Position numbers and translations under genes: made by a program
Notes under the pieces: generated by a model
Told to the model about the DNA's origin: nothing
Database searches by the model: none
What the model saw: only the letters and a program-made list of their open reading frames with translations
In this document: positions 1-64,000 of the stretch, piece by piece
How positions within the stretch are numbered: position 1 is the stretch's first letter
Layout of the letters: every line of letters begins with the position of its first letter
Origin: Rhynchocyon petersi
Taxonomy: Eukaryota
Assembly (NCBI GenBank): GCA_043290085.1
Contig: CM091795.1
Span: 422,025,137 to 422,089,136, forward strand
Reading direction: 5' to 3'
Length of the DNA: 64,000 nucleotides

Positions 1-571
1 AGAAAGAGTGGCTTCCACTCCCATGTGAGATACTGCCTCTGGCAACCCTTGGGAGGGTCACGATGAGTCATTCACGACGTGACAGTACCCCCCCACTGAT
101 ATAACCATAAGTAAAGACAACTTTCAATTTCGTTTTAGTTGTCTATTTATACATGGAACATAGTCCTACTCTGTCCATATGTAGTTGCCATGAGTTAAAA
201 CTGACTTGATAGCAACTGTTTTTTTTCTCTTCCACTTTTCTATTGATCCTTAACATTAAACTTCTAGAAATAAGACCTAAGATTTCACTGCAAAGGCATG
301 CAGATTGAATCCGCCAGCTGCTCCATGGGAGAACGAGTAGCGTCAACTCCCATGTGTGATATACTGCCTCCGGAAACTCTCGGGAGGGTCAGCTATGAGT
401 AGGTTACGACTTGACAGTATCCATCATCATCCATCAAGTAAGAAACAGCAATGACTCAAGAATACTCTGGCTAAAATATTCCAGTCTAGGAACAGAGCTA
501 AGCCATCCGGCTAGACTTTATATTGGTTAAGAGGAAAAAGCTTTCCCCACGAAGACATAGTCCGAGTTTAC

Positions 572-674
572 CTGAGCATTGGTAGTATAGTCCAACTGTA
601 GCATATCATATTTTCCAGGTACCTTCTCAAACTTTCCACGATCCTCCCAGTTATTTTTCGTTTTGTCAAGGAAC
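572..674 (-). CDS. PARP2: PARP2 coding exon 7 as numbered here (phase 1). Encodes (K)FLDKTKNNWEDRGKFEKVPGKYDMLQLDYTTNAQ.
   Basis: The reverse-complement translation matches human PARP2 FLDKTKNNWEDREKFEKVPGKYDMLQMDYATNTQ. Acceptor is ctatag|G. Donor gtaaac is the reverse complement of 566-571. Confidence 0.85.
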
Positions 675-1089
675 CTATAGGGTCCAAGATGGTTAGAAAA
701 ACCTTATAAATAAAAGATGACCACTGGGTTAAACTTTGGAAACCCTCAGGAGGGTCAGCTATGAGTCAGTCACGATTCCACGGTACCCTTTCATCCTCAT
801 CCTCATCCTCATCACTGGGTTAAATTTACAACTATTGTCTTAGGGGTCTTAGGGAGTACTGGTGGCCTAGAGGTAAGGAGTTGCACTGCAATCTAAAAGG
901 CTTGCAGTTTAAATCCACGAGCTACTCCCTGGGAGAAGAAAAGTGGTATCAACTCCTTCGTGATTTAATACCTCTAAAAGTTTGCTGTGAGTCAGTTCTG
1001 ACTCATGGTACCTAACAACAGCATTGCCTTAGAAAGGACCCCTCCAAAATTTTTATTTCCTATAGCAGAGTTCCTTTACATATCAGCTT

Positions 1090-1108
1090 TAAAAAAAAAA
1101 AAAAAAAA
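1090..1108. repeat. Poly(A) tract (A19).
   Basis: The sequence gctttaaaaaaaaaaaaaaaaaaagactg is directly visible. Confidence 0.9.
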
Positions 1109-1563
1109 GACTGCTCTGGAGAGAAAAAAAGGGAACCAAGAAAATGAGGAAAAAGGATAGTAGGCACAAAACCACCACAGCAATCATTAAGATTGAAGAC
1201 AAAAGATTCTTACCCAATTCCTTTCTCTGAAAGAAGCCAGGCTACCAGACTCCACAAAGTTACTCATACATTTCATAGTAACAGAATTCTCTTAAATTCT
1301 AGCTGGATAGTCTTTGCCTACTTTTCCAAATAATTATCTACACTTTCCCCAAACATCCTCAATTTCTTTGTCATGTATTAATCACATTAATCTTCTGTTT
1401 TAAGTTGTCCATTTCAAGGTGCTATGGTTAAGCTAAGAATACAGTCCAATGTTCTTGTCAAAGAATGTGTGGAAAGATACCAAAGTTTATGTACCATAAA
1501 TTTTTTCATCTCAATGAGATACAACTAGAAGAGTGATTTTTGTACTCATTAGATAGTACTCAC

Positions 1564-1639
1564 TTCTTCTGAAAGATGTCCTTGGCCTTATTGAGATCAC
1601 CTGAACAAGCCACCAAACTGTGCTGCCCTGTTTTCCCAA
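1564..1639 (-). CDS. PARP2: PARP2 coding exon 6. Encodes (V)GKTGQHSLVACSGDLNKAKDIFQK(K).
   Basis: Reverse-complement translation matches human GKMGQHSLVACSGNLNKAKEIFQKK. Acceptor is tttgcag|TTGGG. Donor is GTGAGTAC. Phase is consistent with the flanking exons. Confidence 0.85.
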
Positions 1640-2043
1640 CTGCAAAGTAAATGACACACATAAGATTTTCATCTGTCCTTCAACCTATAAAATAACCAGG
1701 CAGTCCCTTAAACAAGTCCTTCTGCTTAGAATCTGACAAATGGGCAGGAAGGGGAGAAGGGAAGGTGAAAGGGTTTAGGGAACTGCTCACATTGACACAA
1801 GCCACCTAACTACTATCTTCTGAACAACACCAGCAGACCCGTTTCAGGAGAGCATCACAGGGAGTCCTTCAGTTTTTCAATGGGAATCTCCTAATGAGGA
1901 TGCCTGTCATTTTCCAACTTTAAGAACCCTGTCTTTCTAATAAGCCCCTTTCATACTTTAGAGCCTATATTTAAGCCATTTAGACCTAGGATCCTTTGAC
2001 TACTCACTAAGCTGCACAAAAAACCCATAATTAAAGGCATTAC

Positions 2044-2140
2044 CTCGGCCCCATCTCATCCAAACACTGAAGTTTCTCTGGGCATCATCTTCTAACAGCT
2101 GAATCAGATAGTACTTGTTGTTGTTAAACTGGAGATTGGT
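2044..2140 (-). CDS. PARP2: PARP2 coding exon 5. Encodes TNLQFNNNKYYLIQLLEDDAQRNFSVWMRWGR(V).
   Basis: Near-identical to human TNLQFNNNKYYLIQLLEDDAQRNFSVWMRWGRV. Acceptor is tcatag|ACC. Donor is GTAATG. The exon ends in phase 1 and joins exon 6 to give V. Confidence 0.9.
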
Positions 2141-3284
2141 CTATGATAAGAGAAATAAATACACACAGGAGATGGGTGTGCAAATAGAAGCCACACATAT
2201 GAATGACTCGATGGTCACACCTGCTAGTAATTTCCATAAGAAAAACAATGGCCTATGCCAACTCTCATTGCTGTTGAGTCGAACCAACTCATAGCTGGAA
2301 TTTCCAAGGCTCTAAATTGCACAGGGCACCTGGTATGGCCTAGTAGTGAAAGAGCTGCACTGCAAGCCCAAAGGCACGTAGTTCAAACCTGCCCGCTGCT
2401 CCACAGGAGAAAGAGTGGTTTCTACTTCCGTGTGAGATACCACCTCCGGAAACCCTCGGGAGGGTCACTATGAGTCATTCACGACTCGACAGTACACCAC
2501 CACCACCACCACCAAATTGCACAGGAGGTAACTGCCTATGTCTCTCCTAGGGTGGCTGGGGGTTTGAACTGGCTGAAAGGTATGGCCTTTGGGTTAGCAG
2601 TATAACTCCCTATGTGCTACACCACAGAACTCTGTAAGAATGAGGACAGATGGAGAAAATTGAAACCATCAAGCTCAAACCCATCATCAATGTACTGTTT
2701 CTGACTCAGAGCAACATTATTTGGCTGAGTAGAACTGCCCCACAGGGTTTCCAAGGGCAGAATCATTTCCTGTTCTGACTTTCATATTTTTCTCCCAAGG
2801 AGCAGCTTGTGGGCTTGAACATCAATCTTTTGGTTAGCAACTGAGCACTTAATCACTGTACCACTGTGCGCCTTGAGTATTCTTTGTTAGGTATGATCAA
2901 GTTGGGACCAACTCACAGCTGACCCTCCAGTAGGTTTTCAGAGGCAGTATATCCCACCAGAGTTGATGCTCTGGAGAGAAAAAAAGGGAACCAAGAAAAT
3001 GAGGAAAAAGGATAGTAGGCACAAAAACACCACAACAATCATTAAGATTTAAGAAACAAGATTCTTACCCAATTCCTTTCTTTGAAAGAAGCTGTGCTAC
3101 CAGAGACTCCACAAAGTTATTCATACATTTCATAGTAACAGAATTCTCTTAAATTCTAGCTGGATAGTCTTTGTCTACTTTTCCAAATAATTACCTACAC
3201 ACTCCCCGAGGAGCAGCTGGCTGATTCGAATTGCATGCCTTTGGGTTAGCATCATGGCTCCTTACCACTAGGCTACCAGAACTT

Positions 3285-4545
3285 GTTGTTGTTATGTCAA
3301 GGATGACTCACAGCGACCCTATGAACAGCAGACCTGAAATTCGCCCTATCCTGTGCCATCCTCACCATCTCCGATATGCTCATACCCAACACTGCAGTGA
3401 CTATGTCCGTCCAGTCCATCTGGTTGACAGCCTGCCTCTCCTTCTCCGACCCTCCACCTTTCCAAGCATGATGTCCCTCTCTAGGGACTGCCCTCTCCTA
3501 ACAACATGTCCAAAATATGTAAGGTGAAGCTTAACTACTCTTGCCTCCAAGGAGCACTCCGGCTGGACTCTCTCCAGGACGTACTTGTTTTCTTGGCTAT
3601 CCATGGGATATTGAGCACTCTTCTCCAACACCACAGCTCAAAGGCATCAATCCTCCTTCTGTCATCCTTTGTCATCATCCAACTCTCAGATGCATGGCTA
3701 GTGATTGAGAAGACTATGGTTTGGACCAGGTGCACCTTTGTCTTCAGACTGACATCACTGCTCTTTAGCACTTTGGTGAGGTACCTAATAGCAGCTTTTC
3801 CCAATGTGATTCATCTTCTGATCTCTTGGCTGCTGGTGCCAAAGGTGTTAACTGTGGATCCAACAAGACAAAGTCACTGACAACTTTAATCCTTTCTCCA
3901 TCAATCATGACATCCCCTAATAGCCCCGTGGTGAGGATCTTGGTTTTCCAAGATTGTTTAGCCACAATCCATATTGCAGACTACAGTCCTTGAGCTTCTG
4001 CAGCAGAGCTTTCAAGTCTTCTTTACTTTCAGCAAGCAAAGTTGTATCATCTGCATATCGCAAGTTGTTGATGCATCTTCCTCCAATCCTAATGCCATGC
4101 TCCTCTTCATAGAGTCCTGCTTCTCGAATAATCTGGTCTGTATAGAGATTGAATAGGTATGGGGATAGGATACAGCCCTGATGCACGCCTTTCTTGACCT
4201 TGAACCATGCAGTATTCCCATGTTCTGTTCGTACAACAGCCTCTTGATCTAGGTACAGGTTTCACATGAGCACAATCAAGTGTCCTGGGATTCCCATCTT
4301 CCTCAATGTCAGCAATAGTTTATTGTGATCCACACAATCAAATGCCTTCGCATAATCAATAAAACATAGGTAGACATCTTTTTTATATTCTTTACTTTGA
4401 GCCAGGATCCATCTGACATCTGCAATGATATCCCTGGTGCCTCAACCCCTTCTGAATCCAGCCTGATTTTCTGGCAGTTCTCTATGTACTGCTCCAGGCA
4501 TTTAAAAATATTCTTCAGTAGAATTTTGTTTGCATGTGATATCTA
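3285..4545 (-). mobile_element. RTE/BovB-class non-LTR retrotransposon, 3' part. It has a degenerate RT ORF.
   Basis: The reverse-complemented 3' terminus reads gttgttgttatgtcaaggatgactcacagcgaccctatgaacagcagacctgaaat. Minus-strand ORFs contain the RT motifs YADDTTLLAESKEDLKALLQKLKDCSLQYGL. Confidence 0.75.
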
Positions 4546-6282
4546 AAGTTTATATATTACAATTTTAATTCTTAGGAATTAAAATGGGAGTTAGGAAGCA
4601 TCCTAAAACCCTCTGCCCAACCTCAAATACCCTATGTTGACTCCTTCTGGTATTTTTCTTCTGCCTTAGTTCCCACCACAGATAGTCCCTAGGGCACCTA
4701 GATTTATCTAGCTCCCTGTTCAGTCCCAATGTTCATTTCTCAAATGAAAAAATTGATGCCCTGACTCTCTATAACAAATTTTTGCTTAGAATACTTACTC
4801 TTCAATAGTTCTAACTACAGCTTTGGCTTCTTGGCTATAGAAATTTGACAATGAGTTGAGAGCAGGCCAATGTTACAAGGGGGCAAAGGGTAGCCAGGAA
4901 CCACCAACATATCTATCTCACATCTAACTTGACCTAACTTGGAAACAATTAGAGTAACATGACTAGTATCTGAAAATAGATATTCTATAAGGTGATACAG
5001 TTAGATACTGCTAACCAAAAGGTTGGCAATTCATACCCATCTGATGTTCTGCAGGGAAAAGATGAGACAGTCTGTGTCCTTAAAATTTTATACCCTTAGA
5101 AACTCTCCCGAGCCGTTTCACTCTGTCCTGTATGGTTGCTTTAAGTCAGAATTGACTCAAATTGCTTTGTACTTTTTAAAGTAAACATAACTCACAGTAC
5201 AAAAAGGGTGAAGTCCAGGATGAGGAATAGCCCTCATCATTTACACATTCTACCTTGTTAATGTGCTGCCACTTCCTGCCTCTACCTTTTTCTTGCTTAC
5301 ATTATAATAGTCTAGAGTTTTAGAATGCAAAAAGTCTTATGATCTTTTCTACCTGTTGAGCGTATTTCAAGTGGAAGAAGCAGCCAAAGAAACACTAGAA
5401 AACTGTTAAACTGATATATATGTGGAAATCAAGAAAATGAAGTATGAAGAAATAGCCAGGAATTATCTTAACAAGGGCAAATGTATTATCTATTCAAAAC
5501 AATAAAATAAAGGAAAAAAAGTCAATTATAAAGAAATAAATGAACATATTTGACTAAATAAAAATTTGAAATTGTAAGATGGGCAAAAATCACAAATTTG
5601 GAAAACATTAACAATTTTTATAACAAAGGGCAATTCTCTATATAAGATAAAGCTTCATAAAACTAGTTAGAAAAGACTTAATCTACCAAAAATTGGGCAA
5701 AAGGACTGGACCAGAATTCCCACAGGTTCAAAGGCATAAAACTGATGAAAAAAATTTCTTTCTCATCGAAGACCTCTACAATCTGGTCAAGTGCTGAGTA
5801 CTGTGGAGCAGTAACACAAAACCAAACCCACTGTCATCCAGCCAACCCTGAGTCACAGTGCCCTCGAGGTCAGAACAGAGCTGTTCCATAGGGCCGTAAA
5901 TCTTTGCAGAAGCAAACTGCTACGCCATTCTCCATCGGAGCAACTGGTAGGGTTGACCTCTAACCTTTTGGTTAGTAGTCAAGTGTTTATCCACTGTATC
6001 ATCAGGGCTTCTTAGTAACCACTCAAAACAAAAACAACTCTCAAATTCATTGCTGTTGGGTTGGAACCATCTCTTGGCTGGCCTTCCATCCAGTTTCTGA
6101 GGTAAATAAATCACACAGGAGAAAACTGCACACTTTTCTTTCTTTGCCACCGCTGGTGGCAGACTAAGTCACCAGAGTTCCAAAATAAACACTAGTGGCT
6201 AATATGAAGAATTTCAGAGTGAAAGATCTGGACAGTGGGCATTGATAATGATAAAAAAGAATAGAAAGGCACCCATCCTTAC

Positions 6283-6333
6283 CTGATTTAGCATGACATC
6301 ATAGACATCATTACCTTCACAATATACATGGGC
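6283..6333 (-). CDS. PARP2: PARP2 coding exon 4. Encodes AHVYCEGNDVYDVMLNQ (51 nt, phase 0).
   Basis: Exact match to human AHVYCEGNDVYDVMLNQ. Acceptor is cttttttcctccatag. Donor is GTAAGG. Confidence 0.9.
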
Positions 6334-7065
6334 CTATGGAGGAGGAAAAAAGTGACATCAGTACAGTCTCAGCTCTGGGCATATTCCATGTGAGGCTCTG
6401 AATTTTCTTATGCTTCAAGGTGCCATTCTCCAGAAACACCAATATCTACGTAAGACATCCTCAAAAGAAGGGATGGCAGACACAAATTCTTGGACACACA
6501 GTTTATTATTAATCTTATGCCTTTCCTAAATACAGAAACACAAATGATTCTAACCCAGAAAAAGGAAGTCTGTTCCAGGGGCAGCCTTTCTTCACAGCCT
6601 TTCTTCTGTATTCTTCAAATCCTTCTCTCTTTCCTCTGGAACACATGCCATTTCAGGGCACATTCTTATTACAAGAGTATAATCCTCCCTTAAGAAAAAT
6701 GTAATTCTGATTGTGAAAGAGAATGAGGTGGAATCCTGATGTCAACCCAAAATGCAATGCACATTAAAAAAAAAAAAAAAAATTCTGATTGGTAATACTC
6801 CCATCTCCCAGGCCTTAGAGAAAAGAAATCACTAGTAATATTTTGTAAAGGAAAATTCCTAAAAGGACTAGCTAGGACCCAGGGGGTTGTTGTTGTTGTT
6901 ATGTACCATTGAGTCGAGTACAACTCAGAGAGACCCTATGAACATCATGCCTGACACATACGAGCCCTTCATTGCAGCCAAGGACCCAGATAGGAATCCC
7001 AGTAACAAAAGGACACTGTTCTCTAAGAAATCATGGACTGAGGATCAGCTCTTAGAATTTCTTAC

Positions 7066-7136
7066 CTTGCCCACCTTGACTGTGCACTCCGGGTCTACAG
7101 GAGCTTTGCCTTTTAACAGTAAGGTCTTCACAGATT
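7066..7136 (-). CDS. PARP2: PARP2 coding exon 3. Encodes (E)SVKTLLLKGKAPVDPECTVKVGK.
   Basis: Matches human ESVKALLLKGKAPVDPECTAKVGK. Acceptor is ttgtttcttcag|AATCTG. Donor is GTAAGA. The 39 nt upstream of the acceptor contain stop codons, so a long-isoform extension is not possible. Confidence 0.88.
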
Positions 7137-7618
7137 CTGAAGAAACAAAGATACGTATTACAGCTACTTATATACAAATCACATGTAACACTGGTTAGAA
7201 GAAAAAAACCTGAAACACCCTAATTGCCACTGAGTTGATTTCAATTTATAGTGACCCCATGTGTGTGAGCAGAACTGGTCTCCACAGGGTTTTCAATGCT
7301 GACTTTTTTCAGTAGCAGATCACTAGGTCTTCCTTCTGAGGAGTGTCTGGGTGGACTCCAACCACCCCATGAGCCATCTGCATCACTCACCATCTGTATT
7401 CCTGATTAGATGGAAACCTAATCACTATTAACTATGCCCTCCCTTTCCAAGCAATCCTTATCTTCTGCTAAGTAGCAGTCCACAGCAAAGAACTGAAAAT
7501 TAAATTGAACAAAGCAATGATATCCTCAAGGAAAAAAAATGCAGTTGAAAGAACAACAGTCTCTCCTTCCCCAGAGACACTTCTGTCCATGACTCCCCAG
7601 CCTACGTGTGAGGCTGAC

Positions 7619-7783
7619 CTTGCTTGTCTTCTGTTTTGTCATAATTATTAGCCTTTCCTCCAGCTGCAAGTTCTTTTTTCACCTCCTGCTTCTGGCATCT
7701 TCGAGTTTTCTTGGAGGGAGGGCAGTCTTTCGTAGCTGTGTCTCCATTAATAATTCTCTTAGTTGTACTAGAGTCAACAGAAG
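7619..7783 (-). CDS. PARP2: PARP2 coding exon 2. Encodes (A)SVDSSTTKRIINGDTATKDCPPSKKTRRCQKQEVKKELAAGGKANNYDKTEDKQ.
   Basis: Matches human ...NGNTAPEDSSPAKKTRRCQRQESKKMPVAGGKANKDRTEDKQ. Acceptor is ccttag|CTTCTG. Donor is caag|GTCAGC. The phase links to exon 1 and exon 3. Confidence 0.88.
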
Positions 7784-8550
7784 CTAAGGACAAGAATGGG
7801 CAAAGACACAAAGAAATGAGTACATGGAATATGATTCTACTTTTAAAAGTAACTCAGTAAGTTATCAAAGAAATAGTAATTTAAAAAAAACAAAAAAACG
7901 ATCACATCCTTGCTCTGGATATCACAGTCTGAGTCAACTCTTCCCTGAGAAATGAAATGAATTAAGGAGCACCAGGGTTCTTAGGAGTTGCATGATTAAA
8001 AAGCGGAAACAACTTTCTCCTTTGCAGGCAGGACCGAACCCACTGGTACACGGATACATATAGCTCAGGATTTATTTTTCACCATTGCCTGCTAATCTGT
8101 TCCGCATACTTGTGCCTGAATGACAGCCCGACTAGTTGAGGCAGAACGATGCAACAGGAAAACAGCCCTGGATTCCTGCCTGGCTTAGAGCCCGGGACTA
8201 CTCTGATCCCCTTGCTCTTCATTTGTCCCAGCTACAAAATCCCGAGAATGAAAACAATACCTCATTTTTCCAGTCAACCTATCAACAATGAACATAGTAT
8301 AGAGAGTGCTATAGATCGTCAATTCCGAGTCACATGTTAACGTCTCTCATTAGCATGCATCTTACAACAGTGAATCATACAGTTGGAAGCATCTCTTCTT
8401 TCTTCATGACACATAAAACGGTGATCTTAACAACGGTTTTTAAGCAGACGGCAGTGGGTGCTTAATGTCTGGCACACGAGTGTTGGCTGCTACAAGCCCC
8501 CTTCCCAGCGCCGCCCCTCCGGCACCGCGGCGCCGCACCGAGCTCCGCAC

Positions 8551-8590
8551 CTTTGCAGCGGCCGCTACTCGCCCTCCTCCGCGCCGCCAT
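8551..8590 (-). CDS. PARP2: PARP2 exon 1, coding part. The ATG is the reverse complement of 8588-8590. It encodes MAARRRASSGRCK. The 5'UTR extends an unknown distance towards ~8650.
   Basis: The reverse complement reads ATGGCGGCGCGGAGGAGGGCGAGTAGCGGCCGCTGCAAAG|GTGCGG. Human PARP2 starts MAARRRRSTGGGRA. It sits in a GC-rich CpG island divergent from RPPH1. Confidence 0.85.
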
Positions 8591-8830
8591 CGAGCCGGAC
8601 TACTGACGTCACAACTTGTGCTCTGAAATCGCGGGTCCAGAGAGAACCAGGGCGGGAACTGGAAGCGCGAGCGCGACTCCGCGAGAAGACGGCGAGGCGG
8701 GATCCGCAGGGACATCGATGGCGAGACAAATGTATTTGCATGTCGCTGTGTATTGTGGGAAGTCACTCTAACCATGAAATGTCTTCACATCTGGACTTTT
8801 TATAAGCGCTGACCGAGGGAGAGCTGGCTT
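8591..8830. promoter_or_regulatory. Divergent promoter shared by PARP2 (pol II, minus) and RPPH1 (pol III type 3, plus). Elements read: CRE TGACGTCA at 8604-8611, octamer ATTTGCAT at 8734-8741, PSE-like tcactctaaccatgaaatg at 8763-8781, and TATA ttTATAAg at 8799-8806 (about -30).
   Basis: Strong similarity to the human H1 promoter, which reads ATTTGCATGTCGCTATGTG...TCACCATAAACGTGAAATGTCTT...TTATAAG. The spacing from the RPPH1 +1 site fits a type-3 pol III promoter. Confidence 0.85.
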
Positions 8831-9170
8831 ATAGGGCGGTGGGAAGCTCATCGGTGGGGCCACAAGCTGAGTGCGCTCGTCACTCTACACTATGTCCCTT
8901 GGGAAGGTCTGAGACAAGGGCCAATGGCGGCCCTAACAGGGCCCTCCCTGAGCTTCGGGGAGGTGAGTTCCCAGAGAATGGGTCTTCGTGCGAAGGCAGA
9001 AATAGGCAGGAGAAGCCGCGGACTCCGCCCTCGGGAGGGGCCCGGCGGATGCCTCCTTCGCCGGAGCTTGGAACAGACTCACGGCCAGCGCAATGAGTTC
9101 AATGGCTGAGGTGAGGTACCCCGTCGGGGGGCTTCATAACCCAATTCAGACTACTCTCCCCCGTCCTCTT
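8831..9170 (+). ncRNA. RPPH1: RNase P RNA component H1 (RPPH1).
   Basis: Starts atagggcggtgggaagctcatcggtggggccacaagctgagtgcg. It is homologous to human H1 RNA end to end, including ggcccggcggatgcctcc, gagcttggaacagactcacggccagcg and ggtgaggtaccccg. It ends in a T-run at 9168-9172. Confidence 0.95.
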
Positions 9171-9172
9171 TT
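9168..9172 (+). terminator. Pol III T-run terminator of RPPH1.
   Basis: The sequence ctcTTTTc lies immediately after the region homologous to the H1 3' end. Confidence 0.6.
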
Positions 9173-10214
9173 CTTCTCCTTTCCCTCCATCTTTAAAAAC
9201 AGAGGAAGAATACAATGTAAAATTCTAGCGTATAGCGACGACTTCACGAAATGTCATTATACCTTCTTTTAATTGTAGAATTAATTTATTCATAACCATC
9301 TTCAACAAGATGGACTGACACAGGAGAGTGAAGCTGGCACGGGATAGGGGAACGTTTTGATCTGTTGTTGTTCATTGGGTCCGTCGAGTCTTAGTAGCCT
9401 TGGCACTTTACAACAACATGACCACCTTAAATGTTTCTGAATTATACTGTAGTCCTTGGAGTTTTAAGGCTGAGACCTTTCAAAACAGACTGCCAGGCCT
9501 CTCTTGGAAGTGCTATTGAGTGAGGTCAAACCACTAACCATTTAGCTAAGTAATTGAGGGTTCCACTGTGTCACCTGAACACTACATTTTAAAATTGTTG
9601 TTATGTGCCGTCGAGTTGAGGATGACTCATAGTGAACCTATGGATTTTAAATACTTAATATTTAAAAATGAAATAAAATCTAGCAGCATATTAAAATAAT
9701 TCACCCGAGACTTGGTCCCTTAGTCATCCTAAAATGAAAATGGAAATGCATATTGAAAGAGTCCACCCTAGGCTGTGGCATTTAGTCACCCTTCAAGCCT
9801 GTTAATGAAATCACCATCAAGGGGTTAACTTTCAGCCAAACACATCTCAGTTCCACATCTGTGTGGAACAATAGCACCTGGAAGGTATATAATCCTTGGA
9901 AAAATCAATGTTATGAGATCAAAAGGTCATGCAGGTGGGCTGGGGGAAGAAAGGGGAGGGCAGCATTTCTCCAGGAACAAAACACAGAAAGTAGGAAAGG
10001 ATAGGAAGAATGACCGGACTGAAATGGGAAACACAGGATAGCAATGGGATGAGTGCTGTTGCATTGTGAGTATTGTAGTCAGTCAAGAAACAAAATACAT
10101 ATTAATTGTTGAATGGAAAACTAAGTTGCTTTTTGAACCTTCACCCATATCACAATTTAAAAGTTTTTAAAAAGTCATGCAATAATAAACAATTAGATTT
10201 TCCCAAATATGGAA

Positions 10215-11560
10215 GTAGGATGGTTCAACATTGCTATTATGACTCAAGGATGACTCATAGTGTCCCTGTGAACAGCAGATCTGAAACCTGCCCTATCCTG
10301 CCCCATCCTCACCATCCCTAACATACTTGGACCCATTACTGCAGTCACTGTGTCCATCCATCCAGTCGATGGTCTGCCTTTCTTTCTCTGACCTTTCACC
10401 TTGCAAACATGATGTCCCTTTCCAGGGACCAGCCTCTTCTCCAAAATATATGAGACGAAGCTTCACTATCCTTTCCTCCAAGGAGCATTCTGGTTGGATT
10501 CTTTCCAGGACATATTTGTTTGTTCTCTTGGCCATTCATGGGATATTGAACACTTTTCTCCAACACCACAGCTTGAAGGCATGAATTCTTCTTCTGTCGT
10601 CTCTAGTCATTGTCCAACTTTCAGATGCATAGCTAGTAAATGAGAAGACCGACCATGGTTTGGATCAGGTGTACCTTTGTCTTCAAGCTGACAGCATTAC
10701 TCTTCAGTACTTTGGAGAGGTCTCTAACAGCAGCCTTTCCCAATGTGATGAGTCTTTCTTGATTTCTTGCCTGCTGGTGCTACAGGTGTTGACTATGGAT
10801 TTAAGTAAGATGAAATTATTTACCGTTTCAATCCTTTCTTTGTCAGTTATGATGTTCCCTATTGGTCCAGTGGTGAGGAGCTTGATTTTCTTGAAGTTTA
10901 GCCATAGTCCATATTAAAGACTGCAGTCTCTGAGCATCTGCAGCAAATTTTGCAAGTCCTCTTCACTTTCAGCAAGCAGGGTTGTGTCATCTGCATATGG
11001 CAAGCTGTTGATGAACCTTCCTCCAGTCCTGATTGCAAGCTGTTCCTCATAGAGCCCTGCTACCAGAATAATTTTCTCTGTGTACAGATTGAATCGGTAT
11101 GGGGATAGGATACAGTCCTGATGCACGCCTTCCCTGATTTTGGACCATGCAGTATTCCCGTGCTCTATTCTGACCATGGCTTCTTGATCTAGGTATAAAT
11201 TTTGCATAAGTATAATTAAGTGTTCTGGAATTCCCATTTTCATCAATGTTAGCCACAGTTTGTTGTGATCCACACAGTCAAATGCCTTCACATAGTCAAT
11301 GAAACGTAAGTAGACATTCTTCTGGTATTCTTTACTGTGAACCAGGATCCACCTGACATCTGCATTGTATCCCTGGTGCCATGGCCCCTTCTGAATCCAG
11401 CCTGACTTCAACATTAGGATATTTATTATTTCAACACGTGTATTGGACACCTTTGCTAGGTTAGGAGGACTCTTTCCAGGACATATTTTTTTTTCTCTTG
11501 GCCATCCATAGGATATTGAGCACTCTTCTATAACACGACAGCTCAAATGCATCATAGTGA
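10215..11560 (-). mobile_element. RTE-class retrotransposon, 3' ~1.3 kb. It has a 213-aa RT ORF fragment.
   Basis: The minus ORF 10914-11555 carries FIDYVKAFDCVDHNKLWLTLMKMGIPEHLIILMQNLYLDQEA...YADDTTLLAESEEDL. The RTE 3' tail at ~10230 reads ttatgactcaaggatgactcatagtgtccc. Confidence 0.8.
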
Positions 11561-14365
11561 TATTTTATTAAATTTAAGAACATTTATTCAGAATAGAGAA
11601 AAACATGGTAAAGAAATATAAGTGTAAATTTATTTATTTATTATCCATACACCTCCTTACCTGGTAATCTGCTTTCATAAAGATTACAAGTAATTCTACT
11701 CTACATATGTATAATTCTTGTTAATTCATTTCTGACTCGTACAACAGAATGAAACAAAGCTCTCTTCTGTAACATTCTCACAATCAATAATGTGTTTGAC
11801 CTGGAGTTGGAGCCACTATGTCAATATATCTTCTGAAGGGTCTTCCTCTTTTTCACTGACCCTTTACTTTACCAACTGTGATGTCTTTCTCAAGGCACGG
11901 GAACTGGTCCCTACTTACAACATGTCAAATATGTGAGACACACTCTCACCATTCTTGCTCTTAAGGGACATTATGGATATACTTCGTCCAAGACAGATTT
12001 GTTAATTCTTCTAGCAGCCCATGGTATATTCAGTATTCTTTGCCAATACCACTATTCAAATGCGTGAATTTTTACCTAGTTCTGTTTATTAATTGGTCAG
12101 CCAACTTCTACTCAATATTGTATTAGAACTCCTAGCCATAGCAATAAGACAAGCAAATTGCATAGCTTTTATTTCCTTTTCTGGTTTTAATCTCTCACTC
12201 ACTTATTGCCATCAAGTCAATTCTGACTCATAGTGACCCTCTATCAGGTTTAATACTGTAAATCATAATAAGGGGAGAATGCCCATTTTTCTCCCCTAAA
12301 ATTACTGGTGGATTCCAATGGTTACTCTCAATGCTATGAAACACTATGGACTTCTCCACCACAGCTCCCTAGAGACTCTGATACACCCAAAGAATTCTAA
12401 GGACATAAAGGATTTATAAAATGTAAACCATAAAACTTGTTAAAAGAGGTGAAAAATACTTCAGCAAATGGAAAGATGTTACATGCTCATGAATCAGATT
12501 GGTTAAGATAGCAATACCAATAGCAATGCCATCTATAGATTCAACACAATCTCCATCAAATTTCTAACCACTGTTTTGTTTGTTTGGTAAATTCTCAACT
12601 TTATATGGAATGACAAAACTCAAGGAAATTCATTGCTGTCTAGTTGGGACTGACTCACAGCTGACCCTCTAGTGGGTTTCCATAGCTGTAAATTGCAAGG
12701 GAAGAGATTGCCCTTCTTCTGCAGAGCAATTGGTGAATTTCAACTTCAGACCTATGAGTTGGCAGCAACCTCCATCCACTAGGCCACAAGAGCTTCCTAA
12801 TAGAATGACAAGGAGCACCAAATAGCTAAAATATGTTGAAAGAGAACAAAATGAAATGACTCACATATCCTGATTTTCAAATGTACTATCATGCTTGGAA
12901 AGGTCTCCACTTGGAAAGTAGTGAGCTCATTTCCAGGACTGACAGGTCACATGGTTGGAAAGTGTCAGTGAAGGAGAGGGTAGACCTTCAACTAGATGGA
13001 TGAACACAGTGACTGCAACAATAGGCTAGAGTATATGAGGGATGGGGAGGATGGCACAGGATAGGGCAAGGTTTAGATCTGTTCTTCATTGGATCACTAT
13101 AAGTTGCAGTAGGCTCAATGACACCTGCATGCTAGAATATGGAGCTCTGGTGGCATGACCTGGTACAATGGTACTCCAAAGGCCATGTCGCTCTGGTTGT
13201 TCATGCCCATCTGTGGGGGGAAAAATGGCATTCTCTTCTAGTGTTATTTACATCCCCAGAAAACCTACTGGAGGGTCAGCTATGAGTTGCTTCTTAAATA
13301 GTGGCAATGAGTTTAATAGGCTAGAATATAGTTTAATCAAACAACCTAATATAGGTATAATAATAGACATAGACAAGGGGACTAGAACTGAGCCCAGAAA
13401 TAAGCCCACATGTATATAGTCGACTGATTTTTTTACAAGGTTACTAAACCCATTTGATGGGGAAAGAAGGGTCTCTTCAAGAAATGGTGCTGGCAAAATA
13501 AGATATCTACATGCAGAAAGATAAAACAGGATCCGTGCCTCACATTTCATGGTGGTGGTGGTGTACCGTTGAGTCATCAACGACTCATAGTGACCCTCTC
13601 AAGGTTTTCCAGAGGCAGTATCGCACGTGGGAGTGGAAGCCACTCTTTCTCCCTCAGAGCAGCTGGCGGATTTGAACCTCGTGCCTTTGGGTTGGCAGCA
13701 CAGCTCCTTCACCACTAGGCCACGCCAGCTGCTCTTCATTTCATGGAAATAGAAATTCAAAATGGATTAAGGACCTAGAAGTACAAGTAGGGGCAGTGCA
13801 GTCAAGCCTCACTTTCCCCAATGATGATGGGTACTGTTGAGTCATGACTCACTTATAGCTGACCCTCTAGTGGGTTTCTGGAGGCAGTATATCAAGTGGG
13901 AGTTGATGCCACTCTTTCTCCCAAGGAGCAGCTGGTAGATTCGAATCATGTGCAGCGCAGCTCCTTACCACTAGGACACAAATCCATTATCTAATATAAC
14001 AAAAGAACAAACAAGCTAAATAACAAGCTAAATAAATAGGGCCTGATAAAACTTTCAGTCATCAAAAGAACTTTACCAAAAAAGTTGGAAAGACAAATTA
14101 CCAATCTGGAGAATGTTTTTAGAAACCATGTTTCTTACTTTGGGCATGTTCTAAAGTCCTTGGAGAAAAGGCCAGATTTTTGGCAAAGCAGATGGTCAAT
14201 TGAAGAGAGTTAGACAAGACCCTAAATGCAATGGAATTACACAGTGGACTTGAACATGTCCAAAACATGTCAAAACAATGCACTTGAGTATGTCAGAGAT
14301 TGGAGCGTGTGAGGATGTTATAGGACAGGGCAAGGTTTCAAGATGTTGTTCGGGGTTCCTATAAA

Positions 14366-15610
14366 TTGTTGTTGTTGTTATGTGCCATCAAGTCGAAGAC
14401 ATCTCATAGCAACCCTATGAACCAGAGACTTGAAACGCTCCCAATCCTGTGCCATCCTGACCATCTCGGACACCCTCTCGCCTATCACTGCAGTAACCGT
14501 GTTGGTCCATCTAGTCGAGGGTCTACCCCTTCCTCTCCTACCCTCCACCTTTCCAAACACGATGTCCTTCTCCAGGGACTGATCTCTCTCCTAGCAATAT
14601 GTCCAAATTTTGTGAGGCGGAGCTTCACCATCCTTGCCTCCAAGGAGCACTCGAGTTGAATCTTCTCCAGGACTTATTTGTTCATTTTCTTGGCCATCCA
14701 TGGGATATTGAGAACTCTTCTCCAGCACCACAGTTCAAAAGCATCAATTCTTCTGTCACCCCTAGTCATTGTCGAACTTTCAGATGCATGGGTAGTGATT
14801 GAGAAGACCATAGTTTGGAACAGATGCACCTTTGTCTTCAGACTGACATCCTTATTCTTTATGACGTTGGAGAGGTCTCTAACTGCAGCCTTTGCCAATG
14901 TGATACATCTTGTGATTTGTCAATGTGATGGTGCCAAGGGTGTTGGCCATGGATCCAAGTAATATAAAATCATTAACAGTTTGAATTTTTTCTCCATCAA
15001 TTATGATATCACTTATTGGCCCGGTGGCAAGGATCTTGGTTTTCCTGAGATTCAGCTTCAATCCATATTTCGGACTACATTGCTTGAGTTTCTGTAGCAG
15101 AGCCTTCAAGTTTTCTTCACTTTCAGCAAGCAAGATTGATCATCTGCATATCACAGGTTGTTGATGCACCTTCCTCCAATCCTAATGCCATGCTCAATCT
15201 CGTAGAGTCCTGCTTCCCGGATAACCTGCTCTGCATACAGATTGAATAGGGATGGGGACAGTATACACAGTGCTCCCATGTTCTGTTCTTACCACGGCTT
15301 CTTGATCTAGGTATAGATTTTGCATGAGTACAATCAAGTGTTCCGGAAAGTCCCATTTTCCTCAATGTTAGCCATAGTTTGTTGTGATCCACACAATCAA
15401 ATGCCTTTGCATAGTCAATGAAACACAGGTACACATTCTTCTGGTATTCTTTACTTTGAACCAGGATCCATCTGACATCTGCAGTGATGTCCCTGGTGCC
15501 CTGGCCCCTTCTAAAACCAGCCTGACTTTCTGGCAGTTCTCTTTCGATTTACTGCTCCACTCGGTTTTTAATGACCCTCAACAGAATTTTGCTTTCATGT
15601 GATATCAGAG
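14366..15610 (-). mobile_element. RTE-class retrotransposon, 3' part.
   Basis: The tail reads tgttgttgttatgtgccatcaagtcgaagacatctcatagcaaccc. Minus ORFs carry FIDYAKAFDCVDHNKLWLTLRKMG and LQKLKQCSPKYGLKLNLRKTKILATGP. Confidence 0.8.
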
Positions 15611-16204
15611 ATATTGATAAGCACCTAACAACAATATATCCCACAAAGCTTTACTCACCAAAATAACTTTGGCAACTTAACAACAAAATGACAAATAACC
15701 CAGTCCTAAGATGGGCAAAGAATTTGAACAAACTTCACCAAAGAGGACACTGGTGTTGACCACCAGACACATGAAAGAATAGTTAGTGCCATTAACCATC
15801 AAAATGTAACCCATTTCTGAACTCATCACAGGACTTCAAAATGGCATTACAGAAGATAAGAAGGCTAAGAGATCAACTTGGACATTTAATTTGGACCTTA
15901 CTCACCCAGTAGAAGATGGAATTTTTTTAAATTCTGGGAACGTTGAACAGTTTCTGTGGTAGAAGATTAAAGTCAATGGAAAAACTGGAAATCTCAGAGA
16001 TGTTGTTCACATTGAAACCTCCAAGAATAAAATTACAGTTATTTCTGAGAAACAGTTCTCTAAGAGATATTTGGAATACCTTACTAAGAAATACCTTAAG
16101 AAGAACAATCTTCGGGAATGGCTTCATGTGGTTGCATCTGACAAGGAGATTTATGAGCTTCGTTCTTTCCAGAGTAGTCAAGATGAGGATAGCTCTTAGT
16201 CTGA

Positions 16205-16520
16205 GGACTAGGAGAAGCCTCTGGAGAAGGCCTTACTGAATAGAATAAGTGCACCAGTTCTGTTCACAATAGCAAAAACATGGAAACAGCCTAAATGCCT
16301 ATCAACAAATGAATGGATAAAGAAACAGTGGTACTTTCACACAATGGAATACTATGCCACTTTGAAGAATGATAAGGTATTCACCAAACAATACACAACA
16401 TGGGGGAATCTAGAGGACATTATGCTGAGCAAAATGACTCAGTCATATAGGGACAAGTACCCTATATCAGACTGCTACTGTGAAAATAAGTCTGGGGACT
16501 GGTAATGAGGAGGAACAGGA
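16205..16520 (+). mobile_element. LINE-1 3' fragment.
   Basis: It encodes PVLFTIAKTWKQPKCLSTNEWIKKQWYFHTMEYYATLKNDKVFTKQYTTWGNLEDIMLSKMTQSYRDKYPIS, the L1 ORF2 C-terminus. Confidence 0.8.
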
Positions 16521-18424
16521 TGGGGAGAGCAGAAATGGAATATACAGACAATGACCACTAGAGTTTCCTTTACTCCCACTCAGCACTATCAAGGAGGACC
16601 CAAATCATAGCTGACCCTCCTGTAGGTTTCAGATTCAATTAACAACTTTCTCCTGAGGAGCTGCATGACTTTGGGTTGACATTGCAGCTCCTTATCACTA
16701 GGCCATCAGAGATCCCCCTGCTCCTACTGTTGTTATAGACCATAACCTCCAGTGGGTTTGCAGAGGCAGTGAATTACACAGAACAAGATTGCCCATCTTC
16801 CTTCCGAGGAGCAGCTGGTGGATTCAAACTGTGTGCCTTTGGGTTGACAGTGTAACTCTTTATCAGTCTCCACCAGAGCTCTCTTTACTCCCACTGGTGG
16901 TGGTGGTGGTGGGGTACCGTCGAGTCGTGAACGACTCATAGTGACCCTCCCGAGGGTTTCCCAGAGGCAGTATCTCGCACGGGAGTGGAAGCCACTCTTT
17001 CCACTAGGATGTTTTAATATGAAAACAGAAAATAACAAATGTTCATGAGTAGGTGGAATTGGAATCCTTATCCATTGCTGATGAGAATGCAAAATAGACC
17101 ACTGTTGTGGGGAATTGTGGCAGTTTCTTAAAAAACTAAAACTAGAACTACTATATGACCCAGAAATTCTACTTCTACGTAAGTGTCCAAAAGATTTGAA
17201 AGCAGAAACTTAGAGACTTGTACACCATTACTAATTGGAGCATTGCTCATAGTAGCTAAAAGATACAAACAAATGTCCATCAACAGAGAAATGGATAAAC
17301 AAAATGTGGTCCAAACATGAAATTAAATACTACTCAGGTAGCAGGAAAAACTAAGTCTTGGTACATGCTACAGTACAGATGGAGCTGGGAGACGTTCTGA
17401 GCAAAATAAGTTAATTACAAATGGACAAATATTGTATTACCAAGATGTATAGAAAGACAAGAGGCAAATATATATAGACCAAAGTTTGTTAGGTGTTAAC
17501 AGCAAAAGGAAGGGGGAAATGAAGGTTGATGGTAGTGAGAAAATGAATTAAGGGTAGACTTTCACAGTTGATTACTGTTACTGTTACCAGTAAATTTCAC
17601 ACCTGTAAAAAACTGGCAAAAGTTGTGCAATAGAAATTTTTTCATCTATGACAAGAATAAAGTGTAGCTGCTGAGGCTGCTTGTGTGTACCAAAACCCCA
17701 CGAGAATCGGTTTCTTGGTTTGAAGGTTTAGGGTCGTGATTTTAGAAGACATCCCAATTCATTAGCCTAGTAACATTACTTGGTGGGGTACTGTCGAGCC
17801 ATGACCGACTCATAGTGACCCTCCCAAGGGTTTCTCGGAGGCGGTATCTCTCACGGGAGTAGAAGCCACTCTTTCTCCGGTGGAGGAGCTGGCAGACTCA
17901 AACCACGTGCTTTTGGGTCGGCAGCTCAGCTCCTTTACCACTAAACCACACCAGCTGCTCAGTACCATTACTTAGTGCTCCTCTTATACCTCCTAATTGG
18001 CTGTGTAGTGCCTGGGTTCTTGTTTGCAAGCAGCAATCCAAGGCACATCAATTGGTCTCTATTCCCCCGTGCAGCAGAGGAAGAAGGAAAATCAGGAACA
18101 GGAGGAGGATATAGAATGTGTGACTAATTTTCTACTTGTACAATTATCTCCTCTTTGCATCCAGAAAAATTGGATGGTGTCAGCTACCATTAGTAATTTT
18201 TTTTTTTAAAGTTCACAATGAAGTTGATTCCTCATTCACATTACCGAATATTTTGATCTAAGATTCTAAACCTAATCAAAAGGGAAGAACAGAATTTCAC
18301 ATTTTCATAGACTTTGGAACCATGGAGGGTGAATGAACCCCAAGAATTTATGCACCAAAAGAATTTAAACCTTAAACCAAAATAATTCCCTTGAACTCTG
18401 CTAATGCAAATTAATAATTTCGCT

Positions 18425-18760
18425 TAAAGGAGCAGCTGGCATGGCCTAGTGGTAAGAAGCTGTGCTGCCAACACAAAGGCTCGAGGTTCTAATCTGACAG
18501 CTGCTCCAATGGAGAAAGAGTGGTGTCAACTCCCGTTCGAGATACTGCCTCCGGAAACCCTCGGGAGGGTCAGCTATGAGTCAGTGATGACTCGACAGTA
18601 CCCCAACAACAACTGTATATGGTGAGCAGTTGGCATGGCTTAGTGGTAAAGGAGCTGCACTGCCAACCCAAAGGCACATGGTTCCATATATATAGTGGTG
18701 GTGTGGTATCGTCAAGTCGTGAACCACTCATAGTGACCCTCCCAATATATATAGTAGATA
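18425..18760 (+). mobile_element. Two tandem AfroSINE copies (18425-18605 and 18630-18760).
   Basis: Sequence reads agcagctggcatggcctagtggtaagaagctgtgctgccaacacaaaggctcgaggttctaatc...gagatactgcctccggaaaccctcgggagggtcagctatgagtcagtgatgactcgacag, followed by a second head reading agttggcatggcttagtggtaaaggagctgcactgccaacccaaaggcac. Confidence 0.8.
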
Positions 18761-20639
18761 CTTTTAAAATCCCCATTTCACAGATGAGGATGTGAAAACC
18801 TAGTAGTGGACTAGTAATGTCCTTTGGTGTTAAGATTCCTATCTTCCTCAAGTGGATCATTATTAGGACAAAAATGTTCTTTCAGAGCAGATGTTCCCTA
18901 TGTTTTGCGCTGTCATCAAAATATGCCTCTCCAAGTCTTGCAAGGTTCTACCTTTTTTATTTCACTTAATGAGAGTGGAAGAGCATTTCAACATCTGCAA
19001 CTCAGTGGATGCAGTGTCTAGATCTTTTCCTCATTTGCATTTCCAGAAATTAATCTTCAATGTGCCACAGCTTTTCATTTCCAACCATTAAAACACATGC
19101 AGTCTGTGTACCTAAGGTTGGATTTTTAAAAAATGTTTCACAAGTTACATTACTAAACAAAGATTTAGTGGCAGGATCTTTGAGGAGGTTTTAACAAAAA
19201 GAAGTAGATTGCATTTTCCTCAAAGATTCTGTTGTAGAGATACCAGCTTCTCCATTTAATCATGTAAGTACTAGAAAAGAAGTTACTGTGGAGGTTAGCT
19301 TTGCACATGAACACAAATCCCAGAATTAACATGCTTAAAATACTGGGAAGAAGAGTGGGGAATGGAAAGAAAATGAACTTTCTTTTATAGAATATTGGAA
19401 AAGATTTTTTTAAAATCCAATCACATGAATATGTATATGTGGTGGTAGTGGGGTACCATCGAGTTGTAACTGACTCATAGTGACCCTCCTGAGGGTTTCC
19501 AGAAGCAGTATCTCCACAGGAGTTGAAGCCACTCTTTCACCTGAGGAGCAGCTGGTGGATTAGAACCAAGTGCCTTTGGGTTGGCAGTGAAGCTCCTTTA
19601 CCACTAGACCATGCCAGCTGCTTGAATATACATATATATATGAAGAAATAAAATATAAGGAAAAGTATTTCTAGTAAACAACCAATGAATTTGAACCTTG
19701 ACCTCAAACTGTCAATTACAATGTGTAGAAGACCAGGCCTGGGAGAACCAAGCCACGGGTGTTTCGGAGATTCTGGAAATGAAATACAAAGCACGAAATC
19801 AGCTCCACAACCTGGCGTTGGGAACAGCTGGGAAAAGAAGCGGAGAGTTCCGTGCACCAGGCTAGCATATTTATTGCCTGCTCCTGGCAGGAGTGGTTAA
19901 ATGATGGTTTCCGAGGAATAGCCAATCTCATTGTAATGGGGATTGGACCTGGGCGGGCCCACCTTCTGTAGCTGGGCATGCCCAGTAGCTAACATGATGG
20001 AGCAGACCCAATAATCCACTAATGGGAGTGTCTCTTTATAAGGTTCCTCTTTTGACCCACCCAGTAATCCTCTGACCTTTGCAGTAAGCACAAGGAGTTT
20101 AGCCATTTTGCGACACCCAAATCTTCCAGGGACACTTCCTAGGACCATGACCCTCAGTTACAAGATTGGTGGGCACCCCATTTATAGTCACTCTAATAAT
20201 GGTTAACTACAACAATGTATGTATGATTTTAAGTAGCACCATACTGTTAGCGAAAAGCCCTACAGTAGTTCTACATCAGTGAATCCTGAGAACCCAGCAC
20301 TCATCTGCTGGTATTCCAAAATGAACTGCTACCTCCCTCTTGGTGGTGGTGGTGTGTACTGTTGAGTCGTGAACGACTCATAGTGACCCTCCTGAGGGTT
20401 TCAGGAGGCAGTATCTCATGCGGAAGTAGAAACCACTCTTTCTCCCGAGGAGCAGCTGGCAGGTTTGAACCACGTGTCTTTGGGAAGAAGAATATATGCA
20501 ATGTAGTCTCTGCTATTGTTAGAAATAGAAAATTATGGGTGACCATAGGTCTGCCACTAAATAATCTATGACAAGAAATTAGGAAGATAGCTACCTGGCC
20601 AACTGACTGAAAGAGATCCATATTTGCTTCCATTTAAAA

Positions 20640-23135
20640 AAAACAGTGATACAACAGAATGTGGAAATTCTTGAACAATATCATTAACATCACATGCAAG
20701 TAAAATCTTGCTGAAGATTATTTAAAAGTGGCTGGAACAGCACAACAAAAGGGAACTTCCAGAAATGCAAACTAGATTCAGAGGAGGCAGTGGGACAAGG
20801 CCTATGATTGCTGATGCCAGATAGATGTTGGTTGAAAGCAGAGAATACCAGAAAGATGTTTGTGTTTTATTGACTGTGCAAAAGCATTTGACTGTCTAAA
20901 TCATGACACATTATGGCTAATGTTGAGAAGAATGAGAATGACAGAAAGCTTAACTGTGCTCATATGATTCCTATACACAGACCAAGAAGCTTTTGGACAA
21001 ACAGAACAAGCGAACACTGCGTATTTGAAATCAGGAAAGGTGTGTTTCATGATTGTGTCCTTTCTCCTTACCTATTCAATCTGTATGCTGAACAAATTAT
21101 TTGAGAAGCAGGAATATGTGGAGAAAAAGGTGGGATTGGGGTTGGAGGGAACTTCATCAACATCTAGTGCTAAGCAAATGACACAACCTTGCTTGCAGAA
21201 AGTGAAGAAGACTTAAAGAACTTGATGCAGAAGATCAAGAACTACAGCCTTCGATCTGGGTTATAATCTCAATATCAAGAAAACAAAAATCCTCACCACT
21301 GGACCAATAGGAAACATCATGATGGACAGAGAAAAGATTGCTGTTGTCAGTGATTCAGTTTTACTTGGATCCAAATCAACACTCATGGATGGTACCAGCA
21401 GTCAAGAAATCAAAATATATAAGAACCCATAAAAATCAGAGAAAAAGCTGGAATGACATTATAAGCCCTAGGATATAGTATCAACAGCCTAGCAAACATG
21501 ATGGGTGGGACCTCATAAAACCTAAATCCTTATGTGCATCAAAGAATTTCTCCACCAGAGTGAAAATAGAATTCACAGACTGGGAAAAAATATTTGGCAA
21601 TGACATTTCAGACAAAAGACTCATAACAAGAATTTACATTGTAATTACTTAAGGATCTCCACAAAATAAAGGAAGTCAACCCAATAACAAAGTGGGCTAA
21701 TGACATGAAGAGGCACTTCTCTGAAGATGACATCCAAGTGGCCAACAAACACATGAGGAAGTTCTCATAATCACTAGCAATCAGAGACTTACTAATGAAA
21801 ATGACAATGAGATACCACCACAACCCAGCAACAATAGCAAAATTTAACACAACAGCCAACAGTAAACGTTGATGAGGATGTGGAGAGATTAGAACTCTTT
21901 TACACTGCTGGTGGGAATGCAAAATGGTACAACTGTTGTGGAGGTCAGTCTGGCACTTTCACAAAGAATTCAAGCTAGAAATACCATTTGACCCTTCTGG
22001 GAGTCTACCCCAAAGAAATCAGAGGGGACACACAAATAGATATATGCACACCTATGTTCATTGCAGCATTGCCTACACTAGCTAGAAGTTGGAAGCAGCC
22101 CAAATGCCCATCAACTGACAAATGGGTGGAGAAGCTGTGGTACATCCATACAATGGACTATTGTGTGGCTTTGAAAAACAATGATCAGCTCTTCAAACAT
22201 TATATAACTTGGTTGAGGAGGGAGGACCTGATGTTAAGTGACCTATCCCAATCACTTAAAGACCAATATTGTATAGGTCCACTATTACGAAAATGGGGAA
22301 GTGGGGGAGATTAAAAGGTTTGGAGTAGGGAAAAACAGAAGCACAATGCAATAATCAGTTGGAGTTTTTTTTTTTTTAAATTGATGTTTGCTGTTGCTTT
22401 TCTTTTTTTGTAAGTTTGGGGTGGCAAGTGTGGGGGAGGGAAGGAAAGGGGAGTAAAGTTTGAAAAAGAAATCAGTAAATGGAGAGAAGGGAAGAGCAAG
22501 GTGCAATATACCAGACCTCTACTGTAATCAATTAATCACTTAAGCTATTTTACTAAATGATATAAAAATGTGTTTCAATAAATAAATAAATTTAAAAAAT
22601 CAAAAGATGTGTTGCTTTCGAAAGATCTGCTGTCAAGAACTTCTTCAAATTACTAAAGAGCAATGATGTCTGTTTAAAGACAAGCGTGCGCCTAATGCAG
22701 GTCATGGCATTTTTCACTTACTTGCTATGCATCCGAAAGTTGGACAATAAGGATGACAAAAGAATTGATGCCTTTGAATTGTGTTGCTGGAGAAGAGTTC
22801 TGACTATCTCATGAACCACCAAAAGAACAAACAAGTCTATCTTGGGGGAAATGCAAGCAATTCTCTTCAGAAGCAAGGACAGATGTCACATACTTATCAG
22901 GACATCTTGTCAGGAGGAGCCAGTTCTTGGAAAAAGATGTGATGTTGGGAAAGGTGGAGGGTCAGAGAAAAAAAAAATAACGTAATTGGACACAGTTACG
23001 GCAGCGATGGGTGCCAGTGTGTCAGGGATGGTGAGGATGGCACAGGATAGGGGGCTTTTCAGGTCTGTGGTTCATAGGGTCGCTATGAGTCGTCTTCGAC
23101 TCAATGGCACATAACAACAACAACAACAAGGTAAT
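20640..23135 (+). mobile_element. Older RTE-class element on the plus strand. It is split by a nested L1 insertion (see the feature at 21440-22610). The RTE 3' end lies at 23100-23135.
   Basis: Degenerate RT motifs (FDCLNHDTLWLMLRRM, SPYLFNLYAEQII) lie before the L1. After it, the typical RTE tail reads gggtcgctatgagtcgtcttcgactcaatggcacataacaacaacaacaa. Confidence 0.7.
21440..22610 (+). mobile_element. LINE-1 3' fragment (ORF2 C-terminus plus 3'UTR), nested inside the RTE element.
   Basis: ORF 21988-22314 translates as YPKEIRGDTQIDICTPMFIAALPTLARSWKQPKCPSTDKWVEKLWYIHTMDYCVALKNNDQLFKHYITWLRREDLMLSDLSQSLKDQYCIGP. This is the canonical L1 ORF2 end. The A-rich 3'UTR ends in aataaataaataaa at ~22600. 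Confidence 0.8.
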
Positions 23136-24499
23136 GTAACTTACATTTGCATAACATGTAAGCAAATAGAACGTTGTTGTTGTTAAGTGCTATCGAGTCG
23201 AGGACCACTCATAGTGACCCTATGAACAGCAGACCTAAAATGCGCCCTGTCCTGTGCCATCCTCACCATCTCTGAAACACTCACACCCATCACTGCAGTG
23301 ACTGTGTCCGTCCATCTAATTGACGGCCTGCCTCTCCTTTTCCCACCCTCTACCTTTCCAAGCTTGATGTCCCTCTCCCGGGACTGCCCTCTCCTAACAA
23401 CATGTCCAAAATATGTAAGGCGAAGTTTAACCACCCTTGTCTCCAAGGAGCACTCAGGTTGGACTCTCTCCAGGACACACTTGTTTGTTTTCTTGGCCAT
23501 CCATGGGATACTGAGCACTCTTCTCCAACACCACAGCTCAAAGGCATCAATCTTCCTTCTGTCATCTAGCAAAAGAAAATTCATGCAAGAAGTTTCCTAT
23601 GTTTTTCTTCTTATATTTAAATTTAAAAACATTTTTATAACATTCAGTACAACAGGATAGATGATTAATTGATTACACTTGTTAGGTACTATTGAGTTGG
23701 GATTGACTCATAGCTGACCCTCCAGTGGGTTTTCAGAGGCAGTACGTAGTACTGTTGAAGCCACTCTTCCTCCCAAAATAGAGGACCAGTATATTGTATA
23801 TATGTTCTGGAGAGGATCCAGCCAGAGTGCTCCCTGGAGGCAAGAGTGGTGAAGCTCCGCCTCATGTATTTTGGACATGTTGCCAGGAGAGACCAGTCCC
23901 TAGAGAGGGACATCATGTTTGGAAAGGTGGAGGGTAGGAGAGGAAGGGGTAGATCCTCGACTAGATGGATGGATATGATTACTGCAGTGATGGGCATAGG
24001 TGTGTCGGAGATGGTGAGGATGGCTCAGGATAGGGCGCATTTCAGGTCTGCTGTTCACAGGGTTGCTATGAGTCGTCTTTGACTCGATGGTACATAACAA
24101 CAACATATTGTATATTGCTTTTCCCTCCATCCCACCCATCCATTTACTAATTTTTCATTCCCCTGTCTCTCCCTGCCCCTTCCTGTATGTTGCCATAGGA
24201 TAGGAAAATGACAAAAACAAACAAAACAACAAAAATAATAAAAAAATAATAGTAATAAAAAAGGAAGACTTTTTCTCATTGTTATTCTGTTTTTCTTTTT
24301 CATTGCACCAATGTATGAGATTGGAGAATGAATAAGCAAGGAGAATTTGAATTGAGTTTACACTGCTAACCAATCATTATGCTGTTGTTGTTGGTGGGGT
24401 ACTGTGAGTCGTGACCCTCCCGAGGGTTTCCGGAGGCAGTACTTCGCACAGGAGTTGAAATTACTCTTTCTCCCTCGGATCGGAATCATTATGCTAGAC

Positions 24500-25330
24500 T
24501 CTTGATATTTGTGGGTTTTTTTTAAAAAAAATTTATTTTTATTTTTTAAACACCCTCTTCTCCCTCCACCAAACAAAACAAACCACATACCCTCAAGAAA
24601 ACAGAACCAAAATAAACATACAGCAACAAATGAATCAAACCACCCAAATACCAAACAAGCATATCATCATAAAAAACAAAGGGAAACAAACAAAAAAACC
24701 AAAAAAAAAAAACCCCCACTTTTGTTTTTTGCCATTTTGATTCTCTTGATCCCTTTCCCTAAACCCCTTCATCTCCCATCTCCCCAGTTTTATAATAGTG
24801 GACCTATATAGTACTTGTCCTTGTGTGACTGAGATAGCTTGCTTATTATAATATCTTCTAACCTAGACCAGGTTGTACAATATTTGAAGAATTGATCATT
24901 GTTTTGTAAAGCTGCATAGTATTCCATTGTATGGATGTACCACAACTTCTCCACCCATTCATTTGTTGATGGGCATCTGGGCTGCTTCCAGTTCCTTGCT
25001 ATTGTGGATAGTGCTGTGATGAACATTGGTGTACAGGTATCTCTTTGTACTCCATCTCTAATTTCTTTAGGGTAGATTCCCAGAAGAGCAATAGCTGGGT
25101 CAAATGGTATTTCCAGTTTTAATTCCTTGAGGAAGCACCAGACTGATCTCCACAGTGGTTGTACCATCTTGCATTCCCACCAGCAGTGCAAGAGAGTTCC
25201 GACCTTTCCGAACCCTGGACAGCGTCTATTGTTTGCTGTTGTGTTAAACTTTGCTATTGTTTCTGGGGTGAGGTGGTATCTCATTGTTGTTTTTATTTGT
25301 GGGTTTTTAAAGAAAAAGTTTTCTTATCCC
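24500..25330 (-). mobile_element. LINE-1 3' fragment on the minus strand (ORF2 C-terminus). Its 3'UTR has an A/C-rich low-complexity tail at 24500-24790.
   Basis: Minus ORF 24790-25284 translates as ...IPFDPAIALLGIYPKEIRDGVQRDTCTPMFITALSTIARNWKQPRCPSTNEWVEKLWYIHTMEYYAALQNNDQFFKYCTTWSRLEDIIISKLSQSHKDKYYIGP. Confidence 0.8.
24520..24720. repeat. A/C-rich low-complexity tract (caaac/aaaac-type simple repeats), probably the 3'UTR tail of the adjacent L1.
   Basis: Sequence reads caaacaaaacaaaccacataccctc...caaagggaaacaaacaaaaaaaccaaaaaaaaaaaaccccc. Confidence 0.8.
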
Positions 25331-26449
25331 CAGATTGTTAGTTTCAGGAGAAAATTGAGGCTCAGAGAGTTTAAGTACTTTATACAAGACTAAGTAGCTA
25401 AAGGTTTCCTGAATATGATCACAGTTCCCAGGTAAGGGCCACAGAATATGCTTGCACAGTACCTAGAGACAGAGATTTTTATTGGCCTTTCAGGTGAAGA
25501 ACTCCTGCCAAGAGGGGAGTGATTTGTTGAAGAGGCCACTCTGCAGGAGCCCAGAATCTTCTTGGCATCCACTCTACCTGGAACACATCTCCTAGTTATA
25601 TTCGGACAAGTCTAAACATGTGTTTTAGATGTGCCATTAGGATCATGCCATAAAACCAGTGTTTAGAATAACTATACTAATGATCAAAAAAAGAAGATGT
25701 ATGAAGAATGCATTTCTTATTGCTAATAATGAAAGGAGGCCTTTTAATTGGCTAAATTTTATTCCAAAACCTTAATCACCTGGCTTTAATCCACTAAACC
25801 GGTGAGGTGCAGTACTGCCCTAAGGGCACGATCAGACTTGAATGGATCTAGACTGTTTATAATACATCCTGTTACCTTGCATAAATTACCAAGGTCGAGG
25901 TCACAAAGGACACGACTTTATCGTAAAGTGCTGAAAATTATCTGAGAAAGAATGCAGTGGGCCTCTTTAAACAAGAACATACCCAGATAAGTTGAATTCC
26001 TCTGTGCTTGCTTGTGCTAAATACATGAACCCCGAAAGAAATGAGATTTCAGAAATTCAGTCTGAGAACTGTGCAAGAAGCATCATTAATCCACGAAGAG
26101 ACAGTTAGATTAAGGAGAGGATTGCGTCTTTGAAATACGTTTTAAGGTAATCCTGTGTGGCAGTTCTGCTCCGTCCCATAGGGTCGCTAAGAATAGGAAT
26201 CTACTCCATGGCAACAGGGTTGATTTTTTTTTTTTTTTGGTTTAAGGTAAAGGAGAGAACCCGCCTTTAACTCACTAGCCAATCAGGTGGTGAGGCTACC
26301 TCCCAAGGCCACTTCCTGTCTCTCTACTCTCTCTCTTCTTTCGGCTTTGGTGGGATGGTGAGTGTGCGTTTTACTTCTCTGGCTGTTTTGACTTTTTCTT
26401 CCAGTGAAGCCAGTCAGCAGTGCAGCAGGGCTTTATTTTAAGCCAGCAT

Positions 26450-26900
26450 AAGAGTGTGTGAGTGAGCGAGCGACTATTTCAGCACTGCGCAGGTTGGGGA
26501 GGGACGTGAAACGCTGCGCCCGGGCGCCTGCCTCGTTTGCACGTGGGCGGCTGCAGAGCTGGGTCGGCGTTGCTTCACCTAGACCTGGTGACCTAGGCAC
26601 AATAGCCTGTCGTTCAAGTACAGAGTGCCCGTGCGCCTGGAACATGCCTGGATTCATTCTGCGCGGAGGTACTGGCAGTTTTGAATTCCATCTCAGAGGA
26701 TGGCTCCTGCGATGAGTTGAGCCCTGCACCGGTTAAGTCTGGTAACTGTCAGCCGAGCCCGGTTGTCGATAGCTTAGTGGGACCGCAGTAGACATTCTCA
26801 CCGCCCTGCTCTTTCTTGGAGCAGTTCGCCTGTCTTGGTGAGACTGGGCGGTAAACAACTGAAGTCGGATGATTTAGTGAGTCTTCGGACAACCTCCTAA
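26450..26900 (+). promoter_or_regulatory. CpG island, a candidate distal promoter or 5' non-coding exon of CCNB1IP1. A CCAAT box lies at 26279 and strong GT donors lie at 26358 (gggatg|gtgagtg) and ~26838 (cttg|gtgagact).
   Basis: This is a dense CpG cluster. Examples are gagcgagcgact, cgctgcgcccgggcgcctgcctcg and gggtcggcg. The surrounding sequence is otherwise CpG-depleted repeat. It is upstream of, and in the same sense as, the intronic snoRNA and the CCNB1IP1 CDS. Confidence 0.45.
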
Positions 26901-27544
26901 TTTTAATGGCATTACCGCGTGCTTAGTGGCCAAAAAAAGCCAAAGGGTAGACTTAAAGGTCAGGAGTCTTCACTTAGTGCAAGCCTAAATTTAAATTTCA
27001 GCGCCACAACCTGCTCTGGTGACCTTGAGCAAGACAGCTAGTTATTCTGAGACTCAATTGGGGAAGAGAAAAGAGAAAAATACACAAGCGCACTAGCAGG
27101 CATTTAAGTGTTGGTGCCTTCTAAGCGATCAGTTATTTTTGGATATTAAAACGTTTGCCTCGTGACCTTGACTGAAATCTACCCTATTTTTCTCTTTGAT
27201 AGTCAGAAATATTAATGCAAACGTAATGCATGTTTTGGTTATCCTTAAAGGCAGAAAATGAGAAAGACAAAATAATAAACTAGCTTGATAGCTAATTATT
27301 GTTATTGTTATGTGCCATCGAAGTCGAAGACGGCTCATAGCGACCCTATGAACAGCAGACCTGAAATGCGCCCTATCCTGAGCCATCCTCACCATCTCAG
27401 ACAGCTATTTGTAAGACTTGCAAAAATCATAATTCGTTAGCTTTATTGTCAATTTAATTTTTCAAAGCGATCACTCCCATGGACTGCCCTCTCCTAACTT
27501 ATCCTTTCCCTTACACTGAATCACCCCACCCCATTTTCATAGTA

Positions 27545-27735
27545 ATGGTCTTATATGGTGGTGGTGGTGGTACCGTCGAGTATATGAGCAACTCATAGTG
27601 ACCCTCCCAAGGGTTTCCGGAGGCGGTATCTCACACGGAAGTAGAAACCACTCTTTCTCCTGCGGAGCAGCTGGCAGGTTTGAACCGCGTGCCTTTGGGC
27701 TTGCAGCACAGCTCTTCCACCACTAGGCCATACCA
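27545..27735 (-). mobile_element. AfroSINE (tRNA-derived SINE with an RTE-type tail), one of about 40 copies in the window.
   Basis: The reverse orientation reads ggtggtggtaccgtcgagt..gactcatagtgaccctcccaagggtttccggaggcggtatctcacacggaagtagaaaccactctttctcc..gcagctggcaggtttgaaccgcgtgcctttgggcttgcagcacagctcttccaccactaggccataccagctg. Box A and box B like tRNA-derived regions are present. Confidence 0.8.
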
Positions 27736-29839
27736 GCTGCCAAGTCTTATATAGTACTTGTCCTTTTGTGACTGAGATAGTTCACTCAGCCTTATGTTCT
27801 CTAGACTTGCCCATGTTGTGTAGTGTTTGAAAACAATTTTTTTATGCTGCATAGTATTCCATTGTTTGAATGGACCACAGTTTCGCTACCCATTCATTTA
27901 TTGATGGAAATTTGGGCTATTTCCATCTTTTGCTATTGTGAATAATGCTGTAATAAACAGTCATATGTCCCTTTGCTCTGATTCCCTTGGGATATGTTCC
28001 CAGAAGGGGCAAATCTGGATCAGATGGGGTTTTTTTCCGTTTTAACCTTTTGAGGAAGCACACTACTGCCTTCTGTAGTGGTTCTACCATTTTACATTAC
28101 CACCAGCAGTGTATAAGAGTTCAGTCTCTCCCTATCCTCTCCAGCATTTTTAGTATTTGCTGACCTATTAAACTTTGCTGTGGCTGTTGGGCTCAGGTTG
28201 TTGTTTGATATACATCTCTCTGATTGCTAGTGATTTTAAGAAATTCCTCTTGAGTTTGTTTGCCATCTGTGAGCCCTGCCCCTCAGGAGGCAGGTAGATA
28301 ACAAACTTCATTTTCTGCTTAATCATTTATTTATTGTTTGTATAGACATATGCTTCAGAATTCAGTGGACCATCTGTAGCATCATGCTGATGATTTTCTT
28401 CATTCTTGAATGGTCTTTGGTTCTTGGTCTTTGTCCTTTTTATGTCTAGATAAAGTTTCCATATAGCAAATGTTTTAATCTGGGATATCCTTTTCCCTAG
28501 AATGGTGGTGTGGTGGGTTATCATCGAGTCGTGACCGACTCATAGTGACCCTCCCGAGGGTTTCCAGAGGCAGTATCTCACACGGGAGTTGAAGCTACTC
28601 TTTCTCCTGCGGAGCAGCTGGCGGATTCAAATCATGTGCTTTTGGGCTGGCTCCTTTACTAGGCCATGCCAGCTGCTCTTCCCTAGAATGGTGGTGGTGG
28701 GGTACCATTGAGTTGTGACCAACTCATAGTGACTCTCCCGAGGGTTTCCGGAGGCCATATCTCGCACAGGAGTGGAAGCCACTCTTTGTCCCTTGGAGCA
28801 GCTGGCGGATTTGAACCGCGTGCCTTTGGGTTGGGCAGCACAGCTCCTTACCACTAGGCCATGTAGATACTGTCCGCTTTCTTATAGCAGAGCAACTAGA
28901 ATTACATAGGACCTAGCATACAAGGTTAGTTTCAAATTCCATTTTCTTGAGCGGTGCTACCAATCCTACCCAAAGGCACGTGGTTTGAGTCCTATTGAGT
29001 CGGCCAGCTCCTCTGTAGGAGAAGGTGGCATCAACTCCTGTGCAACTCCTCTGGCAACCTGAACTCGATGGTACTTAACAACAACTAAGGATAAAGAAAA
29101 AGGCTGTCATTTAATCTCTGAATCGTTTGCTTGTCTTTTAAATGAAGATACTGCAGAGTGAGGCAATGTATGGAGGTTGTTTTTAGGTTCTCTCAAGTTG
29201 GGACCAACTCATAGCTAACCTTCTGGCAGGTTGTCAGAGGCATTTAATCCCACAGGGGTTGATGCCACACTCTGTTGCGGAGCAGCTGGTGGAATTGAAC
29301 TGCATGCCTTACGGTTGGCAGCACAGCTCCTTATCTTTAGGCTACCAGAGCTTAGTGTGTGGAGAGTACATGTTATTTGTTCTTGCTGTCTTCACTCCAG
29401 CCTTTTGTAACTGTATTTTCATCCAGCATTGAGACTGAGCCTGGATGAGGTGTTGGGCTGTTGGGTGAGCGTCATAGTTATTCATATTGCTGACCTGACC
29501 ACTTATGTTTTGAATGGATTCCTTCTGCACTTTAAAAGGAAAACGATACCTAATTCTTAACAAAAAACCCCACAGTGAATAGAAAACTAAACTTGTTCTT
29601 GGTCTTTTTCCTTTATCTTTTTTTTCAGTCGACTCAGTTTATTGCTGTTGAGCTAGAACTGACTCAGTTGACCCTTCAGCAGATTTTTGGGAGGCTGTAA
29701 ATTGCATGGGAAGAGATGGCTTATCTTTCTCCTGGGGAGTGACTGGTGGATTTGAACTGCCAGAGAGTGGCCTTTGGGTAAGCTGCACAGTTTCCTCTAA
29801 GCTATGCCAGGCCCACCAGAGCTCCCTTTTCAGATAGTT

Positions 29840-30940
29840 GTTGTTAGATGCCCTCTAGTTGTCTGTTACTTACAATGACCCTATGAATAAGAGATCTGAA
29901 AGTTGCCCTGTCTTGTGCCCTCCTCACCATCTTTGATATACTTCAGTCCATTGTTACGGTTACTGTGTCAGTCCATCTTGTTGAAGGTCTTCCCCTTTTA
30001 CTGGTCTCTCCTAAGTATGTGAGTGTCACCATCCTTACCTCCAAGGAGCACCTCTTGTTGCAGTTTCTCCAAGACATGGCAATTTGTTCTTTTGGCAGTC
30101 CATGGTACATTCCGTATCCTTGATTCTTCTTTGATCATCCTTACTAATTGTCCAACTTTCAGATGTGTAAATTGAAAAGACCATGGCTTGAATCAAGTGC
30201 CTCTTGGTTTTTGAACTGGCATCTTTGCTCTTTAGTACTGTAAAAAGGTGCTTGACAGAAGCAGATTTTCTCAATGCCACATGTTATTTCTTGCCTTTTG
30301 GTAGCAAGGCTGTTGATTGTGGATCCAAGTAAGATGAAGTTGGCAGTTTCAGTCCTTCTCCATGTATCATGAAGTTGCTTATTGTTTCAGGTGAGGACTT
30401 GTTTGCTTGATGTTGAGATGTAATCCACATTGAAGGCTGTAGTTCTTGATCTTCCGCAGTATTTCAAGTCCTTTTCACTTTCAGCAAGCAAGTTGTATTA
30501 ACTGTATGTTGCAGTTTAGGTCTTCTTCCAATCGGATTCCATCGTCTCAAATGATTTGCTCAGCATACAGATGAAATACTTATGGAGAAAAAAAATACAG
30601 CCGTGTCATACACCTTTTCTGATTTTAAAACATGCAATGTTTTTTGCTCTGTTCAGACAACGGCTTCTTTGTCTAGATATGAGTTTTGCATGAGGACAAT
30701 TATGTGTTTTAGGATTCCCATTCTTGACAGTGTTAGCCATAATTTGCTGTGATCCACACAGTCAGATACCTTTGCATAATCAATACAATAAGTAGGCATC
30801 ATTTTGGTATTCTCTGCTTTCAGATAAGATCCATTTGAAATTAGCCATGATATCCTTGGTGCTATGGCCTCTTCTGAATCCACTTATATTTCTGGCAGTT
30901 CTCTGTAGATGTACTGTTCCAGCAAGATTTTGCTTGCATA
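29840..30940 (-). mobile_element. RTE-class element (3' part, minus strand). It abuts an inverted RTE tail at 30940-31165 (plus strand). Further RTE 5'-region sequence follows to ~32050.
   Basis: The tail reads tgttgttagatgccctctagttgtctgttacttacaatgaccctatgaataagagatctgaaag. The plus-strand tail reads gggtcgctatgaattgccttcgactcaatggtacataacaacaaca. The 5'-region motif ccagatatcttggcacagcttggtgagcacatccag recurs in other copies. Confidence 0.6.
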
Positions 30941-33900
30941 TTGCTAGGAGATGCCAATCCCTGGAGAAGGACATCATGTTTGGGAAGGTGGAGAGTAAGA
31001 GAGGAAGGGGCAAATCCTTTACTAGATGATGGACACGGTTACTGCAGTGATAGGTGCGAGTGTGTTGGAGATAGTGATGATAGGGTACAGGATAGGATGC
31101 GTTTCAGGTCTGCAGTTCATAGGGTCGCTATGAATTGCCTTCGACTCAATGGTACATAACAACAACATAATGGTAATATAATTAGATATAGTAACTTCCA
31201 CATTCTGTTGGATCTCTTTTTAAAAATTGGAATATGGATATAGTCCATTCAGTTGATCAGGGAAGGTAGCTGTTTTCCAGATATCTTGGCACAGCTTGGT
31301 GAGCACATCCAGGTCTGCATCTGTAGATATGTCAATTGGTATTCATTCTGGGGACTTATTTTTTTCCAGTGCCGCTACTTCCTGAAATGGATCCATATTA
31401 GCCAGTTCTTTTTGGGCAGTGACTCTGTATTTGTTTCATGTTCTTTTGATGCTTCCTGCTTCATTCAAAGTTTTGCCCATAGCATCTTTCAGTATTGCAA
31501 CTCGTGGCTTTAATTTGTATTTCAGTTCTTTCAGCTTAAGAAATGCTGAGTGTGTTTGTCTCTTGATCTTCCAGCTCTAGCTCTTTGCACATTTTATGTA
31601 ATACTTTGTTTTGTTTTCTTAAGCTGCCCTTTGAAATCTGTTAATCTCTGACTTTGGCATTTCTTCTCTTTGTTTTGGCTTCTTAACAATCCAATGCAGT
31701 ATTCAAAATCTAACATCTGTTTTGGTCTTTTCTTTCTCCTCTGTCTTGATTTCAGAGCTTATTTGGTATCCGATCATTAGTGTTCAGTGCCTCGAACCTT
31801 TTTCTGACATGGCTTTTAAATTCAGGTGGGATATACTCAAGGTCGTATTTTGGTTGTTGTGAGTCCCTTTTTGTTTTCTTTAGCTTCAGTTTGAACTTGA
31901 ACATGAGTAATTCATGGTCTGTTCCACAGCCAGCAGCTGGCCTGGTTCTGAGTACTAACGTTGAGCTGCTTCTTTTTACGTAGATGTACTCAATGAGATT
32001 CACGTGTAGCCCATCAGATGAGGTCTAGGTGTATAAGTCGCTGTTTGTGTTATTTTTCAAAGTGTATTTGCAGTGAATACATTTAATGTACAAAATGTAA
32101 TAATTTTATTTTCCAGCCTTGTTTCTATCATCAAGTCCGTGCTTTCCAACTACCAGTTCTTTGTTTCCAACTTTTTTATTCCATTTCTGATAGTGGTACC
32201 TTATAAAATTATTTCACAAGGAGACCAAAGCCAAGTGACCAGTGTCTATTGCTTTCCTTTTTCTTCAGACTGAAGATCGAATCCACTGAGGAGAACACTC
32301 CCTGTTCTTCAGGAGACTATGCCAGAAGAGAAGTGGCACTGTGGACACTTTTCTAACATCTCTAGGCCCCTCTAGAAATCAAGTGGATTTGACCATTCTC
32401 CATGGGAAGGTTTAAAGACCCTTTGGATAGATCAGGAAGGCAAGTACTTGCACTGTACTAAGTAGAGATTCCGATTCCTCCAAGGCCTTGTCTGATGATC
32501 TGTATGACTATTTTGGATTTTCTTCCCATTTATTTGAATCTTACTTAGTTCTTTTGCATATTGTTTGACTATGGGTTGTAAACTTTCAGTTTGGTTAGAC
32601 TTGCTGTCTAAACTATTAACTATGCAAAGGATATCCTTCCCTAATTTAATGTTGAGCATGGATAGTTGACATTCTTTTTGGGTCAGTAATTTATATTCTT
32701 GAAATGAAAAATGGACAGTTAATCTAACTTTCCTTGAGGCTGTATCCTACTTTATCCTCACAGGCTGTGCTTAAACCCATTATGCCAGTCTGTGTTAGTC
32801 CATCTCCTTGAAGTCTTCTGCTATGCATGATGTCCTTCACAGTCTTTTCTCACGTTCATTTGCGTTCTTCATGTGTGATATCCTTGATTTCATTGTACAA
32901 CTCTGCTGGTTTCCAATCATTAGTATTCAGCACTTCAAATGTATTGTAATGGTTTCTAAATTCAGCTGAGATATATTCAAGGTTGTATTTTGGCTCTTGT
33001 GTCTTTTTAGCTAGGTTGTATCTGAAAGTTGTTGGGTGCCATCAAGTTGTTTCTGGGTCATAGTGACCTTTACTGCAATGCTAATTTGTGCTAGTCTCAT
33101 AATTGTCACTATATTGGTGCCAGCATGTCTGTCATTGAATTTCTGCCTCCGGTATGATGTCCTCCAGAGACTAGTCCCTCCCAAGGTGCTTGTTGTTGTT
33201 AGGTTCCATTGCATCAAGCATGATTAATAACTACCCTATGAACAGCACATCTGAAACCTGCCCTATCCTGCACCATCCCAAGGTTTGTTCGGTACCATTG
33301 AATTATTTCAATAACTACTACAATTAGTTTTTGACAGTCTTCATCATATCTCTGTTGTTAGTCGAGTTGGGACCAACTCATAGCTGATCCTTCTGTGGGT
33401 AGTCAGAGGCAGTTACTTGCATGTGAGTTGACATCACTCTTTTCTCCCGTAGAGTAGCTGGCGGTGTGCCTTTGGGTAAGCAGCCCATCTTTTAAATCAG
33501 CACACTGCTACGTGAACAGGAACGTTATGAAGGTATAATTCTAATATTTCTTTTACAAGTTCTATTTTAAATGAAGACTTAATATATCATTAATTGTATC
33601 AAAATTTTTAGCTAATGGTTAGAAAAAGAATTTTTTCGGTAAATGGTCTGAAGGTGGCCTTTAGTGATGTCTGGCGGTGCACCTGAAAGTTCAGGTTGAT
33701 ATTCTTGAGCTATGTTGTTTTTGTTAGGTATCACTGAGTTGAGCACTACTCAAAGCAGCTCTGAACAGCGTATCTGAAAACTGACCTATTCTGCACCGTC
33801 ATCACCATCCCTGCCTTTCCTGCACTGACCCTCCACCCTTCCTAGCATGATGTTTCTTTCCAGGGACTGGCCTCTCCTGACAACATGCTCAAAGTTGCAC

Positions 33901-35299
33901 TATCCTTTCCTCCCAGGAGCACTATAGTTGTACTCTCTCCAGGACATATGTGTTTGTTCTTTTGTCAGTCCATGGGATATTGGATATTCCAGCACCACAA
34001 CTTAAAGCATCAATTCTTTTATCATCCTTACTCATTTTCCAGCGTTCAGATGCATAGTTAGTAATTGAGAAGACCATGGTTTGGAGCAGGTGCACCTTTG
34101 TGTTCAAACTGACATCATTACTTTTCCATTCTTTAGAGAGGTCTTTAACAGCAGACTTTCCCAGTGTGATGGGTCTTTTGATTTTTTTCCTTTTTTTTTT
34201 TTTTTTAGAAAAAAAATTACACTTCTGATTTCTTGACTACTGGACAGATGAAATCATTGATGGTTTCAGCCCTTTCTCTGTCAATTATGGTGTTCCCTGT
34301 TCACCCAGTGGTTGACCCAGTGATCTTGGTTTTCTTGAAGTTTACAGTAATACATTTGAAGACTGCAGTCCTTGATCGTTTGCAGCAAACTTTTCAAGTC
34401 CTCTTCACTTCCAGCAATCAGAGTTGTGCCATATATGTATTGCAGGTTAATAATGCATCTTGCTCTGATCCTGATGCCACCTTCTTCCTCATAGAGCCCA
34501 GCTTCCCAAATAATTTGCTAAGCATACAGATTAAATCGGTATGAGGAAAGGATATAGCCATGATGCACACCATTCTTGATTTTGAACCATTCAGTATTCC
34601 TGAGCTCTGTTTAAGCTTTAGAAGAGAAAAACAAAAGCTTTCTTACGTTGCCATCTTGTGGTGGGAATGTGTTCCAAATCATGCTGTCTTAAGTGAGCCT
34701 TTTCCTTAGTTTACTGTGGAAAGGGTTTCACTACAGTAAAGATGAAATAAAATAGAAGTCGGTTCTATGATATTAACATATGTTTTGGAAAAAGCCTGAC
34801 TATTTTGGATGACCTTCCCATTTATCTGAATCTTACTGATTTTTTTTTTTGGGGGGGGTGTTGTTTTGTGTACCTGCATGGTTTGCAAATATTCAGTGTG
34901 ATTATGGACTTCCTGTCTAAACTTTTAAGACTTATGCACCGTAAGTCCTGCTCTAATTTAATGTTGAACGTGGGCATTTGGCATTCTTTGTGGGTCATGA
35001 ATAACTTAATGTTATTGAACAGGAGCTTTAGGTGAAAAATGGGCAGTTACTCTCATTTTCCCTGACACGGCGTGGAGCAGGCTGGTGTATACTTGGGGTC
35101 ACACTATCATAACATTCATATGCTTATTTTTTATTTTTGAGAGATAAGGTTAGTTAATTGTAGATCATGTTGCTTTACATGATTCCCAGATAGATGCTGG
35201 ACTCATCTGTTACCAGAGGTAAGTGTGAGAAGAAGAAAAAAACACAAATGCCTTTATATTGTTCTCAATTAAATTTATAATAATATAGCAAAAGGTGGG

Positions 35300-36545
35300 C
35301 TGTGTTATTGTTGTTGTTGTGTGCCGTCGAGTCGAAGACGACTCATAGCGACCCCATGAACAGCAGACCTGAATTGCGCCCTATCCTGAGCCATCCTCAC
35401 CATCTTCGACACACGCACGCCCATCACTGCAGCAACCGTATCCATCCATCTAGTCGAGGGTCTACCCCTTCCTCTCCTACCTTCCACCTTTTCAAACATG
35501 ATGTCCCTCTCCAGGGACCGGTCTCTCCTGGCAACATGTCCGAAATACGTGAGGCGGAGCTTCACCACCCTCGCCTCCAGGGAGCACTCTGGCTGGATCC
35601 TCTCCAGAACATACTTATTCGTTTTCTTGGCCATCCATGGGATATTGAGAACTCTTCTCCAACACCACAGCTCAAAGGCATCAATTCTTCATCTGTCGTC
35701 CTTAGTCATTGTCCAACTCTCGGATGCATGGGTAACGATTGAGAAGACCATAGTTTGGATCAGACGCACCTTTGTCTTCAAACTGATATCCTTACTCCTC
35801 AGGACCTTGGCGAGGTCTCTAACTGCAGCCTTTGCCAATGTGATACGTCTCCTGACCTCCTGGCTGCTAGTGCCAAGGGTGTTGACTGTGGATCCAAGCA
35901 GTATGAAATCCTTGACATTTTCAATCCTCTCCCCATCCACTATGACATCCCCTATTGGCCCAGTAGCAAGGATCTTGGTTTTCCTGAGATTCAGCTTCAA
36001 TCCATACTGTAGGCTGCACTCCTTAATTTTATGCAGCAGAGCCTTCAAGTCATCTTCACTCTCAGCAAGCAAGGTTGTGTCATCTGCGTATCGCAAGTTG
36101 TTGATGCATCTTCCTCCAATCCTAATTCCACGCTCCTCCTCGTAGAGTCCCGCCTCCCGGATAATCTGCTCTGCATACAGGTTGAACAGGTATGGAGACA
36201 GGATGCAACCCTGGCGCACACCTTTCCTGACTTTGAACCATGCAGTGTTCCCATGCTCTGTTCTTACCACAGCTTCTTGATCTAGATACAGATTTCGCAT
36301 GAGCATGATCAAGTGTTCTGGAATTCCCATTTTCCTCAATGTGAGCCACAGTCTGTTGTGGTCCACACAGTCAAATGCCTTTGCATAGTCAATGAAGCAC
36401 AGGTACACATTCTTCTGATACTCCTTACTCTGAGCCAGGATCCATCTAACATCTGCGATGATGTCCCTGGTGCCCCGGCCCCTTCTAAAACCAGCCTGAC
36501 ACTCTGGCAATTCCCTGTCAATGTACTGTGCTGTGTTATTAGTAC
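35300..36545 (-). mobile_element. Young RTE/BovB-class retrotransposon copy (3' 1.25 kb, 5'-truncated). It carries a 273-aa uninterrupted reverse-transcriptase ORF (35689-36510) plus a downstream 109-aa C-terminal ORF.
   Basis: The ORF reads ...FIDYAKAFDCVDHNRLWLTLRKMGIPEHLIMLMRNLYLDQEAVVRTEHGNTAWFKVRKGVRQGCILSPYLFNLYAEQIIREAGLYEEERGIRIGGRCINNLRYADDTTLLAESEDDLKALLHKIKECSLQYGLKLNLRKTKILATGP. RT domains 3-7, including YADD, are intact. The canonical tail reads tgttgttgtgtgccgtcgagtcgaagacgactcatagcgacccc. Confidence 0.85.
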
Positions 36546-36647
36546 CTGAAATTTGGTAGCTGAGAAGTTTTTAATTGCAATCTTAGGTGGCTTTCCTGAT
36601 GTAAGTATTAGGAACTGGTGGTGGTTTGCCCTTCACCAATCATTTAC

Positions 36648-36723
36648 AGTTTGCCATGATGAAATGCATGTTAAGTCCGTGTTTCAGCTGATCACCTGAT
36701 TAAACACATGCTCTGAGCAGACT
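36648..36723 (+). ncRNA. SNORD126: C/D-box snoRNA, the positional equivalent of SNORD126 in a CCNB1IP1 intron. Boxes read: C box ATGATGA at 36656-36662, D' CTGA at ~36688, C'-like TGATTAA, D box CTGA at 36713-36716. The terminal stem is agtttgc/gcagact.
   Basis: Sequence is agtttgccATGATGAaatgcatgttaagtccgtgtttcagCTGAtcaccTGATTAAacacatgctCTGAgcagact. It is 76 nt with canonical box order and spacing. A 7-bp terminal stem flanks the C and D boxes. It is intronic and in the same sense as the host gene. Confidence 0.7.
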
Positions 36724-37388
36724 AAAGCTAGGGGCAAACGCCTGAAATGGAATTCTGTTTCTTGGAATCTTTATTGGATTCCAGTCCATGATCCCCAGAT
36801 AATTTTCAAGTCTCTGTAAATATTAGTTTGTTACTATAATTAGTGCTTATTTCATTTTATCAGTCATTTGTGATATCTAAAGAAAATAGAACTAGGGCCA
36901 AGACTCTGCACTAGTCAGCTTGATTATTATCACAACACTGTAGTATAGAGGTTTATGCATTTTGAAAGGTATGGAAGGATAAGTTCTTTTTCTGCCTAAA
37001 CATTTACAGATACATGTGTTTACGTGAGGAATCATCTGAAAAGATGTTCATACTGTTTTTGTTTCTGGGTTTGAGTTCTATGGATGATCTTGCTATTTTT
37101 GCTAACCTATGTTTTCTAAATCCTTACATGTATGATTGAAAATAATTTTTTTGAGGAGCTAGACAAGACAATCTTGTTCGCTTTACTTGTTCTATAGTTT
37201 TAGCAAGAAATACGGGTATATGTGAGGGTGATTTAAAGAATTTGGTAATCACCCTCATGAGTGAATTATAAAAATAATTGAAGGTAGTAGCATTAGCACT
37301 TGAAATAATTTTTTTGGTGGTCTTTTGCAGAAATAAAATTTCAAGAGACCGAACTTAGATGTGAATCTTTTTCCTTTTCCAGTCTTAC

Positions 37389-37427
37389 ACTTGTGTCGCT
37401 GAAAGTCCTGGATATACAGGTAATGGC
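37389..37427 (+). other. Candidate small internal exon (39 nt), possibly a CCNB1IP1 5'UTR exon.
   Basis: The context is ccttttccag|TCTTACACTTGTGTCGCTGAAAGTCCTGGATATACAG|gtaatg. It has a good acceptor and donor in unique, non-repeat sequence. Confidence 0.25.
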
Positions 37428-37782
37428 TTTTCTTTTATGGTAAGACTTAGGTTGAAAATGAAGATTTTTATATAGGGCAAAAATGACTTTGAATCCTTAA
37501 AAGTTTTGTGATTTCATGTCTGCTTGCCTAGGGTCTTCATGTAAAGATGTAGAGAAGTAACACAGCATAGTTTTCAGTGGGTTCTGCAGATAGACTATGT
37601 TCGTTCAAATACATGCAATTTACAAAATTGGGTACCTTGGGCAATTTTCTTCCAATTTTAGAAGATTATGAAAAAACTATCTGGCTCACAGAATGATTAC
37701 TTTGTATATTAGACAGTAAATGCATTTATAAGAACTTGAGGCCATGTGCATATGTATGCATAAGACCTTAAGAATCAGCTTC

Positions 37783-38275
37783 TTTTGCTGTTGCGCTGAG
37801 TTGTGCGGAGTTGGAGGTCTGGGTGAATTTACGACTGTGCTCCCCACTGCCATGACTGAGGAAGGCATTGGTGCAGGAGGTGTAATGGATGTTATTACTG
37901 CTTTACAAGAAGAGGTGCTAAAGACCACCGTCATCTATGGTGGCCTAGCATGTGGAATCTGTGAAGCTGCCAGAACCTTAGACAAGCATGAAGCCCATCT
38001 GCGTGTGCTTGCAACAACAGCAACGAGCCTGTGCATGTGAAGCTAGAAGCCCATTGTGCAGAGCACCAAATCAACCTGATACAAGTTGATGACAACAGGA
38101 AACTAGAGGAGTGGCTTTTGCAAAATTGACAAAGAAGAAAAGCCCTGGGATGTGGTTGGCTGCAGTTGTGTGGTGGTTAGTAACTATGCAGGAATCTGAG
38201 GCCAAGGATGTCATTGGAGAGTATTTAAAATGCAAAAAAGTGAAATAAAAACTTTGGAATATTGGGAAAAAATCA
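37783..38275 (+). pseudogene. RPS12: Processed pseudogene of ribosomal protein S12. It is intronless and carries multiple stops and frameshifts.
   Basis: Translates as [50 protein letters not shown]...[13 protein letters not shown]...FKMQK. Human RPS12 reads [53 protein letters not shown]...[38 protein letters not shown]-like 5' end reads cttcttttgc. The 3' end is A-rich. Confidence 0.85.
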
Positions 38276-39456
38276 TGTAGGGATCTTGTTTAAACTGTAG
38301 ATTCTGATTCATTATATCTGATATAGATATGAGCTAGTTCAAAGTCCTACTTTCCCATTTAACATTTAGGGGACCTTAGTTCTTAAATCATCTCTTTAAA
38401 AATTTAGATATAATAATTATTACCTTCATAAGTTTATTGATGTTTTCCATTTTACTGAGTATTTATTAAAATAATGTGGTTAGAAGTACATTTTGATGGC
38501 TGTTCCTCTTGCTGCTTGGAGCCTTAGGCAGTGAGATTTTAGTCCATCATAGATCAAACCTGGCTTGTCTTCACTCAGGGCACCATGGGATGGGTTGGCC
38601 GTCCGTTAGTGTCTTCTGATTTTTGCGGAGTCTAACAATTATAAAGTAGATAAACAGATTAAGAGCCTGTACCTTTATTTGTTTTCAAAGGAGAAAAAGT
38701 TAATTAATATATTTAATATAAGTCTTTGGTGATGATACTTGAATTGCTTTGACCTAGAAGTATGATGAGGGAGCTCTGGTTACCTAGTGGTAAGGAGCTG
38801 TGCTGCCAACAAAAAGGCACGCGGTTCAAATCCGCCAGCTGCTCCATGGGAAAAAGAGTGGCATTGACTTCCATGTGATTAACTACTTTTGACAACCCGC
38901 TGGTGGGTCAGCTATGAGTCGGTCATGACTTGACATTACTTAACAACAAAAACAACACAAGTATATTGTCAAAAACTGATTGTGACAGTTAATGAAATAA
39001 TTGTGCTCTGAAGCCATTCGTGTTTAAATGGTATTACTCTGTTTTCTATCCCCCACACCCCTTGATCGCACAAATTTTCTGGGTCATTTTAAAAATAGTT
39101 TTCTCTTTGCAGTATGAAGGTAGAAGATATAACATATTAAAGATGGAAGTTGGATTTTCTCACCAGAAGCAGTCCTATGGAATCAATCGACTTGCAGACG
39201 TGTGAGAGGTGGCAAAGGAAGGACAGAACTGAAATCACTGTGGCTCAGCTTTCAAAATAGACAGTTCTTCCCCCCCCACCCCCCGTATAAGGTGAATAAT
39301 AACAACGTGGAGGTACACATTTCTTACAGCAGCGAAAGAGCAGTGTTTTCCCACAGATAAATCTCGGAATGCAGGAAGGGATAGGGAAGACTGGAAGCCG
39401 TGAATGTGGAGAGAAGTGGGAATTGCAGTGCATTGTGGGGATTGCAGTCAGTGTGA

Positions 39457-40430
<974 letters not shown>

Positions 40431-41579
40431 ATTTGAAGTGAATTGCAATCGTTCATTGGTTTGCCAACAATTTTAATGAGTGTTCCTTTCAGGAGGAAGT
40501 TCAGATGACATTAGCGATGCTTAAACTTCAGTGTTTGCGTACCCTCACTACCTGGGTACTCAGAGAATGTTAGCTTAGTATTAGTATTTTTGCCACGGTC
40601 TGTATGTGCAAAGATATGGAAGTTTTCTAATATTTTCAACAGGAACTGTAGACATGTCCGGTATTGTTCACTGACTAGCACTGCTCCACCTGAAGCTCCC
40701 CTTGGGCTATTATCTTTACTGGGGTAAGGTTCTAGGTCTTTTCTCCCACAGAAGCCTGTTGGGTTGTTGTTGCCATGTGCCATTAAGTCGAGGATGACTC
40801 AGAGTGACCCTATGAGCAGCAGATCCAAAACCTGCTCTATTCTGAACCATCCTCAGCATCCCCGAAACACTTGAGCCCATCACTGTAGTTACTGTGTCCA
40901 TCCATCTAGTTGAGGGTCTGCCTCTCCTCTGACCCTCCACCTTTCCAAGCATGATGCCTCTCTCCAGGGATTTCCCTCTCCTAACATGTCCAAAATATGT
41001 GAGATGAAGCTTCACTATCCTTGCCTCCAAGGAGCACTCTGGCTGGACTCTATCCAGGACATATTTGTCCTTTTGGCCATCCATGGGATATTGAGCACTC
41101 TTTTCCAACACCACAGTTCAAAGGCATCAATTCTTTTTCTGTTGTCCCTAGTCATTGTCCAACTTTCAGATGCATGGCTATCTGTTGAGAACACCATGGT
41201 TTGGATCAGGTTTTCTTGTTCAAAATGGCTTTTCTAGGCCACTGCCCTGACTTTGCAGCATGTCTGGTCACGAACATGCGAATAGGGTGTGTTAGTCTAA
41301 GCACAAGAGATTTGGCTAGTTTCACCATTTCATCAGCTTTAAATTGAGCAGGTTCAGGGGCAATAATTTGGGAAAATCTCACCTTGAGCAAGTAAGACGT
41401 GGCAGAGAATCCAATGCATGTCCTTTGGGGCTAGTCAGACAGGTACCTACAGGAAAAACTCCAGGAATCCCAGCAGAGAACCAAAGACCTAATAATATGA
41501 GACCAGAACTGACCTGGGATTGCTATCCCTTGGAGCCAGACCTCCAGCTTGCTGGAGGACTTGGGGGTGGGCTTGGGGT

Positions 41580-42135
41580 GGGGTACTGTCGAGTTGTGAC
41601 CAACTGACTCATCATGACCCTCCCGAGGGTTTCCAGAGGCAGTATCATGCACGGGAGTTGAAGCCACTCTTTCTCCCGCAGAGCGGCTAGTGGATTCAAA
41701 CCGCATGCCTTTGTGTTGGCAGCGCAGCTCCTTTACTAGGCCAGGCCAGCTGCTTGGAGGACTTGGGGAGACACTGTAATTGACAAGACTAAGTGGTAAA
41801 GGAGCTGCACTGCCAACCCAACCAAAGTCATGCAGTTTGAATACACCAGCTGCTCCGTGGGAGAAAGTGGCTTCAACTCCAGTGTGAGATGGTGTGGTGT
41901 ACCGTCGAGTCATGAACGACTCATAGTGACCCTCCCGAGGGTTTTCGGAGGCGGTATCTCACAGGGAAGTAGAAACCACTCTTTCCCCCGTGGAGCAGCT
42001 GGCAGGTTTGAACCGCGTGCCTTTGGGCTTGCAGCGCAGCTCTTTCACCACTAGGCCATACCAGCTGCCCAGTGTGAGATACTGCCTCCGAAAACCCTCG
42101 GGAGGGTCACTATGAGTCGCTCACGACTTGTCGGT
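41580..42135. mobile_element. Cluster of four adjacent AfroSINE copies in alternating orientation (about 41580-41750 minus, 41775-41885 plus, 41890-42065 minus, 42062-42135 plus).
   Basis: Repeated SINE cores read gagtcatgaacgactcatagtgaccctcccgagggttttcggaggcggtatctcacagggaagtagaaacc, and the complement ccaaccaaagtcatgcagtttgaatacaccagctgctccgtgggagaaagtggcttc. Confidence 0.7.
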
Positions 42136-45100
42136 ACCATCATACATCAAGTGGGAGAAAGTGGCATCCCGTGTGACATTCTGTCTCTGGAAACCCTCAG
42201 GAGGGTCAGCTCTGAATAACTCAGTGATAGTCATCCATCTGTGGTGTTGGAGAAGAGTGCTCAATATTCCATGGATGGCCAGGAAGACAAACATATGTTC
42301 TGGAGAAGGTCCAACCAGAGTTCTCCTTGGAGGCAAGGGTGACAAAGCTCCGCCTCACATATTTCGGACATGTTGCTAGGAGGGACAGGTCCCTGGAGAA
42401 GGACATTATGTTTGGGAAGGTGGAGGGTAAGAGAAGGAGGGGCAGACCCCCGACAAGATGGTTGGACACAGTTACGGCAGCGATGGGTGCCAGTGTGTCG
42501 GGGTTGGTGAAGATGGCACAGGATAGGGGCATTTCAGGTCTGTGGTTCATAGGGTCGCTATGAGTCATTTTCGACTCGATGGCACATAACAACAACAACA
42601 ACTCATCCATCATCAAGCATTTGAAGAGGGAGCTCTGGTGGCCTAGTGGTGGCACTGCAGTGTCAAAGGTTTGCACTTTGAACCCACCAGCTGCTTCATG
42701 GGAGAAAGTAGTGTCAACTCCCCTGTGCTTTAATGCCTCTGAAACCCCGCTGGAGGGTCAGCTGTGAGATGGCACCTAACAACAAGCCTCGGAAAACTAC
42801 TGGAGTGTCAGCTATGTGTTGGTCCCAACTTGAAAGTACCCAACCAGAACTTTGTAACCCTTCAGATGCAAGGCTGAAGGGCCTGTGACCACAGTTTAGA
42901 AATTACCCTGAAGAGAAATTGGGTCCTTTTGCCAACCTGAATTGTAACCTGTTAACCTCTCTTAATCCCATTAATTGTGACTGTGGTTCTGTGAGTTCTG
43001 TCTGTCTATTGCAATGGATTTCTGAGCCAGTAGAGCCAGGATTGGTTTTGTGATGGTAGAAATAGGTGCAGAAGAATGTGTGGGTGGTGGGTATTTCTGA
43101 CCCTTGGAATTAGTTTTGTTCTGTGGATACTGTGGATGGAGACAGTTCCCCATAGTAGAGTTAAAGGTCAGATGTGTCTGCTTCTATGCTGCCCTTACTG
43201 CTTTTAGAAAGCCACAGTTAATAAATCAAGTGATTTGTTGCATTTGGCCAAATTTACAGAAATTGGACCTCTTTAAATATCAAGGGTATCACTTTAAGGC
43301 ACACCTGACCCAAACCACGGAATGGTTTGTGGGTTTAAAGCATTGACCTTATGGTTGGCTGAGTGCTTAACCATTGTCACCAAAGCTCCTGTACAAGCAG
43401 TTGCTTGTTGAGTTCATTTTGACTTAGCAAACCTATGTTCAACAGTGAAACAACCCAGCCATGGGCCAACCTCACAATCACTTCTATGCTTAAGCTTATT
43501 GTCGCCACTGTGTTGATCCATCTCATTGAGGGTCTTCTCGCTTTCTATAAAGAATGATATATTTCTCCATTACCACTTTAGTATGTCCACCATGTGTGAG
43601 GTAAAGTCTCTTCCTTCTTGCTTCTAAGGAGCATTCTGGCTATACGTACTTTTTCCAAGACATGTTCTTTTTAGTCCATGTATAGTGTTCTCTGCCAACA
43701 CTACATTTCAAAGGCATCTTTCTTTGATCTTCCTTTGGAAACTATAGTTAACTAGCCTGACATTCCCCATGTGTATAAGGCAATAGGAAATTCCATGGCT
43801 TGGATCAGGAGCACCTTAAAGTGACATCGTGCACTAATTTGGAGAGGTCAGTTTTACCCAAATACATCTTTTCATTGTTTACCTGCCTCTTCTAGTTGTT
43901 GTTAGCTACCATGAAGTTGCAAGGAGCGAGGATTGTGAAGCTTCAACTCACATATATTGGACCTGTTGTCAGGAATGGGCGGTCCCTGGAAAGGAACGCC
44001 ATGCTTGGAAAGGTTTAGGGTCAAAGAAAGAGAGGCAGACCCTTGCCTTGAAGGATGGACACAGTGACTGCAGTGATGGGTTTATGTGTGTTAGGGATGG
44101 TGAGAATGGTGCAGGATAGGGCGGGTTTCAGATGTACTTATAGGGTAGCTATGAGAAAGTGGTGTCAACTCCTGTGCAATTAACTGCCTCTGACAACCCA
44201 CCAGAGGGTCAGCTATGAGTTAACAACCCGCAGATTATGATGTTCTGTGGTGCCCAGTGGTAAGGATTTGGTTTTCTTAAGGTTTAGCCATAATCCATAT
44301 TGAAGACTGTAGTCTTTGATCCTCTGCAGCAATCTTTGCAGGTTCTTTTCACTGTCAGCAAGCAGGGTTGTTTCATCTGCAATATCACATCTTCCTCTGA
44401 TCCTAATACCACATTCTTCCTCATAGAGCTCAGCTTCCCAAATAATTTGCTCAGTGTACAGATTGAACAGGAAGGGTAGAGGATATACCCCTGATGCATG
44501 CCTTTCTTGATTTTGAACCATGTAGTATTTCCATGCTCTTGTTTGGACCACGGTTTCTTGATCTAGGTATACATGTCACATGAGCACTATTAAGTGTTCA
44601 GGATTCCCATTTGTCTCAGTTTTAGCCATAATTTGTTGTGATCCACACAGTCAAATGCCTTTGCATAGTCAATGAAACACAAATGGACATCCTTCTGGTA
44701 TTCTTTGCTTTCAGCCAATATCCACTTGATACCTGTAGTGATGTCCCTGGTGCCACATCCCCTTCTAAATCCAGTCTAACTTTCTGGCAGCTATTGATGT
44801 ACTGTCTAGTTGTTTTTAAATTAACTTCTATAGGATTTTGCTTGCATGTGGTATCAATGATATTGTTTGGTGATTTCCACAGTTTGTGGGATTGCCATTT
44901 TTAGGAATTGGAAAAATGCAGATCTCTTCCAATCAGTTGGCCAGATAGCTGTCTTCCAGATTTCTTGGAACAGCTTGGTGAGCACATCTAGGGCTGCTTC
45001 AGGTTTGGATCATGTGCATCTTAATCTTTATACACTGGGAGTTGAACCTAGAGTGCCTGAGTAAAAACCAGGATGCTAACTATTCGATCACGTGGTTAGC

Positions 45101-45899
45101 ATCAATAAATGGTACTTGGAAAACTGGATTTCCATATGCAGAAAATGAAACTGGAGTCATGCCTCACACCACACACAGTTCAAAATGGATTAAAGACCTA
45201 AACTAAAAAGTCTTAAAAGAACAAAAGCCTAACAGCAAAAGACAAATGAAACCTGGTTAAAAATTTAAGAGCTTTTGTTCATCAGATGATGATGATGGGT
45301 ACTGTCGAGTCATGACTGACTCATAGCTGACCCTCCAGAGGCTTCCCAGAGGCAGTATATCACATGGGAGTTGACGCAACTCTTTCCCTCATCAAAAGAC
45401 TACCAAAATCTCCCAAAGCCAAAATAAAATAAAAAATAACAAATTATTGACTTGGCTAATAAAATCAGAAGTCATGTTTTAAACAAGCATATAGTAAACA
45501 AAATATATATAGAAGTTGGACAACAACAAAAACGTAATCCAACCATAAAATGAACAATGAGTTGAAAAGGCATTTTACCAAAGAGGAAATCCAAGCACCC
45601 AACAAATCTAGTAAAATGCTCACCATTGTTAGTCATCAGAAAGATGCAAATAACATAATGAGATAACAATTTCACTCCCATATAGCAGCTGGCGTGGCCA
45701 AGTGGTAAGGAACTGCGCTGCTAACCCAAAGGCACACAGTTTGAATCCGCCAGCTGCTCTGCGGGAGAAAGAGTGGCGTCAACTCCCATATGATATACTG
45801 CTTCTGGAAACCCTCAGGAGGGTCACTATGAGTTGGTCACAACTCAACAGTAGGACAGTACCCCATCACCATCAGGCTAAATAAGGAAATCAATTCCAA

Positions 45900-46520
45900 A
45901 CCAGAATATCACCAGTGTTGGTGAAGATGTGGGAAATTTTGGAATCCTTATCCATTGCTGGTGAGAATACAGAATGGTACAGCTATTGTGAAACATGGTG
46001 TGGTGGTTCCTCCACAAACAAAGAATTACCATGTGAGCCACTAATTGTACTCCTAGGTAAATTACCCAGTATAACTGAAAGTGGAAACTTGTACACTAAT
46101 GTTCATTGCAGCACTATTAATTGTAGCCCAAAGATAGAAACAACCAAAATGCCCATTAACAGATGGATAAACAGAATGTGGTACACACATACGATTAAAT
46201 ACTACTTGGTGAGTAAGAGAAAGGAAGTCTTTGATAAATGCCACAGTGTGGATGAAGGAGGATGACAGTCTGCTGAGTGAAATAAGCCAATTATAGAAGG
46301 ACAAATATTACATGACCTCACTTATATAAAAAGACAAGGAAAAGCAAATGGAAAGAACAGACTTAAAGTAGTAGTTACCAGGAGTAGGAGGGGAAAAGGG
46401 TGTTATAGTGACGGGAAAATTCTGTTGTAAAGCTGATTATTGTAACTGCTGTCAATAATTTGTAATATAAAATGTCGAGTTTGAAAAAATTTAGTTACAA
46501 TGACAAAAATAAAAAGTAAC
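45900..46520 (+). mobile_element. LINE-1 3' fragment.
   Basis: ORF 45915-46265 contains KMPINRWINRMWYTHTIKYYLVSKRKEVFDKCHSVDE, an L1 ORF2 C-terminus. Downstream is A-rich. Confidence 0.7.
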
Positions 46521-46599
46521 TGCTGAGCATCTTATGTACCAAAGTCCTCCTGTGATTTGGTTTTTGGAGCTTAAGGTCATGGTTTTGTGTTCAGTTCAC

Positions 46600-47305
46600 T
46601 GGTTGTTGTTGTTGTTGTTATGTGCCATCGACTCGAAGACGACTCATAGCTACCCTATGAACAGCAGACCTGAAATGTGCCCTATCCTGAGCCATCCTCA
46701 CCATCTCCGACACACCCATACCCATCACTGCAGTAACCATGTCCATCCATGTAGTCGAGGGTCTACCCCTTCCTCTCCTACCCTCTACCTTTCCAAACAT
46801 GATGTCCTTCTCCAGGGACTGGTCTTTCCTGGCAACATGTCCAAAATACGTGAGGCTGAGCTTCACCACTCTTGCCTCTGGTTGGATCCTCTCCAGAACA
46901 CACTTGTTCGTTTTCTTGGCCATCCATGGGATATTGAGAACTCTTCTCCAGCACCACAGCTCAAAGGCATCAATTCTTCTGTCGTCCTTAGTCATTGTCC
47001 AACTCTCAGATGCATGGGTAGCGATTGAGAAGACCATAGTTTGGATCAGATACACCTTTGTCTCCAAACTGATGTCCTTACTCCTCAGGACCTTGGGGAG
47101 GTCTCTAACTGCAGCCTTTGCCAATGTGATGTGTCTCCTGATCTCTTGGCTGCTGGTGCCAAGGGTGTTGACTGTGGATCCAAGCAATATGAAATCCCTG
47201 ACATTTTCAATCTTCTCTTCATCCGCCATGACATCCCCTATTGGCCCAGTAGCAAGGATCTTGGTTTTCCTGAGATTCAGCTTCAATCCATAATGCAGAC
47301 TGCTC
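46600..47305 (-). mobile_element. Young RTE-class copy (3' 0.7 kb). It carries a 229-aa ORF (46618-47307).
   Basis: The ORF reads LKLNLRKTKILATGPIGDVMADEEKIENVRDFILLGSTVNTLGTSSQEIRRHITLAKAAVRDL...FELWCWRRVLNIPWMAKKTNKCVLERIQPEARVVKLSLTYFGHVARKDQSLEKDIMFGKVEGRRGRGRPSTTWMDMVTAVMG. This is the RTE C-terminal domain. It is nearly identical to the copy at 35300-36545. Confidence 0.8.
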
Positions 47306-50300
47306 ACTGGCCTAATGACATATTTTTATCTTTGGTTTTGAGTGAAAGTTTACACACCAAATTGTTTCCCATTCAGCCATTCACACTCATTGTTTTATAA
47401 TATTAATTACAGTCCCCACAATATAACTATACTCTTTTTACTTCCTGTGATTCTTTCCCTTAATCCTTTTATCCTGTTGTCTGAGCATTATCTTTGGGCA
47501 AATGCTACTCTTTTGACCGTATATGGTTGCTTATTCTAAGTGAGTTCCTACCTGGTGTTACTGCTCACTTTATGTTGTTGTTAATCATTGTTGTTATGTT
47601 TATGTTGTTGAGTTGGAACCGACCCTCCAGTGAATTTTCATAGCCTGTAAGTCACACAAGAGTTAATTGCTAGTTTCCCCCAGAGATTTGAACCCCATAC
47701 CTTAGAGTTTAAGAGTGTGCAGCTCTTTACTGCTAGGCCACCTGAGCTCCCTGTTCATTTTATACACTTGTCTATCATCTGGCTGAAAGTTGAGTGGTGA
47801 GTTTTGGTTCAGGTTTGAAGGGTGATAAGGGTCTTATTCTTAGGGGTCCACCAGTCTTTATCAGATTAATATACCTGGCCATTTTTATGTTTTGTTCTGT
47901 ATTTTCTTCTCAGCTCTAACCAGGACCTTTTTTCTTACTATGATCCCTGTTAGAGTGGTCAGCAGCAGTAACAGGGCACTACCTAGTTCCTCTGGTTTAG
48001 CCATAATCCATATTGAAGACAGTGGTCTTTGATCCTCTGCAGCAATCTTTTCAGGATTTTGGACATAGAAGTCTGTGTGGTCCATTAATTCCTTAGACTG
48101 CTTGTGTGCAGTTTTGCTTTTCTTCCCTGGTTGTTCCACACAGGAAGATTGAGCAATAGTTATGCATTATATGGCGGCTTGCCAGCTTTTGAGACCCCTG
48201 TTGCTACTCATCAAAATAGGATGCATCTATCTATATGGGATCAAATTGATGACAGCAACTTGAATGATTAAAAGACCTTAGAGAGTTTATGTTCATGAGA
48301 CAAATAACTCAGAAAAGGAGGGTGAGAATGATTACAAATTCGATGTGTTGCTGTGTGCTTAGTGATAACACAAAATAACATCTTAAAGAAAGAAAAGATG
48401 CTTAAACACTACTTAAAACGATATTGTGATGTTCTTATTGGCAGAAATTAAGAGGAAGAAACCTTTGCACGTCCACATGGGCTGAGTCTGCAGCAGTGGC
48501 CTCTATACACTTTGCTGGTGGCAGTGTAAATTTGTTACTGCTTTGGATAATGGCAAGACACATAAAACTAACATATCAATTTTGCCTGTTGATATTATAT
48601 TCTGTGGAAATATTCATTGTAGTAATTTTACAAAATCCAGGAGCTGGATGTCTATTAGAGATCCATTCAAAGAATGGATAAATAATGTATTTGTGATGTA
48701 TAGTTGTTAAATTAATGGTATTTACGAGTAATGTTTTAGGTACTGTCGAGTTGGGACTCACTCAGAGCTGACCCTCAAGTGGGTTTTCAGAGGTAGTTAA
48801 ATGGCATGGGAGTTGATGCCACTCCTTCTCCTGAAGAGCAGCTGGCAGGTTCAAACCATGTGCCTTTGGGTTGGCAGTACAGCTCCTCACCATTGGGCCA
48901 CCAGAGCTCCCTCTTATGAGTAATAGTCTGAACAAGTCTCAAAAGCAATGTGAGCCAGATGCTCAGTGATATGTGCCGTATTATTTAAAGCACATATGGG
49001 GCTAATAAACACCAAAATATTGTTGTTGTTGTTGTTATGTGCCATCGAGTCGAAGACGACTCATAGCGACCCCATGAACCACAGACCTGAAATGCCCCCT
49101 ATCCTGTGCCATCCTCACCAACCCTGACACACTGGCACCCATCGCTGCCGTAACTGTGTCCAACCATCTTGTCGGGGGTCTGCCCCTCCTTCTCTTACCC
49201 TCCACCTTCCCAAACATAATGTCCTTCTCCAGGGACCCGTCCCTCCTAGCAACATGTCCGAAATATGTGAGGCGGAGCTTTGTCACCCTTGCCTCCAAGG
49301 AGAACTCTGGTTGGACCTTCTCCCGAACATATCTGTTTGTCTTCCTGGCCATCCAAAATATAGAAATGAGTTAATTTTTTTGAGTGAAGGTTTACAAATT
49401 ATTGAAGGTCTATCATTCCATCATTCATACATATTTTGTTTTATAACATTAATTACACTTGCTTACTATAAAACCATTATTGCTTATTCCATTTTCCTTC
49501 ACCCACCTTATTTTTCCTTTTCTTTCCCTCCCTTCCCATTCCTGTCCAAGGTTGACTCTTACCTGTGTGTAAGCCATTCCTTAGCTTTTTGTAATAATGG
49601 TTTTATACCATAATTGTCCTGTGATGGACTGACATAATTACTTTTTTCTCATTCTCTCTGTACCTGTTAACCATTCAAGAATGATTTTTACTTTTGTGTC
49701 GCCATTCCTTAGCATTTTATGCTAATGGTCTTATACCATAATTGTCCTTTTTGTGACTGACATGGTACGCAGCATGACATGATTTCTTCTAGATTCATCC
49801 ATGTAGTTTTTCCAAAATTCTTTTTTTTTTTAGTGATGCACTCTTATTGTTTAAATGTACAATAGTTTATCTATTGATGAAAATTTGGATTATTTCCAGC
49901 TCTTTGCTATTGTAAATAATACTGTAATAAACAATGCAGTACCATGGCTGTGTATTATAGATGGTTTGTGCCTATTTTATATTTATATGCACACTCATTT
50001 TTTTTTTTGCGTAGAATGGGTTCAGTACTTCTTGGAAAGTGTAGTGGAAGTCACTGGAGAAGCCACCAGAGCCGGGACTCTGTCTCAGTTGGGATCATTT
50101 TTATTACCTGTTACATTGAATGACATTGCTTTTCATTCCCCAGGGCCCTCCTAGAGTAGATCCAGAAGAGTTTGTGCCATGAAAGAACGGGGCACATGCC
50201 CTTAAGAATCGGATATGTCTGCTGGCAGTGTTCAGCCTACTGGTCAGGAATGTATTAGAGATTGTGTAGTACCCTCACCTCCCACCATCCCCATTTTAGA

Positions 50301-50449
50301 ACCTGTCCAATAAAGGTTAGAAGTTTAGAAACACACTGGCTATTCCTGAAGTCCTTTAGTGAAATGGGATTAGACTTTATCCTGAAAAAAACCTCAGAAA
50401 ACGTGTACTGGGAATTGTAAAATTTCCCCAAGATTCAGAAGGCTTTCAT

Positions 50450-50960
50450 TTCAATTGTCAGAGCCACGATGGCGAGGGTGTTTATGCGTCTTCCAGTCTA
50501 CGGTAGGAAGCGGCACTCGGACGGTATCTGAGGGAATAGGCGCGGCCACACACGGCGGACCGCTTTGCGGATGCACCTGCCACCCGGCAAGAGAGGTGCC
50601 ACACTGCGCGCTTCCGACTCTGGCGCCCCCTTCCGGTGGGTCCCGAGATCCCTAGCGGCCCGAGCGCGGGGGCGGCCGTGCGCATGCGCTGGCGTGGGCT
50701 TCTGTGCGCGAGGCGGGAAGTGTCATTTTCCTTGTGAAGTTGGCAGAGGCGACGGTGTTTTCCCGCGCTTTTTCTTGGCACCGTAGGTTAAATATGTTTA
50801 CTTGTATTATTCCTATCCTTATCATTCTTGTTTATTCACTTGAGCGTGGTAAGAAAGCTAAGCATTCGCAGTGGAATGTCTGTGGGCCGGTAAGCGTGCC
50901 CCTGGGTAATTTGGACGAGCCCACCAGATCGACTCCTTTCTTCCCATTGTGGAGAATTCG
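50450..50960 (+). promoter_or_regulatory. CpG island 2.1 kb upstream of the CCNB1IP1 start codon. It is the likely proximal promoter or a 5' non-coding exon. It carries an ETS-like gcGGAAGTg motif at ~50713 and candidate donors at 50848 (gtg|gtaaga) and 50888 (ccg|gtaagc).
   Basis: It has very high CpG density. Examples are cgcggccacacacggcggaccgc and gcggcccgagcgcgggggcggccgtgcgcatgcgc. The many short ORFs on both strands here have no coding character. Confidence 0.5.
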
Positions 50961-53040
50961 GAATTAGCTGCACAGCTTCTTTGTCCGGAGACAGAACTCG
51001 ATTTAAAAACTGTTCCTAGCTCTTCTGCTTCCTCTATCCTCATTGAAGGTAAACTAAGCCTCCTAACTCGGCCTCCCAGTGCAACGTGCCTTGGGAGAAG
51101 GGCTGAGAAGACACTTGGATATAGGTTCTGTCTTTGTCAGCGCCCGTGTCTGAGGGAGCATTCCTGATAAAATATGCCAGTTGGTAAATGTGAGCGTTTT
51201 CTTCGTGTGTAAATTGGCGTGTCACAATTGTAAACGCTCCATGACTTGTCGAGCCGCTGGCGTGGCCTCGTGGTGAGGAGCCCACGGCTCCACTCGGCCT
51301 AATCTAGTCTCACCCGAGCCAGTCGCTCTGCGGGAGAAAAAGAGTGGCGTCAACTCCCCTGTGTGATACGCCGCCTCCGGAAACCCGCGGGAGGGTCAGC
51401 TATGAGTCGGTCACGACTCCACGGTGCCCCTATCAGCTCAGCGCATGACTTGTCAGGTGACGCTGCGTGCTGTAGGATTCACGATGATGATGGGGCCGTC
51501 GCAGCTGGCCCTCCCGAGGGTTTCCAGAGGCAGCATGTCGCACGGGAGTTGACGCCGCTCTTTCTCCTGTGGAGCAGCTGGCAGATTCGAACCCTGTATC
51601 TTTGTGGTGGCAGGGCAGCTTCTTACCCCGAGGCCACGAGCGACTATAAACAACAGGTTTGAGCCTTGCCTTGCCCTACCGCGCTCCATCCTTACGATCT
51701 CTGATGTACTCAAGCCCATTATTACAGTAACGGTGTCAGTCCATTTCATTGAGGATCATCCTCTCTTTCTCTGACCCTTCTTCACCTTTCTCTGCATGTT
51801 ATTTTGCAAGGACTGGGACCCTCCTGAAAACATACCCCCAAAATGTGAGACCAAGCCTCACCATCCTTTCCTTTAAGAAGCAAACTGGTTTCACTTCCTC
51901 CAAGACATTTTTTTGTTCTTTTGGCAGTCTATCATACATTTAATACTCTGCCAGCATCACAATTCAGAGGCATCAATTCTCCTGTTGTCCTTATTCATTG
52001 TCAAACTTTCAGATACATGGAAAACAATTCAAAATACCACGGTTTGGAGCAGGCACACTTTAGTCTTTATACTGCCATCCTTGGTCTTCAGCACTTTGGA
52101 GATGTCCATGAAAGGAGATTTTCCCAATGCACATATTATATTGTGGCCCTGTTTGAGTTAGTACAATTCTAACATGAGTGGCTACTACAGTAAAAAGTAA
52201 ATTAACCAGTAGAATTTATTTCTTTTCGCAAATACATTAAGTAGGAGCATAGCAGTGGATAGCATTCACATTAATAGATGAATAATGTTGACTGAAAAAA
52301 ATCCCACTTTTTTGCAGATTTCAGGGTACATAAGGACCAATTACTTGAATGAAGTAGGCTAGTTTCTATCTACTTCTAGCAGGGCTGCTGCTCTTTTCAA
52401 AGAAGACTACACAAGTGAAAAATCTGAGAAATCATAGCAAAAAATGGAGAATCTGAACATTCAACTTAAAATGCTTTGCACTAAAGAATGGCAGAAATCA
52501 GTGCCTAGACTTACTGTATCTGCTAAGTGTGAAATGTGGGACTGAAAAGTTGTAACAAATTATGAATGGATAATAAATTTGGATTTTGTTTAGGCTCCAG
52601 GGCTGTTCATAGGGTTGCTATGAGTTGTCCATGACTTGATGGCTCATAACAACAGGACAGGGGCAAAAATTAACTGATTTAAATTTTACTTGTTAGAACC
52701 ATTAAAAATTGTTCCTAAACTTTTTCCCCTCAATGTGCATATTTTTTTATCTTAGTAGATAAGAAACCACCTGTCTTTATCTTTTTCTCTAGAAAATTAT
52801 TTTTGAGCTTTTGTTGTGGTTTGCACAGAGAAAGAATGGGTTTAATAATACTATACATCAATATTGATAATAAAAATATGAAAATAATAAAATGTGATAA
52901 TTTCACCATGCAGATTTAATTTTTTAGAAGTTCATGGATTTGGTTTGAAACTTTCATTTTCACTGTAGTTTGACATACTTGCTCTTTTTATTTATTTCTC
53001 TAGGATTCTTTTCAGCATCTGGAGACTTAAGTCTTTCATT

Positions 53041-53337
53041 ATGTCTTTGTGTGAAGATATGCTGCTGTGTAATTATCGAAAGTGTCGAATTAAACTTTCT
53101 GGTTATGCATGGGTTACTGCCTGCTCTCATATCTTCTGTGATCAGCACGGCAGTGGTGAGTTTAGTCGCTCTCCAGCTATCTGCCCTGCATGTAACAGTA
53201 CCCTTTCTGGAAAGCTAGATATTGTCCGCACAGAACTCAGCCCATCAGAGGAATACAAGGCCATGGTGTTGGCAGGACTGCGACCAGAGATTGTGTTAGA
53301 TATCAGTTCTCGAGCACTGGCCTTCTGGACATATCAG
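53041..53337 (+). CDS. CCNB1IP1: CCNB1IP1 first coding exon. It carries the RING domain and encodes aa 1-99. A probable acceptor lies at ~53003 (ttctctag|G).
   Basis: Translates as MSLCEDMLLCNYRKCRIKLSGYAWVTACSHIFCDQHGSGEFSRSPAICPACNSTLSGKLDIVRTELSPSEEYKAMVLAGLRPEIVLDISSRALAFWTYQ. This is identical to human HEI10 residues 1-99. Donor is cag|GTTAGT at 53338. Confidence 0.95.
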
Positions 53338-56101
53338 GTTAGTACTGAAGTTAGTTTCTCTGGATAGTCTGACTTGAAGCATATGTGGAAGCTTCCAATA
53401 TTTTTCTTCATTGTTACATGAATGTATGAAAAGTTCTTTGTAATAGTTGTATTTTTTTTTTATGAAACTAATGTTGAAAATCCAAAGGCAAAAAATTTTA
53501 AAACTACCCATAATTTTACCCCTTAGAGATGACTGTGATAATATTTTTGTCTGTATGCTATTAGGCCTTTTCTGTGCATAAATATTTGTAGCTACACAAA
53601 AACCAAAATAATACCATACTTATTATTCTTATGAGTAGTTAAAGTTTATTATTAATTATTATGAATACAGAGAGCTCTGGCAGCCTAGTCTGTAGGGAGT
53701 TTCCTTGCTAACCCAAAGGTGATGCCTTTCTGGCAGTTCGAAACCACCTTCTACTCCATGGGAAAAAGAGGGGCAACCTCATCCTGTGTGATTCACAGCC
53801 TCAGAAACCCAATGGAGGTTCAACTATGAGTGAGTGCTGACTCATTGGCATTAAGTTATAAGTCAATATAAATATTGTTTTAAAATGTAAATATTTTGAA
53901 ATAATAATTTAAATGGTTACATTGTATTTTAGTTGTTTAGTGTTGCTATAACAGACATGTCACAAGTGGATGATTTCAACATAGGTCTATTTTCTTGTAT
54001 TAGAGGGGGCTAGATACCAAAATTCAGGGTGCCAACTATAGAAGGCTTTTTCTTTCTTGGTTCTGAAGGAGGCCCTTGTTTTCTTCTTCATTGTCTGTAA
54101 ATGTAGCATTCCTTGGAGATCTCCATAAAGTTCTGACTTTCTCCTGTGTCGTGGCACTTTCCAGCACATGGACCTTTGTCCAAAGGATGTGCTGTGCTCC
54201 TGGTTTTCTTTCTTGGTAGTGCTAGAGGGAGTAGTAATACTTTCTGTTGGCTTCCTTTCTTTTTAGCAACCACGAGACAAAAGGTGTTAAGGATATTCCC
54301 AGGACAGCCCCTTTCATCTTTCTCCATCACATTACAGCCAAGAAAACCCTATAAGACAGTTTTACTTTCAAATACTTAGGAACATTGTGAGTTAGAGTTG
54401 AGCCAGTATCAGTGGGCTTGGCTTGATTTATTTCTGTGTATTGAACTTAGTGTTTTAAAAGGAAATTGAGTAGCTTAAAGCAGCACATATTTATTATCCT
54501 TTAGTTTTGTGTGCTTAGTTGGGTCCTCTGTTCAGATCAGGATCCCACAAGGCTGTAGTTAACATGTTGATTAGACTGGAGTCCCATATGAAATTGTACT
54601 GGGAAGTTTCTCTACTTCTAAACTTAGGTGGTGGCAGGCAGCTGTGTTACTTATTTACTGTTGCTAGAACAGAAATACTACAAATGGATGGATCTAACAA
54701 ACAGAAATATCTTTTCTCTTGTTTTAAAGGAGTCTGTGGGCTAGTGGTGAAAGAGCTGCGCTGCAAGCCCAAAGGCACGTGGTTCAAACCTGCCAGCTGC
54801 TCCGCAGGAGAAAGAGTGGTTTCTACTTCTGTGTGAGATACCACCTCCGGAAACCCTCGGGAGGGTCACTATGAGTCGTTCACGACTCGACGGTACACCA
54901 CCACCACCAGACATATAAATTCAGGACAACAACTCTAGAGATCCACTCTTGCCACTTTGGTGTAAAGTCCTTGACTCTTTCCCACATCTGTGGGCTTGGC
55001 TTCCTTGGAGCTCTCCATGTATCTTGCCATCAATATTTTCCTTGGTGTAGGAAGTCCATAGCTCAGGGACCTTGGTCTGATGGATGCATTCTGATCCCAG
55101 CTGTTCTTCCTTGGTGGTACTGAGAAACCCCTCTCTGCTTATTTGTTTAATCTGTTCTATATCTCAAAAAAGGTTGACTGAAGATACAATTTAATCCTTA
55201 GATTAGATCCTGTCTTTTTTTTTTTCATAATCTTGTCACCTTCTTACTGTAACTGCCTCTAATCTTGCATTAACATCATGTTGTTTTATGCCATCGAGTC
55301 AAGAACAACTCATAGAGACCCTATGAACAGCAGACCTGAAACACACCCTATCCTGTGCGATTCTCATCATCTCTTACACACTTGCACCCATCACTGCAGT
55401 TACTGTGTCTATCCATCTAGTCCAGGGTCTGCCTCTCTTTTTCTCTGTGCCTCCACCTTTACAAACACGATGTTCCTTTCCAGGGACTGGCTTCTCCTCA
55501 TTAACATCATAGAGGCTAAGATTTACAACATATCACAATGGAAGGATCATCAAACTATAAGGAGAATCATGACCTAGCACATACTATGGGGAGACACAGT
55601 TCTGTCTATAGCATCTTGTAAAACAAATTTTAGTTTAATACAATCATCAAGTAACATTCCATCACCGTTGCTATATTCTAGTCACAGGTCCTGTCTACAT
55701 TCAAGGGAAGAGGATGGGCAATGGTGTGAGTTCCAGGAGGCAGGGATAATTGAGTCTGTTTTCCATGCTATGATTACTTGAAAAATGAAATGTAATTCTT
55801 AAAAGCTTTGTCACTTGTTAAGGTAAGAAAAGTGATAGCTATTTTTTTGTGTGTGGTATAATAGTAATGGTTTAAGACTAATCCTCCAGGAAATTATCTG
55901 TGCTTTGCTGACATACTATTTTCTATATTAATCAATTAATCATTTTATTGTGTACCACAATGCTTCTTAACCTAGTTCTAAATGTTAAAGTAATAATTTC
56001 CTAATAATGTAAGCATCTTTCCTTTTATTTTCTGATTTTATAAAGTCTACTGTATGTTACTTTGTAATGATTACTTTAAAAATCTTTTCTATCGTGGATA
56101 G

Positions 56102-56435
56102 GTACACCAGGAACGTCTTTACCAAGAATACAATTTCAGCAAGGCAGAGAGTCATCTGAAACAGATGGAGAAAATCTATACTCAGCAAATACAGAGCAAA
56201 GATGTAGAATTGACTTCTATGAAAGGGGAGGTCACCTCCATGAAGAAAGTGCTAGAAGAATATAAGAAAAAGTTCAGTGACATCTCAGAGAAACTTATGG
56301 AACGAAATCGCCAGTATCAAAAACTCCAGGGCCTCTATGATAGCCTTAGGCTACGAAATATCACTATTGCTAACCAAGAAGGTAGCCTTGAACCATCCAT
56401 GGTTGCACAGTCTGGTGTTTTTAACTTCCCATTAG
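56102..56435 (+). CDS. CCNB1IP1: CCNB1IP1 second coding exon. It encodes VHQERLYQEYNFSKAESHLKQMEKIYTQQIQSKDVELTSMKGEVTSMKKVLEEYKKKFSDISEKLMERNRQYQKLQGLYDSLRLRNITIANQEGSLEPSMVAQSGVFNFPL(G).
   Basis: Acceptor is ttttctatcgtggatag|GTACACC. Donor is ttag|GTGAGA at 56436. It aligns over its full length with the human HEI10 coiled-coil region. Confidence 0.95.
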
Positions 56436-57419
56436 GTGAGAAAGGACATTCCTGTATCTATTCTTTAAATCAGTGATTTTCATATTGTGCTCTGCAGAGT
56501 TCCAAGCTCTCAGAGAACCTCCAAGTACTCGGGATGGTAAGAGGGTCTATGTTTCTCATACTTCTCTTAACCTGTTCATGCTTTTTAAAATTTTTGTTTA
56601 TATTTAAGCTAAATCTAAAGTTTGTGAAGTATAACTTAAAATGAAAAGCTGTTTAATTTCAGTAACAATAATAATATTGGTGTTTATAGGCCAGCATTTT
56701 TATGAATATTTAAAATATATGCATCTAATTTTAATAACTTTGTGTATTATTATTATTATTAGACTTAGTTTTAAAGATAGGAAAATGGGTCACAGAAACG
56801 TTAAGTGATTTGGTTACGTTAACAGGGCCCACCCTATTTGCTATCTTTTTAGAAGGTCATGTTTGGTTTTTTTGCACAGTGATACTGACTCAGAGTTCTA
56901 AAGTTATTGTTGCTTGTTTGGATGGTTTTGTTCATAATTCATTTATCCATTCATCAAATATTTATCAAACATGTTTCAAGCATTTCAGGTTGCTGGGCTC
57001 AGTATTACTCAGAGAATCTAGGATGATATTGGATCCTTTATGCCTGCTAGTTTACTTGGAGGAGCTCTGGTGGCCTAGTGGTAAGGAGCTGCAATCCAAA
57101 GGCAAACAGTTTGAATCCCTCTTCCAGTGTGATTTACAGCTTCTGAAAATCCTCTAGAGTGTCAGCTATGAGTTGGTTCCGACTCCATGGCACTTAACAA
57201 CAACAGTGTATTTGGCAGACAGAGTGAATCTTACACCATCCCTGATGTCTCTCTTTTATGCTACTCTTGGTGAATCCAATGTGCTTTTGGCATACAAGAG
57301 AAAAGATAAAAACGGAGAAAAAGAAATTTGATGGAATAGGGACCAATAAAATATATGAAGTGATGAGATACAGTGATGAGATAAGGAATATTAGATGTAA
57401 GAATCAAAACAAAACTCAA

Positions 57420-57640
57420 ATTTTTGCTTAACTTTCAGTTTATACTAGTATATATTAGATTTTGCATACTGTATATTCTATATATTAGAATGTATATATT
57501 ATTACATATTAATATGTATATTACTAATCAGTGCATATATCAATATAATGTATAATTAGTGTATTATTAACATAATGCATATATTATCCATTATAATTTA
57601 ATCTTAGTGTTATTGTCAGTGGACATTGTAGATGGTCTCT
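57420..57640. repeat. AT-rich imperfect tandem or low-complexity repeat (tatatta/gtatatta units) in a CCNB1IP1 intron.
   Basis: Sequence reads atatattagattttgcatactgtatattctatatattagaatgtatatattattacatattaatatgtatattactaatcagtgcatatatcaatataatgtataattagtgtattattaacataatgcatatattatcc. Confidence 0.7.
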
Positions 57641-58105
57641 TTCTTGTCAAAACGATGACATAAATTCTAGGTCTATTAAAAAGACATATCTCTGGTCAGT
57701 GACTTTGGTGATAAAGGTCATAGCTATCACTGTAGACTGCGTCACTAAAGGTGCAGTGCATATTGTGGTTGGGGTGAAAATGGGGGAGGAATAATTGTAG
57801 TCTTTTACTTTATACAACATTCGACCTAACAAAGCAATGATTTTGAGGATGACACAGGACTGGGCAGTATTTCCCTCTCCTGCAGTGCAGCTTCTTACCA
57901 CTAGGCCACCAGCGCTCTGGATATAGGGTTACTGAGGAGGCCCTGACTTGAGAAGAGACAGTCTGTTTCACCCATGACTTTCACAGGAATTGAGTTATGT
58001 AAAAAAAAAAAGAATTCATTGAATGACTTTGGTTTTTGTTTTTTTCTTCTGAAGATCTATAAGGAAATAGATACTTAAGTTCTTCCTTACTATTTTTTAC
58101 CCCAG

Positions 58106-58308
58106 GGAACAGCTCCAAGTTTCGTTTGGATGGTACACCAGTTCAAAATCGGGGCGGTGGAGGTGGAGATTTTCAATTCAGACCATTTTTTGTGGGTTCT
58201 CCCACACCACCTGAACCAAGCAACACTTTTTTTAATTTTGCCTCTCCAAGTCGTGAATTAGAGAAACAGCAAGTCTCTAGTAGAGCATTCAAAGTAAAGA
58301 GAGTTTAG
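58106..58308 (+). CDS. CCNB1IP1: CCNB1IP1 last coding exon. It encodes (G)NSSKFRLDGTPVQNRGGGGDFQFRPFFVGSPTPPEPSNTFFNFASPSRELEKQQVSSRAFKVKRV*. The 3'UTR runs to about 58990, with AATAAA at 58970-58975.
   Basis: Acceptor is ttttttaccccag|GGAACAG. Stop TAG is at 58306-58308. The summed CDS is 277 aa, the same length as human CCNB1IP1. It is homologous to human ...FQFRPFFAGSPTAPEPSNSFFSFVSPSRELEQQQVSSRAFKVKRI. Confidence 0.93.
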
Positions 58309-61300
58309 CTGACTTTGTGTTTGTGTTAAGTTCATGTAACAATCATTGCTGTAGACCAGAGTTGCCAACCTCCTTGTACTATGAAGTCTTTGAAGTTTTC
58401 TTCTTCTTTTTAATTTATAAGAAGCTCATTGGTTGTGGGGAATGGTTTTTAAAGCATAATTTCTTCTCCTATTTTTATTATTTAAAGTACGAGAGTTATT
58501 TTGATTATTTCAATTTCATAGTGAGTTGTTGAGTTTTCACAAATATCTATGACCTAAGTTGATCTATTGAGTGCCTCACAGATTACTTCTGACTGAGCCA
58601 AATATTTCTTTATATGTTTATAAGTATTTGTTACATATCTCTTTAGGTTCTGGTATTTAAGTATACACTCACTCATGTGTTTATTTATACTTATATTTTG
58701 CTGTATTTACTGTACCTTAAAGTTAAAATGATAAGAGAGAAAGGGCTAATGTGAAAATTTAGGTTTTGAAAATTGAGAATGAGTCTGTGGCTTATTATTT
58801 ATATATTTTAATTTTAATTTGTGTGCATTTGTGTATTTGCCCTTGTATTAACTTGTTTGAAAGTTATGTGTGAAAATATAGTTTGGTACATATATGTCTT
58901 GTTTCTATTTTAAGTTTATATCATTTCATATTGATAAAGCTATTTTGTGGTTTTGGACATTTATTTTACAATAAATTTGCTTCTTTATATTTTTGACAGA
59001 TGTAAGTTTTGGTTTACGTGTTTAGGAATACACATTGATAGCAAAAAGTTACTAATAGGTGATTTATATAAAGAGGTTATATTAATTAAAAGAATTCTAA
59101 AAGATTTGTTCTTTTTAAAAAAAATTTAGTTGTGAGCATTTATGATAAACCATCATATAAAATTCTTTTGATTCCTTGACTTCTGTCATCTTGGGTGTTG
59201 ATTGTGGATCCAAGTAAAATGTAATTGTTGACAACTTAAATCTTTTCTCTATATGTTGTGGTGGTCCTATGGTGAGGATATTTGTTTTCTTGATGTTGGT
59301 GTATAAACGATATCTAAGGCTACAGTTTTTGATCTTTTTTCAGTAAGCTTTAAAGTATTCTTCTCTTTCTGCAAACAAAGTTGTGTTAGCTCCATAAAGC
59401 AGGTTTTCCATGAATCTCCCTCCAATCCATTAACCTATGTACATTGTGCATTAACTAGTGGTGAAGGAGCTGCGCTGCCATCTCAAAGAAAGGCACAAGG
59501 TTCAAATCCGCCAGCTGCTCCGTGGGAGAAAGAGTGGCTTCCACTCCCATGTGAGATACTGCCTCCGGAAGCCCTCGGGAGGGTCACTATGAGTCGTTCA
59601 TGACGCCATGGTACCCCACCACCACCATCCAGTAAGGGAGCTATGGTGGCCACTATAGTGGTAAGTAGCTGTGCTGCAACCTCAGAGGCTTGCAGTTTGA
59701 ATCCACCAGCTGCCCCGCAGGAGAAAGAGTGGTGTCAATTTCTGTGCAATTTAATTCCTTTGTAAACCTTCTGGAGCATCAGCTATGAGTCAGTCACTAC
59801 TCAACGGTACCTAACAACATCAACCATCCAGTAAGTTGTTAAGTACCATTGAGTCAGAACTGACTCATACCTGTCCCCTCTAGCAGGTTTTCAGAGGCAG
59901 TAAATCACACTGGAGTAGATTGCCCATCTTTCTTTTGGAGCAGCTAGCAGATTTGAACTGGATGCCTGTGGGTTGGCAACACAGCTCCTTACCAGTAGGC
60001 CACCAAAGATCCCTAGCAGCCACATAAATTTCCACAGTCTGTTGGATCACTTTTTTAAAAAATGCGAACCAATATGGATTTCTTCTGGTCAGTTGGCCAG
60101 GTAACTGTCTCCCAAATTTGTTGGGATATAGTCTGGTGAGCACGTGTAAGGATGTGCAACTGAAGTTGAAGTAGTGAGAACCTGGTGTCTTTTAATACTT
60201 ATGCAGTAGTGGGAAACTGGCTTCTTTTCTTTTAATAAATACACTGTAGCAGTTTAAAGTAGCAATTTGCATGACTTTAGGTAAGAAAGTAAAATAGATG
60301 GAATAATAGGAGACAAAAAAGACATCCTGCTTAGAAAAGCAGTAGGGGGTCTGCAAAAGAGGAATACTAACAGGAAGATGCATTAATACAGTGACTGTGT
60401 CAGTGGGCTCAAATATATTAGAGATGATGAGAATGGCACAGGGTAGAACAAGATTCAGATCTGTTTATAGGGTTGCTGTGAGTTGTGATTGACTCCTTGG
60501 CACCTAACAACATTTCCTCAATAAATACTAACGTCTCACAATACTCTAAGCTAGAAGTAAAACTACTGCTTTTTCCATAACACTTTAGAAGCAAGAAACT
60601 TTCCTCTCTTCGTTTCAAGCTAGCAGAAGTAATTGATTGACTTCCTAACATTTCAAGGTTGTTTACCCGTTTGCTAAGCAATTTGAAAGAATTTGTTAGT
60701 TTGTCCTAACCAGCAATGTGCAGCTGGAATGTACTCCCCTTAACATCTACATCCTGTATCTGGGAGGTACTTTGCTTTTTGGTTATAAAACAGTGAATAG
60801 CACTAGTTATCTTGGATCTTTGACAAAGCTGGGTCTACTTGCCTGAAATTTTCACCACGCCTGAACATCTGGACAAGAAAAGATACTGTGGGAATTCTCA
60901 TTGTCTGACGCTTCCACTGTTAAGACCACATAGCCTTTAAGAAGGGAGAAGTAGATTCAGGAAGCTCAAATCCCCTGTCATTTGAATTCATATCAAAAAA
61001 ATGTCTGCTTTTTTCACTCTGAATCCTGTCTCCCAGATTGGGTTGACTGTAGGCGGCAGAACCATGTTTCTCTGGTAACGGCTTGATCTTTTTCCTGAGA
61101 CGTTTCTATTGGTATTCCATCAATTTCTGGGGATTTATTTTTGCCAGTACCTTCAGTGGTAAGGAGCTGCGCTTCCAACCCAAAGGCATACAGTTCGAAT
61201 CTACCAGCTGCTCTGAGGGAGAAAGAGTGCCGTCAACTCCCATGAAATTTGATGCCTCTGAAGACCACTGGAGGGTCAGCTATGAGTTGGTGACAACTCG

Positions 61301-64000
61301 ACGATACCCATCATCAGTGCAGCTTGGATGACTTCTTTCAATGCTATTTGCTCTTGGGAGAAAGACTGGGAAATGTAGTGGGTCAATGAAAGAGGAAGAT
61401 CATCAGTGAGATGGATTGATGTGACTACAGAGTTAGTTTTGAGCATGATGGAGATAGGATAGCACAGGACAGGGCAAGGTCCTGATATATTATTGTTCAC
61501 ATGGTGAGAATTAACCACAGTTGTTCACATGGTGAGTATTAGCTGCAGTTGACTGAATATCACCTACCAATACAACAAATCATAGAGAGTTGATTAAAAA
61601 GAAAAAGCCAAGAAAGAAAGTTGAAGAGTAACTTATGTCTCACTAGATGCAAGGTTTGAAAGGATACTGATTGAAAGGGAATAACTATATTCTCAATGTG
61701 TTTTTTGTATTACTTCAATGTGTTATATAACTTAACTTTATCTTTCTGGACTTTATTTTCTATGTATTTTGGTTGTGTTCCATTGTGTTGTAAATAACTT
61801 ATAGTTGATTCTCCAGGAGATTTTCAGTAAATCACATGGGAGGAAGATTGCCCATCTTTCCCCTGCTCAGCAACTGGTGAATTTGAATGAAGTGCTTTTG
61901 GGTTGGCAGCACAACTTCTTAGTCTCTATCTATAGCTATATAAAATGAGAAGTTGATTTATTTTACCCTTAGATCCCTTTCTGCTTAAATTCTTTGATTG
62001 AAAATTGCAATGAAAAACAAAAGATAAAAACCCCATAAACCAAAAAAACCCAGAAGAAAATTGCAATGAAGTTACAATGAATGCCAAATTCATTGCTTTT
62101 TTAGTAATAAAATAATACCAAAATTGCTTGAAGATATTTTATTTTGGCATTGTAGTAAAGCAAGTGAATATCTCTGCTTTGTATACTTGAACAAGTTTCT
62201 AATGAAACTTTATTCAAGTTGTGGTGGTTATGTGCTATGGAGTTAGAACCAACCCATAGCTGACCTCAAGTGGGTTTTCAGAGGTTGTGAATTGCCTGGT
62301 AGGAGATAGTCTCTTTCTCTCATGAAGCTGCTGGTGGATTCAAACTGCCTGCTTTTGGATCGGCAGCACAACTCTACTAGGCCACTGAGAGGTCCTTTTA
62401 TGAGAGGTATAGAGTATAAAACCTACTCAATTTTTATTTTTACTATACCTAAATACTTTTTGGTACAGTAACTGTATTCCTTTAATCTTCTTTTGATTCT
62501 GTTCATTTCCTTTTGCCATCATTCAAGATTTTACCCATGGCATCCTTCAATGTTGCAACTTGAGCCTTGAATTTGTGTTTCATTTCTTTCAGCTTGAAAC
62601 CTGCTGAGTAAGTCCTCCCCCTTTTTGTTTTATAACTCCAGCTCTTTGCACATTTTATTACAATACTTTGTCTTATTGAGTTGCTCATTGGGATCTTCTG
62701 TTCCTCATCTCTTTTACTTCAGTATTTCTTCTTTCTTTTGCTCTTGATGATCTAATGCAATTTCCAGCGTGTCTTCAGATATCCATTTTGGTCTTCCCCC
62801 CCCCTTTCTTTGTAATGACCTTTTGCTTTCTTTATGGATGTTGTCTTTGATGTCATCCCACAACTGATCTGGTCTTCCATAATCAGCGTTCAATGCCTCA
62901 AACCTGTTCTTGAGATTGGGTTTTTTTCCCCAACAAAGTTATAAAACACAGTTACTATATTGATTTCTTACAACCATGTACTGCCACTCAGCATTGTGTC
63001 CACTTACACATCATTAAAAACAGAAGTATGTTTCCTTGGCATTTTTAAATGATGCATTAAACAAAAAGTTAGAACTTAAAATGCACCCTGATTAGTTCTA
63101 TAAACCTGTAAATGGATTTTTTTCTTTTTTTTTTAAAGAGCATTAACTAGTAGTTTGGTTTCTTTCTTCATAAAATGGAAATTACGTATTTCTCCTGATA
63201 GTCTTGAGGTTATCATTCTGTTAAGAGTAGAGCAAAGTATGGCACACAGTTTCTTCTGGAAAGGTATGTTCCTTATACACCTTATCAAACGAGCTGCACT
63301 TGACCATGAGACACACCATTCATGCATAATAGAGAGCATCTTTCATACTTACCGGGCAGAGGAAATATCATGATCAAGAAGATGATTTTTCCAGGGCGAG
63401 GCTCACCCGTTGGTGTACTGCTCCCTGCAATTTCCCCAAATGCGGGAAACTCGACTGCATAATTTGTGGTAATGGGGGCTGTGTGCATGCTATCCTCTTA
63501 GAAAAAAGAAAAAAAAAAAAGCATCTTTCAAATCCAAGGCAACCCCTCAGGTGATCATATAATATCGGTTTGCATTATCATTTATGGCATTATAGATTAA
63601 CTACATTTAATGTACTTTTATACATTTTAACCCTGACGATAAGAAAATTGTTTCTTGAAAAAAATAATTCCAGGTAACTATTTGGATTGTATCTGGAGAA
63701 AGTGGACTTCCAAGAACTTGTGGAGATTGTTTTTTAATTCAGGTGGGATAGACTGAAGGTCATGTTTTAGTTCTTGTGCATGATTTGTTTTCATTTTCTT
63801 CAGCTTCAGTTTGACTTCACACATGAGTAGTTCATAGTCTGTTCCACATTCAGTGCCTGCTTGGATTTGACTGCTGATATTGACCTTGATACAGAGTCAC
63901 TATACAGAAAGTGACTGACACAGAACCATTTTAGGAAGTAGCATATGATCAAGAGCCAGTGGTTAAGAAGGAAGATGTTCAAGCTTCACTGAAGGCATTG

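Follow-up and report, generated by a model that had tools for sequence, protein, structure and literature searches.

SNORD126, a box C/D snoRNA gene with a conserved 28S rRNA guide, at the CCNB1IP1 locus of Rhynchocyon petersi

The window, by which we mean the entire 64,000-nt stretch of DNA analysed, carries on one strand and in this order the RNase P RNA gene RPPH1, the box C/D snoRNA SNORD126, the H/ACA snoRNA SNORA79 and the coding region of CCNB1IP1. The RPPH1-like gene for nuclear RNase P RNA (8835-9165, plus strand; Rfam, 244.5 bits) is full length and lies beside a CpG island at 8301-9200, and PARP2-like exons, found by tblastn, occupy the minus strand from 572 to 7763, giving a divergent PARP2/RPPH1 arrangement. 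The succession of PARP2, RPPH1 and CCNB1IP1 corresponds to that of human 14q11.2. The CCNB1IP1 coding region (53041-58308, plus strand) consists of three exons at 53041-53337, 56102-56435 and 58106-58308, which were found by tblastn with a CCNB1IP1 protein query and which a splice model joins into an intact 277-aa ORF. Its first coding exon contains the RING domain (Pfam zf-RING_5) and retrieves database CCNB1IP1 proteins with identities of up to 100%, under the names "cyclin B1 interacting protein 1" and "E3 ubiquitin-protein ligase CCNB1IP1". SNORD126 shares the strand of CCNB1IP1 and precedes its ATG exon by 16.3 kb, and SNORA79 (38494-38640, plus strand; Rfam RF00600, 118.2 bits, full length) follows SNORD126 at a distance of 1.8 kb. 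An earlier note on this DNA, made from the letters alone, had placed the snoRNA in unique sequence between repeats and in the same sense as CCNB1IP1; both hold, as a LINE fragment ends at about 36.5 kb, an RPS4 retrocopy occupies 39.46-40.19 kb and the coding exons lie downstream on the plus strand.

When the whole window was searched against Rfam 15 at curated thresholds, the SNORD126 model RF01168 matched positions 36648-36723 on the plus strand with 101.3 bits (gathering threshold 55, E 8.9e-22), and the alignment spans the full length of the model (1-77 of 77). These coordinates are exactly those of the 76-nt sequence quoted in the earlier note, which we located at 36648-36723 on the plus strand, and the family returned by the C/D models is SNORD126 itself, as had been proposed there. 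The interval represents the genomic precursor form with its full terminal stem, in which AGUUUGC (36648-36654) pairs with GCAGACU (36717-36723) over six Watson-Crick pairs and one U.G, a stem that is also modelled and matched by the Rfam covariance model. Within it, the C box AUGAUGA (36656-36662) matches RUGAUGA exactly and is as perfect as had been described, and the D box CUGA (36713-36716) abuts the 3' stem arm instead of lying 4 nt away from it. On the other side a single C (36655) intervenes between 5' arm and C box, so that the earlier description of a 7-bp stem immediately outside both boxes is right for the seven pairs and for the D side but not for the C side. The C box is followed by a conserved spacer with the hexamer UGCAUG (36665-36670, read directly from the sequence), which matches the RBFOX-binding consensus and which, at its frequency in the window, is expected by chance about 0.03 times per 76 nt. 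Next come the 13-nt D' antisense element GUCCGUGUUUCAG (36675-36687), the D' box CUGA (36688-36691), a D'-C' loop of 5 nt, the C' box UGAUUA (36697-36702), which has one mismatch to UGAUGA, and the C'-D spacer AACACAUGCU (36703-36712), a potential short D guide of 10 nt; the D', C' and D boxes were located by box search, and the internal pair agrees with what had been noticed before. The element thus combines the features of the box C/D class: C and D boxes, a terminal stem, D'/C' boxes and a D' antisense element of at least 10 nt. According to the Rfam alignment, all boxes and the D' guide are the same as in the family consensus. Departures are found in the D'-C' loop, where one base is deleted (UCAC-CUGA vs UcACCCUGA), and in the stem at model positions 1/77 and 4/74, which differ from the consensus on one or both sides but keep their pairing (A-U and U.G where the consensus has C-G).

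Orthology was examined in one species, the tamarin Saguinus oedipus (GCA_031835075.1), where SNORD126 (4688-4764 of the corresponding locus, 105.5 bits) and SNORA79 (8355-8501) precede the ATG exon and share its strand. The order SNORD126, SNORA79, CCNB1IP1 is common to tamarin and window, and the kinship with SNORD126 of other mammals that the earlier note had supposed is borne out by this copy in the same synteny. The two snoRNA sequences are identical in 75 of 77 aligned columns (97.4%), and both differences, one deletion and one substitution, fall in the D'-C' loop. Identity is 93% over the 30 nt upstream and 87.5% over the 40 nt downstream and amounts to 41-44% in the further flanks, with tamarin-alignable sequence starting at window position 36533. 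This pattern of conservation indicates that a syntenic gene is under purifying selection, and it speaks strongly against both chance and a retroposed copy. The distance from the snoRNA to the ATG exon is about 10.9 kb in tamarin vs the 16.3 kb of the window, where retroelements inserted in this lineage have lengthened the introns.

For a target of the antisense element, ribosomal DNA was retrieved with an exact 40-nt vertebrate 28S pattern, which returned nine loci; two of them, L003 and L007, were used and were verified by Rfam matches to SSU, 5.8S, LSU_eukarya and the mammalian promoter RNA pRNA. The 13 nt directly abutting D', GUCCGUGUUUCAG, pair with UUGAAACACGGAC, a universally conserved segment of 28S rRNA, over 13 bp (12 Watson-Crick and one G.U; -19.5 kcal/mol). 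The duplex begins at guide position 1, and position 5 (36683) faces an adenosine, the second A of GAAAC. In an unbiased scan of both guides against 18S, 5.8S and the 5' 3.0-3.4 kb of 28S this was the only outstanding match. A duplex of 13 bp with at most one G.U was reached by one of 2000 shuffled guides, and when G.U pairs were allowed without limit a 13-nt run was reached by 62 of 1000. In these same stretches of rRNA the D guide AACACAUGCU attained at best 8 bp, which 713 of 1000 shuffles equalled. Antisense matches next to D and D', which the earlier note had considered worth looking for, are thus present for D' in 28S, and the D side has none in the rRNA tested. The target adenosine bears the number 1302 in L007 and 1174 in L003, compared with 1310/1323 in human, the numbers differing because upstream expansion segments vary in length. 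We take it to be the equivalent of human Am1310/1323 from its sequence context and from the neighbouring SNORD18 site A1313 three bases downstream. SNORD18 (U18), which guides 28S-Am1313, pairs with the same 28S segment GAAACACGG, but it belongs to an unrelated snoRNA family with another host gene and another target nucleotide and is conserved from yeast. In comparison with U18, SNORD126 is restricted in its distribution and has been lost in mouse (PMC8307265).

In the literature, SNORD126 is the guide for 28S Am1323, or Am1310 in the older numbering (PMC9941101). It was first thought to be an orphan, next predicted to target 28S and then shown to methylate 28S conditionally (PMC9226514; PMC9941101; PMC8307265). 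The description "orphan-type" in the earlier note is outdated. The guide complementarity is present in the window. Methylation at 28S-Am1310/1323 is fractional and varies between tissues (PMC9941101). Mouse lacks both Am1310 and SNORD126, and in rat the two are tissue-specific (PMC8307265). Since the methylation is partial and depends on conditions, and since mouse has lost the gene, guiding may be a dispensable activity. Following the established C/D snoRNP pathway, exonucleases would trim the intron to the particle after splicing and debranching, and the terminal stem would juxtapose C and D into a K-turn bound by SNU13/15.5K, NOP56, NOP58 and fibrillarin. For human, the literature offers data on such a stable, protein-bound RNA of about 60-100 nt (PMC4150776). 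The D' guide, paired with 28S UUGAAACACGGAC, would then set the second A of GAAAC at the fifth guide nucleotide, the position of 2'-O-methylation by fibrillarin, and from the literature the methylated adenosine would be 28S-Am1310 (Am1323). An intact SNORD126 with an unchanged 28S guide predicts that this species can methylate the adenosine equivalent to human Am1310/1323. Methylation at this site varies in human, is tissue-specific in rat and is missing from mouse, and the prediction adds a modest observation to the study of ribosome heterogeneity.

SNORD126 might instead act mainly through proteins (hnRNPK, leading to FGFR2 and PI3K-AKT, or RBFOX2) or through pairing of the region around D' with mRNAs and intron-exon junctions, leaving 28S guiding as a dispensable side function. 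In human studies, binding of hnRNPK needs the C' and D boxes and FGFR2/PI3K-AKT signalling is activated (PMC8148486), predicted contacts with mRNAs and junctions are centred on nt 37-53 and knockdown alters about 1050 genes as well as 309 splicing events (PMC9226514), and a short form of SNORD126 that depends on RBFOX2 has been reported (PMC4150776). The fractional methylation of the 28S site (PMC9941101) and the lack of the gene in mouse (PMC8307265) point in the same direction. Moreover, segments outside the guide, namely the spacer with UGCAUG and the C'-D spacer, are conserved as strictly as the guide itself. This could, however, equally reflect mutual pairing of those segments: UGCAUG at 36665-36670 is complementary to ACAUGC of the D-guide region, and the pairing appears in the MFE fold. 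On the other hand, the 13-bp guide with its correct box geometry is perfectly conserved and matches the mapped methylation site exactly, while the non-canonical functions of SNORD126 come from cancer cell lines and are compatible with a guide role. Methylation-independent roles may coexist with guide function, but that they should be the main task of the gene seems unlikely to us.

The retroelements that fill the window (among them the LINE reverse-transcriptase fragment and the RPS4 retrocopy), the many snoRNA retrocopies of mammalian genomes and the loss of SNORD126 in mouse (PMC8307265) would all suit a decayed or retroposed copy, a pseudogene that is neither expressed nor assembled here. 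Such a copy would hardly be expected to share its syntenic place, its alignable flanks and its neighbours with tamarin, to keep four boxes, stem and guide undamaged, and to show 97% identity to tamarin vs about 42% in the neutral flanks; there is also neither a poly(A) tail nor a target-site duplication adjoining the element. We regard this origin as very improbable.

SNORD126 was the only candidate in the window with C/D boxes plus stem when both strands were searched with wobble pairs allowed; a filter restricted to Watson-Crick pairs overlooks it on account of the U.G. At least one candidate with a stem of at least 6 bp occurred in 42 of 300 block shuffles of the window (14%), for which reason we did not use the motif-only statistic as evidence. 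The arrangement of boxes and stem alone is weak evidence, the fold energy is unremarkable against shuffles (z = -1.18), and it is the match to the covariance model that carries the case beyond chance. Such arrangements do turn up in 14% of shuffled windows of 64 kb, and the fold energy is ordinary, but an accidental grouping of short C/D-like motifs in intronic DNA is refuted by the full-length Rfam match at E 8.9e-22, the tamarin ortholog and the guide match to 28S, and its probability is practically nil.

We are highly confident that the element is a SNORD126 gene, a box C/D snoRNA with a D' guide for 28S-Am1310/Am1323 that probably lies in a 5'UTR intron of CCNB1IP1. It shares with human SNORD126 (RF01168, host CCNB1IP1/HEI10) the boxes, the D' guide, the host gene, the strand, the neighbour SNORA79 and the predicted target 28S Am1310/1323, and differs from the human family in the deleted base of the D'-C' loop, the changed outer stem pairs and the longer introns. 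The element is already known: snoRNA, host locus and 28S guide, the last intact here, have all been described. SNORD126 is curated as a family in both Rfam and HGNC and has been written about extensively, and the present copy has little value as a discovery; its value is that of annotation.

The position within the host gene was approached through splice signals and conservation. A polypyrimidine-CAG acceptor about 26 nt before the CCNB1IP1 ATG implies that upstream exons exist, and as SNORD126 lies upstream of the start codon, only a 5'UTR intron could hold it. Two blocks conserved in tamarin are candidates for non-coding host exons on the plus strand: the first, a candidate 5'UTR exon at 37331-37439, lies between SNORD126 and SNORA79 and has the acceptor TTTTGCAG and the donor G/GTAAG, the second, at 39113-39201, lies downstream of SNORA79 and has the acceptor TTTGCAG and the donor T/GTGAGA. 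Splice signals of both are conserved with tamarin, namely the polypyrimidine-CAG acceptor and the G/GTAAG donor of the first and the TTTGCAG acceptor and the donor, T/GT(G/A)AGA, of the second. From these conserved candidate exons we infer that SNORD126 would be intronic in the CCNB1IP1 5'UTR; if real, the exons would also separate SNORD126 and SNORA79 into consecutive introns, the usual vertebrate arrangement of one snoRNA per intron. Human SNORD126 lies within a CCNB1IP1 intron (PMC8148486), in line with the host gene named in the earlier note. Should the candidate exon at 37331 be real, about 600 nt would separate SNORD126 from the nearest 3' splice site downstream. SnoRNAs preferentially sit about 50 nt ahead of the branch point (PMC5519232), from which a spacing of about 600 nt is far removed, and this counts against the intron placement as modelled.

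A weak CpG island at 26301-26800 is the sole promoter candidate upstream of SNORD126. A stronger island at 50401-51700 (GC 0.57-0.64, observed/expected up to 1.13) is located downstream of SNORD126 and 1.3-2.6 kb upstream of the CCNB1IP1 ATG exon; the tamarin locus has no counterpart of it, and it may represent either an alternative promoter specific to the lineage or a repeat rich in GC. Were it the only CCNB1IP1 promoter, the snoRNA would lie outside the gene, an arrangement that we disfavour because the island is not found in tamarin and the ATG exon has an acceptor. A mini-exon just after SNORD126 (AG at 36783-36784, GTAAAT at 36816) was considered as well and rejected, as tamarin has an Alu-like insertion there and no conserved donor.

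Close to the snoRNA, a search for repeats in window and tamarin found a perfect 8-bp inverted repeat, identical in both, with an upstream arm GTTTGCCC at 36624-36631 and a downstream arm GGGCAAAC at 36732-36739 (plus strand), which makes a candidate external stem. The upstream arm GTTTGCCC duplicates GTTTGCC of the SNORD126 5' arm (36649-36655), and GGGCAAAC can pair perfectly with either, so that three mutually exclusive helices result. An external stem is plausible given the roughly 600 nt to the next acceptor, and long external stems permit splicing-independent assembly of C/D snoRNPs (PMC5519232). With the intronic C/D snoRNAs that have such stems, the element shares the large distance to the next 3' splice site and a conserved inverted repeat outside the mature RNA, but unlike theirs (PMC5519232) its repeat has only 8 bp, shows no covariation and is not favoured in the thermodynamic fold. 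The repeat is invariant in the two species compared and hence without covariation, the extended region with its flanks folds no better than shuffles (z -0.15), and the extended MFE fold prefers the snoRNA 5' arm paired with the downstream GGCAAAC. RBFOX2-dependent snoRNAs tend to sit away from splice sites, and human SNORD126 has a long, NOP58-dependent and a short, RBFOX2-dependent form (PMC4150776). The conserved flanking repeat is a plausible external stem or processing signal, which on sequence grounds we would treat as a lead only. That the flanks are a processing element for splicing-independent assembly, in which the choice of helix might set the long or short form and UGCAUG at 36665-36670 might be the RBFOX2 contact, is a speculative extension to which we give low odds. 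As a processing signal the repeat can be tested, and it is the only mildly new angle of this locus.

The surroundings of the snoRNAs are rich in sequence derived from mobile elements. The LINE reverse-transcriptase fragment upstream of SNORD126 occupies 35689-36507 on the minus strand (Pfam RVT_1, E 6e-30), and many similar LINE reverse-transcriptase ORFs are found at 25-50 kb on both strands, with recurring C-terminal peptides such as "MVRMAQDR..FRSAVHRVAMSRLRLDGT"; by eye only, this repeat family looks like the RTE/BovB type, which would suit a genome outside the primates. Between SNORD126 and SNORA79, an ORF at 37744-38040 (plus strand) resembles ribosomal protein S12 by eye ("GVMDV.TALQE.LKT...") and has no Pfam match; it is probably the decayed remnant of part of a retrocopy. 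At 39463-40185 (plus strand), an RPS4-like ORF of 241 aa that lacks introns is open over nearly the whole protein and matches Pfam Ribosomal_S4e, RS4NT, S4 and KOW. This processed retrocopy, too, lies within the CCNB1IP1 locus and comes after the candidate exon 39113-39201. A borderline Rfam tRNA match at 13661-13729 on the minus strand (29.2 bits, threshold 29) has a broken T-arm, and ARAGORN found no tRNA anywhere in the window; the match is probably repeat-derived, a tRNA-derived SINE or a pseudogene. Downstream of CCNB1IP1, a U1 snRNA-like sequence at 63345-63499 (plus strand) covers the full span of its model with 105 bits. In this sequence G replaces U10 in the region that recognises the 5' splice site and the stem-loops contain mismatches and deletions, and it is probably a U1 variant or pseudogene.
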